DNA from: Phycisphaerae bacterium
GTDB taxonomy: Bacteria > Planctomycetota > Phycisphaerae > JAAYCJ01
Assembly (NCBI GenBank): GCA_012729815.1
Contig: JAAYCJ010000251.1
Span: forward strand, 26,434 to 90,433
DNA: 64,000 nucleotides
Direction: 5' to 3'
A program made the position numbers and the translations under genes. The first letter of the stretch is position 1, and every line of letters begins with the position of its first letter. Shown here in pieces: positions 1 through 64,000 of this stretch. The notes beneath the pieces are model-generated. The model had not been told where the DNA came from. It did no database searches and saw only the letters and a program-made list of their open reading frames with translations.

Positions 1-437
1 ACCCCTCCCAGGCGACGCCTCAATGTGTCGCGCTCGGTGGCGGGGCACTCCGGCTCACACTCGTGTTGCCAGTATCGCTTGTCCCTTGGGCGACGAGAAT
101 CACCGCCCAAAGAAAAAGCCGGACCAAGGCCCATGCCCCGCCCGGCTTGATCTGTAACCTAACAAAATGAACCACAACTGTCAACCCGAGAACAACCCCC
201 GCCTACGCTTTTTCCGCCGTCGTCTTGCCCCCACAAGACCGAATACCGCCATAACCCTATGGCAAATAGATTGTTAGGACGGCATGCACGCTCGCTGGCA
301 ACAAAGAAATTGACCGTTTTCTAACAATCCCCCTCCGCCAGCCGATCGCCCGACGTCTCGTCGACCCTTGAAACCCAACGACGCTTTGGTACCATAGGAC
401 CTGACCGCTGCCGGCAACCTCGTTTCAGGAGTACAGG

Positions 438-1943
438 GTGATCAAGTTCAGTGTGTTTCGCGACGGCCAACCCGCGGGTGACGTGGATCTCCAAGCCTCC
501 TACCTCGTCGGGCCCGACGACGTCCCCATCCGCGGGCAGATCGCCTTCGCCGACGGGGCGATCACCTGCCAGAAATCCACCGAGGACGCCGCCGCCCTGG
601 CCGTGATGTGGGAAGTGCCCGGCTGCGGCAGATACCTCCTCCAGACCACCCGCCTCGCCGACCGATCCGAACCCTACAACCTCAACCTCGAACTGGCCCG
701 CTGGCGGCTCATGCGGATCAGCCAGAAAATGGAGGACTGGGCCCTCTTCGACTTCCCGCACATGGAGCACATCGCCCGACAGATCCAGACCGCCCGCGAC
801 CTCTTCATCGAGGCCCTTCAGAAACAGGGCGATCCCGCACGGGTCGCCGTCATCGCCGACCAGTCCCTCAAGCTCTCAACCGAAGCCGGCGAGTCCCTCG
901 CCAAGTTCCACGCCCACAAGATGCTCGGACCCCGCCTCCAGCTCGGAGGCCTCAGCCGCAAGCTCTTCGGCTGCCGCATCGATCCCGACGCCGCGCCCGA
1001 AACCCTCACGCCGGACGTCATCTCTGCCCTCAATTTCATCCAGCTCCCCCTCCGCTGGGCCGACGTTCAGCCGGCCCGCAACCAGTTCGCCTTCGCCAAG
1101 TACGACCGATGGTTCGAACTCCTCGTCAAAAACCGAGTCACCATCAAGCTCGCCTCCGTCGTCCGCCTCGACGACCACAACCTGCCGCCCTGGCTCAAGA
1201 AGGGCAACGTGGACTTCGACGCCATCCGCGACCTTGTCCACGAATACCTCGCCCACGTCGCCAAACGCTACGGCAAGTACATCCGCGGCTGGACCATCGT
1301 CAGCGGTATCCACGGCGAAAACTACTTCAGCCTCAGCTTCGACCAGATCCTCGAACTGACCCGACTGCTCGCTCTCCGCGCCAAGCAGGTCTGCCCGCGC
1401 GCCACCACCGTCGTCGAAATCCTCTGCCCCTGGGGCGAATACTACGCCCACAACCCGCGGACCATCCACCCCTTCCTCTACGCCGACATGGTCTCCCAAA
1501 GCGGAATCAACTTCGACGCCTTCGGCCTCAGGCTCCCCGTCGGCGTGCCGCAGTTGGGCATGTACATGCGTGACATCCTCCAGATCTCCGCCATGATCGA
1601 CCGCTACGCCATCCTCGGCAAACCGCTGCACCTGACCACCGCCGCACCCTCTCAGCCTGTCGAAAACAACGGCAAGGGCGCCGGCGGCCACTGGAACGCC
1701 CCCTGGTCGCCGCAGATCCAGGCCCGATGGCTCGAAATGTTCTACCAGATCGCCCTCAGCAAACCACAGGTCGACTCCGTCACCTGGGACTGCCTCGCCG
1801 ACGACTCCGACCCCCAGGCCGTCTCCCACTCAGGCCTGCTCACCGCCGACCTTCAGCCCAAACCCGCCTTCGCCGCCATGCGAGAACTCGAAAAACGCCT
1901 CTCCGAGGTCAAAGCCTCGCTGAAGTCCGAGCCGCCAAAGTAG
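438..1943 (+). CDS. Hypothetical TIM-barrel glycosidase-like protein (GH10/GH-A-like); GTG start
   Basis: Long ORF with host-like codon usage. AGGAG sits 6 nt upstream of a GTG start. The C-terminal half has alternating hydrophobic/aromatic strand motifs (GKPLHLTTAAP, WSPQIQARWLEMFY) typical of (beta/alpha)8 glycosidases. No catalytic motif was confidently identified. Confidence 0.5.
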   Translation: MIKFSVFRDGQPAGDVDLQASYLVGPDDVPIRGQIAFADGAITCQKSTEDAAALAVMWEVPGCGRYLLQTTRLADRSEPYNLNLELARWRLMRISQKMEDWALFDFPHMEHIARQIQTARDLFIEALQKQGDPARVAVIADQSLKLSTEAGESLAKFHAHKMLGPRLQLGGLSRKLFGCRIDPDAAPETLTPDVISALNFIQLPLRWADVQPARNQFAFAKYDRWFELLVKNRVTIKLASVVRLDDHNLPPWLKKGNVDFDAIRDLVHEYLAHVAKRYGKYIRGWTIVSGIHGENYFSLSFDQILELTRLLALRAKQVCPRATTVVEILCPWGEYYAHNPRTIHPFLYADMVSQSGINFDAFGLRLPVGVPQLGMYMRDILQISAMIDRYAILGKPLHLTTAAPSQPVENNGKGAGGHWNAPWSPQIQARWLEMFYQIALSKPQVDSVTWDCLADDSDPQAVSHSGLLTADLQPKPAFAAMRELEKRLSEVKASLKSEPPK

Positions 1944-1953
1944 GGGAGTCCCC

Positions 1954-2340
1954 GTGCCCGACCACCGCGACCGCGCCTGGCGAAGCTACCAACTGGCCTT
2001 CACCGCCGTCCTGCTGCTGATCATCCTCGCCGACGTCGCCATCATCGCCTGGCGTGCCGCCTGCGCTCCGCCGCCGCGGACCATCGCCTCCGCCCTCGCG
2101 CCGCAAACGCTCCTGCTCGATCCCGACACCGCCTCCCCCGACGCCCTCGCCCGCGTTCCCGGCCTCAGTCGCCGACAAATCCAAGCCATTATCGACTACC
2201 GCCAAGCCCGCCTCGCTCAATTCCCCGATCGCCGATGCTTCACCACCCTTGACGACCTCGACCAGGTCCCTCACATCGGACCCAAAACCCTCGACAAGAT
2301 CAAAAAACACCTCCACTTCCCGCCGCCAACTGAAATGTGA
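1954..2340 (+). CDS. ComEA-like helix-hairpin-helix DNA-binding protein with N-terminal TM anchor
   Basis: N-terminal hydrophobic helix. C-terminal tandem HhH motifs (ALARVPGLSRRQIQAIIDYR ... LDQVPHIGPKTLDKIK) characteristic of ComEA. Confidence 0.7.
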   Translation: MPDHRDRAWRSYQLAFTAVLLLIILADVAIIAWRAACAPPPRTIASALAPQTLLLDPDTASPDALARVPGLSRRQIQAIIDYRQARLAQFPDRRCFTTLDDLDQVPHIGPKTLDKIKKHLHFPPPTEM

Positions 2341-2441
2341 TCCCGCTCCGCGAGCGATGGTCTGCGGACGAACCGGTAGCGATAATCAAAGTATGGGATT
2401 CCCTGCGCAGCGCACTCCGGCTGCTCAGACATGAGCTTCGA

Positions 2442-2996
2442 CTACGTCGCAGTGCCTTGCCGACGAATCTCAACCGGCTTGACCGGCTCAACGTCTTCCT
2501 TCGGCGGTGTCTCTTCGATCGGTCCGCAGCAGCCGCACGACTCCTGCTCCGTGTGGTTGTTCCGCTCGATCTCCGCGATCTTCTGAACCCGTCGCGAATG
2601 CCGCCCGCCCTCGAACGGCGTCTCCAACCAGACCTCCACGATCCGACGCATCAGCGCCTCGCCGATCAGGTCCGCCGGAAGGCAGAGCACGTTCGCGTCG
2701 TTGTGCTGACGCGACATCTGCGCCGTCAACTCGTCATGGCACAACGCCGCGCGAATCCCCGCCACCTTGTTCGCCGAAATCGACACGCCCAGCCCCGTCC
2801 CGCAAAGCAGAATCGCACGGTCCGCCTGACGGCCCGCCACCGCCTTCGCCACCGGATACGCCACGTCCGGATAGTCGAACGCCTTCGTCGAGTCCGTCCC
2901 GAAGTCCGACACTTCATAGCCGAGCTGCTCGAGCAGAGGCTTGAGCTTCTCTTTCGCAAAGTAACCGCGGTGGTCCGATCCCAGGGCAATCTTCAT
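2442..2996 (-). CDS. rpiB: Ribose-5-phosphate isomerase B (RpiB/LacAB family) with Cys-rich C-terminal tail
   Basis: MKIALGSDHRGY...LLCGTGLGVSISANKVAGIRAALCHD motifs match RpiB. About 35 extra C-terminal residues contain CGCCGP. The start overlaps the upstream gene's stop. Confidence 0.85.
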   Translation of the reverse strand: MKIALGSDHRGYFAKEKLKPLLEQLGYEVSDFGTDSTKAFDYPDVAYPVAKAVAGRQADRAILLCGTGLGVSISANKVAGIRAALCHDELTAQMSRQHNDANVLCLPADLIGEALMRRIVEVWLETPFEGGRHSRRVQKIAEIERNNHTEQESCGCCGPIEETPPKEDVEPVKPVEIRRQGTAT

Positions 2997-4138
2997 CGGA
3001 AAAGTTCCCTTAAGCGATCCCGGATCGCGTCCTCAAGCCGTTGGGCACATGCCACATACGCCGCCGGCGGCTGACCCAACGGGTCGGAGACGCCTTGATC
3101 CTTCTCTACCAATTCTACTCTATCTCGAGCCCCCGGGACAAGGCCGCTTACGAATTCCACGTGGTCCGGCGTCATCGCGAACACCGCATCCGCCCGGTTC
3201 ACCAGCTCCGGAACAAGCGGCCGACTCCGGTGATGCGAAATGTCCGCCCCCATCCCCCGCATCGCCTCCACCGCCTCCGGACTCGCCGGAAAACCCGACA
3301 TCCCCATCGTCCCCGCACTGACCACCGAAATCCCCATCCCCTCCAGCTCATCCGGGATCACGCCCAGCTCATCCGCCAGAATCCGCTGGCACAGCCCCTC
3401 CGCCATCGGCGACCGGCACGTATTGCCCGTACATACAAATAGTACATTAAATCTGGACATTTTCGCCACCGCGTCCGCCCCGATCACGCCCTCCCGGAGC
3501 ACCTCAAACCCGCTGCGATCCACCCGCACCACCGTCGATGACCCACGAAATCGCGTCGGACCGCCGTCCACCACCAGATCGACCTGCTCGCTGTCGAAAT
3601 ACCGGCACACCTGATCCGCATCCGTCGGCGGCGGCTCGCCCGACGGGTTCGCCGACGGGGCCACCACCGGCCCACCGGCCGCCGAAAGGAGCTTCGACGC
3701 CGCCGGATGGTCCGGGCAACGTAATCCTATCGCACTGTCCGAAAACAACTTATCGTAATCATGGCCGAATCTGGCCCTCGCCTCCCGGTCCTGGGCCGCC
3801 GTCAACTCGACCACCAGCGTGATCGGGCCCGGCCACCCCTTGCGAGCCAGCACCTTCGCGTACCACGGCGGGTCGGCCACGTACTCGTACATGCCACGCC
3901 GATGCGCCAGATGCACCGTATACGGCTTATCACTCGGCCGATTCTTCACTGCGTGCAGCTTATCCAACGCCCCAGCCACCGTCGGGCACGCCGCCAGACC
4001 GTACACCGTCTCCGTCGGAAACGCCACGATCCCGCCCCGGCTCAGAATCTCCGCCGCACGCGAGACCCACTCATCGCCGGACGTCGCAACTTCAACGCGA
4101 TTTATATTTTGTGTCGGCTGCTCTGTCATCGGAACCAA
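2993..4138 (-). CDS. tsaC: Fusion protein: L-threonylcarbamoyladenylate synthase (TsaC/YrdC/Sua5 domain) + low-molecular-weight protein tyrosine/arginine phosphatase
   Basis: N-terminal half has YrdC motifs (FPTETVYGLAAC, VAPSANPSGEPP). C-terminal half has the LMW-PTP P-loop VLFVCTGNTCRSPMAEG and the DP motif (GVSDPLG). Both lie in one continuous frame with no stop. Confidence 0.8.
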   Translation of the reverse strand: MVPMTEQPTQNINRVEVATSGDEWVSRAAEILSRGGIVAFPTETVYGLAACPTVAGALDKLHAVKNRPSDKPYTVHLAHRRGMYEYVADPPWYAKVLARKGWPGPITLVVELTAAQDREARARFGHDYDKLFSDSAIGLRCPDHPAASKLLSAAGGPVVAPSANPSGEPPPTDADQVCRYFDSEQVDLVVDGGPTRFRGSSTVVRVDRSGFEVLREGVIGADAVAKMSRFNVLFVCTGNTCRSPMAEGLCQRILADELGVIPDELEGMGISVVSAGTMGMSGFPASPEAVEAMRGMGADISHHRSRPLVPELVNRADAVFAMTPDHVEFVSGLVPGARDRVELVEKDQGVSDPLGQPPAAYVACAQRLEDAIRDRLRELFR

Positions 4139-4247
4139 TTATCTGGCCCACCAACAGGCAAGTCAAGTTCACCCACCCTTTTAATTTGTCTGTTAAGTTG
4201 TTGATATCTATAATTACCCACGGTTACGCAGACGGGGAAATATAGGC

Positions 4248-5132
4248 ATGATAGAGAACATCCTGGCCATCATCAATCCCATCTCCGGCTACGCCCGGGC
4301 CCGACAACTCCCCATGAAACTCCAGCGGCGCCTCCGCGACGAAGGCTTCAGCACCCGCATCCACATCACCCAGGGCCCCAACGACGCCACCGACTATGTC
4401 CACCGCCATGGCGGCGACTTCGACCTCGTCATCGCCTGCGGCGGCGATGGCACCGTCCGCGACGTCGTCTCAGCCGCCTCCGTCGAGAACATCCCCGTCA
4501 CCGTCTTTCCCACCGGCACCGAAAACCTCTTTTCCAAGGAACTCGGCATCACCTCCGACCTCGACTGCATGGTCCGCATGCTCCGACACGGACACTTCAT
4601 CGACATCGACATGGCCACCGTCAACGACAAACGCTTCCTGCTCCTCTCCGGCATCGGCTTCGACGCCCGCGTCCTGCTGATGCTCAATCGCTTCCGCACC
4701 GGCAACATCACCCACCTGACCTACTTCTGGCCCATCTGGCGAACTTTCTGGGAATACGACTTCCCGCCCATCAACGTCCAAGCCGACGGCCAGCTCGTCA
4801 TGGACAACGAACCGGGCCTCGTCTTCATCTCCAACATCCGCCGCTACGCCGTCGGACTCCAGATCTGCAAACGCGCCGAGAAGGACGACGCCCGCATGGA
4901 CCTGTGCATCTACAAGACCGACCACCAAATCTCTCTCCTCGCCCACGCCTGGCGAACCGTCCTCGGCCGACACGTCGATCACCCGAACGTCGTCTACCGC
5001 CAAGCCTCCGACATCAAGATCTGGTCCGACCGTGAGATCCCATTCGCCGTCGACGGCGACCCAGCCGGCTTCCTCCCCGCCACCTATCAGGTCCTCCCAA
5101 AAGCCCTCAAAGTCCTCGTCCCGCCGGAATAG
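4248..5132 (+). CDS. Diacylglycerol/lipid kinase catalytic-domain protein (YegS/BmrU/DagK family)
   Basis: DAGK_cat signature: ALAIINPISG ... VIACGGDGTV ... PTGTENL. Confidence 0.8.
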   Translation: MIENILAIINPISGYARARQLPMKLQRRLRDEGFSTRIHITQGPNDATDYVHRHGGDFDLVIACGGDGTVRDVVSAASVENIPVTVFPTGTENLFSKELGITSDLDCMVRMLRHGHFIDIDMATVNDKRFLLLSGIGFDARVLLMLNRFRTGNITHLTYFWPIWRTFWEYDFPPINVQADGQLVMDNEPGLVFISNIRRYAVGLQICKRAEKDDARMDLCIYKTDHQISLLAHAWRTVLGRHVDHPNVVYRQASDIKIWSDREIPFAVDGDPAGFLPATYQVLPKALKVLVPPE

Positions 5133-5165
5133 ACCATTCAGGACTCGGGGCCGGCGACTCCCGAT

Positions 5166-5398
5166 CCGGTAGGGCGGGAGGTTCTCGCCCAAGGCCAGGT
5201 CCACCCGCCATCCGACCCGCGTTGGCTCACCGGCCGCCGGCGCCACGATTGTGATTGACGCGTCGCTCGTGTAATATACCCGCTTCGCAAACGTCCCATG
5301 ATTCGTATTCAACGAACCAACGGCGTCAACGGAGGAACCATATGAACGAAGACCAACTCCGATCCCCACACCACCTCAGAATCCGCACCATCCTCCGC
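5166..5398. repeat. 233-bp direct repeat, copy 1 (about 92% identical to 6308..6540). Begins with a REP-like hairpin and ends inside a duplicated ORF N-terminus.
   Basis: Near-identical to 6308..6540 by direct comparison. Contains the hairpin GGCGGGAGGTTCTCGCC...GGCCAGGTCCACCCGCC and the duplicated start MNEDQLRSPHHLRIRTILR. Confidence 0.85.
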
Positions 5399-5402
5399 AT
5401 CG

Positions 5403-6287
5403 ATGGCCAGCCCCCTTTCGCCAGCCTCTGAATCCGGAAGTGAGAAGATGTTTGTCAAACTTGAGCAAATAAACCACCGACCGCAACCATTTGAATTCTA
5501 CACGGCGGCCGACCTCTGGACCAATGAGCACACCGCCAGGCAGATGCTCGCCTTTCATCTGAACGAGGAAATCGATCTCTCCTCGCGCAAGCGCGAATTC
5601 ATTGATCGGTCGGTGGAGTGGATCGACTCCCACTTTCACATCGGGCCCCGTCTGAGAATCGCCGATTTCGGCTGCGGCCCCGGACTCTATACGACGCAGC
5701 TCGCAAGACGGGGGGCGAGCGTGACCGGCATCGACTTCTCGTCCAACTCGCTTGCTCACGCCCGCAAGGTCGCCGACCAGGAACAACTGAACATCGCCTA
5801 CGTGAACCAGGACTACCTTCAGTATGAGACGACGGAGCGATTCGACCTGATCCTGATGATCATGTGCGACTTCTGCGCGCTGAGCCCCAGTCAGAGGCGC
5901 CGGATGCTCGCAAAGTTTCACAGGTTGCTTGCTCGCGGCGGAGCCGTCCTCCTGGATGTCTATTCGATCAACGCCTTCGAACGCCGCCAAGAGGCGGCAT
6001 CATACGGCCTGAACCTGCTCGATGGCTTCTGGTCGCCCAACCCTTACTACGGATTCCTCAACACCTTCAAATATGACGCGGAGAAGGTGGTTCTCGACAA
6101 GTACACAATTGTGGAGCCCCAACGGACGCGGACAGTCTACAACTGGCTGCAACACTTCACCCCCCAAAGCATCGAAGTCGAATTACGCGAAGCCGGTTTC
6201 ATGATGGACTCGCTGTTCGCCGATGTCGCGGGAACCCCCTTTGACCCCACAGCCGATGAGTTCGCCGTGGTCGCAAGACATTCTTGA
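5403..6287 (+). CDS. Class I SAM-dependent methyltransferase (lower-GC cassette). An alternative start at 5445 (MFVKLEQ...) is preceded by a GGAAGTGAG RBS.
   Basis: Motif I RIADFGCGPGLYT and post-I acidic motif GIDFS. GC and third-position codon usage are visibly more AT-rich than neighbouring genes. Lies between the two copies of the 233-bp repeat. Confidence 0.8.
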   Translation: MASPLSPASESGSEKMFVKLEQINHRPQPFEFYTAADLWTNEHTARQMLAFHLNEEIDLSSRKREFIDRSVEWIDSHFHIGPRLRIADFGCGPGLYTTQLARRGASVTGIDFSSNSLAHARKVADQEQLNIAYVNQDYLQYETTERFDLILMIMCDFCALSPSQRRRMLAKFHRLLARGGAVLLDVYSINAFERRQEAASYGLNLLDGFWSPNPYYGFLNTFKYDAEKVVLDKYTIVEPQRTRTVYNWLQHFTPQSIEVELREAGFMMDSLFADVAGTPFDPTADEFAVVARHS

Positions 6288-6307
6288 ACTCGTAATCCGG
6301 TAGTAAA

Positions 6308-6540
6308 CCGGTAGGGCGGGAGGTTCTCGCCCAAGGCGAGGTTCACCCGCCTTCCGACCCGCGTTGACTCACCGGCCGCCAGCACCACGATTGCGATCGA
6401 TGCGTCGCTCGTGTAACATATCCACTTCGCAAACGTCCCATGATTCGTATTCAACGAACCAACGGCGTCAACGGAGGAACCATATGAACGAAGACCAACT
6501 CCAATCCCCACACCACCTCAGAATCCGCACCGTCCTCCGC
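6308..6540. repeat. 233-bp direct repeat, copy 2 (carries the intact 5' end of the downstream membrane-protein gene)
   Basis: See copy 1. Here the duplicated ORF start continues as a full-length ORF to 6867. Confidence 0.85.
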
Positions 6541-6867
6541 GTCGGCGGACCGCTGATCGCCGCCACCGGCTTCCTGTTCACCATCGTCGGCATGGCCAGC
6601 TTCTTTGCCGCGATCGCCGGTTCAGGATTCCCGCGCCTCTTCTGGTGTTGCTTCGTCGGCGGACCGCTGATGTTCCTCGGCACCGCCATGTGCATGTTCG
6701 GCTACCTCGGAGCCTTCCAACGCTACGCAGCCGGCGAAACCGCTCCCGTCGCCAAAGACACCATCAACTACATGGGCCAAAACACCCAACCCGGCCTCAA
6801 AGCCGCCGTCAAAGCCATCGCCCAAGGAATCCGCGAAGGCCAAGAAGATGAGGATGAGAAGCCATAG
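6484..6867 (+). CDS. Small membrane protein (two predicted TM helices); hypothetical
   Basis: ATG at 6484 preceded by GGAGGAAC. Two hydrophobic segments (PLIAATGFLFTIVGMASFFAAIAG; LFWCCFVGGPLMFLGTAMCMFGYLGAF). Its first 19 codons are duplicated at 5342..5398. Confidence 0.5.
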   Translation: MNEDQLQSPHHLRIRTVLRVGGPLIAATGFLFTIVGMASFFAAIAGSGFPRLFWCCFVGGPLMFLGTAMCMFGYLGAFQRYAAGETAPVAKDTINYMGQNTQPGLKAAVKAIAQGIREGQEDEDEKP

Positions 6868-6945
6868 CAGAGCGGTTCGCATGCCACCGAAACAACGGGG
6901 ATTCGGGGTTGGGGATTCAGGAATCGGGGAAAGAAAGGGACGAAC

Positions 6946-7401
6946 ATGGGGCGCGAAATCAATAGCTGTCACGATCTGCGGGTTTGGCAGGAAGGGATGA
7001 GGCTGGTCACGGACGTGTATGAACTCGCTCGGCGGCTTCCGAACGAGGAAAAGTTCGGCATCATACCACAGATGTGTCGGGCGGCGGTTTCCGTGCCCGC
7101 CAATATCGCCGAAGGGCACGGCTCCAGCCATCGCAAAGTGTTCCTCAACCATCTCTCGATCACCCGCGGCTCATTGATGGAACTGGAGACGTATCTCCTC
7201 CTGATCGTTCAGCTTCAGTTCCTCGAACCGCAGAATACCCAGGCGATACATCAACGAATTCAGACTGTCGGCAAGCTGACCAGCGCCCTGATCCGTGCCC
7301 TCAAACGCCGCTCATCTCCCAGCCCCAAAACTGAGCCTCACCGACAGCAGCCAGAATCGGGAACTCAAACCCCGCGTCCCAGCCGTCACCTCATCTCCTA
7401 A
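6946..7401 (+). CDS. Four-helix-bundle protein (TIGR02436, 23S rRNA intervening-sequence protein family)
   Basis: Hallmark motifs LRVWQ...A..L...LP..EKFG...Q..RAAVS.PANIAEG. Confidence 0.8.
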   Translation: MGREINSCHDLRVWQEGMRLVTDVYELARRLPNEEKFGIIPQMCRAAVSVPANIAEGHGSSHRKVFLNHLSITRGSLMELETYLLLIVQLQFLEPQNTQAIHQRIQTVGKLTSALIRALKRRSSPSPKTEPHRQQPESGTQTPRPSRHLIS

Positions 7402-7501
7402 TCCCGAATCCCCAACCCCCAACCCCCAGTCCCCAGAATCTCCTTGTCCCCGATGATCCCTCAGCCATAAGATAGTTCTCACCAAAACCCGAGGCCCAAA
7501 C

Positions 7502-8347
7502 ATGAATGCACTACCGAAACTGACTCTCCCCCAAGGCCAGATCGGCCCATACCCCATCGGCGGCCCGGACGCCCGCATGGTCGTTGTCGCAGGACCGTGC
7601 GTCATCGAATCCCTCGACCACTGCCTCACCGTCGCCGGCCGCGTCGGCGAAATATGCAAAGCCATCGACCTCCCGTGCTTCTTCAAAGCCAGCTTCGACA
7701 AGGCCAACCGCTCCAGCATCGACTCCTACCGCGGCCCGGGCCTCGAAAAGGGTCTCGAAATCCTCGCCGAAGTCAAACGCCGCACCGGCCTGCCCATCGT
7801 CACCGACATCCACACGCCCGACCAGGCCGCCCCAGCCGCCCAGACCGTCGACGTCCTCCAGATCCCAGCCTTCCTCGCCCGACAGACCGACCTGCTCGTC
7901 GCCGCCGCCCAAACCGGCCGTTGCGTCAACGTTAAGAAGGCCCAGTTCATGGCCCCCTGGGACATGGAAAACGTCCGCGATAAACTCCGCTCCGCCAACG
8001 CCCCCCACGTCGTCTTCACCGAACGCGGCGTCTTCTTCGGCTACAACCGCTGGGTCGTCGATTTCCGGGCCATCGAATGGATGCACCAGCTGGGCATACC
8101 CGTCCTCATGGACGCCACCCACGCCGCCGCCGACCCGGGCGGTATGGGCAAAGCCTCCGGCGGTCAGCGAGACATGGGCGCCCTCCTTGCCCGCGCCGGA
8201 GTCGCAGCCGGGGCCGACGGACTCTTCCTCGAAGTCCACGACAACCCCGAAAAGGCCAAATCCGATGCCGCCACCGTCCTGCCCCTCGACTGGCTGCCCG
8301 AACTCCTCGAACAGTGCCTCAAAATCTACCAAACCGTCCGAAAATAG
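7502..8347 (+). CDS. kdsA: 3-deoxy-8-phosphooctulonate synthase (KDO-8-P synthase)
   Basis: Strong collinear similarity to KdsA: FFKASFDKANRSSI.SYRGPGLE, VDVLQIPAFLARQTDLL, VNVKKAQF, HA...GGQR. Confidence 0.9.
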   Translation: MNALPKLTLPQGQIGPYPIGGPDARMVVVAGPCVIESLDHCLTVAGRVGEICKAIDLPCFFKASFDKANRSSIDSYRGPGLEKGLEILAEVKRRTGLPIVTDIHTPDQAAPAAQTVDVLQIPAFLARQTDLLVAAAQTGRCVNVKKAQFMAPWDMENVRDKLRSANAPHVVFTERGVFFGYNRWVVDFRAIEWMHQLGIPVLMDATHAAADPGGMGKASGGQRDMGALLARAGVAAGADGLFLEVHDNPEKAKSDAATVLPLDWLPELLEQCLKIYQTVRK

Positions 8348-8595
8348 CGATTTCTCCCGGCCCTTCTGGACGAATCCCACACTTGGGTCGTCATACGTAT
8401 TACAGCTCCATTTGCCGACCCTCGCCCCCGGCGACCATGACCTGCTCATCGCCGCCGACAGCCGATCCGCCGGACTCTCGACCGTTCCCCTCCGTATCTT
8501 CCGCGTCCTCCGTGCAAAAAACCCTTGCATTTCTTTGTATATATATTTATACATATAGGCAAAGACGCGGACTCGCGACAAAAGGACGCCAAATC

Positions 8596-9756
8596 ATGAC
8601 GCCGTTTCAGATCGACCCCAACCGCCCGGTGCCCCTTCACAGCCAGATCCGCGACGGCATCCAGGCCCTGATCCGCGACGGCGCCCATCAACCCGGCGAC
8701 CTGCTCTTCACCGAAGTCGGCCTCAGCCGACAGTTCGGCGTCAGCCTCGGTCCCATCCGCCAAGCCATCAACCACCTCGTCGCCGAAGGCCTCCTGATCC
8801 GCCGACGCGCCAAGGGTGTCTTCCTCGCCGAACCCCAACAAACCGCCGCGCAGAAAGTCACCTTCGTCATCCCCGACGTCGGCCACAGCTTCTACGGCTC
8901 AATGCTCCGCGGCGGCGAACAGTGCGCCCGCCAACTCGGCTATGACCTCCTCGTCGCCAACTCCGACTTCGACCTCCAAGCCGAGACCGATATCCTCGGA
9001 CGACTCGCCCAGACCGAACCGCACGCCGTCGTCCTCTGCCACATCGGCGGCGACCAGTGCCGCCGCCAGGTCGAAGAACTCATCGCCAGAGGCTTCGTCG
9101 TCGTCATGGTCGACACCCGCCTCGGCGATCTGCCCGTCGATACTGTCGAAAACGACAACTTCCAGATCGGCCTGGACGCCACGAACCACCTCCTCGCCCA
9201 CGGCCATCGCCGCATCGTCCACCTGACCAGCAGCGAGTGGCCGAACTCCGCTGTGACCGCCCGCCGAGACGGCTACGCCAATGCCATGGTCCAGGCCGGC
9301 CTCCAGCCGGTCGTCCAAACGATCCATCAACCCGGCGACCGATGGGAAATCGACGTCGAACGCCGCGTCACCCAATGGATCGAAAGCCTCAGCCAGCCGC
9401 TTCCCACTGCCATCTTTGCCATCAACGACACCGAATGCGTGGGCATCATCCGCGGCCTGATCGCCGCCGGCCTCGACGTCCCCACGGATCTATCCCTCAT
9501 CGGCTGCGCCGACCTCGACCTGGCCCGCGCCCTGACCGTCCCGCTGACCACCATCGACCAGGACAGCTACGGCATGGGCCGCCGGGCCGTCCAACGGGCC
9601 GTTGACCGACTCGAAGGACGACTCGCCGGCGACCCGACCAACGAAATCCATCCGCACCGCCTCGTCGAGCGAATGACCGTCCGCGAACTCGGCTCGCACG
9701 CAACCAACCGCCGCCGAACCTCCGGACAGGTCGCCGCAAAGAGCATCAAACCATAG
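8596..9756 (+). CDS. GntR-family transcriptional regulator with C-terminal periplasmic-binding-protein (LacI-type) sugar-binding domain
   Basis: N-terminal winged HTH (LHSQIRDGIQALIRDG...LFTEVGLSRQFGVSLGPIRQAINHL). PBP type-1 domain follows (VTFVIPDVGHSFYGSMLRG...). True start ATG at 8596; the ORF-track 5' extension from 8077 is low-complexity and rejected. Confidence 0.75.
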   Translation: MTPFQIDPNRPVPLHSQIRDGIQALIRDGAHQPGDLLFTEVGLSRQFGVSLGPIRQAINHLVAEGLLIRRRAKGVFLAEPQQTAAQKVTFVIPDVGHSFYGSMLRGGEQCARQLGYDLLVANSDFDLQAETDILGRLAQTEPHAVVLCHIGGDQCRRQVEELIARGFVVVMVDTRLGDLPVDTVENDNFQIGLDATNHLLAHGHRRIVHLTSSEWPNSAVTARRDGYANAMVQAGLQPVVQTIHQPGDRWEIDVERRVTQWIESLSQPLPTAIFAINDTECVGIIRGLIAAGLDVPTDLSLIGCADLDLARALTVPLTTIDQDSYGMGRRAVQRAVDRLEGRLAGDPTNEIHPHRLVERMTVRELGSHATNRRRTSGQVAAKSIKP

Positions 9757-9779
9757 AAGTCCAAAACTCGGAGCAGGCC

Positions 9780-10382
9780 ATGAACGCCGACCATCCAAAA
9801 CATTCGCCGCCAAACGCCAAAGCCTTCACCCTCATCGAACTCCTCGTCGTCGTCGCCATCATCGCCGTCCTGGTCTCCATCCTCTTGCCCGCCCTGGCCA
9901 GCGTCCGCAAACGGACGAAGGACTTGATGTGCGAGACAAATCTCCGGTCGCTCTGGCAGGCCACGCTGCTCTACGCCCAGGACAATCACGATCGGCTTCC
10001 ACCGGTGCCGTGGACCTCCGCCGCATGGTCCGAGCCGCAGCACAACCAGAGCTTCTGGGTCGATCAACTGGTTCCGTACATCGCCAAAAGCCTCCAGATC
10101 GAACTGGTGCCCGGCAAGGTCGACCACATCTTCCGCTGCCCGTACGACGGCACCTGGGACGGTTGGGGCCGCCGATCGTCCTATATGGTCTACCCCGAAC
10201 TCGCCCAGAACGGCTGGATGCTGACCGCCTTCTCCCAGCCATCCCGAACCACCTACATGAAGGACGTCATATACCTCTGGCACCTCGATCCCATCAGCAT
10301 GAGAGGATGCAACATCTCGTTCCTCGACGGGCACGTGGAATACGCCCCGGGCTCACGGGCCGATTACTGGTACTGGGAGTAG
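9780..10382 (+). CDS. DUF1559 (H-X9-DG) protein with prepilin-type N-terminal cleavage/methylation domain
   Basis: KAFTLIELLVVVAIIAVLVSILLPAL prepilin motif. C-terminal FLDGHVEY H-X9-DG-type motif typical of the Planctomycete-expanded family. Confidence 0.8.
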   Translation: MNADHPKHSPPNAKAFTLIELLVVVAIIAVLVSILLPALASVRKRTKDLMCETNLRSLWQATLLYAQDNHDRLPPVPWTSAAWSEPQHNQSFWVDQLVPYIAKSLQIELVPGKVDHIFRCPYDGTWDGWGRRSSYMVYPELAQNGWMLTAFSQPSRTTYMKDVIYLWHLDPISMRGCNISFLDGHVEYAPGSRADYWYWE

Positions 10383-10458
10383 CGTTCACTTCTGTCGCCA
10401 GATCGCAAGATGCCGAAAGGCCGCTTGCCGCAATCGTTACGAACTAAAAGGAGCACCG

Positions 10459-11988
10459 ATGCGCGGACTCAACATCCTGGCCGGACTGATAGTCGGTTTC
10501 ACCCTCGGCGGCGCTTGCACCGCCGACCGCACCCGCGTCTCCCCCGCGGCCACCGGCGCCAACGCCATGTTCAACATGGCGGGCCTGTACTACGGAACCC
10601 TGCCGGCGTCGCACCCCGAATCCCGCCGGGCCGAATTCGCCAAACTCCTCCAGGATCGCGAAATCCGGCTCCTGCGGTTTCCCGGCGGCACGCTGGGCAA
10701 CTCAAGCTTCCTCGCCGACAACGACGAGGTCATGCGCTCGGTCCTCGGCGCCAGCGGCTATCCGGAAGGGGACCCCAACAAGTTCGTCACGCTCTGGCAG
10801 TTCCTCGACTTCTGCAAGGAAACCGGCACCATCCCGGTCTTCCACGTCAACATGCTGCTCCACACCGACGGCGAGAAGGTCTACCAGCTCACCGAAGCCG
10901 GCAGCACCGAAAGCCTGGTCCCGCCCACCGTGCAGCTCGACCCCGCCAAACGCGCCGACGCCGCTGAGGCCCTCACCAGACTCGTCGTCAAGGTCCGCGA
11001 AAAAGGCTTCTCCCTCAACCACTGGGAACTCGGCAACGAGGAATACGGCTATCCCCGCATGAAACCCTCCGACTACGCCGATATCGCCATCCGGTTCATC
11101 CGCGCCATCCGCCAAGCCGACGCACAGGCGATGATCTGGGTGACCCTGGGTTCCAACTTCTGCTCCGAATCCGACCGCCAGACCATCCCGCCCTGGTCGC
11201 AGGAGGTGCTCGCCCAACTGCGAAAAGCGGGCCTGACCGACGACAAAAACCTCGGCTTCACCCTCCACTACGTCTGGCCGGAATACATCCACGCGTACAC
11301 CGACATGGTCAAACGCTTCGGCTTCAAACCGCGATTCGCCGTCACCGAATTCCACATGGCCGGACTCGGCGACTATTCCGACCTCTGCCCCCGCTTCGGA
11401 TACGCCCTCGAACTCGCGCCCTATCTGATCAGCATGGTCAGGCTGCCCGCCGTGCGGATGCTCTGCATCCACGAACTGATCAGCCAGAACTTCGGCATCC
11501 TCCACTACAATCAACGAAGCTACGGCCCGCCCGGAATGGAAACCTGGGACGCCTCGCTGGGCTACCAGTCGATGCCCTCCGCCTACGTCTACGAACTCTT
11601 CGGCAAACTCATCGGCGGCCGCATCATCGAAGACGACGTGACCGACGCCAACCGACTCGTCGTCGAACGGGACAACGAACGCCGCATCTTCTTCATCAAC
11701 CGCACGGTCAACCCGACCACCGTCGAATGGAGCCGCCGGATCGTGGGAGCAAGCGCCGCCCGATTCGAATGCCAAACCCTCATCCCCAGCACCAGACCGG
11801 AAGGGGGGACCGATGAGGATGAGGCCTCAGCCCAGGCCCTCGGCCGATCCGCCTATCCGGGCGATCCGCTCCGCGCCGACGCGGTCCGACACGAACAGCA
11901 GACAGGCGACATCGGACCCAAAGGGCTGACGCTGACCGTCCCGTCCTACAGCATCAATCTCATCCGCTGCCTGCCGAACGATGAATAG
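10459..11988 (+). CDS. Glycoside hydrolase, clan GH-A TIM-barrel lipoprotein (GH39/GH79/GH5-like), paralog 1
   Basis: Lipobox LGGAC. Acid/base motif HWELGNEE. Nucleophile-region motif AVTEFHMAG. About 50% identical to the next ORF. Confidence 0.7.
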   Translation: MRGLNILAGLIVGFTLGGACTADRTRVSPAATGANAMFNMAGLYYGTLPASHPESRRAEFAKLLQDREIRLLRFPGGTLGNSSFLADNDEVMRSVLGASGYPEGDPNKFVTLWQFLDFCKETGTIPVFHVNMLLHTDGEKVYQLTEAGSTESLVPPTVQLDPAKRADAAEALTRLVVKVREKGFSLNHWELGNEEYGYPRMKPSDYADIAIRFIRAIRQADAQAMIWVTLGSNFCSESDRQTIPPWSQEVLAQLRKAGLTDDKNLGFTLHYVWPEYIHAYTDMVKRFGFKPRFAVTEFHMAGLGDYSDLCPRFGYALELAPYLISMVRLPAVRMLCIHELISQNFGILHYNQRSYGPPGMETWDASLGYQSMPSAYVYELFGKLIGGRIIEDDVTDANRLVVERDNERRIFFINRTVNPTTVEWSRRIVGASAARFECQTLIPSTRPEGGTDEDEASAQALGRSAYPGDPLRADAVRHEQQTGDIGPKGLTLTVPSYSINLIRCLPNDE

Positions 11989-12036
11989 CCGCCTTCATCA
12001 GCGGGTGCCGTTGCTTCGACCAACAGAAAACTCGCT

Positions 12037-13500
12037 ATGGGAGCATTGAAAATGAAGAGTATCCCCTGTGTGCTGACCGCCATCGTCACCGGGTTCTTCT
12101 GTGCCAGCGCCGCCCTCGCCGAACCGCATACCGTCTCGCCCCTCCTGGCCGGGGCCAACCTCCAGTTCAACGACTGCGGCTTCTACTACGGCTCCCTGCC
12201 CGCCGACGCCCCCGAATCCCGCCGGGCCGAATTCGCCGACCTCATGAAGCAAATCGGCATCGGCGTCCTCCGCTATCCCGGCGGATGGTTCGCCCACGAA
12301 TTCATCCCCGACAATGACCAGGCCATGCTCGAAGTCCAGCAATTCGCCCTCTGGCCCCAGTCCGACAAGAAGGTCTATCCCGACATCTGGCGATGGCTCG
12401 ACTTCTGCATGCAGACCAACATCGAACCGCTCTTCCAGGTCAACACGCTCCTCTACTTCGCCGACGGCAAAATGTACCGCCTCACCGAAGGCGCGTCCGA
12501 CCGCCGTGGGGCCAAGGAGGCCACCCCCGACCCCTCCAAACGCTCAGCCGCCGCCGACGCCCTCGCCCAACTCGTCAAAAAAACCACCCAACGCGGCTAT
12601 GCCGTCCGACACTGGGAACTCGGCAATGAGGAATATAGCGGCTACCCCGCCGCCGACTACGCCGACGTCGCCATCCAATTCACCAATGCCATCCGCCAAG
12701 CCGATCCCAACGCGATCATCTGGATCACCCTCGGCGACAACAGCCTCCGCGACCCAAAAAGCGATTTCTACAAATGGGCCCAGACCGTCCTCGCCGCCTG
12801 CCGCGACGCCGGCCTCAACAAGGACCCCAACGTCCGCTTCACCCTCCACTACTCATGGCGGGCCATCGTCGACGCCGCCGACAAACTCGTCCGCCAGTAC
12901 GGTTTCCAGCCGCGATTCGCCATCACCGAGTTCCACATGGCCGGCACCGGACCCTACTGGGACCTCTCACCCCGTTTCGGCTATGCCCTCGACCTCGCCA
13001 AATACCTCATCGAAATGGCCGCCGACCCGCGTGTCGAAATCCTCTGCATCCACGACCTCGACTCCCAGAACTTCGGCATCATCCACTACAACCAGCGCAG
13101 CTACGGCCTGCCCGGCATGCAAACCTGGGACGAAAGCCTCGGCTACCAGCTCATGCCCTCCGCCCGCACCTACGAACTCTTCAGCCGGACGGTAGGGGGG
13201 CAGGTCATCCCGCAAGCCTCCGACCCCAACCGCCTCGTCGTCGAGAAAGACGGCCATCGCGTCATCTTCGTCGTCAACCACACCGTCAACCCCATGACCG
13301 TCGAATGGGGTCCGCAAATCGTCGGCAAAGGCAGCGCCAAATTCACCCGCCACACCATCACGCCCGCCGACAAAAGCAAGGACGACCCGCGCCGCGTCGA
13401 TCAGACGGCTGAGGAAACCCAGCAGGGTGCCATCGCCAACGGCCGCCTCACCGTCGAGCTGCCCTCCATGAGCGTCTCCGCCGTCATCTGCACCAGGTGA
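12037..13500 (+). CDS. Glycoside hydrolase, clan GH-A TIM-barrel, paralog 2 (tandem duplicate)
   Basis: Signal peptide. HWELGNEE and AITEFHMAG motifs collinear with paralog 1. Confidence 0.7.
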   Translation: MGALKMKSIPCVLTAIVTGFFCASAALAEPHTVSPLLAGANLQFNDCGFYYGSLPADAPESRRAEFADLMKQIGIGVLRYPGGWFAHEFIPDNDQAMLEVQQFALWPQSDKKVYPDIWRWLDFCMQTNIEPLFQVNTLLYFADGKMYRLTEGASDRRGAKEATPDPSKRSAAADALAQLVKKTTQRGYAVRHWELGNEEYSGYPAADYADVAIQFTNAIRQADPNAIIWITLGDNSLRDPKSDFYKWAQTVLAACRDAGLNKDPNVRFTLHYSWRAIVDAADKLVRQYGFQPRFAITEFHMAGTGPYWDLSPRFGYALDLAKYLIEMAADPRVEILCIHDLDSQNFGIIHYNQRSYGLPGMQTWDESLGYQLMPSARTYELFSRTVGGQVIPQASDPNRLVVEKDGHRVIFVVNHTVNPMTVEWGPQIVGKGSAKFTRHTITPADKSKDDPRRVDQTAEETQQGAIANGRLTVELPSMSVSAVICTR

Positions 13501-13668
13501 CGGAGGTCCGTCGGACCCAAAACCGCCGCAACGCCTCCCAAAGAACTGCGACCGTCAGGGAGCGGGGCCTTTCTCCCGGCCGATTCACCTGACTTCCAAC
13601 GCGCTATCCTTCCCTCCAATTCCACCTCCCAGCCAACGCCTCCGCACGCGGCATCCCCGGCTTTTCCT

Positions 13669-13697
13669 TTGACTATACCTCCGATCTCCCCTAGAAT
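13669..13697 (+). promoter_or_regulatory. Sigma70-like promoter upstream of kaiC (TTGACT-17 nt-TAGAAT) with about 230-nt leader
   Basis: TTGACT at 13669-13674, a 17-nt spacer, then TAGAAT at 13692-13697. This is the only near-consensus hexamer pair in the 435-bp non-coding gap. Confidence 0.4.
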
Positions 13698-13935
13698 CTC
13701 TGTCAATTGTCTCATGCCGACCGGTATCTCGGGGCGTCTGAGACAACGGTTCACAGCGTGGGGAAAGTCGTCGCCCGCCGCGTCCACGGACGTTTCGGCG
13801 GCCGCAGCGACAACAAGCCGAATGGGGTGCGGTACTCACGAACGGCGCAAGTGCGTGGTTCCTGATCCCCCAATCGGCAACCGCGGGCGAAATGGCTGCC
13901 TCTATCGCCGGCCCACGAAGCCGGACCGGGAGGAA

Positions 13936-15699
13936 ATGAACGTGGCGAGAACAAAACGCACCTCCGAACCCTCAGCCCTGCCCAAAGCGCCCACTGGCAT
14001 CATCGGCTTCGACGAGATCACCTTCGGCGGACTCCCAAAAGGCCGGCCCACCCTCGTCGCCGGAGAACCCGGCAGCGGAAAAACCCTCTTCTCCAGCGAG
14101 TTCCTCGTCCGAGGCATCACCCAGTTCGACGAACCCGGCGTATTCATGGCCTTCGAGGAAACCGCCGAGGACCTGACCAAAAACGTCGCCTCCCTCGGCT
14201 TCGACCTCAACGATCTCGTCCGCCGAAACAAGCTCGCCATCGACTTCGTCTACGTCGAACGCAGCGAAATCGAGGAAACCGGCGAATACGACCTCGAAGG
14301 CCTCTTCGTCCGACTCGCCCTCGCCGTCCAGCAGGTCAACGCCAAACGAGTCGTCCTCGACACCGTCGAAGCCCTCTTCTCCGGATTCACCAACCCCTCC
14401 ATCCTCCGAGCCGAACTCCGTCGCCTCTTCCGTTGGCTCAAGGAACGCGACCTCACCGCCGTCATCACCGCCGAACGCGGCGAAAACACCCTCACCCGCT
14501 ACGGCCTCGAAGAATACGTCGCCGACGCCGTCATCGTCCTCGACCACCGAGTCCACGACGAAATCTCCACCCGCCGACTCCGAGTCGTCAAATACCGCGG
14601 CTCCTCGCACGGCACCAACGAATACCCCTTCCTCATCGGCGACCGCGGAATCTCCGTCCTCCCCATCACCTCCATCGGCCTCCACCACGTCGTCTCCACC
14701 GACCGTATCTCCTCCGGCGTCGCCGGCCTCGACCTGATGCTCGGCGGACGCGGCTACTACCGCGGCTCCACCATCCTGATCTCCGGTACCGCCGGAACCG
14801 GAAAAACCACCTTCGCCGCCCACTTCGCCAAAAAACTCTGCCAAGACGGCGGCCGATGCCTCTATCTGCCCATGGAGGAATCCCCCAGCCAGATCGTCCG
14901 CAACATGCATTCCATCGGCCTCGACCTTCAGCCATGCCTCAAGAAAGGCCTGTTGCGATTCGAACCCATGCGATCCACCCTCTACGGCCTCGAAATGCAC
15001 CTCCTGACCATCCACCGACTCGTCGAGGAATTTAAACCCGACGCCGTCGTCCTCGACCCCATCACCAACTACCTGGCCATCGGGGCCGAAGCGGACATCA
15101 AGTCGCTCCTCACCCGCGTCACCGACTACCTCAAGTCCCAGCGGATCACCACCGTCATGACCAGCCTCACCCACGGAGGCGAAACCATCGAAGGCTCCAA
15201 CGCCGCCGTCTCCTCCCTCGTCGACACCTGGATCCTCCTCCGAAGCGTCGAATGCAGCGGCGAGCGAAACCGCGTCGCCTACGTCCTCAAGTCCCGCGGC
15301 ATGTCCCACTCCAACCAGCTCAGCGAATACACCCTCTCCGCCGACGGCGTCCGTTTCATCCAGCCCTACATCGGGCCCGCCGGCGCCCTCACCGGCTCGG
15401 CACGCGTCAGCCGCGAGGCGATCGAACAGGCCCAGGCCGCCGAGGCAAGTCAACAGATCGACCTCAAACGACGCGAACTCGACCGCAAACGACGAATGCT
15501 CGACGCACAGATCGCCCTCCTCCAGGCTCGTTTCGAAGGTGAACAGCAGGAAACCGAGCAGGCCATCGCACAGCAAAGAACCCGCGCCGATATTCTACAA
15601 CAGGACCGCCGCGACATCGCAAAACTCCGCCACATCGCCAACCACGGCCGCGAGCAGCCGGCCCGTGCGAAAAGCGCCAACAAAGGAAAAAAGAAATGA
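13936..15699 (+). CDS. kaiC: Circadian clock protein KaiC homolog (double RecA/DnaB-like ATPase) with about 70-aa C-terminal coiled-coil-like extension
   Basis: Two Walker A motifs ([16 protein letters not shown]), each followed by a catalytic EE pair (AFEETAED; PMEESPSQ). [16 protein letters not shown] and [11 protein letters not shown] KaiC signatures. The C-terminal 70 residues are Q/R/E-rich and heptad-like. Start ATG at 13936 is preceded by GGGAGG. Confidence 0.9.
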
Positions 15700-16031
15700 C
15701 CGCCGATAAAGACAACAAAGCAAAAACCGCCGCCGCGGACCAAAGCGATACCGACCGCGACTTCTGGGAACTCCGACTCTACGTCGCCGGACAGACCCCA
15801 AAGTCCCTGACCGCCTTCGCAAACCTTAAACGAATCTGCGAGGAGCACCTCCAGGGCAAGTACACCATCGAGGTCATCGACCTCCTCGAAAACCCCCGGC
15901 TCGCCCAGGGCGACCAGATCCTCGCCATTCCCACTCTGGTCCGAAAGCTCCCCGAACCCGTGCGAAAAATCATCGGCGACTTGTCCAACGAGGAACGCGT
16001 CCTGATCGGCCTGGACCTGCGGCCCAGATAA
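15696..16031 (+). CDS. kaiB: KaiB homolog 1 (thioredoxin-like fold). The ATGA start overlaps the kaiC stop.
   Basis: [27 protein letters not shown]...[53 protein letters not shown] is collinear with KaiB. Confidence 0.9.
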
Positions 16032-16087
16032 CCACGCGCCCCGGCCAATGAGGGCCGAAGCGCTTTAAAAAGGATGGGACCATACAA

Positions 16088-16438
16088 ATGACATCGAAGC
16101 AACGCGACGACAAGACCAGAGACTTCGAACGGGCCGCCGAGGAGGCAGCCGGCCACCCGTACGTCCTGCGGCTCTACATCGCTGGCAAGACCGAACGCTC
16201 CATGCACGCCATCGAGCAGATCCGCAGCGTCCTCGAACAACGCCTGCCCGGCCGCTACGAACTCGAAGTCATCGACGTCCACCAGCATCCCGAAATGGTC
16301 CGCGCCGACCAGGTCATCGCCGTGCCCACCCTCGTCAAAAAACTCCCCGAACCCCTCCGAAAAATCATCGGCTCCATGGCCGACCAGGACCGACTCCTCA
16401 TCGGCCTCGACCTCCTGCCCAGGGAGGACAAACCATGA
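16088..16438 (+). CDS. kaiB: KaiB homolog 2 (tandem paralog)
   Basis: LRLYIAGKTERSMHAIEQIRSVLEQRLPGRYELEVIDVHQHPEMVRADQVIAVPTLVKKLPEPLRKIIGSMADQDRLLIGLDL. Confidence 0.9.
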   Translation: MTSKQRDDKTRDFERAAEEAAGHPYVLRLYIAGKTERSMHAIEQIRSVLEQRLPGRYELEVIDVHQHPEMVRADQVIAVPTLVKKLPEPLRKIIGSMADQDRLLIGLDLLPREDKP

Positions 16439-16460
16439 CCCGCGACACAGATACCCGTAG

Positions 16461-16481
16461 GGTGCGTCGTCCCGACGCACC
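16461..16481 (+). other. GC-rich stem-loop (GGTGCGTCG-tcc-CGACGCACC) between kaiB2 and the histidine kinase; no U-tract
   Basis: Perfect 9-bp inverted repeat seen directly. Function (partial terminator/attenuator or processing site) is unknown. Confidence 0.3.
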
Positions 16482-16603
16482 GTTCTCCGCTCGCACCTCC
16501 AATCACCCTCCGGCCGCCAACGCCCCATCTTGCATTTTGCACTTTGCTATTTTCTATTTTCATTCTGTCTTTCTCTATCGCTTCCGCGGAGCATCCGCCG
16601 ACC

Positions 16604-18241
16604 ATGACCGATAACGAAAAAAACATCCCGATCTCCAACCTCCCGTCCGATGAAGCCCAGGAAACCCTCCGCGCCATCCGCGACGGAGAAATCGACGCCC
16701 TCGTCGTCGCCGCCCCGGACGGCGAAAAAGTCTACACCCTCACCGGCGCCGAACGGCCCTACCGCGTCTTCGTCGAAAACATGACCGAAGGCGCCGTCAC
16801 CCTCAGCCCCGACGGCGCCATCCTCTACGCCAACCGACGCTTCGCCGAAATGGTCCACCTGCCCGTCGAGTACGTCATCGGTTCCTCCATCCTGCCCCTC
16901 TTCGGGTCCGCCGACCGCCACGCCTTCCAAGCCCTCCTCCGCGCCGCCGCCCAATCCGCCCAAACCGCCGAATGCGTCTTCCAACTCGCCGACGACGCCA
17001 CCGTTCCCGTCCACGTCTCCGCCAGTCCCCTCCAGGCCGAAACCCTCGACGCCGTCGCCGTCGTCGTCACCGACCTGACCGAACAGAAACGCCGCGACGA
17101 AGTCCTCGCCGCCGAACGACTCGCCCGGTCCATCCTCGAACAGGCCACCGAGCCCATCGTCGTCTGCGACGACCGCGGACGCATCATCCGCGCCAGCCGC
17201 GCCGCCCGTGAACTCTGCGGCCGCGACCCCCTCTTCCAGCCCTTCAACGACCTCTTCCCCCTCCACCTCGAAGACGGCCGCCCGCTGCGATTCTGTCTCG
17301 ACAACGGAAAACCAAACCCCACCGATCCTGCCCCCCTCTGTCTCTGCCAGGGCGTCAAGGCCACCGAAGCCCTTTTCGAAAATAACGGACGCAGAAACCT
17401 GCTCGTCAACGCCGGGCCCCTCCGCGACGGCCACGACCGCATCGTCGGCTGCGTCGTCACCCTCACCGATATCACCGATCGCAAGCTCGCCGAACTGGCC
17501 CTCCAACGCTCTCGCGACCAGCTCGACCAACTCGTGCATCAGCGCACCGAACAGCTCGCCCGCTCAAACGCCGACCTCGAACACTTCGCCTACATCGCCT
17601 CTCACGACCTCCGCGAACCCCTCCGTACCGTCGCCTCCTTCGTCGAACTCCTCCAACGACGCTACAACGACCGCCTCGACGATGACGCCCGCTCCTACAT
17701 CAAATACGCAGCCGACGGGGCCAAGCGAATGAACAGCCTGATCCAGGACCTCCTCGCCTACTCCCGCATCTCCACCCGAGGCCAGCCGCCAAAACCCACC
17801 GACCTCAACGACGCCTTCGAACGCGCCGTCCGGAACGTCCACGCCGCCATCGACGAAACCGATGCCCAGATCACCCACGACCCGCTCCCCACCGTCCCCG
17901 CCGACCCCACCCAGATCCTCCAGATATTCCAGAACCTCCTCGAAAACGCCATCAAGTTCCGAAGCGGCAAACCCCCGCGCATCCACGTCTGGGCCGAGCG
18001 ACGCGATCCCGACTCCGTCACCATCGCCGTCCGAGACAACGGCATCGGAATCGCCCCCGAATTCGCCGACCGAATCTTCGTCCCATTCCAGCGACTCCAC
18101 ACCCACCAGAAATACCCCGGAAGCGGAATAGGACTCGCCATCTGCCAACGCATCGTCCAACGACACAACGGGAAAATCTGGGTCGAATCTCAACCCGAAC
18201 AGGGCGCCACCTTCTTCTTCACCCTCCCAACCCACGCCTGA
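16604..18241 (+). CDS. Cytoplasmic PAS/PAC-domain sensor histidine kinase (HisKA + HATPase_c, no receiver), kai-associated
   Basis: H-box FAYIASHDLREPLRTV. N, G1/G2 boxes (LLENAIKF, RDNGIGI, GSGIGLAICQ). At least two PAS-like segments, no TM helices. Start ATG at 16604. Confidence 0.85.
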   Translation: MTDNEKNIPISNLPSDEAQETLRAIRDGEIDALVVAAPDGEKVYTLTGAERPYRVFVENMTEGAVTLSPDGAILYANRRFAEMVHLPVEYVIGSSILPLFGSADRHAFQALLRAAAQSAQTAECVFQLADDATVPVHVSASPLQAETLDAVAVVVTDLTEQKRRDEVLAAERLARSILEQATEPIVVCDDRGRIIRASRAARELCGRDPLFQPFNDLFPLHLEDGRPLRFCLDNGKPNPTDPAPLCLCQGVKATEALFENNGRRNLLVNAGPLRDGHDRIVGCVVTLTDITDRKLAELALQRSRDQLDQLVHQRTEQLARSNADLEHFAYIASHDLREPLRTVASFVELLQRRYNDRLDDDARSYIKYAADGAKRMNSLIQDLLAYSRISTRGQPPKPTDLNDAFERAVRNVHAAIDETDAQITHDPLPTVPADPTQILQIFQNLLENAIKFRSGKPPRIHVWAERRDPDSVTIAVRDNGIGIAPEFADRIFVPFQRLHTHQKYPGSGIGLAICQRIVQRHNGKIWVESQPEQGATFFFTLPTHA

Positions 18242-18266
18242 CCACCTGCGGAACCTCCGGCCCCGC

Positions 18267-20780
18267 TCACGCCTTCTCCGCCAACTCCCGGCACTTGAGC
18301 ACCACGTAGCTCACCAGCGCATGCCGCAGCCACGCATACCGCCCTTGCTCCAACGCCTCGCCGATCTCCCGCGCCATCCGATCCATCCCCGTCACCAACC
18401 GTCCGCTCCTGGCCACCGCCTCGATCGCCTTCAGCGCCTTCTTCGCCTCCGCCCTCAACGACTTGACGATCCGATCGGCCACCTTCACCGAAAACCCCAC
18501 CGGCTCAACCGCCGGATCCAGCCCGACCGACAAAAGCTGATACGGCTCCAGCACGAGATTCCACTTCTTGCCCGCCCGAAGCGCCTTGCCGTCCGACAGG
18601 TCCGTCAACTCCTTCGGCGACCCGCTGAACGCCACCTCTACCTCCACCGGATAGTACTCGCGGTTCACCAAATACACGTATCGCCGCCCGCCGTGCACCA
18701 GCGTCCGCACCGCCACCGGATCGGTCGTCCCGCCCACCGTCTCGAACTTCGCGTCCGGCAGCGCCCGATACGCCCGCGCGAACCGACGCAACTGGTCGCT
18801 GTGCGCCTTCTCCAGAAACAGCCCGCCTCGCGTGATCCGGCACGCGTCCAATTCCGCCATCGCGTGCGCGTACGGCTCCATAAAATGCACCTCCGGCGGA
18901 AACGCCGGCGTGATCCGCAACTGCGAATCCCACCAGAACCCGTCCGGCGGATATTCCGAATTCATCCGGAACATCCCCTCCGCCTTCTTCCCGTACGTAT
19001 ACGCCAGCCGATCCGCCTGCTCGTCGTCCTCGCCGCACGCGAACCACTTGTGCTTGCCCCACGCCTCGTGCCACGCGTTGAAAATCAGCACGCCAGGCTT
19101 CCGCTGCTCCGCCAGCGACCCCAGCGTGTCCCGATCCAGAAAATCGAAGTCCTTGAACCCGCAGTTCATCTCCAGCGTGTAGTTCTCGAACTCCGACTGA
19201 GTCCGGTCACGACCGCCCCCCTCGAACTGGACGTCGAACTCGATCCCATCCTCCTCACGGTACATCTCCAGATCCAACCCCGCCTCGCGATAAATCTGCC
19301 GCAGGCTTCGCCGAGCGTAGATCTGGTGGAACGCCCGGTCCCGTCCCCACGCGATCCCCAACGTCTCGCTCCAGCAGTTCAGCGTCAACCGCAGATCCTT
19401 CCGCTGGGCCGTCAGCGCGTCCCGCATCCGACCGATCAACGCCTTGATCTTCCGGCACCGCCAGTCCAACCACGCCTCACGGCAATAGAACATCAGCCAT
19501 TCGTACCGCTTCGAAAACCGGTCCGCGGCCTTTCCATCCACGTCCACCTTGATCCCCGTCTCCTGCTCGAACAGACCGACCGTGTAGTCGTCGTACCCGC
19601 TGTGCACCGACCCGAACCAGATGATCGTCGGCACCCACATCGTAATCGCCACCCCCTTGAACGCCGGCGATTTCCCGTACCGGCGGGCGATCTCGTCGAT
19701 GAACCCCACGATCGCCTCCTGCACCACCGGGTGAAGCGGATTGAACATCGGACCGCCGTGATACGGCTGGCATCGCTTCTCCCCGTACGCCCACTCGAAC
19801 CCCGACAAATCGCCGCAAACCTTCTCGTACTGGGGAACCAACGCGTCGTAAACCTTCGTGTTGTACACCGTCGTCCAGTCCATCGTCCCCGCCTGGACCT
19901 GGTCGTTCGACAGCATGTTGTTGATCGTCTCCGCCCCGCCCTTGATCGCCTCCAGGTCGATGTTCATCTTCCCCATCAGCGACCCGAGCCGCAACAGCGT
20001 CAACACCCCCTGAAACTCCAGCCCCTCCTGCTCGAACCGCTTCAAAATCGTCGCCGGCCAGTCCGGCGGCTCGCTCGTCCACGCCGTATACTGACGCCGG
20101 TCCTCCGCCACCACCACGCTGAAGCAGTCCGACGGCTCCCGCTCCGAATTGAAGCAAGGCCCGTGATACCAGCAGATCGGGTACGCCAGCATCTTCTGAC
20201 CCGTGTGTTGGGCATAATCGACCATCCGATCCAGCCACGTCTCAAACGTCATCGCCCCTTCGCTCGCCCCCGTCCCGCACGGGTCCTCGTATTGAATGCC
20301 GAACTGCCGCCGATCCCGCCGCTTCTGCAGCGCCGTCAACGCCAGCGCCGGCAACTCCTCCAACTCGTAAACCTCAATGCTCTCGATCGCCGCCGGCTCC
20401 CCGTGGCCCCACGTCATGAACGCGATGCTGCAATCCTTCCACCGCGGCCAGAACACCTGGTGAATCGTCTGCATCGTCCCGCTGATCGGCGTCGTAAAAC
20501 CCGTGTAGATTCCCGTCGACAGGTCGTAGCACGTCCCGTCGTTAATCACCATGAACCGACGCTTGTCGTCCGGATACCGAATCACCGCCACGTGAGGCCG
20601 GCCCACGTGCTCGATCGCAAATCGATACCCAAACCGCGACAGCGGCCGCGCCTCCGCCTCCCGATACCGCCCCGCGCCCCCCTTAACCACCTTCACGTCA
20701 CCGCACGCGAAATACTCCTCCGGAGAATACTCCTTCGTGCAGTCAAACTCCGCCACCTTGCACTTGATCGGCGCATCCAT
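18267..20780 (-). CDS. Large hypothetical protein (837 aa), possibly a carbohydrate-active enzyme; no signal peptide evident
   Basis: Long ORF with host codon usage. Trp/aromatic-rich barrel-like segments. No recognisable catalytic motif. Confidence 0.55.
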   Translation of the reverse strand: MDAPIKCKVAEFDCTKEYSPEEYFACGDVKVVKGGAGRYREAEARPLSRFGYRFAIEHVGRPHVAVIRYPDDKRRFMVINDGTCYDLSTGIYTGFTTPISGTMQTIHQVFWPRWKDCSIAFMTWGHGEPAAIESIEVYELEELPALALTALQKRRDRRQFGIQYEDPCGTGASEGAMTFETWLDRMVDYAQHTGQKMLAYPICWYHGPCFNSEREPSDCFSVVVAEDRRQYTAWTSEPPDWPATILKRFEQEGLEFQGVLTLLRLGSLMGKMNIDLEAIKGGAETINNMLSNDQVQAGTMDWTTVYNTKVYDALVPQYEKVCGDLSGFEWAYGEKRCQPYHGGPMFNPLHPVVQEAIVGFIDEIARRYGKSPAFKGVAITMWVPTIIWFGSVHSGYDDYTVGLFEQETGIKVDVDGKAADRFSKRYEWLMFYCREAWLDWRCRKIKALIGRMRDALTAQRKDLRLTLNCWSETLGIAWGRDRAFHQIYARRSLRQIYREAGLDLEMYREEDGIEFDVQFEGGGRDRTQSEFENYTLEMNCGFKDFDFLDRDTLGSLAEQRKPGVLIFNAWHEAWGKHKWFACGEDDEQADRLAYTYGKKAEGMFRMNSEYPPDGFWWDSQLRITPAFPPEVHFMEPYAHAMAELDACRITRGGLFLEKAHSDQLRRFARAYRALPDAKFETVGGTTDPVAVRTLVHGGRRYVYLVNREYYPVEVEVAFSGSPKELTDLSDGKALRAGKKWNLVLEPYQLLSVGLDPAVEPVGFSVKVADRIVKSLRAEAKKALKAIEAVARSGRLVTGMDRMAREIGEALEQGRYAWLRHALVSYVVLKCRELAEKA

Positions 20781-20837
20781 CGCGAACTCTCCATATTCTG
20801 AATTCTGAATTCTGGGTTCTGACCACTGAATTCTCTT

Positions 20838-21692
20838 CTAAATCCTCACAAATCCCTTGGCCGCCTTCGAATCCTCAGCCGCGTCGAGAATCTTCCGAAT
20901 CATCAGACTCTCCGACCGGTCGATGTTCGGCTTGCCGCTCTCGAACAGGTCCAGAATCGCCGCCGCCATGTCCACGAAAATCCGACCGCCGTCCACCGTG
21001 ATCAGCTTCGTCTCCTGCTCCGTCGTCACGCTCGCCGCGAACGGCGTGTTGCTGTTGACGTACACGTTCACCACGCCCGTCCGCCCGCCCGCGTAGTTCA
21101 CCAGCAACTGCGACTCCGCGCCGCTCCCTCGCCGCATCAGCGACTGGGCCTTGGCGCCCATGCAACTGACCATCAGCTCCACCGGATGAATCGCGTATTC
21201 CCCGAACGATCGCCCCGAACCCCACGCCACCATGTGCCGCACGTGGTCCCGACCGACCTGCCCCACGTACTCCTGCACATTCGTGTACCGCAAAGCCGAA
21301 CTCGTCTGCATCGCCACCCCGTGCTTGTCCGCCAACGCGAAAATCCGCTTCGCCGTCCGAAGGTCCGGGGCGAACGTCTTGTCCACGTACGTCGTCTTCC
21401 CGAACGGGAACACCATCTTGCACAGCTCCAGGTGCGCCTCCGGATGGCCCGGCGCCAGCACCGCGTAGCAGTCCACGTGCTCGTTCAGTTCCTTCGCCGA
21501 CTCGAAGTACGGCACGTCGTTCTTCTTCGCCCACTCGCGACCCGACTCGTGGTCCATCGACACACAGCCGCTGACCGCGAACCCGCGATTCGCCAGGTCC
21601 TCCCGAACGATCTTCAGATACGTGTTGGCGTGAAAATTCTCCAACTGATAATCCACGTACCCGATCCGCTTGCCCTTACCCTTCTTCGCCAT
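20838..21692 (-). CDS. Gfo/Idh/MocA-fold oxidoreductase-like protein (non-canonical; glycine-rich loop absent)
   Basis: Collinear with the Gfo/Idh/MocA N-domain (DCYAVLAPGHPEAHLE...GKTTYVDKTFA...AKRIFALADKHGV). The GxGxxG and EKP motifs are replaced. Confidence 0.45.
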   Translation of the reverse strand: MAKKGKGKRIGYVDYQLENFHANTYLKIVREDLANRGFAVSGCVSMDHESGREWAKKNDVPYFESAKELNEHVDCYAVLAPGHPEAHLELCKMVFPFGKTTYVDKTFAPDLRTAKRIFALADKHGVAMQTSSALRYTNVQEYVGQVGRDHVRHMVAWGSGRSFGEYAIHPVELMVSCMGAKAQSLMRRGSGAESQLLVNYAGGRTGVVNVYVNSNTPFAASVTTEQETKLITVDGGRIFVDMAAAILDLFESGKPNIDRSESLMIRKILDAAEDSKAAKGFVRI

Positions 21693-21728
21693 AACATCGT
21701 CTCCATGACCAGATGGTATTGCCGTCGT

Positions 21729-21770
21729 GGTAGGGCGGGTGGTTCTCGCCGCAGGCGAGGTTCACCCGCC
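21729..21770. repeat. REP-like imperfect palindrome, copy 3 (GGCGGGTGGTTCTCGCC-gcag-GCGAGGTTCACCCGCC)
   Basis: Same hairpin element as 5168..5209 and 6310..6352, preceded by the same GGTAGG. Predicted 17-bp stem with one mismatch. Confidence 0.7.
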
Positions 21771-21983
21771 GTCCGTTACACCAGAAACGCACACTCACTC
21801 GGATTTCGGCGAAGTCTAACCCCCAAAACCCGTTTTGGCAAGCCCCCTGAAACCAAAGAAACAAACATCGCCACTTTGACGAAACTAACAATAAAATCAA
21901 TGAATTACAACTAGTACTCGTGAATAGCCAACACGCTTCCCGTCAATTTGGGCAATCTACGAGCCTGAATTGTATATTTAACC

Positions 21984-22928
21984 GTGATGGAAACCTCTAC
22001 AATCTCAACTGATGCGTCAGCATTGTCACTTCTGGACCGCCCGACCCCCGGGTTTGTCAAGCACGGTCCCACAATCGCCGAAGTTCATGCTAGAGGTCTG
22101 AGTACGGCCGACCGGTCCGGGTGGAAACCCAGCCGGATCGACGTGCGGGGGCCCGGGGTCGCGCCCGGTCTGGCCCCATCAAAACTTAACGCGTTCGCAG
22201 GTGGAGGGAAGATGACCGGATACTCTTACGAACTGGGCGAAAAACAATCCTCACGGGTCCTCGAGCAGGCGGTGCGGGTTCACTCGCCCGTCTGGGCGGA
22301 GGCCATCGACCACACCCATCTCCAGTCGGCCAGCGGCAAAATGCTCAAAGCCGAGGAAACCGTCGTCTATCTCAAGGTCAACTCCGAAACCCCCGAGATG
22401 GACCACGCCATGCCCGGCCAGTACTACCAACTGGTCATCTCCCTCGACGACCAGCGATACCTCACCGTCTCCGATCTCGTCGAGGTCCAGACCTCAACCG
22501 AAGGGCCCGTCATGGTCTTCTCACGCCCGCGAAGCATCCAGGTGCTCCAGCGGAGACGCTACGTCCGAAGCGTCCCCAGCCAGTCCTATCCCGTCTACCT
22601 GCGATCCGAAACCGAGGACCGAAACCAGGACAAACCCGTCCTCGGACAGATCCGCGATATCAGCGTCAGCGGCATGTCCATCCGACTGCCCGGAGACGCC
22701 GACTCCAACCTCTTCATCGGCGACGTCGTCCAACTCCGATTCAGCCTCTCGGTCCGCGAACCCGAATTCGTCACCCGCGCCGCCATCTGCCACAAACAAA
22801 TGGATACCGAAAAGGCCGAACTCGTCACCGGCGTCGAATTCGTCCCCGAAAGCCAGGACCCCAACTTCCAGTCGCGCCTTCGGGGCATGTTGCTCCAGGA
22901 CGGCACCGGCCTCAAAAGGCAAAGCTAG
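21984..22928 (+). CDS. PilZ-domain protein (c-di-GMP receptor-like). The start is uncertain; an internal ATG at 22209 is possible.
   Basis: RxxxR motif (QRRRYVRS) and D-x-S-x-x-G motif (IRDISVSGMSIRL) with PilZ spacing. Confidence 0.65.
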   Translation: MMETSTISTDASALSLLDRPTPGFVKHGPTIAEVHARGLSTADRSGWKPSRIDVRGPGVAPGLAPSKLNAFAGGGKMTGYSYELGEKQSSRVLEQAVRVHSPVWAEAIDHTHLQSASGKMLKAEETVVYLKVNSETPEMDHAMPGQYYQLVISLDDQRYLTVSDLVEVQTSTEGPVMVFSRPRSIQVLQRRRYVRSVPSQSYPVYLRSETEDRNQDKPVLGQIRDISVSGMSIRLPGDADSNLFIGDVVQLRFSLSVREPEFVTRAAICHKQMDTEKAELVTGVEFVPESQDPNFQSRLRGMLLQDGTGLKRQS

Positions 22929-22946
22929 AGCAGAGAGGGAAATCGC

Positions 22947-23702
22947 ATGTACGCTATCCTCGTTCCCTGGGACCAGTCGAACGAAAACCTCATGTGGGCC
23001 ATCGAAACCAGGGCCCATCTCCGACTCACCCTGCGCCTGGCCAAGGAGTGGATCGAACTCGGCTCCGAATTCATCGGCGGTACCGAACTCCAGTCCCTGC
23101 TCATCCGAAAGTTCCCCGGCGCCTGGAACAACCGACTCCTCGCCGGCCAGCTTCTGCCCTGCAGCTTCCGAAAGGGACACAAAAAGTACATGTTCGTCAC
23201 CGCCGTGATGGACGAAAAGACCGTCGAGGTCGACGGACAACAGGAAACCGCCTTCGTCCTCGCATGGCCCGAAGGCCTCCAGGAGATGCAGCGGCGGCAT
23301 TTCTACCGCGCCGCCGTCCCCGACCAGTTCGACCTCGCCGTCAAAATCTGGGACTCCGTCCCCGCCATCGGCCAGACGCCAACCGCCCCTCCGCTGGCCG
23401 TCGGCAAACTCATCGACGTCAGCGCCGGCGGCGCCCAGATCGAACTGCCCACCGACGCCAGAATCCAGGTCGACCGCGGCTATCTCCTCGAAATCGAACT
23501 GCCCACCCCCGAACAGCCCGTCCTCGTCCAGGCACGCTCCCGACACACCGACGGCCAGGCCCCGCCCGGCGCCAGCCGGTTCGGCATGCAGTTCCTCTCA
23601 CTCGACTACAGCCCGCGCGGACAGGAAACCATGATGCGACTCGCCCGATTCGCCAACTACCTGCGTAGCTGCGAAACCGTCGCCAAATCCCGCTCCGCCT
23701 GA
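22947..23702 (+). CDS. PilZ-domain protein 2 (YcgR-like two-domain arrangement)
   Basis: RRHFYR (RxxxR) followed by DVSAGGAQIEL (DxSxxG). Confidence 0.65.
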   Translation: MYAILVPWDQSNENLMWAIETRAHLRLTLRLAKEWIELGSEFIGGTELQSLLIRKFPGAWNNRLLAGQLLPCSFRKGHKKYMFVTAVMDEKTVEVDGQQETAFVLAWPEGLQEMQRRHFYRAAVPDQFDLAVKIWDSVPAIGQTPTAPPLAVGKLIDVSAGGAQIELPTDARIQVDRGYLLEIELPTPEQPVLVQARSRHTDGQAPPGASRFGMQFLSLDYSPRGQETMMRLARFANYLRSCETVAKSRSA

Positions 23703-23804
23703 TCCCCACCAACCTGACTGGACGTGGATGCCTGCTGCCGCTCACCAAAGGCGGTCGGCGCCTGCATTCTGAGTTCTGACCACTGAGTTCTGAATTCTCT
23801 CTAC

Positions 23805-24551
23805 CTACTCCGACTCCGCGATCAGCTCTTCCGGAATATCGAAGTTCGCATACACGTTCTGGACGTCGTCGTGATCCTCGAACAACTCCATCATGTCCAG
23901 CATCTTCTTCGCCGCCTCCCCCTCCAACGCCACCGTCGTCTGCGGCAGCATCGTCAGGTCCGCCGACTGAACCGCAATCCCCGCATCCGCCAAAGCCTTC
24001 TTGACGTTCTCGAACTCGGTGGGGGGGCAGTGAATCTCAAAAACCGTGTCCTGCTCGCGAATGTCCTCCGCCCCAGCCTCCAGCGTCGCCTCCATCAACT
24101 GCTCTTCCGTCGCGTCCGCCGCCGATACCGTGATCACCCCGCGCTTCTCGAACATCCACGACACCGAACCCGGACCGCCCAGCGACCCGCCACGATGCTC
24201 GAAGATCTTCCGAATCTCCGGCGCCGTACGGTTCCGGTTGTCCGTCAACGCCACCACCATGATCGCCACCCCGTTCGGACCGTATCCCTCGTACGTGATC
24301 TCCTCGAAACTCGCCCCGTCCAGATCGCCCGTCCCTCGCTTGATCGCCCGGTCGATCGTGTCGTTCGGCATGTTCGCCTCTTTCGCCTTGTCGATGCAGT
24401 ACCGAAGCGACAAATTCATCGACGGATCCCCGCCCCCAGCCCGCGCCGCCACGATGATGTTCCGCGCCAGCTTGCTCCACAGCTTCCCACGCCGCGAGTC
24501 CGTCACCCCTTTCTTATGCTTGATCCGTGCCCAGTGGGAATGTCCTGACAT
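23805..24551 (-). CDS. yebC: YebC/PmpR family DNA-binding transcriptional regulator
   Basis: MSGHSHWARIKHKKG...GGDP..N..L..A..KA.....P.D.I.RAI..G is a highly conserved family signature. Confidence 0.9.
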   Translation of the reverse strand: MSGHSHWARIKHKKGVTDSRRGKLWSKLARNIIVAARAGGGDPSMNLSLRYCIDKAKEANMPNDTIDRAIKRGTGDLDGASFEEITYEGYGPNGVAIMVVALTDNRNRTAPEIRKIFEHRGGSLGGPGSVSWMFEKRGVITVSAADATEEQLMEATLEAGAEDIREQDTVFEIHCPPTEFENVKKALADAGIAVQSADLTMLPQTTVALEGEAAKKMLDMMELFEDHDDVQNVYANFDIPEELIAESE

Positions 24552-24862
24552 CCAATGTCTCCTTCAAACCCAGTCCTGCCGTCGATCGGCCGTCGAACAA
24601 CCCTAAACCCCCACCCATAGGGGCATCAGCCCGGTGGGGGTATTTACATAAGTTTAGCAGAACCACCCGCCCATTTCAACGACCCCTTCAAACCCGATCC
24701 CACACGCCTCCCACCACGCCAGCCCGGGTGGAGCGAGGCCTCCCGCAAATTCGAAATCCGAAATTCGAAATCCCTCCCCTCCGCGGATTCCGCGTCCTCC
24801 GCGCCAACCCTTGACCGACCGCCAGCCACCCGCTATCCTCCAAACCCCAGAGGAGACCCAAC

Positions 24863-25879
24863 GTGACCGCCAGACCACAACCCCCAGCCCCGCTCGAACC
24901 CCGCCTGCAGATCGACGCCCAGGAATGGCCCTTCCTGCCCGGCCCCCGAAAAATCAACCTCTTCGTCCAGCCGCCCGACGCCGGTCTCACCGCCGACACC
25001 GGCCTCATGCTCGTCCTCCATAACTGGGGCGGCCTCTACGACGAACCCCACTACCTCCAGTGGTGCCGCACCTTCGCCGACCGATACAACGTCGTCGCCC
25101 TCAGCGTCAACTACCTCCAGAGCGGTCCCGCCTGGCGCGAACAAATACACCCCTACGACCACGGCTACCTCCAAGCCGTCGACGCCATCCGCGCCCTCCA
25201 CGCCATCCGACGCCGGCTCCTCGACCGCCGCGCCGCCTTCAATCAGCGACGCATCTTCGGCATGGGCGTCAGCGGCGGCGGAAACGTCATCCAGATGGCC
25301 CTCAAATTCGCCCCCCACACCTTCGCCTGTGGCGTCGATATCTGCGGCATGCCCGGCCTCACCGACGGCATCGCCTACGGCCTCCGCGAATTCGGCAGCG
25401 ACCTGGACGCCAAATACAGCCGCGACCCGCAAAGCCCAAACTACCTCCCGCCCGACCTCCAGGAAATCCGCGACTTCGGACGCCTCGACCACTGCCGTCT
25501 CCTCCGCCTCGCCAATCCCGACCTCAAAATCGTCATCATCCACGGCATCGACGACCACAAATGCCCCGTCGTCCACAAAATCGGCCAGTTCCAGCGGATG
25601 GTCCATGCCGGCCTCGACGTCGACGGCCGATTCCTCACCCCCCTCGACGTCGACGGCCGCGCCGTCGCCAACACCGGACATTCCCTCGGCGACCGTGAAC
25701 AGATCCTCATCAAATACGCCGACCACTACCTCAAACCCGCCGGCCCCTTCGCCCGTTCCCGCTCCAGCCCCACCGACTTCGAACGCGCCAAACCCGTCGA
25801 ATACCCCACCTCTAACGGCCGTGTCATCATCGACTACGCCGCCGCTCCAACCGTCCGCTTCCAGCCCAACCACCCCTGA
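24863..25879 (+). CDS. Alpha/beta-hydrolase fold protein (esterase/peptidase-like)
   Basis: Nucleophile elbow GMGVSGGG (GxSxG). Downstream D and H candidates (IIHGIDDHKCP). Confidence 0.6.
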   Translation: MTARPQPPAPLEPRLQIDAQEWPFLPGPRKINLFVQPPDAGLTADTGLMLVLHNWGGLYDEPHYLQWCRTFADRYNVVALSVNYLQSGPAWREQIHPYDHGYLQAVDAIRALHAIRRRLLDRRAAFNQRRIFGMGVSGGGNVIQMALKFAPHTFACGVDICGMPGLTDGIAYGLREFGSDLDAKYSRDPQSPNYLPPDLQEIRDFGRLDHCRLLRLANPDLKIVIIHGIDDHKCPVVHKIGQFQRMVHAGLDVDGRFLTPLDVDGRAVANTGHSLGDREQILIKYADHYLKPAGPFARSRSSPTDFERAKPVEYPTSNGRVIIDYAAAPTVRFQPNHP

Positions 25880-26097
25880 CAAATAGATCGACTTTTCTCT
25901 AGGCGTTCCTCCCAAAGTCGCCTATAATATAGGAGGTTATTTAGTCGACCGAATCTTCGGGGTAGGCGTGGACTGTGCTGCTTCTCCTGAATCTTTCTCT
26001 CGACCCTATAAACCTTCTGGGCCGGAATGTCGGCCCCTTTCGAAGAGACCTCGAAAGTAAAACTGGGGTCCAGAGGCCTGAATGCAGGAGTTTTGCA

Positions 26098-26442
26098 ATG
26101 GCCAAGAAACTGTACGTTGGTAACATGAGCTACGATGTGGACAATGCCGCCCTCGAGCAGATGTTCACCCCCTATGGGACCGTCGAAAGCGCCCAGATCA
26201 TCACCGACCGCTCCACCGGACGAAGCAAGGGCTTCGGCTTCGTCGAAATGAGCAGCAACGAGGAGGCCGAAGCGGCCATCAACGCCCTCAACGGCAAGGA
26301 ACAGAACGGCCGCGCCCTGACCGTCAACGAGGCCAAGCCGCGCGAAGATCGCGGCGGCCGTGGCGGTTACGGCGGTGGCGGTGGCGGCGGCCGAGGTGGC
26401 TACGGCGGCGGTGGCGGCCGTGGCGGCTACAACCGACGCTAA
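26098..26442 (+). CDS. RRM-type RNA-binding protein with glycine-rich (RGG/YGG) C-terminal tail
   Basis: RNP2 LYVGNMSY and RNP1 KGFGFVEM. C-terminal GGRGGYGGGGGG repeats. Confidence 0.85.
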   Translation: MAKKLYVGNMSYDVDNAALEQMFTPYGTVESAQIITDRSTGRSKGFGFVEMSSNEEAEAAINALNGKEQNGRALTVNEAKPREDRGGRGGYGGGGGGGRGGYGGGGGRGGYNRR

Positions 26443-26463
26443 TCCCTGACCAAACGTTAAACC

Positions 26464-26506
26464 GACAGGAGGTCGCCTTCACCGGTGGCCTCCTGTCTCT
26501 TTTTCC
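26464..26506 (+). terminator. Rho-independent terminator after the RRM gene
   Basis: GACAGGAGG...CCTCCTGTC 9-bp stem followed by TCTTTTTCC. Confidence 0.5.
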
Positions 26507-26725
26507 AGCCGACAAATCCGAAATCCCAGTTCCCTTCACTCCACGCGCTCCGTGCCATCCCCCAGGAAATCCGCCGAGGCCCGCAACAAACCGGCGCCAG
26601 CCTCCCCATTGGGCACGTCAGTATCCTCTGTTTTCACTTTTCATTTCCGCCTTCTCATCCCATTGACACCACCCCCTCCCCTCTATAGACTCAACGGTTT
26701 GTTTCATAATCTAGGAGACCCAGAG

Positions 26726-27607
26726 TTGGAGCAGGCCATTCCAAAAGCCGCAGCCCTCATCGAGGCCCTCGGCTACATCCAGAAGTTCCGCGGCAAGCGA
26801 GTCGTCGTCAAAATGGGCGGAACCCTCATGGACGATCCCAAAGCCGAGGGAAAAATCCTCACCGACGTCCTCTTCATGGCCACCGTCGGTATCCACCCCA
26901 TCGTCGTCCACGGCGGCGGAAAGGAAATCTCCCGAGCCCTCGCCGAATCCGGATTCGAAACCCGCTTCGTCCAGGGCCGACGCTACACCGACAAAAACAC
27001 CCTCACCGTCGCCGAACACATCCTCTGCAACGTCATCAACGCCCGACTCGTCGCCGCCCTCAACCGAATGGGCGGAAAGGCCATGGGACTCCACAGCCTC
27101 TCCAGCGGCGTCCTCTCCGGCGAGCAGGTCTTCCTCCAGGAAGAGGGCCGACGCATCGACGTCGGACTCGTCGGAAAGGTCACCCACGTCAACGCCGAAC
27201 TCCTCCGGGTCCTCTGCAACGCCGGCACCGTTCCCGTCATCGCGCCCATCGCCTACGCCCTCGGCGGCGGAAAGCTCAACGTCAACGCCGATGAAGTCGC
27301 CGGCGAGGTCGCCGCCGCCGTCGCCGCCGATAAGCTCGTCGTCGTCAGCGACACCCACGGCATCCGACGCGACCTGAACGACCCAAACTCACAGATCAGC
27401 GAAGTCACCGGCGCCCAGATCAAACAGCTCATCGACGAAGGCGTCATCAGCGGCGGCATGCTCCCCAAAGTCGCCGCCTGCCTCCGCGCCCTCGAAGGCG
27501 ACGTCGGACGAGCCCACATCATCGACGGACGTATCGACCACGCCCTCCTGCTCGAAATCTACACCGACAAGGGCATCGGCACCCTCATCACTAAAGACAA
27601 ACCATAG
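26726..27607 (+). CDS. argB: Acetylglutamate kinase (TTG start after AGGAG)
   Basis: VVKMGGTLM, IVVHGGG, GRRYTD, NVNAD motifs of NAGK. Confidence 0.9.
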   Translation: MEQAIPKAAALIEALGYIQKFRGKRVVVKMGGTLMDDPKAEGKILTDVLFMATVGIHPIVVHGGGKEISRALAESGFETRFVQGRRYTDKNTLTVAEHILCNVINARLVAALNRMGGKAMGLHSLSSGVLSGEQVFLQEEGRRIDVGLVGKVTHVNAELLRVLCNAGTVPVIAPIAYALGGGKLNVNADEVAGEVAAAVAADKLVVVSDTHGIRRDLNDPNSQISEVTGAQIKQLIDEGVISGGMLPKVAACLRALEGDVGRAHIIDGRIDHALLLEIYTDKGIGTLITKDKP

Positions 27608-27644
27608 CAGGCATTAACAAGCATCACGAGAAACGAGGTATATC

Positions 27645-28862
27645 ATGGACCTGACCACTTCCGACGTTTTGAATCTCTACGCCAAACACGTCATCGCCAA
27701 CTACCGCCGACTCCCCATCGTCATCGTCCGCGCCGAAGGCAACCGAATGTGGGACCTCGACGGAAAGGAATACCTCGACTTCTTCCCCGGCTGGGCCGTC
27801 AGCGGACTCGGTCACTGCCATCCCAAAGTCGTCCAGGCCGTCCAGAAACAGGCCGGTGAGCTTATCCACATCGACAACACCTTCGCCAGCGTCCCCCAGG
27901 CCCGACTCGCCCGGATGCTCTCCGAACGAAGCTTCGGCGGAAAGTGCTTCTTCTGCAACAGCGGCGCCGAAGCCAACGAAGCCGCCCTCAAACTCGCCCG
28001 ACTCAAGGGCGCCGGACAACGCCACAAGATCATCTCCATGGAAAAAAGCTTCCACGGCCGCACCTTCGCCGCCATGACCGCCACCGGACAGGCAAAAACC
28101 CACGCCGGATTCCAGCCCCTCGTCCCCGGTTTCGCCTACGTCCCCTTCAACGACTTCGACGCCCTCGCCGAAGCCGTCGATGACCAGACCGTCGGCGTCA
28201 TCCTCGAACCCATCCAGGGTGAAGGCGGTGTCAACATCGCCGACGCCGAATACCTCCACAAGGTCCGCGACCTCTGCGACCAGCGGGACATGGTCCTGAT
28301 CCTCGACGAGGTCCAGACCGGCATGGGGCGAACCGGAACCTGGTTCGGCTACCAGCAGTACGACGTCGTGCCCGACGTCGTCGTCCTCGCCAAAGCCATC
28401 GGCGGCGGCGTCAGCCTCGGTGCCATCATCGCCAAACCCCAACTCGCCGACCTCATGAAGCCCGGCACCCACGCCTCCACCTTTGGCGGAAACCCCCTCG
28501 CCTGCGCCGCCGGTGTCGCCGTCGTCGAAGCCATCGAAGAAGAAAACCTCCTCCAAGCCGCCACCCAACGAGGCGCCTACCTCCGCCAAAAACTCGAACA
28601 ACTCCAGGAAAAGTACCCCATCATCACCGAGATCCGACAGGTCGGCCTGATGATCGGCGTCGAACTCTCCGTCGCCGGCGATGACATCGTCGCCGCCGCA
28701 CTCGAAAGGGGACTCCGAGTCAACTGCACCCAGCAGACCGTCCTGCGAATGTCGCCCGGCATGACCGTCACCGACGAAATGATCGACCAGGCCGTCGCCA
28801 TCCTCGACGAGTCGTTCGCCCAGTGCCAGAACGGCCTGCTCCAAACGCCGGCGGAGGGCTAA
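27645..28862 (+). CDS. argD: Acetylornithine aminotransferase (class III PLP aminotransferase)
   Basis: ILDEVQTGMGRTG, GGG.SLGA, TFGGNPLA motifs. Lies within the arg operon. Confidence 0.9.
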   Translation: MDLTTSDVLNLYAKHVIANYRRLPIVIVRAEGNRMWDLDGKEYLDFFPGWAVSGLGHCHPKVVQAVQKQAGELIHIDNTFASVPQARLARMLSERSFGGKCFFCNSGAEANEAALKLARLKGAGQRHKIISMEKSFHGRTFAAMTATGQAKTHAGFQPLVPGFAYVPFNDFDALAEAVDDQTVGVILEPIQGEGGVNIADAEYLHKVRDLCDQRDMVLILDEVQTGMGRTGTWFGYQQYDVVPDVVVLAKAIGGGVSLGAIIAKPQLADLMKPGTHASTFGGNPLACAAGVAVVEAIEEENLLQAATQRGAYLRQKLEQLQEKYPIITEIRQVGLMIGVELSVAGDDIVAAALERGLRVNCTQQTVLRMSPGMTVTDEMIDQAVAILDESFAQCQNGLLQTPAEG

Positions 28863-28865
28863 CCC

Positions 28866-29801
28866 ATGCAGCCGATCCGACACTTCATCAACATCCTCGA
28901 CTACGACCGTCCGACCCTCGCGGGCCTCATCGAAAAATCCATCGCCGATAAAAAACGCCTCGCCGCAGGCCCCCTCGACCCCTGCCTCGCCCGCCGAAGC
29001 GTCGCCATCTACATGGAAAAACCCTCCCTCCGAACCCGCGTCAGCTTCGAACTCGCCGTCGTCCAGCTCGGCGGCTATCCCGTTATCCTCAACCACGCCG
29101 AAATCGGACTCGGTGCCCGCGAACCCGTCAAGGACGTCGCCCGAGTCATCTCCCGAATGTGCGACGGCTTCGTCGCCCGAACCTTCAGCCACGAAGCCCT
29201 CGAGGAATTCGCCCGATACGCCTCCGTCCCCGTCGTCAACGCCCTGACCGACTACAGCCACCCCTGCCAGGCCATGGCCGACCTGCTCACCGTCCGCGAA
29301 CGCTTCGGCTCGCTCCAGGGCCTCAAGCTCGCCTACGTCGGAGACGGCAACAACGTCGCCCGATCCCTCGCCGCCCTCTGCGCACGACTCGGCGTCGCCT
29401 TCGCCATCGCCGCCCCACAAGGCTTCCAACTCGAAGACGAATTCGTCCGATCCCTCCGCCAGCGCGCGCCAAACGCCGCCTTCGAACAATCCGACGATCC
29501 GCGCCGCGCCGCCGACGGCGCCCACGTCCTCTACACCGACACCTGGGTCTCCATGGGCCAGGAAAAGGACCGCGAACGCAAGGTCCAGGCCTTCAAGGGC
29601 TTCCAACTCACCGCCGACCTTCTTCGCTCCGCCGCCGACAACGCCGTCGTTATGCACTGCCTCCCCGCCTACCGCGGTATGGAAATCACCGACGAGCTCA
29701 TGGAGTCCCCCCAGTCCGTCGTCTTCGACCAGGCCGAAAACCGACTCCACTTCCAGCGAACCCTCCTCGCCGCACTCATCGGAGGCGAACAAATCGACTG
29801 A
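28866..29801 (+). CDS. argF: Ornithine carbamoyltransferase
   Basis: STRTRVSFE carbamoyl-phosphate motif and HCLPA ornithine-binding motif. Confidence 0.9.
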   Translation: MQPIRHFINILDYDRPTLAGLIEKSIADKKRLAAGPLDPCLARRSVAIYMEKPSLRTRVSFELAVVQLGGYPVILNHAEIGLGAREPVKDVARVISRMCDGFVARTFSHEALEEFARYASVPVVNALTDYSHPCQAMADLLTVRERFGSLQGLKLAYVGDGNNVARSLAALCARLGVAFAIAAPQGFQLEDEFVRSLRQRAPNAAFEQSDDPRRAADGAHVLYTDTWVSMGQEKDRERKVQAFKGFQLTADLLRSAADNAVVMHCLPAYRGMEITDELMESPQSVVFDQAENRLHFQRTLLAALIGGEQID

Positions 29802-29837
29802 CGCCCAGGCACGCGCGGGCTGATCGCCGTCAAAGGA

Positions 29838-30602
29838 TTGAAAATCATGGACATATGGAAGTTCTACGACATCACGCACCGTGAACACCTGATATGCAAT
29901 CCCACCAGCGACGAAAAACTGACCCGTCTCGTGCAACTGTTGCGACTCCCAACCAACGCCCGGGTCGTTGACATCGCCTGTGGTAAGGGCGAATTCCTGA
30001 TTCGCCTGGCGCAAGCCTACGGCGTTCGTGGCATCGGCATCGACGTTTCTCCTTTCGTCATCGCCGAAGCACAGAAAAGGCTCCAAACGCGGGCGCCCAG
30101 TGCCGGCGTCACCTTCACTCAGATGGATGGCGCGGATTACAAGCCGGACGAACCGCACAGCCTCGACCTGGCGTCGTGTATCGGCGCCAGTTGGATCTTC
30201 GGAGGCCACGCCAACACCCTCGAAGCCCTGATCAACATGGTAAAGCCCGGCGGCTGGGTCATCGTCGGAGAGCCGTACTGGCAACAGGAACCCTCAGCGG
30301 AGTACCTTGACGCCCTCGGCTGCGCCCGAGACGACTTCGCCACCCACGCCGCCAATGCCGAAGCCGGAGAAAAGCGGGGAATGGACCTCGTCCACACCAT
30401 CGTCAGCAGCAAGGACGACTGGGACAGCTATGAAGGCCTCCAATGGTTCGCGACCGCCGACTACGCCCGCACCCATCCCGATGACCCCGACCTGCCCGAA
30501 CTGGTCCAACGCGTAAACAAGGCAAAAACGGCATACCTCCGCTGGGGACGCGACACTCTTGGCTGGGCCATCTACATCTTCAGATCGCGCCCCGCCTCCT
30601 GA
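29838..30602 (+). CDS. Class I SAM-dependent methyltransferase
   Basis: Motif I VVDIACGKGEF; motif II/III-like IGIDVS, VKPGGWVIV. Confidence 0.8.
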   Translation: MKIMDIWKFYDITHREHLICNPTSDEKLTRLVQLLRLPTNARVVDIACGKGEFLIRLAQAYGVRGIGIDVSPFVIAEAQKRLQTRAPSAGVTFTQMDGADYKPDEPHSLDLASCIGASWIFGGHANTLEALINMVKPGGWVIVGEPYWQQEPSAEYLDALGCARDDFATHAANAEAGEKRGMDLVHTIVSSKDDWDSYEGLQWFATADYARTHPDDPDLPELVQRVNKAKTAYLRWGRDTLGWAIYIFRSRPAS

Positions 30603-30656
30603 CAAGCGAACAAACGCGACCCCGTAGACCCGGCAGGACGTGTTGCCACCCGCCAA

Positions 30657-30690
30657 AACACACCTTGCCTCTCCCCCAAATCAGCAATCT
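30657..30690. repeat. 34-bp direct repeat R1 copy 1 (AAAACACACCTTGCCTCTCCCCCAAATCAGCAATC)
   Basis: 33/34 identical to 33590..33624. Together they bracket the 703-aa gene and the transposase remnant. Confidence 0.7.
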
Positions 30691-30723
30691 ACAATCAGAA
30701 ATCAGCAATCACTCCCCTCCTCG

Positions 30724-30754
30724 TGTCATCCCCGCGCAGGCGGGGATCCAGACC
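30724..30754. repeat. Solitary CRISPR type I-E-like repeat hairpin (GTGTCATCCCCGCGCAGGCGGGGATCCAGAC); no array, no cas genes in window
   Basis: The stem CCCCGC/GCGGGG with a 4-nt loop and flanking GTGT...GGGGAT closely resembles the E. coli I-E repeat GAGTTCCCCGCGCCAGCGGGGATAAACCG. Only one copy is present. Confidence 0.3.
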
Positions 30755-30921
30755 TCGATGCGAGAACGCAGCGCTAGGCGCCCGAATCAACCCCGTACGC
30801 CATCATCGCAAAAAGCCACCAACGAATTGCCCTTACCCGGTCATACCGAAAAACAGGCGCCGTTGATGCCCGTGTACGAGAACGTCCTGCGGTAATTCGG
30901 AACACTCCCGAATCAAGGTTC

Positions 30922-33033
30922 CTATTCTGTATAGGGCCCGCCGTCGTTCATGGCCATAAGCCGGAGAACCTCTTCAAACTGCGACTTGATCTTCGTCTTC
31001 GCGGTCAGATCCCAGATCGAAACTCCTAACGCCCGCAACCCGAGGATCGCGGGCGTCCAGGCCTGGCCCCACCCGGCCTCGATGCTCCAGGCACCCCAGC
31101 CGAGGTCCGCTGAGCTGCCCCAATATTCCCACATGCGGTAATCGAAGGCCCGAAACCACATGCCGCTCAGGTAGGGGTATCTTTCGGACCGGATTTGGAT
31201 GCGGCACTGGAATTTGGCCAATCGGTCCGCGGCGTCTCTCAGTTTCGGATCACCGGTTACGGCGGCCGCCTCGTGGAGACCCAGCATGGCGAACCCCGTG
31301 CAATAGAGATGATCGCAGACGGGATCGCCGTTCTCCTGGATCAGCGACGCCTCGTCCGTTCCGTAGGCTTCGTTGGACTTCAATGGATAACAGCCGTCCA
31401 TTCGTGTCCGGCATTCGTTGTGTTCCCGAATCGCCCCGCACGGCTGCTGAAGATTCAAAAGATAATCCGTTGCTCGCTTGAGGAACCCCCGATGTTCCGG
31501 CGTATCCTCCGCCCGTACCAGCCAGGCCAGGGCCAGGATCATCCGCGTAAAATCGCCTCCGTCCGTCCAAGGCCGTTCCGACCGGAGGGCCATCACCAGC
31601 TTGATCCCCAGCCGGGCCGTCTCCAGCAACGGTTTATACCCGGTGTGGTGATAAGCCCACAGAAAACAGGCCCACATGTAAGGGTCGCGCTCCGTGCAGG
31701 TATGAAAAGTCGGCTGGTCGTGATAGTACCGCCAGCCGTGTTTCTCGAGATCCGGAATATCCCAGGCACCCTCCAATGTCGTAAAGCTCAGCAATCCATA
31801 CAGCCGATGCGTGGCCAGGATTTCCTTCAGCATCACGGAATCCCATTTGTCCGTTTTCAAACACGCAGCCGCGATCATCGTCGCGATCAACCCTCGAGCT
31901 TCGTCATCGGGATACGTCCGCTTCAGCCATCCTGCCAGGGATTTCCTGTCGCCCCATCCGCCGTCGCCCCATGCCTTCAAGCCGAACGCGGGGTGATTCG
32001 GATCGTCTCTGACTCCCGTGTGCATATTCGACCGAAAATACACGTAGTCGAGAAGATTCTCCGCGATCCTTCGGCTGCGCTCCCGTTTCCGTACCATCCA
32101 ATCGAGCATCAGGACCATCGCGGACTCGCAGTTACAGTCTCCGCGCAAGGGAACCCGCTGTTTGTACTGCGCCCCGTCATAGCGAATGTTCGAGGAATAG
32201 CCTTCCAGCACGCCATACGTTCCATCGCCCACCGGTTCGTTCTCACCCGGCAGGTCGATGGTATCGTCGCTGATGTCCTCGTCGCCGCCGGCAATTCCTG
32301 CAAACCGCTCTTCACTCAACAGCAGCCGCGATCGATCATACCACTCGGCCACCCGCGCAAGGGCCGCGGTTTCCACGTCGGCCGGCAAGCTGTCCTTCGG
32401 GCCGTAGATCGGCCCGATCACCGGAGTCCATCTCAGATCCAAAGCCGTTCCTTCCCCCAGTTGTTTCAGGAGATACTCCCAAATGGTCTTCCACGCCCCG
32501 GCCGGAGCGAACCGCCCGGAAACAAAGCCGGAAAGCCTGCTCGTGATAACCAAGACATTGTCCTTGGCTCTGAAAAGGAGCGGCCAGGTTTCCTCCGGCA
32601 GGCCGAAAACAGCCTTATCATATCCAGCCACCCGCGCGATCACGAGAAGCGGATCGGCGGCCCTCATCGCGACAAAGCGGCAATCGTGCACGGCCAGGAT
32701 CGTCAGGTTCTTCAAGGTGTCTCCGAAATCAGGCGCGGAGACGACCGCCCGCTCCCAGTGGCACCTTCTGACTTCCCCAGCCTCCTGGCCGGGCACAAAC
32801 GATGGAAATTCCACCAACAGTTTCAACCGTTTCTGTTCCGCCAACTGAAATAGTTCTTCGGAGATTTCCGTCCGTGTGGCCGGATACGCATCAGCCAGAA
32901 TCAGTACCCCATCGCCGCTCCGTGCTTTTTCAATCGCCTCCCGCGGAGTGTCATAGCGCGGATAGTCCTTTCCGGACGCGCTCAATACGCAATAAAGATC
33001 ATTCTCGCAGGTCGAGCAGAATACCAGGCTCAT
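30922..33033 (-). CDS. Hypothetical 703-aa protein, probable (alpha/alpha)6-type glycoside-hydrolase-like enzyme; lower GC than flanking genes
   Basis: Long ORF rich in W/Y/H. No signal peptide. Composition and third-position usage are more AT-rich than the host genes. Confidence 0.55.
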   Translation of the reverse strand: MSLVFCSTCENDLYCVLSASGKDYPRYDTPREAIEKARSGDGVLILADAYPATRTEISEELFQLAEQKRLKLLVEFPSFVPGQEAGEVRRCHWERAVVSAPDFGDTLKNLTILAVHDCRFVAMRAADPLLVIARVAGYDKAVFGLPEETWPLLFRAKDNVLVITSRLSGFVSGRFAPAGAWKTIWEYLLKQLGEGTALDLRWTPVIGPIYGPKDSLPADVETAALARVAEWYDRSRLLLSEERFAGIAGGDEDISDDTIDLPGENEPVGDGTYGVLEGYSSNIRYDGAQYKQRVPLRGDCNCESAMVLMLDWMVRKRERSRRIAENLLDYVYFRSNMHTGVRDDPNHPAFGLKAWGDGGWGDRKSLAGWLKRTYPDDEARGLIATMIAAACLKTDKWDSVMLKEILATHRLYGLLSFTTLEGAWDIPDLEKHGWRYYHDQPTFHTCTERDPYMWACFLWAYHHTGYKPLLETARLGIKLVMALRSERPWTDGGDFTRMILALAWLVRAEDTPEHRGFLKRATDYLLNLQQPCGAIREHNECRTRMDGCYPLKSNEAYGTDEASLIQENGDPVCDHLYCTGFAMLGLHEAAAVTGDPKLRDAADRLAKFQCRIQIRSERYPYLSGMWFRAFDYRMWEYWGSSADLGWGAWSIEAGWGQAWTPAILGLRALGVSIWDLTAKTKIKSQFEEVLRLMAMNDGGPYTE

Positions 33034-33036
33034 TCC

Positions 33037-33531
33037 TCATTTCCCTTTCATTCGCTTTTCCAGACCCCGTTTCGACGCACGCAGACAAAAGACCGGGCCT
33101 GCGTCTCCCGGACGGGCAGGGTTTGATATGTTCCACAGAATGTGAGACAAAACGCGGTTCTGATTAAGAGACAGTCTTTCCTCCGGGAACGGGATCCGGC
33201 GTTGTCTGAGTTTAAGGTTTTCCTGTTTCCTCATTTCCCTGGCCGTGGCCAGTTTCCGGCGGCGTTCGGCCTGCATCGCCTCCGGGTTTCCATGATAGTA
33301 ATCGATCGGCCGCAGGAACCCAACGGCCGAGTGCGGACGCTCGTGATTGTAGTGATCGATCACCGCGTCGACCACGCGTTTCGCCTCGCCGATGGTCCCT
33401 TGGCGGCGTTCGAGCTCGGCGTTGTCCGTCGGGGTGTGCGGCCGGATCTCGGTATGGGCGATGCCGGCCTCCTTCAACGTGGCTGCAAAGTCGCCCGAGT
33501 CATGTAGGGTGGATGTTCCTACATCCACCAT
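33037..33531 (-). pseudogene. IS3/IS481-family transposase (rve integrase core) C-terminal fragment; remnant
   Basis: HDSGDFAATLKEAGIAHTEIRPHTPTDNAELERRQGTI matches the integrase D-D-E distal region (tDNGsEF..GI.h...rP.tP.tNg..ER). The N-terminal DDE residues are missing and the C-terminal part reads through into non-homologous sequence. Confidence 0.55.
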
Positions 33532-33589
33532 TTCCTTCTGCCGCCCGTATCGCGAGCTGCCGAGCGCGTAGGGTGTGTTTTCGCCCGCG

Positions 33590-33624
33590 AAAACACACCT
33601 TGTCTCTCCCCCAAATCAGCAATC
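33590..33624. repeat. 34-bp direct repeat R1 copy 2, immediately preceded by a perfect 13-bp inverted repeat (33563..33590)
   Basis: See R1 copy 1. The inverted repeat is GGTGTGTTTTCGC-cc-GCGAAAACACACC. Confidence 0.7.
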
Positions 33625-33870
33625 AACAGCAATTCCCGCTCCCCGCTTGGCGCTCTTGGCGTCCTTGGTGGTTCAACCCCTCCGCTCCCCGCCAAAGGCG
33701 GCTCCAGCCTGACCTCCTGATTTGCTGACTACCCGACCACCTCTCTTCCTCCGCGCCCTCCGCGTGCTCCGTGCAAACCCAAAAACGAACCGCCAACCAC
33801 GCCGCCATCCCCCACCCCCAGCCTTCACATTTTGCATTTTAGTATTTTCTATTTTCACTTTTCATTTCCC

Positions 33871-34057
33871 CTCCGCGTCTCCGCCCCTCGGCGGGCGAAC
33901 GCATTTTGCCTTCAAGGTCCGCCAACGGCGGACCCCTAAAGCCTAAAGCCCAGAGCCTAAAGCCTGCGCAGCCCCCCAACGCACCCTTGCCTCGCAGCCA
34001 AACCCCGGATACCATCATAATCCGGAATCCGCCGCCAACCTTCAACAGCGGCCGGGA
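33871..34057. repeat. About 170-190-bp direct repeat R2 copy 1 (contains 3 tandem copies of CTAAAGCC versus 1 in copy 2)
   Basis: About 90% identical to 36725..36890 (CTCCGCGTCTCCGCCCCTCGGCGGGCGAACGCATTTTGCCTTCAA ... ATCATAATCCGGAATCCGCCGCCAACCTTCAACAGCGGCCGGGA). Confidence 0.8.
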
Positions 34058-34264
34058 CATCTTCGATAGCATCGTATTTCCGGCGTCACGGCAGCCTGCC
34101 GGCGGGTTTCGCCAGCTTCCGGACGAAGAATGTTTGACGCAACGGCGGTTCGGCGGTATGTTTCGCTCTGCAAGCGGCTTCCGTCCAGCAAACGGCAGTT
34201 GTCGTATGATAAAGCGTTCGGCCTCAAGATGGCTGTCGAGTGAAGAAAGGGGAATTGACGTTCT

Positions 34265-36490
34265 ATGTCGACTAAACTGGTGAAAGCGTTCAACGTCACA
34301 GGGGAGGAGCATGCCGACGCCTTCGAGCGATTCGCGAATGCGTTCATGGTCGATGATTATCCCGAGGTGAAGCCACTGGGCGGGAAAAAGGACAAGGGCA
34401 TGGACGCCTACATCTACGACGATGAGGCCGGGAAGGCAACCGTCGTGGTGCAGAGCTGCGTTTCGCCCGCATCGAGGGCACGCACCAAGGTGCTCGGGAC
34501 CATCGAGAAGCTGAAGGACAACGAGCTCCTGCCCGAAGTCTTCGTATACTGCACATCGGACAACGTCGGAACCGATCTAGACGAGACGAAGAAGGAACTC
34601 CGCCGCGACTACAAGGTGGCGCTCAATGTCTGCGACGCCGCTTGGTTCGTCTCCCGCCATCAGACGTCGCAAAACCGCGCCGCCGCCAGCGAAACATACG
34701 CTCGCGAGGTGCTGGAGCCATTCGTCCGCTCCCTCCAACCGGACAAACTCTACAGCCTCGTCCTAAGCGAGACCCAGCAGCGGGTGGCGGTCCAGTACCT
34801 CGAGGCGCTGACCCTCGACCGCGCCAGAGGCGGCAACCTGACGAAGGGCATTTTCGATGCCCTGATCGCGTGCGTCACGCGGGATTCGAACCCGCCGGCC
34901 AAAGCCTACACCGAGGAAGCAATTGTGACAGCTATCTGTGGGATGTTCCCGTCCGGACATGCGGGGCGGATTAAGGAGATCGTGCCGGGCCGCATCCAGC
35001 ACCTCGTCCGCAAGAAGGCACTGCACTTCAACACGCAGGCCGGTGGTTACGTCCTCTCGTTCACGTACCGGGACCGGGTTCAGGGCAATATGCAGAAAGC
35101 TCATGATCGGGAACTGGCATTCTTGGCGGCTCTGGGCGCTGCCGTCAAGCGAGCGGGGGACGATCTGAAGGTGGATTACCAGTTCTCAACCGAGAAAGTC
35201 GTCGAGATCGGGCACCAAGCCGTGCTGTGGTACCTGCGTGAGCAGGGCAAGGCGGTCAGTGACCCGACGTCGGCTCTGCTCAACATCCTGAACGCGGAGA
35301 GGCTCGTCGAGGAGTTCTTGAAGCAGCACCCGCTTTCCAACCCCACCACGAAGGCACCGCTCACCAGTGAGCAAGTCATGGACCTGCTCCCGCCCGCCCT
35401 CTTCGTCACACTCAATACGAAGGACGAGGAGGTGCGGAAGTACCTACGGGGCAAGGCGGACCTGTTCATCGTCCATGGCTTCTTGCAGGTGACGCCGGAC
35501 GTCCAGGATGCGTGCCGCAAGCTCCTCGGGGGCGACGTCCTTTACTTGGACACAACCGTCCTGATTCGCTGCCTCGCTGAACATTACTCCACAGGCGACC
35601 GGAGGCCGCTTCTGGATACCCTCGAAGGGGCGAAGCGGGTGGGCTACCAGTTGCGGACGTGGTGGCCCTACATTGGGGAGCTTGTGTCGCACCTGCGGAA
35701 CCGCGTCCAACAGGAGTGGGCCAACCACTACCGTATCCGCAGCCCCGAAGTTCTGGCAGTGCTTCTACCCACGGCCCGGACCCTGGTCCGCGTGTTCTGC
35801 GAGCGTGCTAAGGCAGATGGAGGATCGCTGCCGGACATCGTGGATGAAATCCTCGGTACGACGAACGAACGAGAGAACGCCGTGGAGTTTCTCAAGGAGG
35901 TATTCGGCATTGAGACTGAGGACTTGCCGTCGCTCGACGGGGACGACCAGGAGGTTCGTGATCGAGCCCACTCGCTCTGGTCGAAGACCAAGCGCCGGCC
36001 CGAGAATGTTCCGGAAGACCGCTTCAGGATTCTCGTTGATAACGACGTCAACTCTTACGTCTCAATCATCCGCTTGCGGCGTACTCAGAAGACGCACGGG
36101 CCGAACTACGGCCACAAGATATGGTATTTGACCCTCGACCGCATGCCTTGGCGCATCGCGGGGATGATGTCGCAGAGGCGTGAGCCGAAGTACGAAGTGG
36201 CGATGAGCTTCAGTTACTTGATGAACTGCGTTGCCACGATCGCCATTACCGGCCAGGTCAACATCCCAGAAGAGCTGATCCCGGCCACCACGATCCTCGA
36301 AGAGGCAGAAATGGTTCCCGGCGAGATCCGAGCCGTGTACGAGAAGGATGTCAAGCCCACGGACAAGCCGTTCCTTCTGGTCAGGAAGGTGCGCGACTTG
36401 ACACATAAACTCAAATCGAGCAAGCCGATGCAGGTTGAGCCGCTGGATGCCGAAGACTATCTGGATTTGACGGTCGAGGAAGGTATTTGA
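34265..36490 (+). CDS. Orphan 741-aa hypothetical protein between the R2 repeats; function unknown (speculatively a defence/abortive-infection-type or selfish-element protein)
   Basis: Uninterrupted ORF. GC and codon usage are more AT-rich than the host. No P-loop. The N-terminal about 100 aa (GGKKDKGMDAYIYDDEAGKATVVVQSC) are loosely reminiscent of REase-fold (Mrr/NERD-like) cores, but the conserved Lys is not evident. A possible Rx4H (RRTQKTH) occurs near the C-terminus. Confidence 0.65.
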   Translation: MSTKLVKAFNVTGEEHADAFERFANAFMVDDYPEVKPLGGKKDKGMDAYIYDDEAGKATVVVQSCVSPASRARTKVLGTIEKLKDNELLPEVFVYCTSDNVGTDLDETKKELRRDYKVALNVCDAAWFVSRHQTSQNRAAASETYAREVLEPFVRSLQPDKLYSLVLSETQQRVAVQYLEALTLDRARGGNLTKGIFDALIACVTRDSNPPAKAYTEEAIVTAICGMFPSGHAGRIKEIVPGRIQHLVRKKALHFNTQAGGYVLSFTYRDRVQGNMQKAHDRELAFLAALGAAVKRAGDDLKVDYQFSTEKVVEIGHQAVLWYLREQGKAVSDPTSALLNILNAERLVEEFLKQHPLSNPTTKAPLTSEQVMDLLPPALFVTLNTKDEEVRKYLRGKADLFIVHGFLQVTPDVQDACRKLLGGDVLYLDTTVLIRCLAEHYSTGDRRPLLDTLEGAKRVGYQLRTWWPYIGELVSHLRNRVQQEWANHYRIRSPEVLAVLLPTARTLVRVFCERAKADGGSLPDIVDEILGTTNERENAVEFLKEVFGIETEDLPSLDGDDQEVRDRAHSLWSKTKRRPENVPEDRFRILVDNDVNSYVSIIRLRRTQKTHGPNYGHKIWYLTLDRMPWRIAGMMSQRREPKYEVAMSFSYLMNCVATIAITGQVNIPEELIPATTILEEAEMVPGEIRAVYEKDVKPTDKPFLLVRKVRDLTHKLKSSKPMQVEPLDAEDYLDLTVEEGI

Positions 36491-36724
36491 CTTTCAAACC
36501 TTTCATTCTCGCATATGACTAACTGGGATCGACGCCATTCCCGCCATTCAGGATCGAAGGATCGGGGATCGAAACGGGGACGCAGCTAGTTTTCGCGTCA
36601 TTCAAAACAGTCACCCGTTTTCGAACTTCCCCTTGCCCAGCCGCGGCAGCGTGCGAAGCAACCGGCGTCAGGTCCTGAACGTTTACTTCTCAACCCGCTC
36701 CCTTCGCAATCTTCCGTCCAAACC

Positions 36725-36890
36725 CTCCGCGTCTCCGCCCCTCGGCGGGCGAACGCATTTTGCCTTCAACGTCCGCCAAAGGCGGACTCCTAAAGCCTCC
36801 GCAGCCGCCCAACACACCCTTGCCTCACAGCCAGACCCCGGATACCATCATAATCCGGAATCCGCCGCCAACCTTCAACAGCGGCCGGGA
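36725..36890. repeat. Direct repeat R2 copy 2 (forms the native promoter/leader of rph)
   Basis: See R2 copy 1. It ends at GCGGCCGGGA, 30 nt before the rph ATG. Confidence 0.8.
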
Positions 36891-36920
36891 GTTTTCGCTG
36901 AAACCAACCGGAGGCCCTCA

Positions 36921-37640
36921 ATGGCCACAAAACGACATGACGGACGCAAACCCGACCAGCTTCGCGACCTGCGCATCCTCCGCCGCTACACCCGCTACGC
37001 CGGCGGAAGCGTCCTGATCGCCACCGGCCAAACCCAGGTCCTCTGCACCGCCTTCGCCGAACCCGGCGTGCCTGCCTGGCTCGAAGGAGCCGGCAAGGGT
37101 TGGCTCACCGCTGAGTACGGCATGCTCCCCTCCAGCACGCCCCAGCGAAAGCGACGCCCCGAACGCACCGACGGCCGCGCCCAGGAAATCCAACGCCTCA
37201 TCGGCCGATCCCTCCGCGCCGTCCTCGACCTGGCCAGAATGCCCGACCTGACCATCGCCGTCGACTGCGACGTCCTCCAAGCCGACGGCGGAACCCGAAC
37301 CGCCGCCGTCACCGGGGCCTACGTCGCCCTCGTCGACGCCGTCCGCAACGCCCTCGAGCGCGGCCTGATCGCTCAGAACCCCATCACCGGAGCCGTCGCC
37401 GCCGTCTCCGCGGGCATCGTCGACGGCCGCATCCTCCTCGACCTCGACTACGTCGAAGACAGCTCAGCCGAGCTCGACTTCAACGTCGTCATGACCGATC
37501 GCGGCCAATTCGTCGAAGTCCAGGGAACCGCTGAGAAAGAACCCTTCGACCGCATCCAACTGGATACAATTCTCAAAACAGCCGGAAAAGGCATCCGCCG
37601 GCTCATCAAAGCCCAGAAAGACGCGCTGAAGGAGAAATGA
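36921..37640 (+). CDS. rph: Ribonuclease PH
   Basis: RPDGR-like start (HDGRKPDQLR). GGSVLIATGQTQVLCTA, TAEYGMLP, DCDVLQADGGTRTA motifs. GGAGG RBS. Confidence 0.9.
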   Translation: MATKRHDGRKPDQLRDLRILRRYTRYAGGSVLIATGQTQVLCTAFAEPGVPAWLEGAGKGWLTAEYGMLPSSTPQRKRRPERTDGRAQEIQRLIGRSLRAVLDLARMPDLTIAVDCDVLQADGGTRTAAVTGAYVALVDAVRNALERGLIAQNPITGAVAAVSAGIVDGRILLDLDYVEDSSAELDFNVVMTDRGQFVEVQGTAEKEPFDRIQLDTILKTAGKGIRRLIKAQKDALKEK

Positions 37641-38419
37641 TGCACACCCGACCAACCCGCTTCACCGTCGCCGTCCTCGCCCTGACCGCACTGGCGTCTC
37701 TTGCCGGTTGCCAGCAGCAACTGGGCCGCCAGGGCGACTGGCAGATCGTCCTCAAACGATTCGTCGGCCCCGACCGCACCCGCAGCGCCCAATGGTTCCA
37801 CGACTCCCTGAAGGTCTCACGCGGCATCGACCCCGCCAAAATCGCCGTCACCCACAGCGACGAGGTCACCCTCCTGACCTACGGCTCATACAACAACCCC
37901 CAGTCCCAGCAGGCTCAGAAAGACCTCGCCTTCATCAAGGGTCTCGGCGTCCGCGATCAGGGCTACCTCTTCCTCGACGCCCACCTCGAACCCATCCCCG
38001 AACCCGACCCGCCCATCCTCGCCTCCTGGCGGCTCATCAACAGCGGCGGCTACTGGACACTCGAAATCGCCCGCTTCGATGAACCCGGCCACAAAAAAGC
38101 CGCCGTCGAACTCGTCCAATACCTCCGAACCGAAAAGAAAACACCCGCCTACGTCTACCACGCCGCCAACCGAAGCCTCGTCACCGTCGGAGCCTTTCCC
38201 GAAGACGCCATCCAAGCCGGCGGCGGACGACGAGGACCCGTCATCGGCATGAAGCCCGTCGTCACCGACCCGGACCTTAAGCGCTGGCAAAACGAGTTTC
38301 CCTACCTGATCGTCAACGGAACCTATATCGATCTGAAGGCCCCAAAAGACGATAAGAAGGAAATCCGAATGCCCAGCAAAATCATGCGGGTCCCCGACCC
38401 GTCAGGGAGCAACTGGTAG
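37637..38419 (+). CDS. Hypothetical lipoprotein (lipobox LAGC). The ATGA start overlaps the rph stop.
   Basis: Signal peptide plus lipobox. No recognisable domain. Confidence 0.6.
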   Translation: MMHTRPTRFTVAVLALTALASLAGCQQQLGRQGDWQIVLKRFVGPDRTRSAQWFHDSLKVSRGIDPAKIAVTHSDEVTLLTYGSYNNPQSQQAQKDLAFIKGLGVRDQGYLFLDAHLEPIPEPDPPILASWRLINSGGYWTLEIARFDEPGHKKAAVELVQYLRTEKKTPAYVYHAANRSLVTVGAFPEDAIQAGGGRRGPVIGMKPVVTDPDLKRWQNEFPYLIVNGTYIDLKAPKDDKKEIRMPSKIMRVPDPSGSNW

Positions 38420-38449
38420 CCGTTTACTGTCAGCAAAGGAGGATGACGA

Positions 38450-39808
38450 ATGCCATTGATCATCAGCGTCTCCGGGATGCGCGGTTTCGTCGGGTCCGAT
38501 CTGGGCGCCCCCGAGGCGCTGAAAGTCGGCCGAATCTACGGCCGACTCGCCGCCAACGATGGCAAACCCTTCGTCGTCGCCAGTGACAGCCGAATCAGCA
38601 GCGACGCCCTCCGTTCCGCCGTCATCGCTGGGCTCCTCGCCGCTGGGGCCGACGTGATTGACATCGGCGTCGCCGCCACTCCGACCGCCTGCCTGACCGT
38701 CCGCCGGCACGCCGCCGCCGGTGGCGTCATCGTCACCGCGTCCCATAACCCCATTCAGTGGAACGGGATAAAACTCATCGGCCCCGACGCCCTCGCCGTC
38801 GACGCCCAGCGGGCCGAGCAGATCAAAACCGCCTTCCACCAGGACCCGCCCGAACACGCCTCCGCCACCGAATGCGGACGCCTCAAACGCGACGACCAGG
38901 CCCATCAAACCCACGTCCAAGCCGTCCTGGCCGCTTCGGACCCCAGGTTGATCGACGACCTGCGCTACCGCAAGGTCAAGGTCGTCCTCGACAGCATCAA
39001 CGGCGCCGGCGCCCACGCCGGAACCATGCTTCTTAATGCCCTTGGCTGCGAGGTTTGTGGCCTCAACGCCGAACCGACCGGCCGATTCGCCCATACCCCC
39101 GAACCCATCCCGGAAAACCTCACCAGCCTGTGTCAGGAAGTAACCCGTCAAGGCGCGCAGGTGGGTTTTGCCCAGGATCCCGACGCCGATCGTCTGGCTC
39201 TGGTCGATGAGACCGGCCGGTGCATCGGCGAGGAATACACGCTGGCCCTGGCGGCGTGGGCCGTGCTGGCCCATCGCGCAGGTCCTTTGGCGACAAACCT
39301 TTCCACGTCGCGCATGGTCGATGACGTGGCCCAATGGTTCGGCCAGAAGGTCATCCGCACCCCGGTCGGCGAGGCCCACGTCGCGCGGGCTGTGATGCAG
39401 AACAATTGCCCGGTCGGGGGCGAAGGCAACGGCGGGGTGATCGTGCCGGATGTGGTGCCGGTCCGCGATTCGCTTTCGGCGATGGCTTTGGTGTTGCAGC
39501 TTATGGTCAGCCGGAGCAAGACGATTTCACAGCTCGTGTCCGAACTCCCGAAATACCAGATGGTTAAGGCGAAGTTCGAGTGCTCGCGGGAGAAGGCGGC
39601 CCAGGTGTGCCAGAGGTTAGTACAGAAATACGCCGATCAGAAGATCGACACCGCCGACGGCGTCCGGATCGACTTTCCGGATGAACGGGCGTGGGTCCAC
39701 ATCCGTCCCAGCAACACCGAGCCGATCATCCGGATCATCGCGGAGGCCCGCGATCAGGCCCGCGCCGACGAGCTGGTTGACATGCTGGCGGCGGAGACGG
39801 GCCGGTGA
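38450..39808 (+). CDS. glmM: Alpha-D-phosphohexomutase (phosphoglucosamine mutase / phosphomannomutase family)
   Basis: Active-site TASHNP. Metal-binding DPDADR. Sugar-binding GEEY-like motif (CIGEEYTLAL). Confidence 0.8.
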   Translation: MPLIISVSGMRGFVGSDLGAPEALKVGRIYGRLAANDGKPFVVASDSRISSDALRSAVIAGLLAAGADVIDIGVAATPTACLTVRRHAAAGGVIVTASHNPIQWNGIKLIGPDALAVDAQRAEQIKTAFHQDPPEHASATECGRLKRDDQAHQTHVQAVLAASDPRLIDDLRYRKVKVVLDSINGAGAHAGTMLLNALGCEVCGLNAEPTGRFAHTPEPIPENLTSLCQEVTRQGAQVGFAQDPDADRLALVDETGRCIGEEYTLALAAWAVLAHRAGPLATNLSTSRMVDDVAQWFGQKVIRTPVGEAHVARAVMQNNCPVGGEGNGGVIVPDVVPVRDSLSAMALVLQLMVSRSKTISQLVSELPKYQMVKAKFECSREKAAQVCQRLVQKYADQKIDTADGVRIDFPDERAWVHIRPSNTEPIIRIIAEARDQARADELVDMLAAETGR

Positions 39809-39926
39809 TTGTAATTTGTCATACAACCATATCATCATACAAATCACGCCAATCGGGCGGTGGACGAACCGCATCGATTCTGTTAAACTAAACTGATAAA
39901 GGCCAAACCACCGAGGAGACAGTACC

Positions 39927-40280
39927 ATGTCGGACGGAATAAAACCCGAGATCAATTTCGAGCAATTTGCCGCCATTGACCTCCGCGTCGCGAAGGTCGT
40001 TGAGGCATCGGAACACCCGAATGCAGATAAACTGATGGTTCTGAAGCTGGACTTGGGCGAGTTGGGCGAGCGTCAGATCGTCGCCGGGATCAAGCAGTAC
40101 TATCGGCCGGAGGAGCTGGTGGGCAAGCTGATCGCGGTGGTGGCGAATCTGGCGCCGCGGACGATGCGCGGCGTTGAGAGTCGGGGCATGTTGCTGGCTG
40201 GGGTGGAAGGGGAACCGACGACGAACGTGGTGGTGATGAGTTTGGATCGTCCGGTAGCGCCGGGTTCGCGGATCAGTTAG
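39927..40280 (+). CDS. csaA: tRNA-binding protein (CsaA/Trbp111, EMAP-like OB fold)
   Basis: IDLRVAKVVEASEHPNADKLMVLKLDLGE...RQIVAGI is the canonical tRNA_bind domain. Confidence 0.8.
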   Translation: MSDGIKPEINFEQFAAIDLRVAKVVEASEHPNADKLMVLKLDLGELGERQIVAGIKQYYRPEELVGKLIAVVANLAPRTMRGVESRGMLLAGVEGEPTTNVVVMSLDRPVAPGSRIS

Positions 40281-40340
40281 GGTTCGGCCGGCGTAGAATA
40301 TACAGACGAGGCCCAAGTCGTTTTTGGGAGCAGGCACGGC

Positions 40341-42323
40341 ATGAATCGCGGTTTGTATCTCGCAGCGGTCGCGTTGGTTGGTGCGGTCTGGTGTATCGGC
40401 GGCTGCGAGAATCCGTATCTGTACACGGGCATTCAGAAGGAGCAGGTGGCGGCGCTGACGGTGAGTCCGGCGGGCGGGACGGTATTTACGGATCAGGTTG
40501 AGGTGGTGCTGGCGACGCAGACGGAAGGTGCGAGGATCCGGTACACGACGGACGGGGTGACGATGCCGGGTCCGGACAGCGCCGTGTACGACGAGCCGAT
40601 CGTTTTGACGGAGACGACGACGATCATCGCCCGCGGGTACAAGGACGAGTTGATGCCGACGCCGGCGGTGACGCTCAAGTACATCCGCGAGGCGGTCGGC
40701 CAGGCGGCGGCGCCGACGTTCAGTCCGGAAGCGAGGGGATTCGGCGACACGCTTGAGGTGACGCTATCGACGGCGACGGCAGGGGCGACGATTTACTACA
40801 CGACGGACGGGAGCACGCCGGACGCCGATTCCGAGGAGTACGATTCGGCGATCCTGCTGAACGCGACGACGACGATCTCGGCGATCGCGATGTTGGACGG
40901 GATGAGCGACAGCGAGGTGGCGACGGCGACGTACACGCTGAACGAACTGGACGACGTGGCGGATCCGACGTTCGATCCGGCGGGCGGGCCGTTCCGCGAG
41001 TCCGTGTCGGTGGCGCTTGGGTGCGCGACCGACGGCGCGGCGATCCGCTACACGCTTGACGGGAGCGATCCGAACGCGAGCAGCGCGGAGTACGCGGAGG
41101 CGATCGAGCTGACGGCGACGACGACGATCAAGGCGGCGGCGTTCAAGGACGGGATGAACCCCAGCGATATTGTTTCGCAGACGTATACGCGCAACGACAT
41201 CGAGCAGGCAGAGACGCCGGAGATCACGCCGGTCTTGACGGATTTCACCGACACGGTGGAGGTGACGATGTCGGTGGAGACGCTGGATACGGTGATCCGG
41301 TACACGCTGGACGGGTCGGATCCGGGCGAGGCGAGCACGGAGTACACGGCGCCGATCACGCTGAGCGCCACGACGACGATCAAGGCGCGGGCGTTTTTGG
41401 AGGGGGCGGATCCGAGCGAGGTGGCGAGCCGGACGTATACGAAGCTGGCGATACCGGAGTACGAGTTCGTGCTGACGTGGGGCAGCCGCGGAGAGGGGCT
41501 TGAGCCGGCGGACGGGGAGTTCGGGATTATCGAGGACGTGACGCTGGGCCCGGACGAGGACGAGATCTACGTAACCGACGCGCTGACCAGCCGCATCCAG
41601 GTTTTCGACCCGCAAGGGACGTTCCTGCGGAAGTGGGGGGCGGTTGGCGAGGGACCTGGGCAGTTCGTAACCGCGTGGGGCATTGCGGTGGATTCGACCA
41701 GCCAGGTTTACGTGGCGGACGGCGGCAACAAGCGTGTTCAGAAGTTCAGTTCGACCGGGTCGTTTCTGGACCAGTGGCGCGAGTTTGGCGGCGATCCGGG
41801 GGTGTTCGCCACGCCGACGGGGGTGGACATCGATTCGGAAGGGAACATTTACGTCGCCGACCAGGGCGGCATGATTCACAAGTTTGACAGCCAGATGCAG
41901 TTTGTGACGCAATGGGGCGGCAAGGGGGCGGCTGAGGGCGAGTTCGATATGCCGGGCAACATGGCGTTCGATTCGGCGGGCAACGTGTACGTTCCGGACC
42001 GGAATAACCACCGCGTTCAGAAGTTCAGCAGCGACGGGGAGTTTCTGGCGGCGTGGGGTACGGAGGGTTCGGCGGCGGAGCAGTTCAATGAGCCATCGGC
42101 GGCGGCTGTCGACTCGGAGGGGCGGGTCTACGTGGTGGACTCGAAGAACCACCGGGTTCAGGTTTTCGCGGCGAGCGGCGTTTACCTGACGTCATTTGGG
42201 ACCGAAGGGGATGGCGACGGTGAATTCGACGATCCTGAGAGCATCGCGATCGACTCGGACGACATCCTCTACATCACCGACAGCGGGAATGCGCGGGTGC
42301 AGAAGTTCCGCGTGGCGCGTTAG
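40341..42323 (+). CDS. Lipoprotein with five chitobiase/hexosaminidase-C-like (CHB_HEX_C) repeats followed by an NHL-repeat beta-propeller
   Basis: Lipobox IGGC. Five repeats of IRYTTDGS.P...S..Y..PI.L..TTTIKA.A. Six YVAD..N.RVQKF-type NHL blades. Confidence 0.75.
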   Translation: MNRGLYLAAVALVGAVWCIGGCENPYLYTGIQKEQVAALTVSPAGGTVFTDQVEVVLATQTEGARIRYTTDGVTMPGPDSAVYDEPIVLTETTTIIARGYKDELMPTPAVTLKYIREAVGQAAAPTFSPEARGFGDTLEVTLSTATAGATIYYTTDGSTPDADSEEYDSAILLNATTTISAIAMLDGMSDSEVATATYTLNELDDVADPTFDPAGGPFRESVSVALGCATDGAAIRYTLDGSDPNASSAEYAEAIELTATTTIKAAAFKDGMNPSDIVSQTYTRNDIEQAETPEITPVLTDFTDTVEVTMSVETLDTVIRYTLDGSDPGEASTEYTAPITLSATTTIKARAFLEGADPSEVASRTYTKLAIPEYEFVLTWGSRGEGLEPADGEFGIIEDVTLGPDEDEIYVTDALTSRIQVFDPQGTFLRKWGAVGEGPGQFVTAWGIAVDSTSQVYVADGGNKRVQKFSSTGSFLDQWREFGGDPGVFATPTGVDIDSEGNIYVADQGGMIHKFDSQMQFVTQWGGKGAAEGEFDMPGNMAFDSAGNVYVPDRNNHRVQKFSSDGEFLAAWGTEGSAAEQFNEPSAAAVDSEGRVYVVDSKNHRVQVFAASGVYLTSFGTEGDGDGEFDDPESIAIDSDDILYITDSGNARVQKFRVAR

Positions 42324-43261
42324 TCGACGTCGGAGAGGGTTCCGTCGCCGGAGGCGTGGGGTGGTTTTTCGATTTCGGTGATCATCTGTCCGCGTCGCCA
42401 GACTCGCACGGTGCCGGTGGACTGGCTGACGGTGACGGCGATGCAGTGGGTGGAGGCGGTGATTCCGGCGGCGGCGGCGTGTCTCGCGGCGAGGCCCTGT
42501 TGGAGCGGGGAGCCGGTTTTGAGGCCCTTGAGGTAGGTTCCTGCGGAGATAATGACTCCATTGCCCTTGAGGATGAAGGCGCCGTCGAGGGTGGCGTAGC
42601 TTTTGACGGTTTCGCGGACATTCTCGTCGAGGACGTTGCGTTCGGCTTCGAGGTATCCCTTGAAGGGGTTGAGGATGATCTGCTGGCAGTATTCATCGAC
42701 GTTGTGATGGTCGCCGAGGACGAAGAGGGCGCCGACGGCTTTGCCTTCGCGTCCCTCGGCTGCGAGTTCGAGGGCGATTCGGAGGACGCGTTCGAAGACG
42801 GCTCGTTTGATGTGTTCGGTGAGTCGTGGCTGATCGACGGTCTGGAACATTTCCCACTCGTCTCCGACGCTCATAACGACGATGGTGTCGAGGCGTCGGT
42901 GTGCGGGTCCGGCGAGGAAGACGAGTTGATCGCCGGTTTCGAGGAGTCGCTGGCTGAAGGCGATGAGGGTGGCGGTTTTGATCTGTCCCATTCGGGTGAG
43001 GGTGACGGGCGGGACGGTGATGCTGTGGAATCCGAGGGCGGAGGCGACCTGGGCTCCGGTGCGGTCTCGGACGACGAGGATGAGGTCGGCTTGGCCCGCG
43101 TCGAGGTTTCTGAGGGCGTCGACGTCGACGACGGCGTCGAGGTAGGCGAGCAGAGCTCGGGCGTGGAGGGACCTGGCGACGTCGGCGGCTGCGCGAAGCA
43201 TTTCCGCGGCGACCTGCCGGTCGGAGTCCCTATTGGCGTCGGGTTCGTTCATCCGATGCAC
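42320..43261 (-). CDS. DacZ-type diadenylate cyclase homolog (N-terminal pyruvate-kinase-C-like domain + C-terminal DAC domain); catalytic motifs partly degenerate
   Basis: DAC signatures are DGAFILKGNG, GLAARHAAAAGIT (cf. GTRHRAA) and VSQSTGTVRV (cf. VSEETGxIS). The N-terminal alpha/beta region is collinear with PK_C-like domains. Confidence 0.65.
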   Translation of the reverse strand: MHRMNEPDANRDSDRQVAAEMLRAAADVARSLHARALLAYLDAVVDVDALRNLDAGQADLILVVRDRTGAQVASALGFHSITVPPVTLTRMGQIKTATLIAFSQRLLETGDQLVFLAGPAHRRLDTIVVMSVGDEWEMFQTVDQPRLTEHIKRAVFERVLRIALELAAEGREGKAVGALFVLGDHHNVDEYCQQIILNPFKGYLEAERNVLDENVRETVKSYATLDGAFILKGNGVIISAGTYLKGLKTGSPLQQGLAARHAAAAGITASTHCIAVTVSQSTGTVRVWRRGQMITEIEKPPHASGDGTLSDVD

Positions 43262-43577
43262 TCCGATGGGGTTATGTCGGTCAGACCCCGGTCAATTGTA
43301 ACCGCGGCGTGGCGGTGACGCCAGTTCTGGTCGTGTCGGAGGTGTTCTTTGAAGATTGTACGGAGGGCGCGGAGGACGCGGAAAGAGAAGAACGGGAGAA
43401 TGGACGTGCCGAATAACAGAATGTCGGAAGGGTTTGGCGGCTGGTGGGAGGGGTGGAGGGGACGGGAGATGGTGCGTCGCGATGACGCACTCCACGCGAT
43501 TTTGCGGGAATGACACATAATGAGACGGTCTGCGATCATGGCCCGAATGATGCGGTCGCGGGTCGTGCGAGGGGGGG

Positions 43578-44993
43578 TTAGAAGGGGGCGTCTCCGGCGC
43601 CGGGCGGGACGTAGCCTTCGGCTTCGGAGATGGCGATGTGGGCGAGGTTGTTGAATCGGGTGAATTTTTTGGCGAACTGTAGCTGGACGGAGCCGACGGG
43701 GCCGTTACGCTGTTTGGCGATGATGATTTCGGCGATTCCCATGGAGTCGTCGGTAACCTCGCTGCCGGTGTCGCGGTAGTAGTCTTCGCGGTGGAGGAGG
43801 ACGATGAGGTCGGCTTCCTGTTCGATGCTGCCGCTTTCGCGGAGGTCGCTCATTCGGGGCCGGTGGCTTTCGCGGCCCTCGACGCCGCGGTTGAGCTGGG
43901 CGAGAGCGACGACGGGGACGTTGAGTTCGCGGGCGAGGGCCTTGAGGCCGCGTGAGACCATGCCGATTTCCTGCTGTCGGGATTCGGCTCCGGGCGAGCT
44001 CATGAGCTGGAGGTAGTCGACGAAGACGATCTCGACGTCCTCGCGCAGCTTGAGGAGTCGCGACTTGGCCCGCATTTCGAGGACGCTCATCCCGGGCGTG
44101 TCGTCGATGAAGAGTGGGGAGTCGCGGAGGACGTCGCAGGCGGTGTGGAGTTTGGCGATTTCCTGGTCGTTGAGCATGCCGCGTCGCATGCGGTGGGAGT
44201 CGACCTGAGCGCGCGCGCAGAGCATACGCTGGACGACCTGCTGCTTGGACATTTCGAGGGAGAAGAAGACGGAGGGTTTTCCTTCGACGGCGGCGACGTG
44301 CTCGGCGACGTTGAGTCCGAAGGCGGTCTTGCCCATGGAGGGGCGTGCGGCGATGATGATCAGCTCGCCCTTCTGGAAGCCGCTGGTCAGGTCGTCGAGT
44401 TCGGTGAAGCCGGTGGCCAGACCGGTGAGTCCACCGTCGCGTTCCTCGAGCTGTTTGAAGGTTTCGTCGAGGAACTGCTGGAGGTGTTCGGGACCGGAAC
44501 TGATCCGGTCCTGGGTGATGTCGAAGATTCGTTTTTCGGCGTTGTCGAGGAGTTCCTGAGTGGCGAGGGCGTCGGTGTAGGTTTCCTGGAGGGTGTCGTT
44601 GCAGGCCTGGATGAGGCGGCGGAGCATGAAGGTGTCGCGGACGATTTTGCCGTAGTATTCGACGTTGGCGGCGGAGGGGACGGAGGAGAGGAGCTGGGCG
44701 ATGAACTGTGGTCCTCCGACCTGGTCGAGGGCGCCCATGCGTTTGAGTTCGCGTCGTAGGACGACGGGGTCGGACGGCTGGCCCTCCTGATAGAGACTGA
44801 CCAGAGCCCGGAAGATGATCCGGTGCTCTGGTCTGAAAAAGCAGTCTTCCTTGAGGATGGGGATGACCAGACCGACCGCTTCCTTGGCCAGCATCATGGC
44901 CCCGAGGACGCTCATTTCAGCGCTGAGCGAATGGGGGACCTGACGGTCGGCCAGGGGTCCGATCTGGTCGCTATTGGTCGGATTCTTCGGCAT
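43578..44993 (-). CDS. dnaB: Replicative DNA helicase DnaB
   Basis: Walker A GARPSMGKTAF, SLEMS, H4 motif ALAQLNR, arginine finger region. Start ATG at 44993; the longer ORF upstream is Arg/Pro-rich and rejected. Confidence 0.9.
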   Translation of the reverse strand: MPKNPTNSDQIGPLADRQVPHSLSAEMSVLGAMMLAKEAVGLVIPILKEDCFFRPEHRIIFRALVSLYQEGQPSDPVVLRRELKRMGALDQVGGPQFIAQLLSSVPSAANVEYYGKIVRDTFMLRRLIQACNDTLQETYTDALATQELLDNAEKRIFDITQDRISSGPEHLQQFLDETFKQLEERDGGLTGLATGFTELDDLTSGFQKGELIIIAARPSMGKTAFGLNVAEHVAAVEGKPSVFFSLEMSKQQVVQRMLCARAQVDSHRMRRGMLNDQEIAKLHTACDVLRDSPLFIDDTPGMSVLEMRAKSRLLKLREDVEIVFVDYLQLMSSPGAESRQQEIGMVSRGLKALARELNVPVVALAQLNRGVEGRESHRPRMSDLRESGSIEQEADLIVLLHREDYYRDTGSEVTDDSMGIAEIIIAKQRNGPVGSVQLQFAKKFTRFNNLAHIAISEAEGYVPPGAGDAPF

Positions 44994-45495
44994 GGCTCTC
45001 CGGAGACGATTCGGCTGATTCGCCGGTCTGCTCGCCTTCTTCCTCGGTCTTTTCCGGAGCCACCCAGACGACGACGTTGGCTTCGACGTTTTCGGCCAGC
45101 CGCACGAGAACGGTGTACTTATCGACGACCTTGAGGTGCTCGTCGAGCCGGATGCTCCGTTCGTCGATAGTATACCCTTCGGAGGCGATGGCGTCAGCAA
45201 TTTCTTTGGGTCCGACGGAGCCGAAGAGGTGGCCCTGCTCGTTGGCGCGGGAGACGATGGTGACTTCGAGGCCTTCGAGTTTCTCGGCGAGGGCCTTCTT
45301 TTCGGCCAGTTCCTTAGCGCGTCGGGCCTCGGCTTCCTTCTTGGCCTGTTCGATGCTCCTGAGATTGGCGGGGGTGGGCTCCATGGCCAGGCCCTGCGGG
45401 ATGAGGTAGTTGCGGGCGTATCCTTCCTTGACCTCGACCACGTCGCCGACGTAACCGAGGGAGGGAACGTCCGTACGAAGCAACAGCTTACGCAT
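44971..45495 (-). CDS. rplI: 50S ribosomal protein L9
   Basis: MRKLLLRTDVPSLGYVGDVVEVKEGYARNYLIPQGLA is a canonical L9 N-domain. Confidence 0.9.
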   Translation of the reverse strand: MRKLLLRTDVPSLGYVGDVVEVKEGYARNYLIPQGLAMEPTPANLRSIEQAKKEAEARRAKELAEKKALAEKLEGLEVTIVSRANEQGHLFGSVGPKEIADAIASEGYTIDERSIRLDEHLKVVDKYTVLVRLAENVEANVVVWVAPEKTEEEGEQTGESAESSPESHAEESDQ

Positions 45496-45565
45496 GTTAG
45501 TACTCCTGTGAATAATCTTGTATCATCCGGTTCTGCCGTCCGGTCGGGTTGCGGTATGGTCGGCG

Positions 45566-45799
45566 TCAGCTTCCGACGTAGCCCATAAGGGCGAGGAACC
45601 GCGCCCGCTTGACCGCCTGGGCGACCTGCCGCTGGTGCTTGGCGCAGTTGCCGGAGCGTTTGCGGCTGTAAAGTTTGCCCTGGTTGGTGACGAGCTTCTG
45701 TAGGATGTGGACATCCTTGTAGTCGATCTGCGCGGTCTTGTCGCGGCAGAAGCGGCACTTGACGATCTCTCTGAACTTGCTTTTCCTATCTCTTGCCAT
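45566..45799 (-). CDS. rpsR: 30S ribosomal protein S18
   Basis: CRFC...IDYKD...LQKLVTNQGKL..RK..G.CAKHQR is the S18 signature. Confidence 0.9.
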   Translation of the reverse strand: MARDRKSKFREIVKCRFCRDKTAQIDYKDVHILQKLVTNQGKLYSRKRSGNCAKHQRQVAQAVKRARFLALMGYVGS

Positions 45800-45880
45800 G
45801 GTAATCTCCGATCAGGATGTTTTATTCATACCTTTATGGTCATCGCCGGTGCGCCGGTCACGAGACGTCGGCTTCGGCGG

Positions 45881-46387
45881 TCAAAACGGAATGTCATCCT
45901 CCGACGGTGGACGATTGGCGTCGTCCTGGTCGCCGTAGGGGGCCTGTGGTTCGTCCTTTGGGGGCCGTGCCGGCTGGGACGGCGCGGGACGTCGGGATTG
46001 TCGCGGCGGGGCCTGGGACTCCTCGCCGTAGGCGGGGGAGTCGCCCTGGGCTGCGCCTGGAGCTCCGACGAACTGGAAGTTCTCGACGACCACGATGTGC
46101 TTGCTGCGTTTGCTGCCGTCCTGGGCCTGCCACTGCTGGAACTGGAGTCGGCCCTCGACGAGGATGGGCTTGCCCTTGTTCATGTAGTGGTTGATGACCT
46201 CGGCCTGTTTGCCGAAGGCGCGGCAGTCGACGAAGCAGGTGTCTTCGCGGCGTTGTCCGTCCTGTCCGGTCCAGTTTCGGTTGACGGCGAGGCCGAAATC
46301 CACGACGGGCGTCTGCGAGGGCAGATAGCTCAGTTGCGGATCGCGGGTCAGGTTGCCCATCAGGATCACTTTATTGAAATTTGCCAT
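45881..46387 (-). CDS. ssb: Single-stranded DNA-binding protein (C-terminal DDIPF tail)
   Basis: MANFNKVILMGNLTRDPQL OB-fold start and acidic DDIPF terminus. GGGAGG RBS upstream of the ATG at 46387. Confidence 0.9.
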   Translation of the reverse strand: MANFNKVILMGNLTRDPQLSYLPSQTPVVDFGLAVNRNWTGQDGQRREDTCFVDCRAFGKQAEVINHYMNKGKPILVEGRLQFQQWQAQDGSKRSKHIVVVENFQFVGAPGAAQGDSPAYGEESQAPPRQSRRPAPSQPARPPKDEPQAPYGDQDDANRPPSEDDIPF

Positions 46388-46440
46388 GATATCCTCCCAT
46401 TGGCCCAACCGTTAGCGGGGCCACAGGCGTTCGCGGGCCG

Positions 46441-46953
46441 CTACTCGTTGGTTTCAGCGGGGGCCTGCTCCTGGGCTTCCGACCTCCGGAAGGAGGGTCT
46501 TTCGTCGCGCCGATCATCGCGTCGATCGTCACGGCGATCGTCGCGTCGCGGGCCGTAGGGTCGGCGACGGCGGTCGCCATCGTCTTCCTCGCCGAAGGCG
46601 GGCAGCCGGATGGCCTGGAGGCCCGGGCCGGCGGCCAGTTCGGCGATCTGCTCTTCGGTGAGTTGCTCCTGGCGGGTGATCAGGGCGCGGACGAGGCCTT
46701 CGGAGAGTCGCACGTCGCGTTCCATGCCTTCGATCTGGGTTGGTGAGGCCTTGAAGAAGGCCAGGACGTAGACGCCGCGTTTTCGGCCCTTGATTTCGTA
46801 GGCCAGGCGGCGGTCGTCCCATTTTTTGCAGTAGAGCATCTCGGCTGAGGCGCGGTCCATGATCCGCTTGATTTCCTGTTCGAGTTGCTCCCACTCGGCG
46901 GCCAGTTTGGTGTCCGCCAGAAACATACCTTCGTAAAGCCGTTTAACTTCCAA
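46441..46953 (-). CDS. rpsF: 30S ribosomal protein S6 with C-terminal (D-R-R)n low-complexity extension
   Basis: YEGMFLADTKL...WDDRRLAYEIKG S6 core, then RDDRRDDRRDDRRDE repeats. Confidence 0.85.
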   Translation of the reverse strand: MEVKRLYEGMFLADTKLAAEWEQLEQEIKRIMDRASAEMLYCKKWDDRRLAYEIKGRKRGVYVLAFFKASPTQIEGMERDVRLSEGLVRALITRQEQLTEEQIAELAAGPGLQAIRLPAFGEEDDGDRRRRPYGPRRDDRRDDRRDDRRDERPSFRRSEAQEQAPAETNE

Positions 46954-46986
46954 GACTCAGTCTCCTTAAAATGGCTGTTTTGCGTG

Positions 46987-47580
46987 CTATGATGTCGGCT
47001 TGGTTTCGGTATCCTCTTCGGTACGGTTGAACCGGTCCATCGCCCTCGGGAAGCCGTCTCGGATCGCGACTTCGATGGCGTCGGCGGCGTCGCGGATCGC
47101 CTTTTCGACCAGGTCGCGTTCCTCGGCGAAGAATTTGGCGAGGACATACTCGGCTGGGTCGATCATGGGGGGCGGCGAGCCGATTCCGCAGCGGAGTCGC
47201 GGGACCTGGTCGGTTCCGAGGCGGCTGAGGACGTCGGTGAGGCCTTTGTGTCCGCCCCCGGAGCCGCGGACCCGGAGTCGCAGTCGTCCGACGGGCAGGT
47301 CGAGGTCGTCGAGGACGACGAGGATCTGGCCCGGTTCGAGCTTGTAGAAGTTGACCGCGTCGATGACGGCCTGGCCCGAGCGGTTCATGAAGGTGGCTGG
47401 TTTGAGCAGCGCGACCTTGCGGCCGGCGAACGCTCCGGAGCCGAAACGCCCGTGGAACTTGCTGGTGTCGGTGGCGATGGCCCAGCGGCGGGCGAGCTCG
47501 TTGACCACCATGAAGCCGAAGTTGTGCCGGGTTCCGGCATATTCGGGTCCGGGGTTTCCGAGGCCCACGATCAGGGTCAT
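46987..47580 (-). CDS. pth: Peptidyl-tRNA hydrolase
   Basis: LIVGLGNPGPEYAGTRHNFGF, VLDDLDLPVG, GGHKG motifs. Confidence 0.85.
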   Translation of the reverse strand: MTLIVGLGNPGPEYAGTRHNFGFMVVNELARRWAIATDTSKFHGRFGSGAFAGRKVALLKPATFMNRSGQAVIDAVNFYKLEPGQILVVLDDLDLPVGRLRLRVRGSGGGHKGLTDVLSRLGTDQVPRLRCGIGSPPPMIDPAEYVLAKFFAEERDLVEKAIRDAADAIEVAIRDGFPRAMDRFNRTEEDTETKPTS

Positions 47581-47639
47581 GTTGTCCGGGTTGGCGTCGT
47601 GCAACGGTCAGCAACCTTTCACGATGGAGACGCGGGGGG

Positions 47640-48290
47640 CTATTCGCCCGCTTCGCCTTCTTCCTCTTCCTTGCCGCGTCCGATGACTTCGGGTTCGGCG
47701 CCGGCCTCGGCGGCGGCCCCTTCGACAGCGGTCACTTCCTCGGCGACGACGGTGACGGCGGCGATGACGGTTTCCGGTTCGGAGACCAGGGCGGCGCCTT
47801 CGGGCAGCTTGACGTCGGCGGCCTTGAGGGTATCGCCGACCTTCAGGTCGTTGACGCGGACGCGGATTTCTTCGGGAATGTCGGTGACGACGCAACTGAT
47901 TTCCAGTTCAGCGGTCGGCTGCTGGAGGGTGCCGCCTTCGCTGACGCCGGCGGGCGTGCCGCGGAGAATGACGGGTACGGCGACGGTGACGCGTTCGGAG
48001 AGGTCGACGCGGGTGAAGTCGACGTGGACCGGATTGGTGCCGAGCGAATCGTACTGGACGTCCTTGATGAGGACGGTCTCGGGCGCGGCGTCGGCCATCT
48101 GGAGTTCGAGCAGGTGGACGCCGTGATGGATGTGGTGGAGGAACTCGTGCTGCGGGACCGCGACGGGGACACTGTCCTTGCGGTGTCCGTAGATGACACC
48201 GGGGAGCAGGCCTTCGCGGCGGCACCTTCGGCTGCCCTTGGTGCCGACTTCCTGTCTGATCTTCGTTTGTAATGGAACCGCCTTGGCCAT
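47640..48290 (-). CDS. rplY: 50S ribosomal protein L25 / general stress protein Ctc
   Basis: GKGSRRCRREGLLPGVIYG...NPVHVDF L25 signature plus an acidic C-terminal tail. Confidence 0.85.
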   Translation of the reverse strand: MAKAVPLQTKIRQEVGTKGSRRCRREGLLPGVIYGHRKDSVPVAVPQHEFLHHIHHGVHLLELQMADAAPETVLIKDVQYDSLGTNPVHVDFTRVDLSERVTVAVPVILRGTPAGVSEGGTLQQPTAELEISCVVTDIPEEIRVRVNDLKVGDTLKAADVKLPEGAALVSEPETVIAAVTVVAEEVTAVEGAAAEAGAEPEVIGRGKEEEEGEAGE

Positions 48291-48304
48291 GGATAACCTC
48301 CGTA

Positions 48305-49249
<945 letters not shown>

Positions 49250-49263
49250 GGTGGCGTCTTTCG

Positions 49264-50571
49264 TTAGGTTTTTGATATTCCGCGTTTGGATTTTTTCGCC
49301 GGTTCGGGCGGTTGTTCGCCGAGGGAGTTGGTGGCGTTGTTGCGGACGACGGTGCCCGGCTGGATGCTCGATCGCGGTTTGACGCGGACGGGGGCGACGA
49401 GGACGGCTCCGGAGCCGATGAACGTGTGGTCGCCGATTTCGGTCGGGTGGACTTCGCGGCCGTCGTAGTTGGCGAAGATGGTTCCGGCTCCGACGTTGAC
49501 CTGCCGGCCGATCTGGGCGTCGCCGATGTAGGTGTGGTGTCGGGCTCGGGTTCCCTGTCCAAGTCGGGAGTTTTTGATCTCGGCGAAGACGCCGAAGACG
49601 ACGTCGTCGTCGAGGACGGTGCCTTCGCGGACGAAGGCGAAGGGTCCGACGTGGCAATTGCGGCCGACGCGGACCTTGCCGTGGATGTAGGTGAACGGGT
49701 GGATGACGGAGTCCTTGCCGATTTCGGCGCGGGCGTCGATCCAGGTGTTGGCGGGATCGACGATGGTGACTCCCCTGTTCATCAGTTCGGCCTGGATGCG
49801 GTCCTGCATGAGCTTGCTGACGACGGCGAGCTGCCGGCGGGAGTTGATGGAGAGGACGTCTTCGGCGTTGACGGCGGTGATGGCGATGGCCCGCTTGCCG
49901 CTCTGGATGACGATCTGGAGGGCGTCGGTGAGGTAGTATTCGTTTTTGACGTTGTTGGGGGTGATTCGGTCGAGTGCGTCGAGGAGGGTTCGGCAGTCGA
50001 AGCAGTAGTAGCTTGGGTTGATTTCGCGGATCCGGAGTTGTTCGGGGGTGCAGTCGGCGTGTTCGACGATTCCCTGAAGGTTGCCGTAGCTGTCGCGGGC
50101 GATTCGGCCGTAGCCGGAGGGGTCGTCGAGGACGGCGGTGGCGAGGGTGGCGACGGAGTGCTCCTGGTTGTGCTTGTCGAGGAGTTCGTTGAGGGTTTGC
50201 GGGCGGAGCAGGGGGCCGTCGCCGCAGACGACGACGCAGTCGCCGTCGAAATCTTCGAGGTGTTTTCGGCAGCAGAGGACGGCGTGGCCGGTGCCTTTTT
50301 GTTCGGCCTGGTGGACCCAGGTGATGCCCTTGTCACCGTTGAATCGCTCGATGACGGTGTCTTTGCCGTATCCGACGACGACGAAGAGTCGTTCGATGCC
50401 GGCCCCGCGGCAGGCGTCGATGACGTATTCGAGCATGGGCCGGCCGCAGACCTCGTGGAGGACCTTTGGCATGTCCGTGTTCATACGGGTGCTCTGGCCG
50501 GCGGCGAGGATGATTCCGACGGCTGGTCTCCGCGGCGTCTTACCGGGTTTGGCCTTCGCTTTCGCTGCCAT
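49264..50571 (-). CDS. glmU: Bifunctional GlcNAc-1-P uridyltransferase / GlcN-1-P acetyltransferase
   Basis: ILAAGQSTRM nucleotidyltransferase motif plus C-terminal left-handed beta-helix hexapeptide repeats. Confidence 0.9.
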   Translation of the reverse strand: MAAKAKAKPGKTPRRPAVGIILAAGQSTRMNTDMPKVLHEVCGRPMLEYVIDACRGAGIERLFVVVGYGKDTVIERFNGDKGITWVHQAEQKGTGHAVLCCRKHLEDFDGDCVVVCGDGPLLRPQTLNELLDKHNQEHSVATLATAVLDDPSGYGRIARDSYGNLQGIVEHADCTPEQLRIREINPSYYCFDCRTLLDALDRITPNNVKNEYYLTDALQIVIQSGKRAIAITAVNAEDVLSINSRRQLAVVSKLMQDRIQAELMNRGVTIVDPANTWIDARAEIGKDSVIHPFTYIHGKVRVGRNCHVGPFAFVREGTVLDDDVVFGVFAEIKNSRLGQGTRARHHTYIGDAQIGRQVNVGAGTIFANYDGREVHPTEIGDHTFIGSGAVLVAPVRVKPRSSIQPGTVVRNNATNSLGEQPPEPAKKSKRGISKT

Positions 50572-50620
50572 AGGCGGTAGCTTCCTGGATATAAAATAAG
50601 TATTACCGATAAAAGGACAA

Positions 50621-50692
50621 CTACCCGGCCAGGACTCGAACCTGGAATGGCAGGACCAAAACCTGCTGTGTTTCCAATTACACCACCGGGTA
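50621..50692 (-). tRNA. tRNA-Gln (anticodon UUG), 72 nt, no encoded CCA
   Basis: Manual fold: acceptor TACCCGG/CCGGGTA, D-stem GTGT/ACAC with GG loop, anticodon stem GCAGG/CCTGC with loop TTTTGGT (U33, UUG at 34-36), T-stem CCAGG/CCTGG with TTCGAGT loop, discriminator G. Confidence 0.8.
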
Positions 50693-51007
50693 GAATCCCG
50701 TTGACCGTATGTCCTTTTGCGCTGCAGTACGAGCTGCGGGTGCAAGCCGCGGCAGCGGACCTGTCCGGAGGCCTGAGCTCAGCGCCGCGTACGCCGGAGC
50801 CCATCGCCGAGATCCACTCGGCACGCCCCTTGCGGAATCAGGTAATTCCCAAGCAGGATACTATATCCTGGTGGGGCAGGGGTGTCAATGCGAAAAACAC
50901 AGGCTCACGAAACTAGCTGGGGGCTCTGCGGGAAAAGGGTTGACGTTCAGGGGGTTGGCGGTATACTTCTAAATCGTAGGCTTTACGAAATCGTATGGGG
51001 GCCGATT

Positions 51008-51478
51008 GTGGGCTTGTCCAAGGCGGATATTGAGCATCGGATCGAAGCCTTTGTGGGGTATTGCCGCGCGCGGGGGCTTAAGGTGACTCACCAGCGGACG
51101 GAGATTTTTCGGGAGGTGGTGGGCAGCGAGTCGCATCCGGACGCGGAGACGGTGTATCAGGCGGTGCGTAGTCGGATTCGGTCGATTTCGCGGGATACGG
51201 TGTACCGGACTCTGGCGGCTTTGGAGGGTGAGGGGTTCATTCGCCGGGCGGGGGCGCTGGACGGGGCGGCGCGGTACGACGCCAATACGGAGCGGCATCA
51301 TCATTTTGTCTGCACGGTGTGCGGGGCGATCAAGGACTTTTCCAGCGCGGTGTTGGACGATCTGCCGATCCCGGAGTCCGTCCAGAGCTTTGGTCGGGTG
51401 GAGTCGTCACAGGTGCAGGTTCGCGGGGTTTGTTCGGCGTGTGAGGAACGGCAGGGCGAGAAGGTCCGGCCGGTTTAG
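51008..51478 (+). CDS. Fur-family transcriptional regulator (FurA/PerR-like, upstream of katG); GTG start assumed
   Basis: DNA-binding helix region THQRTEIF...VYRTL and metal-site HHHFVCTVCG ... CSACE motifs. Exact start uncertain (GTG 51008 or nearby TTG). Confidence 0.7.
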   Translation: MGLSKADIEHRIEAFVGYCRARGLKVTHQRTEIFREVVGSESHPDAETVYQAVRSRIRSISRDTVYRTLAALEGEGFIRRAGALDGAARYDANTERHHHFVCTVCGAIKDFSSAVLDDLPIPESVQSFGRVESSQVQVRGVCSACEERQGEKVRPV

Positions 51479-51515
51479 TGGATAGCGATAGTTCGCTGTA
51501 CAGATTCGAAGCTGA

Positions 51516-53729
<2,214 letters not shown>

Positions 53730-53823
53730 TTGCCACAGGACATTTTCGCGGACATCTGACGTGGAGGCAAGAACCTGAAGCCTTTGTAGGGTAACGGGAG
53801 ATCTTATTGAAAGGAGAGTTCCC

Positions 53824-55233
53824 ATGAGGCGAAGCAGTATGGTAATGCTCTCGATGCTGGCGTGTACAGTTTTTGGGGTCGGCGGGGCGGGATTGCTCGC
53901 GCAGGACGAGATGACGGCGGCGTCACCGCCGTCGAGTTACTCGCCGGTGGTGGCCAAGGAGTCGTTCGAGCAGACGATGGCCCGGATGTCGGCGGCCAAG
54001 GACGGGATCATGGCCCGTCACATGGAGTTGCTGAGGGATCGCTACGATCTGTCGGACCGGGCGGCGGAGGGCGTGGCGATGTCGGGAGGCAAGGCGGTTC
54101 AGGAAGGGGTTCGGGTCCGGCTGGCGGACGGGGTGAGTTGGCATCAGCTTGCGGCGATGAGTCCGGAGGAGATTCGGGAGCAAGGTTTGTGGCCGGCGGG
54201 TTTTTATCCTCTGCCGCACCCGAATCATCCGGAGGGCGGGATGGTTTTTCCGCAGTCGCACATCGACGAGCTCAAGCGGCAGACGGATCGCGACCTGACG
54301 CGGTTCGACCTGGACTTCGACCTGCCGGACCATCTGTTGCCTGATTTTCCGCCGGCGATCTACCTGACGACTCGTCCGGATTTGGGCGATGTGTCGAAGG
54401 GGCGGGTGATCACGAGCGACAACTTCCACGCGATATTCAACGGCATTTTGAATCCCAAGCAGCTTGAAGGGTTGCGGCTGCTGGTGACTCCGTTCCCGCA
54501 GCAGCAGTTCAACGGGACGGAGGACCGGCGTTCGTCGCGTCCGAGCCTGGGCGTGACGTGTTTCGACTGCCACGTGAACGGCCACTCGAACGGGACGACG
54601 CACCTGGTGGGGGACATTCGGCCGCAGGAGTTTCGGCACCGGCTGGACACGCCGACGCTTCGGGGGGTGAACGTACAGCGGCTTTTCGGTTCGCAGCGTG
54701 GGCTCAAGAGCGTGGAGGACTTCACGGAGTTCGAGCAGCGGGCGGCGTATTTTGACGGCGATCACGTCATGGCGGCCAAGAAGGGGGTCAACGTTCTGGA
54801 GCGTGGGAGCCAGGTTCACTTCATGGGTGAGTTCATGAACATCCTCGACTTCCCGCCGGCCCCGAAGCTGGATCTCTACGGCAAGCTGGACCCGTCGAAG
54901 GCGACGGAGCAGGAGCTCTTGGGCCAGGAGGTGTTTTTCGGCAAGGGCCAGTGCGCGACGTGCCACGCCGCTCCGTACTACACGGACAATCTGATGCACA
55001 ATTTGCGGGCGGAGCGGTTCTTTGAGCCGAAGATGATCAACGGGCGGATGGCGTCGTCGGACGGCCCGATCAAGACGTTTCCGCTTCGCGGGATCAAGGA
55101 CTCGCCGCCGTATTTGCATGACGGGCGATTGCTGACCCTTGAGGACACGGTGGAGTTTTTCAACCTGATCCAGCAGTTGAATCTGACGGACCAGGAGAAA
55201 CAGGCACTGGTTGCATTCATGCGGACGCTGTGA
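53824..55233 (+). CDS. Di-heme cytochrome c peroxidase family protein (CcpA/MauG-like), secreted
   Basis: Signal peptide. Two CxxCH haem-binding motifs (CFDCH, CATCH) with CCP-like spacing. Confidence 0.75.
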   Translation: MRRSSMVMLSMLACTVFGVGGAGLLAQDEMTAASPPSSYSPVVAKESFEQTMARMSAAKDGIMARHMELLRDRYDLSDRAAEGVAMSGGKAVQEGVRVRLADGVSWHQLAAMSPEEIREQGLWPAGFYPLPHPNHPEGGMVFPQSHIDELKRQTDRDLTRFDLDFDLPDHLLPDFPPAIYLTTRPDLGDVSKGRVITSDNFHAIFNGILNPKQLEGLRLLVTPFPQQQFNGTEDRRSSRPSLGVTCFDCHVNGHSNGTTHLVGDIRPQEFRHRLDTPTLRGVNVQRLFGSQRGLKSVEDFTEFEQRAAYFDGDHVMAAKKGVNVLERGSQVHFMGEFMNILDFPPAPKLDLYGKLDPSKATEQELLGQEVFFGKGQCATCHAAPYYTDNLMHNLRAERFFEPKMINGRMASSDGPIKTFPLRGIKDSPPYLHDGRLLTLEDTVEFFNLIQQLNLTDQEKQALVAFMRTL

Positions 55234-55281
55234 CCGCCGGGCGACAGGCGAGAGGAAAAGACCATATGAAAGGAGGCTACG

Positions 55282-55956
55282 ATGTGCGATGAACAGAGAC
55301 TTCCGTTGATCGGTGAGAAGGCGCCGTCGTTTGAGGCGGAGACGACGCAAGGGCCGATCAAGTTTCCGGAGGACTTTGCGGGCAAGTGGGTGGTGTTCTT
55401 TTCGCATCCGGCGGATTTCACGCCGGTGTGCACGACGGAGTTCATGACGTTCGCGACGATGCAGCCGGAGTTCGAGAAGCTCAACTGCAAGCTGCTGGGG
55501 TTGAGCATCGACAGCACGTACAGCCACATCGCGTGGCTGAGGACGATCAAGGAGAAGATTGAGTATAAGGGCATGAAGGGCGTGGAGGTGAACTTCCCGG
55601 TGATCAGCGACCTGACGATGGAGGTGTCGAAGGCGTTCGGCATGCTCCAGCCGGCGGCGAGCAGCACGCAGGCGGTGCGGGCGGTGTTTATCATCGACCC
55701 GGAGAGCGTGGTGCGTGCGATTTTGTACTATCCGCTGTCGAACGGGCGAAACATGGAGGAGATCAAGCGGCTGCTGGTGGCGATGCAGCTTTCGGACTCG
55801 CAGAAGGTGGCGACGCCGGCGAACTGGCAGCCGGGTGACGAGGTGATCGTACCGCCGCCGGGATCGTGCGGGACGGCGAAGGAGCGGGTGGAGAAACCGG
55901 CGTCTGACACGCGGGTGCTGGACTGGTTCATGGTGCTCAAGAAGTGTCCGAAGTAG
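55282..55956 (+). CDS. 1-Cys peroxiredoxin (Prx6 subfamily)
   Basis: FSHPADFTPVCTTE peroxidatic-Cys motif; thioredoxin fold. Confidence 0.85.
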   Translation: MCDEQRLPLIGEKAPSFEAETTQGPIKFPEDFAGKWVVFFSHPADFTPVCTTEFMTFATMQPEFEKLNCKLLGLSIDSTYSHIAWLRTIKEKIEYKGMKGVEVNFPVISDLTMEVSKAFGMLQPAASSTQAVRAVFIIDPESVVRAILYYPLSNGRNMEEIKRLLVAMQLSDSQKVATPANWQPGDEVIVPPPGSCGTAKERVEKPASDTRVLDWFMVLKKCPK

Positions 55957-55966
55957 CCAGGCTGGG

Positions 55967-58336
55967 ATGTCACAGACGGGCGAAAAGCGGGACGTGATTC
56001 TCCGCCAGCCGGTGGAGAAGTCCGACGAGGGTCTGCCGATCGGCAACGGCCGGATGGGGACCCTCGTCTGGACTGCCCCGGAGCGTGTGGAGTTTCAGGT
56101 CAACCGGGCGGACGTGTTCGCGGCGAATCGCGGTCACGGTTTGGATCAGGCTGCGCCGATGAGCAGCGGCGAGACGACGGCGGACTATTGCGGGGCGTGC
56201 GCGAGGGTTCGGGTCGCGTTGGGCGGCGAGGTGTTTTGCGGGGAGGATTTTGAGCAGCGGCTTTCGATGGTCGATGCGGAGGTGGGCGTTTTCGGCAGGG
56301 CGGTGGCGGTACGGTGTTTTGTCTCGGCGGAGCGGGACCTGCTGGTGATCGAGGTGGATGACCGGCGGCAGGCGAGCGCGGGTCTGACGGTTGAGCTTTC
56401 GGCGTGGGGTCCGCTTGAGGTTTGCAGCGGCGGGCATGTGGCCCGGTGGCGTTTGACTGAGCGTGACGGCTGTGCGCTGGTGCTGCGGTCGTTTGAGGAA
56501 GGGGGGTACTACTGCGGGTCGGCGGTTGGCGCGATGGTCGAAGGCGGTAGTATTGAGGTTGTGGGCGATGGCGGCATGCGGCTGGCCAAAGCGTCAGGAG
56601 GCAAGTCGCTGATTGTGGTTGCCAGTGCCGGTTCGAGGTCGCGGGAGGCCGATTTGACCGCCACTGTGGTTGATCTGCTTGGCGAGGTTCGAGGCCGGTC
56701 GTACGATGAGCTTCAGATCGACCATCGGCGCTGGTGGTCGGCGTTCTGGTCGCGAAGCGAGGTTTCGATCGCCAGCGAGGATCCGGCGGCCAGGCGGCTC
56801 GAACACCTCCGCGATCTGCACCTGTACCATCTGGGGAGCACGTCGCGCGGGCCGGTTCCGCCGAAGTGGAACGGTTCGCTGTTTGTGACGGAGGGGGACG
56901 TGCGTTCGTGGGGTTCGCAGTATTGGGTGTGGACGACGGAGAGTTTGTACTTTCCGCTCTACGCGGCTGATCTGATCGAGCTGACGGAGCCGTTTTTCCG
57001 TATGTACGGCGATCAGCTTGAGGCGTGCCGAGCGGCGGCGCGTCAGCGGTGGGGGGTTGGGGGGGCGTTTTTTCCGGAGACCAACGCGTTCGACGGGCCG
57101 ACGGTCTTGCCGGATGGGGCGGGCTGCGAGTTTCAGGAGGCATACCTGGGCCGCAAGCCGGTGGCGGCGTTGTCGAGCGAGACGAAGGAGCTTTGCCGGT
57201 TCGACAGCAGCCTTCGGACGGTCGCGTGGCCGGCGGCGCAGGCGGAAGGGCGGTTTTCGTGGATCAGCCATCTGGTGTCGTCCGGGTGCGAGGTGGCTAT
57301 TCAGGCCTGGTGGCGATATCGGTACACGGGCGATGTGGATTGGCTTGGGCGTGTTGCGTATCCGCTGTTGCGTGAGACGGTGGAGTTTTATCGCGGGTTG
57401 GTTCGTGAGGGCGCGGACGGCCGGCTGCATGTTTGCGGCACGAACGTGCACGAGGCGTTCTGGGGCGTGGATGACGGGATCATGGATCTGGCGGCCATTC
57501 GGGGTGTGGCGCCGCTGGCGATCCGCGTGGCGGAGATGCTCGATACCGATCGCGATCTTCGGGCGGGCTGGCGGGATTTGCTGGAGCGAGTGGCGCCGTA
57601 TCCGATGGGTTGCGATGCGGAGTCGCAGGCGATCGAAGGCGGCGCGTTGGCCGAGGACGTGTGGTCGGTCGGGCATCTTGGGGCGGTTTGCGTGAACAAG
57701 CTCTGCGAGGACGTGTGGCTCACGCCGGTGTTTCCGTTTGAGGATTGGACGCTGGAGACCGACGATCCGGAGACGGCGCGGATCGTGCGGAAATTGGTTT
57801 CCCTCGCTCCGAGGCTCAAATCCATTCTGGAGGGCGAACACTCCAATACCGCCGACCGCACGCCGGTCGCGGTGGCGCGGGCGGGGTTGGGCGAGTTTCT
57901 ACCTGAGGTGCTGGCCCGGTACGATGCGGCATTTTCGCCAATGGCGAACGGGATGAGCCGGTTTGAAGGGCATCAGGCGATGTCGGTTGAGCCGCTGGGG
58001 ATTATTACGACGGCGTTGCAGGAGGGGTTGCTGCAGAGCGTGTCGCGGCGTCCGGGCGAGTTGGAGGCGATTCGCGTGTTCGCGGCGTGGCCGAGGCGGT
58101 GGGATGCGTCGTTTCGGCTGTTGGCGCGGGGCGGTTTTGTGGTGCGTTCCTCGATCAGCGCGGGACGGGTGGAGTTTGTTGAGATCGAGTCGCGGCTGGG
58201 CGGGACGTGCCGGGTTCGCTTGCCGTGGGAGGCGTATCGGTTTGAGGGCCAGGCGGAGGGCGAGGTCCGCTGCCGCGGCGGGTTGGTCGAGTTTGAGACT
58301 CGGCGAGGCGGACGGTATCGGCTTGCGCCGGCGTAG
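55967..58336 (+). CDS. Glycoside hydrolase, GH95-like (alpha-L-fucosidase-type N-domain)
   Basis: N-terminal LPIGNGRMGTLVW resembles the GH95 N-terminal GNGRLG motif. About 790 aa is typical of the family. Confidence 0.45.
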   Translation: MSQTGEKRDVILRQPVEKSDEGLPIGNGRMGTLVWTAPERVEFQVNRADVFAANRGHGLDQAAPMSSGETTADYCGACARVRVALGGEVFCGEDFEQRLSMVDAEVGVFGRAVAVRCFVSAERDLLVIEVDDRRQASAGLTVELSAWGPLEVCSGGHVARWRLTERDGCALVLRSFEEGGYYCGSAVGAMVEGGSIEVVGDGGMRLAKASGGKSLIVVASAGSRSREADLTATVVDLLGEVRGRSYDELQIDHRRWWSAFWSRSEVSIASEDPAARRLEHLRDLHLYHLGSTSRGPVPPKWNGSLFVTEGDVRSWGSQYWVWTTESLYFPLYAADLIELTEPFFRMYGDQLEACRAAARQRWGVGGAFFPETNAFDGPTVLPDGAGCEFQEAYLGRKPVAALSSETKELCRFDSSLRTVAWPAAQAEGRFSWISHLVSSGCEVAIQAWWRYRYTGDVDWLGRVAYPLLRETVEFYRGLVREGADGRLHVCGTNVHEAFWGVDDGIMDLAAIRGVAPLAIRVAEMLDTDRDLRAGWRDLLERVAPYPMGCDAESQAIEGGALAEDVWSVGHLGAVCVNKLCEDVWLTPVFPFEDWTLETDDPETARIVRKLVSLAPRLKSILEGEHSNTADRTPVAVARAGLGEFLPEVLARYDAAFSPMANGMSRFEGHQAMSVEPLGIITTALQEGLLQSVSRRPGELEAIRVFAAWPRRWDASFRLLARGGFVVRSSISAGRVEFVEIESRLGGTCRVRLPWEAYRFEGQAEGEVRCRGGLVEFETRRGGRYRLAPA

Positions 58337-58353
58337 AGGCGGCCGATGAACTG

Positions 58354-59514
58354 TTACCCGATCGCGTACTCGTTCATGGCCTGGACGGCCTGTTCGCGTC
58401 CGTCGGGGGGCAGGCCGACGTAGTCGGATTCCCAGTAGAGGATTTGCGGCGAGCCCAGGCGGCGGGCGGTGCGGAGGCTTTTTTGGAAGTCTTCGCGGTC
58501 GGCGGGCACCCACCAGTAGAGCCAGACGTTGCAGCGGTCGCCGGCGATATCGCGCAGGTACTTGTAGGCTTTGGCGGCGGTTCCGCCCTTGAGGTAGTAG
58601 CCGGCGGCGACGAGGTCGTCGACGAGGCCCTGGCGGACCCAGGTTTCCAGGTCGAGGAAGAGGCCGTAGTAGCTTCCGTTGATGCGGCCGTCTTGGCCGC
58701 GGTAGGACCACGGATGGTTGACCATGGCGGCGATCGGGAGGTTGCGGTTTTTGGCTTTGACAAGTCGTTTGGCCTGGCGGGCGAAGGCGGTGATCGGGGC
58801 AGCGCGGAAGGCGACCCAGCGTTCGTCGTTGTTCGGTATCGTGTGCGGGTCGATGCCGAACTTCTTCTTGAAGCCTTCGATCATCGGTTTTTCGTAGCCG
58901 AAGTCGCCGGTGCCGCAAGGCGTGACCTGCGGGTTGTTGCGGACGTCGCCGGTTCGGATCCAGTCGAAGAAGACACCGTCGATGTCGTAGGCGAGGATTT
59001 CGCGGAGGAGTCCGAGTTTGTACTCGCGGACCTCTTCGAAGGCGAAGCTGAGCTGGGAGTTGTAGGGGATGCCGCCGCGTTTGACCCATCTGAGGTGCGG
59101 GTTGTGACGGGCGAATCGGCTGGCGATTCCCCAGGCGTGGTCGTCCTCGTTGATGCTCAGCCAGGCGTGGACTTCGAGGCCGATCTTATGGCCGTATTCG
59201 ACGGCTTCGGCGAGGCAGTCGAAGTTGCGGTAGCCTTTCATGAAGGAGGTGTCAACCTGACCGGGCGAAGCCCAGGCGTGGTAGCAGTCGGCGTCGTAAC
59301 CCACGGCTTCGGATTCGAGCAATTTGCTGTCGTAGAGGGCCCGTCCGCCGTCGAAGGTGCGCCAATAGAGTCGGGTCCAGCCGGCCTCTTTGCAGCGGTC
59401 GCAGATCCGCCGGACGCTGGGTTTGCCGTGGCCGAGCTGTTTGGGAAACCGCCAGATCCAGTCGCAGTGGGTGACCGGGCTGGACAGGATGATGCGGTCG
59501 GAGGGAGTCTTCAT
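58354..59514 (-). CDS. GHL10/DUF187-like TIM-barrel glycosyl-hydrolase-like protein
   Basis: Collinear aromatic/His-rich barrel segments (GLEVHAWLSINED, GVFFDWIRTGD). Weak assignment. Confidence 0.4.
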   Translation of the reverse strand: MKTPSDRIILSSPVTHCDWIWRFPKQLGHGKPSVRRICDRCKEAGWTRLYWRTFDGGRALYDSKLLESEAVGYDADCYHAWASPGQVDTSFMKGYRNFDCLAEAVEYGHKIGLEVHAWLSINEDDHAWGIASRFARHNPHLRWVKRGGIPYNSQLSFAFEEVREYKLGLLREILAYDIDGVFFDWIRTGDVRNNPQVTPCGTGDFGYEKPMIEGFKKKFGIDPHTIPNNDERWVAFRAAPITAFARQAKRLVKAKNRNLPIAAMVNHPWSYRGQDGRINGSYYGLFLDLETWVRQGLVDDLVAAGYYLKGGTAAKAYKYLRDIAGDRCNVWLYWWVPADREDFQKSLRTARRLGSPQILYWESDYVGLPPDGREQAVQAMNEYAIG

Positions 59515-59623
59515 CGTCGCGTCTCCTGAAAGGTCATTGACCGTATGGAAACGTTGTGAAGACGCCCGGCGCCGCGTCGGCAGCGCCGGACGTCGTGGTG
59601 GTCTTTCGCTTCCTTGCGTTGCG

Positions 59624-60655
59624 TTATCCGTACTTGGCTTTGAGGCTCAGGCCCTTTTTGGCGCTCTGGCAGGCGAGGTCGATGATGTGGATGGGACGGC
59701 GGGCCCACTCGCCGGTGATGACCAGCGGCTCGCCCTTGACGAGGTGGTCGGCGATATTCTTGTAGAATCGCCAGTACTCGGCGGGCGGGTTCTTGCCCTT
59801 TTCGATCTGCTGGCCGTTTTCGGTGGGGGTGATGATTTCCCATTCCTCGCCGCCCATGATGTAGGTGCCCTTGGTGCCGGTGATTTCGAGCATGCCTCGT
59901 TTGGGGTTGCAGTCGATGGCGGTCATGCAGAGGCTGAGCCACTGGCCGCTGGCGAATCGGACGACGGCTTGGGCTTCGTCCTCGTTGGTGTCCTTTTTCC
60001 AGGCGGTCTTGGCGGCCCAGACGCCATTTTTGGCGAATCCGGTAACCTCGCGGATTTCGGAGTTGATGACCTGGAGCGAGTATTCGAGCAGGTGGGCGCC
60101 CCAGTCGTACATGATTCCGCCGGAGATGGTCTTGCTGGTCCGCCACCAGTTGCCCGGGCATCCGTAGCGGCCCATGTGGGCTTCGACGCGGACGACGTCG
60201 CCGATTTTGCCCTGCTTGATGACCTTGACGGCCTGCATGATCCAGCCGTCCCAGTGGCGGTTGTGGTAGGCGGAGACGACCAGTTTGCGTTTCTTGGCCT
60301 CGGCGATCATGGCGTCGCACTCGGCGGTGGTGATGGCGAAGGGTTTCTCGCAGACGACGTGTCGGCCGGCCTTGAGGCACTGGAGGGCCAGCTTGGCGTG
60401 GGTGTTGTGCGGGGTGATGATGACGACGAGGTTGACATCGGACTTTTTGAGCATTTCGGAGACGGAGGTGAAGGTCTGGATGCCGGGGAAGTCCTTTTTG
60501 GCGACTTCGAGTCGGGCCGGGTCGAGGTCGCTGACGACGGCGGGGGTCATGCCGGCGTCGCGCATCTGGTTGAGGTGGGCTGGGCCCATACCGAACGCCG
60601 GTCCGTAACCGATGACGCCGACCTTAATGTCGCTGGCTTTCTTGAACTTTGCCAT
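59624..60655 (-). CDS. Gfo/Idh/MocA family NAD(P)-dependent oxidoreductase
   Basis: IKVGVIGYGPAFGMG Rossmann start and CEKPFA motif. Confidence 0.8.
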   Translation of the reverse strand: MAKFKKASDIKVGVIGYGPAFGMGPAHLNQMRDAGMTPAVVSDLDPARLEVAKKDFPGIQTFTSVSEMLKKSDVNLVVIITPHNTHAKLALQCLKAGRHVVCEKPFAITTAECDAMIAEAKKRKLVVSAYHNRHWDGWIMQAVKVIKQGKIGDVVRVEAHMGRYGCPGNWWRTSKTISGGIMYDWGAHLLEYSLQVINSEIREVTGFAKNGVWAAKTAWKKDTNEDEAQAVVRFASGQWLSLCMTAIDCNPKRGMLEITGTKGTYIMGGEEWEIITPTENGQQIEKGKNPPAEYWRFYKNIADHLVKGEPLVITGEWARRPIHIIDLACQSAKKGLSLKAKYG

Positions 60656-60802
60656 GCCTTGTCCTTTCGAACTGCTAACAGGGTTTTGTGCCGTGCTGAT
60701 TGGCGGGGATTTTCACACGAACCACCGCGGGTTTCAATCTCAAAAAGTATACCCATTGGCGAGGAGGGATGTCCACTTCCTTACCGCGGCGATATGGTCC
60801 GA

Positions 60803-63800
60803 TCACGGCGTGAGCCGCAGTTGGCAGCGGTCGATGTCGTCGTAGCCGGGTTTGGCGGCCAGTGGCGTTTCGCGGGTGGCCACCTCGGCGGCTACGGTTT
60901 GGCCGCGGAAGCAGGCTTCGACGCGGTACGGTCCGGGTTCAGCCAGGACGAACCAGGCGGTTCCGGCTGGGTCGGTCAGGACGCCGGACGGGTTGGCGGA
61001 CTGGCCGCCGGCGGGCGTGAGGACGACGATCGCCCCGTCGCAGGGGTTGCCGGTTTGGTCGAGGACGGTGACGATCAGTTCGGGGGCCTTGGTCGGTTGC
61101 AGCGGCGGCATCGGATTGAAGGCCTGGCGGAAGGCGTCCCAGACCGGGTTCATGGTCACTTCCGGGCGGTTCGGGTCAAACCAGTTGATGTTGTCGCACT
61201 GCGTGCCGCAGGCGAAACTTTCGACCTTGACGTCCGGGCCGGAGAGGCTGGGCCATGGAATCTGGTCGATCAGGACGTTGGCCCCTTCGGGCATGTACCA
61301 GCGGTCGCCGCGGCCGTACTCGGCGAGGTTTTCCTTGTAGAGGTCGGCCCACGGGCTCATCCACTCGCGTTTGGCGGTGGTGAAGGAGCCGATGTAGAAG
61401 GCGGGGAAGGGCATGGTTCCGGCGACGCCGTTTTCGATCTCAAAGCGGATATCGTCGTGGAACTTTTTGGCGGTTCGCGGGACGGCCTCGGCGGCGCGGT
61501 TGGGGTCGAGGACGCTGTTCATGGCGAAGTAACCGCCCTCATAGACGCTCCACTCGCCGTTGATGGCGGGCCGGTCGTTGCGTGTGGGCCAGTCGGCGAG
61601 GAACTTGCGGCTGGCGTAGTGGATATCGACGATGGGGAAGCCTTCGTAGCCGTTGTTGCCCTGTTCGGTGGTGATCATGTTGGGGTTGGTGTCGCGGACG
61701 AGTTGGCCGAAGGCGAGGAAGCGGCGGATGCCGTCGGGAATCCACTCGTCGGAGCTCTGGAAGAGCTCGTTGGTCAGCGAGAAGATCACGGCGGAGGGGT
61801 GGTGGCGATAGCGTCTGGCCATGTTGCGGTAGTAGCGTTCGATTCCGCGCCGCCAGGCTGGGTCGTCGAAGTTGGCCCGGCCGTAGTAGTCCGAGGGGAC
61901 TCCGCGTCCGATGGGCATGTCGCCTTCGGGCTCGACGAGGTGGCCGAGTTCGTCGGCCACGGTGTAGCTGCTTTCGGGGGCAGAGGTGAACCAGTGGTAC
62001 CGGACCAGGTTGAAGTTGGCGTCGCGGGCGAGGCGGTAGTAGCGGAACTTCCACCAGCGGGAGGCTTCGGCGCCGTGGCCTTCGGTGGCCCAGAGGTGGT
62101 CGCCCTGAAGGACGATGTCCTTGCCGTTGAGTTTGAACCGGGTGCCGTCGATTTGGAAGGTCCGCAGGCCGAATCGCACGACGTCGCGGTCGACCGTCTG
62201 GCCGTTTTCGTTGACTTCGATGTCCATGAAGTAGAGCACCGGATCGCCGTAGTCGCCGCCGATTCCCCAGTGCCGGATGCCCTCGCAGACCTGCTCGAAG
62301 CGCAGGGCCGCGTGCCCGCCGGCGGCCAGATCGACCGTCTGAGGCGGCAGCTTGAAGCAGGTTTCGCCGTCGCGCCGGATGACCGGTCGCAGCGTCACTT
62401 TTCGAGCGGCGTCGGTGCGGTTGGCGACCTCCAGCGTCATCAGGACGCTTTCCTTGGCCTGTCCCGGGCGGATGAGCACGTCCTGGACGGCGAGCGGCGG
62501 GCGTTTGTGGAGGGTTATGTCCTCCCAGACGCCGTGGTGGTAGTCCGCGGCAGTGGCGAACCAGCGCTGGCCGCCGAGGCCGAGGGATTTCTTGTCGCGC
62601 GGGACGAAGGCGAAGTGGGCCCGGCCGCTGCCTTCGGTATAGACGTGGACGACGTTGAGTTTTCCCGGCGCGGCGAATGGGGTGATATCGACCTCGAAGG
62701 GGTCGACGCCGAGGTGATCGCCGGCGAAATGGCCGTTGACGAAGACCGCGCCGTAGGAGCGGATGCGGCTGAACGCGATGGCCAGCCGGCTGGCGGACCA
62801 TGACGGCGGAATCCATATCTCTTTGCGGAGCCAGGTCTGGTTCTTGATCGTGCCGTCCTGGTGCGGCATGCGCACCGGCTGCCATTCGGATGGCGGGTCG
62901 TCCGGCGTGCCGCCGGTTCCGGCTTCCCAGACGCCATTGAGCAGGACGCTGAGTCGCGGCGCGTCGGCTGTGCTCTGGGGCTGGTCCGTGGCGGCGGCTT
63001 TGGGATACTCGGCTTGGATCTTGAGGAAATTCTCGCCGATTTTGGTCTCACGCGACTGGGTCAGGCGGGTTTGGGCCTCATCGGCGCATCGGCCGGCGTA
63101 CTGCAGATAGGTCACCGCTTCGCGCATCGCGGTGAGTTGGTCTTCGTTCGGCGCGGCCGCCTGCGTGTCGAGCGTGCCAATCTTCTGTGCCGCAGCCAGT
63201 CCCGCATCGAGATAGATTCTGGCGATCTGCCGGTACATGTCGGCCATGCGGGCGGCGTCGAGGGCCATTTCGAGGGGTTCTTTTTCCAGGCTTTGAACCG
63301 CTGCGACGATCGCTTGGCGGCGGGCGGCGACGTCGGCGTAGTCCTTGACGATCGTTTCGGGTGGAATGCCCGCGTCGTCTGAGGCGAGGAAGAACATGCG
63401 ATCCAGGCCCTGAACGCAGGTCGGCGGGATGGTCGTTTTGACGCCGGTCAGGCCGACCCAGATGGGCACCAGGTCGGTCTCGTTGGACTCGAAGACGATG
63501 GACTTGATGACCTTTTCCGGGTGCGGGTTGTCCCACTTCATCATGTAGAGGGCGCGGCCGGTGGCCGGGGCGGTGTAGGCGACCCGGGCGGCTTGGAGGT
63601 CTTGCGGGTACCACCAGTCGCCGACGTGGACGGCGGAGACCACCGGTACGTCGACGGTCGTGCCGTCGGCGTATTCGATGTGGTAGTCGGCGGCGTGGAG
63701 GTTCGGGTGCATGCACCACGCTGCGGTGTGGAGGAACAGCAGGGCGCGGTAGGTCTTGCCGATCGCCAGCGGGGCGGATTTGGGGGCGAAATACATCCGC

Positions 63801-64000
63801 CGCGATCCGCGCACCGCCACGCAGGTGTTGCCGTCGACGGGCGCGGCGATATCAAAGGGGATATCGAGGCACATCATCCGGCCGATGGGGATTTCACGGG
63901 CGTCGTTGCCAGCGCCCTGGTCGGACCAGCCGCCTTTCTCATCGGCGGCTTCCTCGTCGACAAAGCCGGTGTTGGCGACCGGCGAGATGTCGATCGGCTC
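60803..64000 (-). CDS. Glycoside hydrolase family 2-like protein (partial: N-terminus continues beyond the window edge)
   Basis: GH2 sugar-binding jelly-roll (EIWIPPSW ... VFVNGHFAG ... PFEVDIT) and TIM-barrel acid/base region SLTNELFQ. The reading frame is open with no stop from 63878 to 64000, so the listed ATG at 63877 is probably internal. Confidence 0.7.
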   Translation of the reverse strand, partial: EPIDISPVANTGFVDEEAADEKGGWSDQGAGNDAREIPIGRMMCLDIPFDIAAPVDGNTCVAVRGSRRMYFAPKSAPLAIGKTYRALLFLHTAAWCMHPNLHAADYHIEYADGTTVDVPVVSAVHVGDWWYPQDLQAARVAYTAPATGRALYMMKWDNPHPEKVIKSIVFESNETDLVPIWVGLTGVKTTIPPTCVQGLDRMFFLASDDAGIPPETIVKDYADVAARRQAIVAAVQSLEKEPLEMALDAARMADMYRQIARIYLDAGLAAAQKIGTLDTQAAAPNEDQLTAMREAVTYLQYAGRCADEAQTRLTQSRETKIGENFLKIQAEYPKAAATDQPQSTADAPRLSVLLNGVWEAGTGGTPDDPPSEWQPVRMPHQDGTIKNQTWLRKEIWIPPSWSASRLAIAFSRIRSYGAVFVNGHFAGDHLGVDPFEVDITPFAAPGKLNVVHVYTEGSGRAHFAFVPRDKKSLGLGGQRWFATAADYHHGVWEDITLHKRPPLAVQDVLIRPGQAKESVLMTLEVANRTDAARKVTLRPVIRRDGETCFKLPPQTVDLAAGGHAALRFEQVCEGIRHWGIGGDYGDPVLYFMDIEVNENGQTVDRDVVRFGLRTFQIDGTRFKLNGKDIVLQGDHLWATEGHGAEASRWWKFRYYRLARDANFNLVRYHWFTSAPESSYTVADELGHLVEPEGDMPIGRGVPSDYYGRANFDDPAWRRGIERYYRNMARRYRHHPSAVIFSLTNELFQSSDEWIPDGIRRFLAFGQLVRDTNPNMITTEQGNNGYEGFPIVDIHYASRKFLADWPTRNDRPAINGEWSVYEGGYFAMNSVLDPNRAAEAVPRTAKKFHDDIRFEIENGVAGTMPFPAFYIGSFTTAKREWMSPWADLYKENLAEYGRGDRWYMPEGANVLIDQIPWPSLSGPDVKVESFACGTQCDNINWFDPNRPEVTMNPVWDAFRQAFNPMPPLQPTKAPELIVTVLDQTGNPCDGAIVVLTPAGGQSANPSGVLTDPAGTAWFVLAEPGPYRVEACFRGQTVAAEVATRETPLAAKPGYDDIDRCQLRLTP

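Follow-up and report, generated by a model that had tools for sequence, protein, structure and literature searches.

The KaiC2 "dodecamer" clade is defined by a C-terminal extension of ~50 aa, Ser-Ser phosphosites and the lack of KaiA (PMC10076222). Both the coiled-coil KaiC (PMC10076222) and the kaiC-kaiB-PAS histidine kinase operon (PMC4794148; also PMC3164672) have already been published, and in Rhodopseudomonas palustris the kai operon is found under one predicted promoter (PMC4794148). A kaiCBB arrangement in Thiodictyon syntrophicum has been given one sentence, without analysis (PMC5944118). The locus reported here is an ordinary copy of this widespread, published bacterial hourglass module of the KaiC2 type. 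We consider it probable that it represents a four-gene operon for a KaiA-independent KaiBC timer of the KaiC2/R. sphaeroides type in a Phycisphaerae bacterium.

The module comprises kaiC, kaiB1, kaiB2 and the gene of a PAS-PAS-HisKA-HATPase kinase, with open reading frames at the coordinates of Table 1, and its genes are closely packed or overlapping, as they are in relatives. All the features named in a preliminary description of this DNA are present at the locus, and profile searches bore out the gene content of a KaiA-less kaiC-kaiB-kaiB-PAS/HK module. The planctomycete host that had been proposed is also borne out, since identical proteins are found in GenBank (NLX06766-NLX06769) from a Phycisphaerae bacterium MAG. 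As had been stated, neither a kaiA nor a receiver-containing partner was detected: ~50 ORFs chosen by codon bias in the 64-kb window (the whole stretch of DNA that was analysed) included no KaiA, REC or second KaiC, a scan that left out three further ORFs and a 281-aa ORF at 7502-8347, and a tblastn search of the entire window, for which four REC sequences served as queries, gave no receiver match.

Table 1. Features of the KaiBC locus, in positions of the window.
Feature	Coordinates	Strand	Details
Sigma-70-like promoter match TTGACT-17-TAGAAT	13669..13697	+	10/12 positions
Putative 5' leader, ~230 nt	13698..13935	+	GGAGG Shine-Dalgarno 5 nt ahead of ATG 13936
kaiC, 587 aa, KaiC2/dodecamer clade	13936..15699	+	profile searches, alignment, motifs
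KaiC domains			CI ~aa 17-244; CII ~aa 256-485; phosphosites Ser426/Ser427
KaiC C-terminal extension, aa 487-569	15394..15642	+	one long predicted helix, homologous to KaiC-RS coiled coil
Lys/Arg-rich disordered KaiC end, aa 570-587	15643..15696	+	pLDDT < 50
kaiB1, proximal, 111 aa	15696..16031	+	start overlaps kaiC stop (ATGA)
kaiB2, distal, 116 aa	16088..16438	+	separate ancient KaiB orthologue group
GC-rich hairpin, 9 bp, GGTGCGTCG-TCC-CGACGCACC	16461..16481	+	3-nt loop, no U tract
Soluble PAS-PAS-HisKA-HATPase_c histidine kinase, 545 aa	16604..18241	+	profile search

The KaiC protein is identical to GenBank NLX06766.1, titled "circadian clock protein KaiC [Phycisphaerae bacterium]". It contains two Pfam KaiC (PF06745) stretches (E 1e-108) and scores 699 bits against NCBIfam NF006799 "circadian clock protein KaiC" (cutoff 408), while its 334.6 bits against TIGR02655 circ_KaiC lie under the cutoff of 546. 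The two Walker A motifs (GEPGSGKT at residue 43 and GTAGTGKT at 284) and the two EE pairs (74-75, in FEE from 73, and 314-315, in MEE from 313) of the double-domain KaiC originally described were all located, and these positions are invariant in a 16-sequence alignment. The VSSL phosphosite motif (425-428) aligned with S413/S414 of R. sphaeroides KaiC (KaiC-RS), and the EE phosphomimetic of 8FWI falls in the same columns as Ser426/Ser427. The match to KaiC-RS (PDB 8DBA/8FWI) extends over aa 15-544 (E 5e-182), at an identity of just ~60%. Judged from this alignment, the protein is a clear orthologue of R. sphaeroides KaiC and belongs to the published KaiC2 dodecamer/hourglass clade, whose marks it carries in the longer helical tail, the Ser-Ser pair, the adjoining kaiB and the absence of kaiA among the ORFs scanned.

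The C-terminal extension is kept in 120/120 top KaiC homologues (566-637 aa); S. elongatus KaiC has 519 aa and the protein here 587 aa. The preliminary description had likened this extension to those of KaiA-independent proteobacterial KaiC proteins, which agrees with the 8DBA alignment reaching through the coiled coil to aa 544; it had also named a disordered tail as evidence against its reading. AlphaFold2 instead predicted a single continuous helix from 487 to 569 (pLDDT ~80-89), with disorder for the last 18 residues alone, and aa 570-587 are unconserved in the alignment of homologues. The heptad-like periodicity claimed for the tail held in part, with 3.5 residues as the strongest peak and a local a/d pattern (I508, L515, L522, L529; I526, F533, L554, I561), but the peak was not significant against shuffles (p = 0.18). 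The tail is predicted by the model to be helical, while its assembly as a coiled coil is inferred by us from homology because of the outcome of this global heptad test.

The following steps for KaiC and KaiB1 are taken from the published R. sphaeroides system (PMC10076222). By analogy, KaiC hexamers would join tail-to-tail via the C-terminal coiled coil to form a dodecamer, and the extension would keep the A-loops exposed, so that nucleotide exchange and autophosphorylation of Ser426/Ser427 would proceed without KaiA. Once KaiC is phosphorylated, fold-switched KaiB1 would bind its CI ring and increase ATP hydrolysis, which would push KaiC to dephosphorylation as the ATP:ADP ratio declines. The outcome would be an environmentally reset hourglass and no free-running clock. 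Judged by synteny alone, the PAS histidine kinase would most likely either let the state of KaiBC act on gene expression or bring a redox or metabolic signal into KaiBC, in both cases via a response regulator. Since the window contains no REC domain, this partner would be encoded elsewhere in the genome; 21/51 relatives have a same-strand REC domain 2-4 kb downstream of kaiC.

The kinase (GenBank NLX06769.1, annotated as a PAS protein) proved to be the cytoplasmic multi-PAS HisKA/HATPase enzyme that had been proposed, with two PAS domains, HisKA (E 7.7e-14, aa 346-410 of the 565-aa ORF, H-box "ASHDLREPL") and HATPase_c (E 1.9e-31), and with no REC domain or transmembrane segment. Its start is likely ATG 16604 and not TTG 16544, as indicated by public gene calls and the onset of tblastn matches. 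A SasA-type output kinase was considered and rejected, since the N-terminal half is PAS only and NF006800 covers the kinase core alone (aa 320-563); the protein lacks any KaiB-like or pseudo-receiver domain by which its reading of KaiC could be explained. The spacer ahead of this gene is unusually long (165 nt, compared with ~40 nt without excess structure in relatives), and its stem-loop is as strong as first noted (-16.6 kcal/mol, z -3.2) and lacks a U tract. The differential expression that had been suggested from it is unsupported, relatives being without the hairpin.

Upstream of kaiC, the near-consensus promoter of the preliminary description is present in sequence and its position fits, yet it is statistically indistinguishable from chance, being the single match to the pattern in 13300-18600 (5.3 kb), where 0.6 +/- 0.8 were expected. 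Other assemblies of the locus are at least 99.86% identical and too close for judging promoter conservation. The putative leader matched no Rfam family and did not fold better than its shuffles (z -1.27). Starts of kaiC further upstream in frame (TTG 13669, ATG 13714) were rejected, as the N-termini of homologues give them no support.

Both KaiB proteins match Pfam KaiB (PF07689, cutoff 27), KaiB1 with 98.6 bits (E 1.7e-28) and KaiB2 with 86.8 bits (E 7.9e-25), which confirms the second paralog, and the overlap of kaiB1 with the kaiC stop fits the translational coupling described. Against NCBIfam NF006798 (cutoff 110), KaiB1 passes at 111.4 bits and KaiB2 fails at 97.2. In GenBank, KaiB1 is NLX06767.1 "circadian clock protein KaiB" and KaiB2 is a "hypothetical protein GXY33_16650". 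KaiB1 matched KaiB-RS best (E 1.4e-32, to chain M of 8FWJ, a structure of KaiC bound to KaiB), and by sequence it is an orthologue of R. sphaeroides KaiB.

The KaiC family is found in at least 582 species representatives of many phyla, with members in archaea and non-phototrophs (Methanoperedens, Bathyarchaeota, Syntrophales and Bacteroidales MAGs), and the gene order kaiC-kaiB(-kaiB)-PAS/HK is preserved among relatives. The PAS kinase, recognised by its orthologous N-terminal PAS region, follows kaiB directly in 58/64 of those loci with at least 2 kb downstream. Tandem kaiB genes had been regarded as unusual; among the closest loci with enough downstream sequence, 48/69 from many phyla have them. 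Nor is the architecture special to this lineage, as it is spread across many phyla, and Schlesneria, Fuerstiella and unclassified Planctomycetota MAGs carry it as well; the locus of a Gemmataceae MAG has one kaiB.

In the tree, KaiB1 is placed in a proximal clade and KaiB2 in a distal clade, which holds 54/54 distal copies from many phyla and is marked by Tyr25, Leu59, Tyr65 and Lys84 (KaiB2 numbering) and a conserved N-terminal Phe/Glu motif; single-kaiB relatives are scattered among two-kaiB relatives. Proximal and distal KaiB are, on this phylogeny, ancient separate orthologue groups. Both proteins retain the Gly/Asp switch positions. The AlphaFold2 model of KaiB2, which is of low confidence (mean pLDDT 63, by a method unreliable for fold-switchers), resembled ground-state KaiB crystals (TM 0.8-0.87, ~90 columns) and matched fold-switched forms over the N-terminal half only. 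As the separate conservation of KaiB2 and KaiB1 goes back to a time before the phyla split, a non-redundant role is probable, and synteny, the only guide here, suggests that this is probably in the same complex as KaiB1. We found no study of the distal KaiB group in the literature, and the studied model systems appear to be without it. We tentatively raise the possibility, which we hold at somewhat less than even, that the distal KaiB is a functionally distinct fourth part of the ancestral KaiC2 hourglass and not a redundant duplicate. If so, it might tune KaiB1-KaiC binding or couple the KaiC state to the PAS kinase, and the single-KaiB systems investigated to date, in R. sphaeroides, R. palustris and Legionella, would be simplified from the arrangement that is most frequent in nature.

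The same biochemical module could also be a stress or energy-state switch and not a timekeeper, reporting ATP:ADP or redox unrelated to day and night. Legionella KaiBC and KaiC-like proteins of Pseudomonas have been suggested to act in this way, and stress functions of KaiC-like proteins have been described (bioRxiv 10.1101/2022.01.26.477890). The frequency of the family in non-phototrophic lineages and archaea, the PAS sensor domains that are always attached and the published KaiC-RS cycle, which is itself ATP:ADP-driven (PMC10076222), would also seem to favour a switch. However, the nearest characterised orthologues, in R. sphaeroides and R. palustris, are hourglass timers tied to light-dark growth, and we regard the switch as the rather unlikely reading. 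Switch and timer are not mutually exclusive.

If KaiB2 took the place of KaiA, the module could be a circadian oscillator that is self-sustained and temperature-compensated; like KaiABC it has three Kai components, one of them the conserved and distinct KaiB2. This reading is nevertheless highly improbable, since KaiB2 has an ordinary KaiB fold and lacks a KaiA-like domain, the C-terminal extension already supplies the KaiA-like function in the clade, KaiBC-RS is not free-running (PMC10076222) and relatives with one kaiB are intermingled with those that have two. There is next to no chance that kaiC encodes a RadA/archaeal KaiC-like ATPase outside the clock proteins, a placement that the preliminary description had set as its refutation, and that the kaiB genes are thioredoxin-like bystanders. 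Weak secondary matches to RadA, RecA, DnaB and archaeal KaiC-domain models do occur, but they are far under their cutoffs (RadA 58 bits against 403), and this identity is refuted by the NF006799 score (699 against 408) and the KaiC-RS alignment (~60% identity), together with the SS sites and the presence of two KaiC domains.

The KaiA-independent hourglass timer therefore remains our preferred reading, and its closest counterpart is KaiBC of R. sphaeroides (8DBA/8FWI/8FWJ; Pitsawong et al. 2023, PMC10076222). The two share a double-domain KaiC (~60% identity), Ser-Ser phosphosites, a C-terminal extension of ~50-70 aa whose alignment continues through the coiled coil, the lack of kaiA, a kaiB directly downstream and an operon that includes a PAS histidine kinase. 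They differ in the distal KaiB, a second copy that according to published descriptions is missing from the operons of R. sphaeroides and R. palustris, in G105/D107 of KaiB1, a Gly/Asp pair shared with cyanobacterial KaiB but replaced by Asn/Lys in KaiB-RS, and in the host, a Phycisphaerae planctomycete here and a purple phototroph there. R. palustris (Ma et al. 2016, PMC4794148) shares the order kaiC, kaiB, PAS histidine kinase, the lack of KaiA and the KaiC2-type KaiC; it has a single kaiB, and adaptive-fitness and nitrogen-fixation rhythm data, whereas the present module is known from sequence alone. With Synechococcus elongatus KaiABC there is a common KaiC double-ATPase fold, with its catalytic residues, as well as the KaiB family and a histidine kinase partner. 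That system has KaiA and Ser-Thr sites, unlike the Ser-Ser sites, coiled-coil extension and lack of KaiA found here, and its kinases carry a KaiB-like N-terminal domain (SasA) or a pseudo-receiver (CikA), whereas the present kinase has PAS domains and neither of these. The "kaiCBB" of Thiodictyon syntrophicum Cad16T (PMC5944118) likewise combines kaiC and two kaiB beside a signalling protein. In that species a diguanylate cyclase precedes the kai genes, whereas here a PAS histidine kinase lies downstream of them.

The four ORFs of the kai module lie where the preliminary description had placed them, and its identification of a kaiC-kaiB-kaiB-PAS histidine kinase module was correct, the observation being confirmed by Pfam and NCBIfam matches (see table). 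KaiC carries the motifs GEPGSGKT (43) and GTAGTGKT (284), Glu-Glu pairs at 74-75 and 314-315 and VSSL at 425-428. Longer KaiC starts (giving 676 or 661 aa) received no support from the N-termini of homologues. For the kinase we favour the ATG at 16604 over the TTG at 16544, from public gene calls and from where homology begins.

Features of the kai module and of the surrounding window, with GenBank entries for the module proteins
Feature	Coordinates (strand)	Size	Details	GenBank entry and name
Promoter-like TTGACT-17-TAGAAT	13669-13697		One match against 0.6 expected by chance	
kaiC	13936-15699 (+)	587 aa	Pfam KaiC x2 (E 1e-108)	NLX06766.1, circadian clock protein KaiC
kaiB1 (proximal)	15696-16031 (+)		Start within kaiC stop codon (ATGA); full-length KaiB domain, E 1.7e-28	NLX06767.1, circadian clock protein KaiB
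kaiB2 (distal)	16088-16438 (+)		56 nt 3' of kaiB1; full-length KaiB domain, E 7.9e-25	NLX06768.1, hypothetical protein GXY33_16650
Spacer ORF	16435-16614 (+)	59 aa	Overlaps kaiB2 stop codon (ATGA) and kinase start codon; spans hairpin and a T-rich stretch	
Hairpin	16461-16481		-16.6 kcal/mol, z -3.2	
Kinase	from ATG 16604 (+)	545 aa	PAS-PAS-HisKA-HATPase_c	NLX06769.1, PAS domain-containing protein
GntR/LacI-type regulator	8077-9756 (+)			
N-terminal-methylation-motif protein	9780-10382 (+)			
Tandem paralogous proteins	10459-11988, 12037-13500 (+)	509 and 487 aa	No Pfam match	
Two PilZ-domain proteins	21984-23702 (+)		Adjacent	
Weak-skew segment	27624-36490			
Large ORFs in this segment	27624-30284 (-), 30922-33033 (-), 34265-36490 (+)		No Pfam match	
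rve_3 integrase-core fragment	33037-33531 (-)		Within the segment	
GlmM-like gene	38450-39808			
Skew sign flip	about 39200-40000			
tRNA-binding-domain gene	39927-40280			
DAC-domain (c-di-AMP synthase) protein	42320-43261 (-)		DacZ_P sensor domain	
Housekeeping block	43578-50745 (-)		dnaB, ssb, rpsF, pth, L25/TL5, PRPP synthetase, GlmU-like	
Fur-family regulator	50882-51478 (+)			
KatG-like haem peroxidase	51528-53729 (+)			
AhpC/1-Cys peroxiredoxin	55282-55956 (+)			

The closest solved structure to KaiC is that of Rhodobacter sphaeroides KaiC (KaiC-RS; 8DBA, E 5e-182), with an alignment spanning residues 15-544 that includes the region forming the coiled coil in 8DBA and places the Ser-Ser pair on S413/S414 of KaiC-RS. 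Together with a score of 699 bits against NCBIfam NF006799 'circadian clock protein KaiC' (cutoff 408), this assigns the protein to the clock family and not to the RadA or archaeal KaiC-like proteins. The Q/R/E-rich C-terminal tail, for which heptad-like periodicity had been proposed, was modelled by AlphaFold2 (16 homologues) as a single unbroken helix over residues 487-569 (pLDDT about 80-89), and the only disordered part of the tail is the Lys/Arg-rich last 18 residues. Local heptad series are present (I508, L515, L522 and L529, together with I526, F533, L554 and I561), but the top Fourier peak at 3.5 residues was non-significant against shuffles (p = 0.18), and the inference of a coiled coil therefore rests on homology and the predicted helix. 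Pitsawong et al. define a large KaiC2 clade by an extension of about 50 aa, two phosphosite serines and no KaiA (PMC10076222), and the features of the window KaiC match these defining traits exactly.

As the preliminary description had it, neither kaiA nor a receiver partner accompanies the module. Among about 50 window ORFs picked by codon bias, a set that left out three further ORFs and a 281-aa ORF at 7502-8347, there was no KaiA, receiver or second KaiC domain; tblastn of the 64-kb window with four receiver queries gave no match, and a domain scan of the kinase product revealed neither a receiver domain nor a membrane segment. The partner of the kinase must be encoded elsewhere in the genome. 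A receiver is found 2-4 kb downstream of kaiC in 21 of 51 relatives.

A protein search with KaiC returned at least 8000 matches at E < 1e-50, the best 120 of which are all 566-637 aa in length and therefore all bear the extension; the closest non-self match, among the matches listed, is only 62% identical. Scanning one genome per species, we found a KaiC relative in at least 582 species. The best 80 of these loci belong to Planctomycetota (Schlesneria, Fuerstiella, Gemmataceae and others), Verrucomicrobiota, Acidobacteriota, Bacteroidota, Chloroflexota, several proteobacterial classes and Cyanobacteria, and also to Methanoperedens and Bathyarchaeota. Their kaiB and kinase homologues were located by tblastn. 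Two tandem kaiB genes had been regarded as unusual, a view contradicted by the 69 loci whose sequence extends at least 1.3 kb past kaiC, where two were present in 48, one in 20 and three in one; these counts describe the loci closest to the window KaiC, and the 70% with two kaiB should not be extended to the whole clade. A kinase with an N-terminal PAS region homologous to that of the window kinase was found in 58 of the 64 loci having at least 2 kb downstream, starting 45-240 nt past the last kaiB. The survey does establish kaiC-kaiB-kaiB-PAS/HK as the usual arrangement in relatives of the window KaiC, one not specific to planctomycetes. Variants were also seen: three kaiB after kaiC in a Desulfomonilaceae locus (L024, 2118-3163), two full kaiC-kaiB cassettes in tandem in L015 (5339-10000) and a single kaiB of the distal type in a Leptolyngbyaceae locus (L034).

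The two kaiB positions could reflect a recent duplication, but this was ruled out by nearest-neighbour and neighbour-joining analyses. The best match of a distal KaiB was the distal KaiB of another locus in 52 of 53 cases, and that of a proximal KaiB was proximal in 47 of 54. All 54 distal copies fell into one clade of the neighbour-joining tree with one intruder, and almost all of 100 bootstraps contained a clade of 48-54 distal copies with at most four others. Mean identity was 0.74 between proximal copies, 0.59 between distal copies and 0.52 between the two types. Since the positions form two orthologue groups across loci, and the proximal and distal copies of one locus share an identity of only 0.53 (0.49 for the window pair), the duplication is ancient. 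The KaiBs of single-kaiB loci cluster with the proximal KaiBs without forming a single clade, which suggests that the distal copy has been lost repeatedly. KaiB1 is nearest to R. sphaeroides KaiB in the cryo-EM complex with KaiC (8FWJ chain M, E 1.4e-32), and KaiB2 is more diverged. Distal KaiBs carry the signature residues W24Y, I58L, L64Y and R83K (KaiB1 numbering) and a conserved N-terminal Phe/Glu motif. A slightly better match of KaiB2 to NF006800 (34.5 against 20.1 bits) prompted the idea of a SasA-like adaptor locked in the thioredoxin fold. This was unsupported, since the AlphaFold2 model shows, albeit at low confidence (pLDDT 63), the fold of ground-state KaiB, being nearest to ground-state KaiB crystal structures (TM 0.8-0.87) and less like the fold-switched or thioredoxin-like form.

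By homology with the R. sphaeroides system, KaiC would form a coiled-coil-linked dodecamer and would autophosphorylate Ser426/427 without KaiA. At falling ATP:ADP, KaiB binding would return KaiC to the dephosphorylated state, and the system would thus behave as an hourglass reset by the environment. The kinase, which has no KaiB-like or pseudo-receiver domain, probably provides KaiBC with its link to input or output. The physiological meaning of such an hourglass could equally be the signalling of energy or redox state and not day-night timing.

The regulatory elements proposed around the module fared less well. The near-consensus promoter before kaiC is present, but given its chance expectation it is no evidence in itself. 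The leader between it and kaiC is predicted to be no more stably folded than shuffled sequences (z -1.27), and no relevant Rfam match was obtained at the gathering threshold over the whole window or at E up to 1 over 13450-16650. Comparison of promoter and leader with other assemblies is uninformative on conservation because these are at least 99.86% identical. The stem-loop between kaiB2 and the kinase is real. However, the spacer measures 165 nt in the window but has a median length of about 40 nt in 50 relatives, where it showed no excess structure (median z 0.14; z < -2 in only 4%). We therefore reject a conserved attenuator and regard the hairpin as a local feature, whose suggested role in differential expression has no comparative support. 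The 59-aa spacer ORF is a called gene in some public assemblies and is probably spurious, the spacers of relatives being too short to hold it.

The window as a whole shows a very strong strand asymmetry, with a GC skew near -0.25 in the first 30 kb and between +0.2 and +0.27 from 40 to 64 kb. Third-codon-position skew behaves likewise regardless of gene orientation, reaching values between -0.36 and -0.78 in the left part and between +0.27 and +0.70 in the right. The sign flips between the GlmM-like and tRNA-binding-domain genes, where there is no dnaA, no DnaA-box cluster and no DnaA boxes beyond chance; an origin, a terminus and a rearrangement breakpoint are candidate readings. The segment with large ORFs and an integrase-core fragment has a much weaker skew than the rest and may be inserted or mobile. 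Just right of the flip is a housekeeping block, in whose DnaB (726 aa) the DnaB_N domain is preceded by about 270 aa of N-terminal extension, followed by an oxidative-stress cluster (50882-55956). Upstream of kaiC (8077-13500) are the GntR/LacI-type regulator gene, the methylation-motif gene and, directly adjacent to kaiC, the tandem paralogues. Second-messenger genes near the kai operon encode the PilZ-domain and DAC-domain proteins.

The exact module proteins are already in GenBank from a 'Phycisphaerae bacterium' MAG (Phycisphaerae being a class within Planctomycetota), and the locus occurs in several public assemblies at 99.86% identity or more. A kaiC-kaiB-PAS/HK operon has been described in R. 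palustris and R. sphaeroides (PMC4794148), De Luca et al. reported that non-cyanobacterial kaiC-kaiB clusters are generally associated with histidine kinases (PMC3164672), and Schmelling et al. that KaiB2/KaiC2 are widely distributed (PMC5520375). What had been proposed as unusual is ordinary in this KaiC family, and the module has already been both published and annotated. We found no paper linking KaiC with Phycisphaerae. The window locus alone matters little, adding a Phycisphaerae example to a module known from hundreds of species. 'kaiCBB' is mentioned once in passing (PMC5944118), and our literature search turned up no work on how the two tandem KaiBs function or evolved. The distal KaiB, conserved as a lineage and with no functional study that we could find, is a modest lead, and it should be included when the R. 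sphaeroides hourglass mechanism is extended to other bacteria and archaea. The comparison of loci is of some value to the clock field: the operon of the model organisms is kaiC-kaiB-HK, whereas kaiC-kaiB-kaiB-PAS/HK dominates among the closest relatives of the window KaiC, and the second KaiB is old and separately conserved.

Follow-up and report, generated by a model that had tools for sequence, protein, structure and literature searches.

The window analysed here is a stretch of 64,000 nucleotides from a Phycisphaerae bacterium. It contains an open reading frame (ORF) for a protein of 741 amino acids, placed between two long direct repeats (a1 and a2) in the region separating argF from rph. 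The features of the locus are collected in Table 1. A preliminary description, made before any database had been searched, had pointed out the ORF, the bracketing repeats, an IS remnant near the gene and the position of rph directly downstream. All four are real; the IS remnant is a transposase fragment of the rve_3 type, and the true start of rph is the ATG at position 36921. Short-read contigs coming from both sides end inside the IS fragment, which implies that the IS is present in several copies in the genome.

Table 1. Features at the argF-rph region of the window (positions are those of the 64,000-nucleotide stretch)
Feature	Position	Strand	Remarks
Extra stretch, 7.1 kb, between argF and rph	29802..36920		Missing in the two nearest relatives
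Second direct repeat, copy b1, 59 nt	30635..30693	+	86% identical to b2; hairpin; unrelated to a
Truncated transposase	33037..33531	-	C-terminal rve_3 part only
Second direct repeat, copy b2	33570..33628	+	Brackets, with b1, the 703-aa gene and the IS fragment
Direct repeat copy 1 (a1), 189 nt	33869..34057	+	Three short hairpins, extra heptamer units
Tandem CCTAAAG/CTAAAGCC array	33935..33965	+	TRF, 4.4 units; explains why a1 is 21 nt longer than a2
Candidate sigma-70-like promoter, TTGACG-17-TATGTT	34134..34162	+	Called from its match to the consensus alone; ~100 nt before the ORF
ORF for the 741-aa protein	34265..36490	+	Restriction endonuclease, winged-helix, helical and PIN regions
Mrr/FokI/MspJI-like PD-(D/E)xK-fold domain	34265..34657	+	aa 1-131; conserved E21, D43, D47, Q63-x-(S/C)65, K75
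Winged helix-turn-helix	34832..35059	+	aa ~190-265; three helices and a beta wing
Long helical region	35060..35524	+	aa 266-420; without fold assignment; may act as a scaffold or in oligomerisation
VapC-like PIN domain with helical inserts	35525..36424	+	aa ~421-720
Direct repeat copy 2 (a2), 168 nt	36723..36890	+	30 nt separate its end from the rph start codon
rph (RNase PH, 239 aa)	36921..37640	+	First gene of a conserved block of rph, a 260-aa gene and pgm

In the two nearest relatives the gene order is argB-argD-argF-rph, and the start of rph overlaps the stop of argF; these relatives are distant, with an RNase PH identity of 65%. In the window this synteny is broken by the extra 7.1 kb, which holds a methyltransferase gene, the 703-aa gene, the IS fragment, a1, the 741-aa gene and a2. 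Since argF and rph overlap in the relatives, both repeat copies lie inside extra DNA. This is at odds with the earlier view that a2 is the native leader of rph: the relatives have no leader at all, and the a repeat is, judged from these gene orders, probably not an ancestral leader of rph. The idea of a large, single, accessory gene that moves horizontally and lies next to an IS remnant in a zone of insertions is supported. The 741-aa gene is absent from the argF-rph junction of both distant relatives, and so is the a repeat; an empty site with a clean junction and a single a copy was not found, all same-species contigs carrying the gene. When RNase PH and ArgF were looked up by exact sequence, every contig recovered had the same architecture. 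A search of genome contigs with the 260-aa neighbour gave nothing, and with RNase PH the best match was 62% identical. The next RNase PH is just 67% identical, and the collections searched hold no sister species.

Between the two copies of the a repeat there are 8 substitutions and a single 21-nt indel; outside the indel they are ~95% identical (85.7% with it). Their boundaries are sharp. Both core sequences occur at these two places only in the 64 kb, where 0 occurrences are expected by chance. The extra CCTAAAG/CTAAAGCC units of copy 1 were described correctly, but the array could not be confirmed as a variable tandem repeat, as the six same-species contigs covering copy 1 show no indel there. 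A structured RNA in the repeat was considered and rejected: a scan against Rfam gave only a chance-level match to rmf (20.9 vs 45 bits, E 0.93) and the z-score of the fold is just -2.8. An integron attC site or cassette was rejected as well; the repeat forms three small hairpins and not one long imperfect palindrome, the ORF is 200-230 nt away from each repeat, and there is no integron integrase. A 22-mer of the repeat, scanned against metagenomes, was found only in a contig of the same strain which is chimeric at its 3' end, and the repeat has no match in IMG/VR viral contigs or in plasmids. A separate observation is that the copies have diverged by ~5% with no recombinase gene between them (only the truncated DDE transposase is nearby, outside the repeats), which speaks against a duplication generated by the insertion.

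The 741-aa protein had been called an orphan. This is not so: 55 homologues (40-80% identity) and 701 cluster representatives (50% identity) were found, and the protein is an intact member of a widespread, uncharacterised and unnamed family of ~720-745 residues, with members as far apart as Phycisphaerae, Pseudomonas and E. coli plasmids. With a dN/dS of ~0.14 against its homologues the gene is under purifying selection. The protein has no full-length match in PADLOC, Pfam or NCBIfam, and nothing useful came from the PDB (sequence and profile searches), NCBIfam or PHROGs. The defence HMMs of PADLOC-DB v2.0.0 gave partial N-terminal matches; a full-length match to a system protein was not among them. 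A phage origin was rejected, since neither 50,697 phage records searched by tblastn nor IMG/VR gave a match.

An AlphaFold model of the protein (pLDDT 81.6, pTM 0.79) and the conservation of residues in 112 full-length members, with a median identity of 21% to the window protein, define the architecture. The protein contains two nuclease folds with conserved acidic residues, where the preliminary description had seen no recognisable enzymatic motif. It had rightly noted a resemblance of the N-terminus to restriction endonucleases: the alpha-beta-beta-beta-alpha-beta core fold is present, and E21 (94%), D43 (97%), D47 (99%), Q63 (99%) and K75 (100%) are conserved in the 112 members. Pfam sees little of this, the match to Mrr_cat (PF04471) being 13.4 bits, below the gathering cut-off of 21, and occurring weakly in just 4 of 36 family members. 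Within the catalytic triad D47 and Q63 are conserved, and the position of the canonical lysine is taken by serine (94%) or cysteine, with K75 10 residues further on. From the alignment K75 might be a stand-in for the missing lysine; as it is no more than a candidate for this role, the domain could also be one that binds DNA without cutting it.

The C-terminal region has the alpha/beta/alpha fold of PIN domains, with the D-E-D-D acidic residues at the expected positions of the secondary structure (ends of strands and starts of helices). These residues, D429 (99%), E472 (100%), D594 (100%) and D625 (96% of the 112 members), are invariant or nearly so, together with H476, R605, W620, R707 and R710. 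The E. coli plasmid homologue, which is only 19% identical, keeps all of E21, D43, D47, Q63 and K75 and the four acidic residues of the PIN domain. Pfam PIN families gave no match in any of the 36 members, even at E values up to 0.1. When the domain was compared with known PIN domains the closest were VapC toxins, and Nob1, Utp24 and Rrp44 were also among the matches. An Rx4H motif noted earlier near the C-terminus is part of this PIN domain; no HEPN fold was found.

The homologues are always solo genes and their context is different each time. Even homologues 74-77% identical sit in unrelated contexts, and the DNA similarity between the window and the homologue loci is limited to the ORF. The family is mobile and its neighbourhoods are rich in defence genes. 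Among the contexts are AbiEi/AbiEii with conjugation genes; an SNF2 helicase with DUF1156 and DUF499; an integrase with AbiE and PLD-helicases; a P4-like island with DUF4365; a Gabija-like OLD ATPase with UvrD, and a methylase; an integrase with type IV secretion genes; clusters of HicAB, VapBC and MNT toxin-antitoxin genes; and enterobacterial IncF plasmids, where the gene lies beside toxin-antitoxin and IS genes. In a qualitative count every one of the 10 contexts includes genes of defence or toxin-antitoxin systems, integrases, conjugation or IS elements; in 9 of the 10 such a gene lies within a few genes of the homologue, and tyrosine integrases often adjoin it. The E. coli homologue was found in 5 of 5426 complete E. 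coli genomes, on plasmids every time. In the 5 loci measured the GC content of the homologue gene is below that of its locus (5/5, by 0.05-0.12). No small neighbour gene, such as a VapB-like antitoxin, is conserved across eight metagenome and genome contexts or in the window, and no SMC or ABC ATPase adjoins the gene in the window or at the homologue loci. Two enterobacterial plasmids have in common a 146-aa gene of unknown function upstream of the homologue.

In the window itself the composition tells another story than the one first proposed, a lower GC content with AT-richer third positions. GC3 of the 741-aa gene is 0.787, to be compared with 0.800 for rph, 0.797 for the 260-aa gene and 0.714 for the 703-aa gene; only GC2 is low (0.388). 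Of the other 45 genes in the window, 43 deviate more in codon usage. GC3 and codon usage are thus host-like, and composition gives no sign of a recent transfer here. The gene is fixed in every same-species contig sampled, with no presence/absence polymorphism seen; taken together with the host-like codon usage this means that it behaves like a long-resident gene.

An anti-phage or selfish-element role, as suggested in the preliminary description, is credible given how often the homologues have defence genes, toxin-antitoxin genes and genes of mobile elements around them. The reading we lean towards, with some reservation, is that the 741-aa protein is a single-gene system against phages or other mobile elements, carried as cargo in an insertion zone and bracketed by duplicative repeats; function, trigger, substrates and the origin of the repeats are all inferred. 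The gene is a stand-alone accessory cargo that moves between genomes via defence islands, integrative and conjugative elements, satellites and plasmids, and it would have landed here in the 7.1-kb zone that split an ancestral argF-rph junction, leaving a2 where rph needs a promoter or leader of its own. The protein may be auto-inhibited at rest. The winged-helix/restriction-endonuclease part, or the helical scaffold, would recognise nucleic acid or protein of the invader, and one or both nucleases would then cut: the restriction-endonuclease domain the invader DNA, the PIN domain tRNA, rRNA or mRNA, leading to translation arrest (abortive infection). A more specific version, in which recognition of invader DNA licenses cleavage of tRNA or rRNA, a Type IV-like sensor/nuclease with its winged helix being coupled to a VapC-like RNase, is speculative and we rather doubt it. 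It would make the protein a fused restriction-plus-abortive-infection switch without a separate antitoxin or NTPase.

The prediction of a defence function has also been made by others. The E. coli homologue WP_016156503.1 is among the top unvalidated defence predictions of DefensePredictor; it occupies the 12th row of the uncharacterised clusters in Table S10, a sheet in descending order of mean log-odds, with a log-odds of 14.2 (PMC13092281). It is absent from Table S6, the list of cloned candidates (PMC13092281). Our literature search found no paper mentioning this accession, nor a description of a single-gene system with restriction-endonuclease, winged-helix and PIN parts.

The solo gene could instead be a selfish addiction or toxin module, that is, a fused and self-restrained VapC-like toxin which stabilises the elements carrying it and is not an immune gene. 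The closeness of its PIN domain to VapC toxins and the toxin-antitoxin pairs and mobile-element genes that often adjoin the homologues agree with this, as does the lack of a conserved antitoxin gene beside the family gene. However, the window has no intact mobile element to stabilise, yet the gene is intact and under purifying selection, and the additional restriction-endonuclease and winged-helix domains point to sensing of nucleic acids. We regard this explanation as improbable, and it should be kept in mind that the boundary between toxin-antitoxin and defence systems is blurred anyway. A cellular enzyme of nucleic-acid processing or repair, such as a structure-specific DNA nuclease whose PIN domain resembles that of flap endonucleases, in which case the patchy distribution would be incidental, appears very improbable to us. 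It would account for the host-like codon usage and the fixation in the species, and both folds are known from enzymes of repair and RNA maturation (Nob1, Utp24, Rrp44). Against it stand the sporadic distribution without conserved synteny, the absence of the gene at the same site in relatives, its rarity and plasmid location in E. coli, the low GC of the homologue genes relative to their loci, and the dominance of defence and mobile-element genes in the neighbourhoods.

The simplest reading of a1 and a2 is an insertion footprint, left when the segment bearing the gene entered by a duplicative event (Campbell-type or att-like). The repeats might also have nothing to do with an insertion and be two copies of a genome-wide intergenic REP/MITE-like element or a duplicated promoter/leader module retained by selection; the bracketing of the gene would then be coincidence or regulation. 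Repeated intergenic elements are characteristic of this region, given the unrelated pair b1/b2 that brackets the neighbouring module. The substitutions between a1 and a2 are located in a loop and in flanks with the hairpins conserved, and constraint is suggested by the identity of the outer 46 nt and of the outer 57 nt. Furthermore, rph needs a promoter once the arg operon is lost, and a weak -35/-10-like pair, TTGCCT-17-TACCAT, can be read by eye in both copies. On the other hand, the promoter scan called no site inside the repeat, just two copies are present in 64 kb and these flank exactly one gene, the repeat lacks terminal inverted repeats and is not matched by Rfam, and, the same-strain contig aside, the scans of metagenomes, IMG/VR and plasmids did not find it. 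We consider this alternative to the footprint rather unlikely. As a secondary reading, the two adjacent modules, each within its own long direct repeat, may reflect an undescribed route of cassette insertion in Phycisphaerae.

If the proposed anti-invader function is confirmed, a widespread stand-alone defence protein with an apparently undescribed architecture will have been added, and a DefensePredictor cluster that ranks among the highest-scoring unvalidated ones now has structural content. The combination of a DNA-type and an RNA-type nuclease in one protein raises the question of which one is the sensor and which one does the killing. With homologues in E. coli and Pseudomonas the function is directly testable, and the candidate catalytic residues for mutation are defined. 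The repeat-bracketed modules at the broken arg-rph operon provide a small concrete case for the insertion of accessory genes in planctomycete chromosomes.

The architecture of the family appears to be new, and single-protein nuclease defence candidates are already a known class. Menshen NsnC was rejected as a relative, its PIN-like domains being inactive and its architecture unrelated, and so were HEC-03 and HEC-09, whose architectures are different. The restriction-endonuclease effector modules of Lamassu LmuA, Avs4 and the partners of short Argonautes act together with LmuB (an SMC-like ATPase), with a STAND NTPase or with an Argonaute as sensor, whereas the 741-aa protein has no LmuB-, STAND NTPase- or Argonaute-like partner or domain; the PADLOC match to LmuA covers only aa 17-111. 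Compared to the PD-(D/E)xK domains of the Mrr/Type IV and MspJI-AspBHI-FokI type (PF04471), the family has serine or cysteine for the motif lysine, with the invariant K75 ten residues later. The nuclease lies at the N-terminus of a polypeptide that also contains a PIN domain, and no modification-reading domain (SRA, PUA, DUF3427) was found in the family. It differs from VapC toxins in its PIN domain of ~300 aa with helical inserts, fused to ~420 aa of other domains, and from VapBC systems in having no conserved adjacent VapB-like antitoxin gene and no Pfam PIN match. Upx is similar in being a stand-alone defence gene with two nuclease domains in one polypeptide; these are both PD-(D/E)xK domains, whereas the family combines one such domain with a PIN domain (PMC13099982). 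The PADLOC scan of the 741-aa protein gave no match to Upx. DS-3, which comes from DefensePredictor and has been validated in E. coli as a PIN defence system made up of one protein, has been proposed to be auto-inhibited until infection (PMC13092281). The 741-aa family enters that paper only through the unvalidated prediction WP_016156503.1; compared by description, DS-3 and the family are alike in being single proteins that contain a PIN ribonuclease and lack a cognate antitoxin (PMC13092281).

The 741-aa gene is a genuine, intact and mobile accessory gene, and its family has a restriction-endonuclease, winged-helix and PIN architecture. A role against phages or mobile elements is, in our view, somewhat more likely than not; that the protein would work by a specific sensing followed by cleavage is a less certain proposition. 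The preliminary description stands in part, in observation as in interpretation: the mobile accessory gene and the repeat around it were right, the orphan status and the shift in composition were not, and a downstream copy that is the native leader of rph is not supported.

The protein is no orphan: in a word-indexed search it had 55 homologues at 40-80% identity, nearly all of 729-747 aa and including proteins from Pseudomonas fragi and Stutzerimonas; none of the 55 has a Pfam domain. A profile search covering 1.84 billion cluster representatives gave 701 at E ≤1e-3 and 222 at E ≤1e-30, mostly full length. A distant full-length homologue, labelled hypothetical protein, is found on eight enterobacterial plasmids (21% identity at 94% coverage, E 1e-29); among 5426 complete E. 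coli genomes five have it, on plasmids in every case. Searches of phage genomes and of IMG/VR gave no homologue. The dN/dS against homologues with 76-77% identity is ~0.14, and the protein is therefore under purifying selection. The composition of the ORF (GC 0.601, GC3 0.787) is not shifted: GC3 is 0.800 in rph, 0.797 in the 260-aa gene and 0.714 in the 703-aa gene, GC2 (0.388) is the only low value, and in a comparison of 46 window genes 43 of the 45 others deviate more from the pooled codon usage.

Matches to sequence libraries were weak and confined to the N-terminus: Pfam Mrr_cat below threshold (E 0.087), PADLOC LmuA at aa 17-111 (E 3.5e-4) and an Argonaute-associated restriction-endonuclease model, Aga_REase (E 3.5e-3), the latter two being matched in 12 and 16 of 36 family members, respectively. 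NCBIfam, PHROGs and PDB, searched by sequence or profile, gave nothing. The domain layout was drawn from predicted secondary structure (see the table), and conservation was read from an alignment of 112 full-length members, whose median identity to the window protein is 21%. In the restriction-endonuclease domain E21 is conserved in 94%, D43 in 97%, D47 and Q63 in 99% and K75 in 100%; in the PIN domain D429 is conserved in 99%, E472 and D594 in 100% and D625 in 96%. H476, R605, W620, R707 and R710 are also conserved, and the E. coli plasmid homologue, at 19% identity, retains all these residues. The PIN site looks catalytically competent, the canonical D-E-D-D set being placed at strand ends as expected. 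In the restriction-endonuclease site, a variant, the lysine of the usual D...QxK is S or C; K75, invariant and located in the following helix, may substitute for it.

Ten genomic contexts of the family were examined; all were different, the gene was solo in each, and DNA similarity to homologue loci ends at the ORF ends. The neighbours include AbiEi/AbiEii with a YhcG-like nuclease and TraG/DUF4141 conjugation genes; an SNF2 helicase with DUF1156 and DUF499; a tyrosine integrase with AbiEi/AbiEii, helicases and a PLD-helicase-DUF3427 protein; a P4-like island in P. fragi with integrase, AlpA, DUF927 primase and a DUF4365 neighbour; a Stutzerimonas island with a Gabija-like OLD ATPase and UvrD helicase, a methylase, DUF4145 and a giant helicase; an integrase and type IV secretion element; toxin-antitoxin clusters with HicAB, VapBC-like and MNT genes; and two IncF plasmids with RelB, RES, IS1, IS3 and a TrlF ATPase close by. 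In every homologue locus measured the gene has a lower GC than the locus (0.42 vs 0.53 in P. fragi, 0.435 vs 0.553 in Stutzerimonas). On the two IncF plasmids, one from E. coli and one from K. pneumoniae, a conserved 146-aa gene (WP_016156504.1) lies 5' of the homologue and the TrlF-family ATPase 3' of it.

In the two nearest relatives (~65% RNase PH identity) the order is argB-argD-argF-rph followed by a 262- or 273-aa gene, after which pgm comes directly in one of the two, and argF and rph overlap, stop with start. The argF of the window stops at 29801, 7.1 kb before rph, and the arg-rph operon is broken into 26726-29801 and 36921-39808 by accessory DNA containing a SAM-dependent methyltransferase, the 703-aa gene, the IS fragment, the first repeat copy (a1), the 741-aa gene and the second copy (a2).

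Features of the insertion zone (nt of the window) and of the 741-aa protein (aa)
Feature	Position	Remarks
b1	30635-30693	59 nt, 86% identical to b2, hairpin
703-aa gene	30922-33033	minus strand; further accessory gene
rve_3-only transposase fragment	33037-33531	minus strand
b2	33570-33628	59 nt, hairpin GGTGTGTTTTCG-CCCG-CGAAAACACACC
a1	33869-34057	
CCTAAAG/CTAAAGCC tandem array in a1	33935-33965	TRF
ORF, 741 aa	34265-36490	between a1 and a2
a2	36723-36890	
RNase PH start ATG	36921	30 nt past a2
Restriction-endonuclease domain	aa 1-131	predicted secondary structure
Winged helix	aa ~190-265	predicted secondary structure
Long helices	aa 266-420	predicted secondary structure
PIN domain with helical inserts	aa ~421-720	predicted secondary structure

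Among 5.8 billion proteins the next closest RNase PH is 67% identical, so there is no sister species for comparison; GTDB species representatives reach 62% at most. Same-species contigs, eight picked by exact RNase PH and ten by exact ArgF, share 99.7-99.9% identity and the same architecture with the window and have no indels. This makes the 741-aa gene fixed in the population as sampled: presence/absence polymorphism, proposed as a check, was not seen, none of these contigs has an empty site, and the heptamer array in a1, thought to be variable, is not. The IS remnant beside the ORF was correctly recognized, and since short-read contigs end inside it from both sides (33214-33582) the IS is multicopy in the genome. 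Among the same-species contigs there are 0 variable sites from a1 through rph (33869-37640, 3.8 kb), and within 38450-42323 there are 24 clustered sites in pgm (15 synonymous, 9 non-synonymous) and 7 in the 660-aa gene; the contrast could stem from a sweep that took the island recently or from recombination tracts confined to core genes, with the caveat that an exact RNase PH protein was the basis on which these contigs had been picked. A further contig, 1759 nt long and from ERZ747221 (window 36181-37535), is 99.9% identical until rph codon ~205, followed by a different rph 3' end and an RdgB/HAM1-like gene; with a coverage of 1.9 it is probably a chimeric assembly.

The direct repeat around the ORF is real. 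Eight substitutions and one 21-nt indel distinguish its copies, the indel being additional CCTAAAG/CTAAAGCC units in a1; the edges are sharp, and at the outer ends 46 nt and 57 nt are identical. A 50-nt AT-rich tract, CACATTTTGCATTTTAGTATTTTCTATTTTCACTTTTCATTTC (33820-33868), adjoins the left edge of a1 in a genome of 63% GC, and a promoter-like site is called inside it on the minus strand (33865 to 33836). The rph frame is open for 96 codons 5' of the real ATG (36633-36920), across a2, and a TTG start in an ORF caller could over-extend rph to 335 aa.

The simplest mechanism for the repeat is duplicative insertion: a circular segment with a copy of the target would integrate by a single crossover or an att-type event, and the ~5% divergence would reflect age or copies that never were identical. 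Counting against it, there is no recombinase gene between a1 and a2, and no empty site is known. That a2 is the ancestral rph leader is unsupported, as the 7.1 kb are missing from the (distant) relatives and both copies thus lie in DNA which these lack. Alternatively, and on 64 kb of genome still plausibly, the copies could belong to a dispersed intergenic repeat or be a duplicated promoter/leader module. In favour of this, the substitutions spare hairpin stems and rph now requires its own promoter; against it, the repeat has no Rfam family, the sole site called in a promoter scan (34134-34162) is outside it, and only two copies exist in the 64-kb window, where each of two core sequences occurs at a1 and a2 only (0 expected by chance).

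A second, unrelated pair of repeats, b1 and b2, each with a strong hairpin, flanks the 703-aa gene and the IS fragment at a spacing of 2935 nt, close to the 2854 nt of a1 and a2. The insertion zone therefore consists of two modules, each with its own direct repeat. The only match of the 703-aa protein is GH127 beta-L-arabinofuranosidase-like and sub-threshold (E 0.014).

The E. coli homologue WP_016156503.1 is included in Table S10 of DefensePredictor (Science 2026, PMC13092281) as 'Putative novel defense gene', at row 12 of the uncharacterised-cluster sheet sorted by descending mean log-odds (14.2); the only homology given is to Avs4A over 19% of the length. It is in neither Table S6 (cloned candidates) nor the other supplementary tables checked. 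On the Klebsiella plasmid a nearby 557-aa gene (WP_000026497.1) is also among the top unvalidated predictions of the same study (log-odds 14.7). A literature search found no description of the restriction-endonuclease/winged-helix/PIN architecture. Single-protein nuclease defence candidates are numerous, and the 741-aa family, which has been flagged computationally before, is one of them and not a categorically new system.
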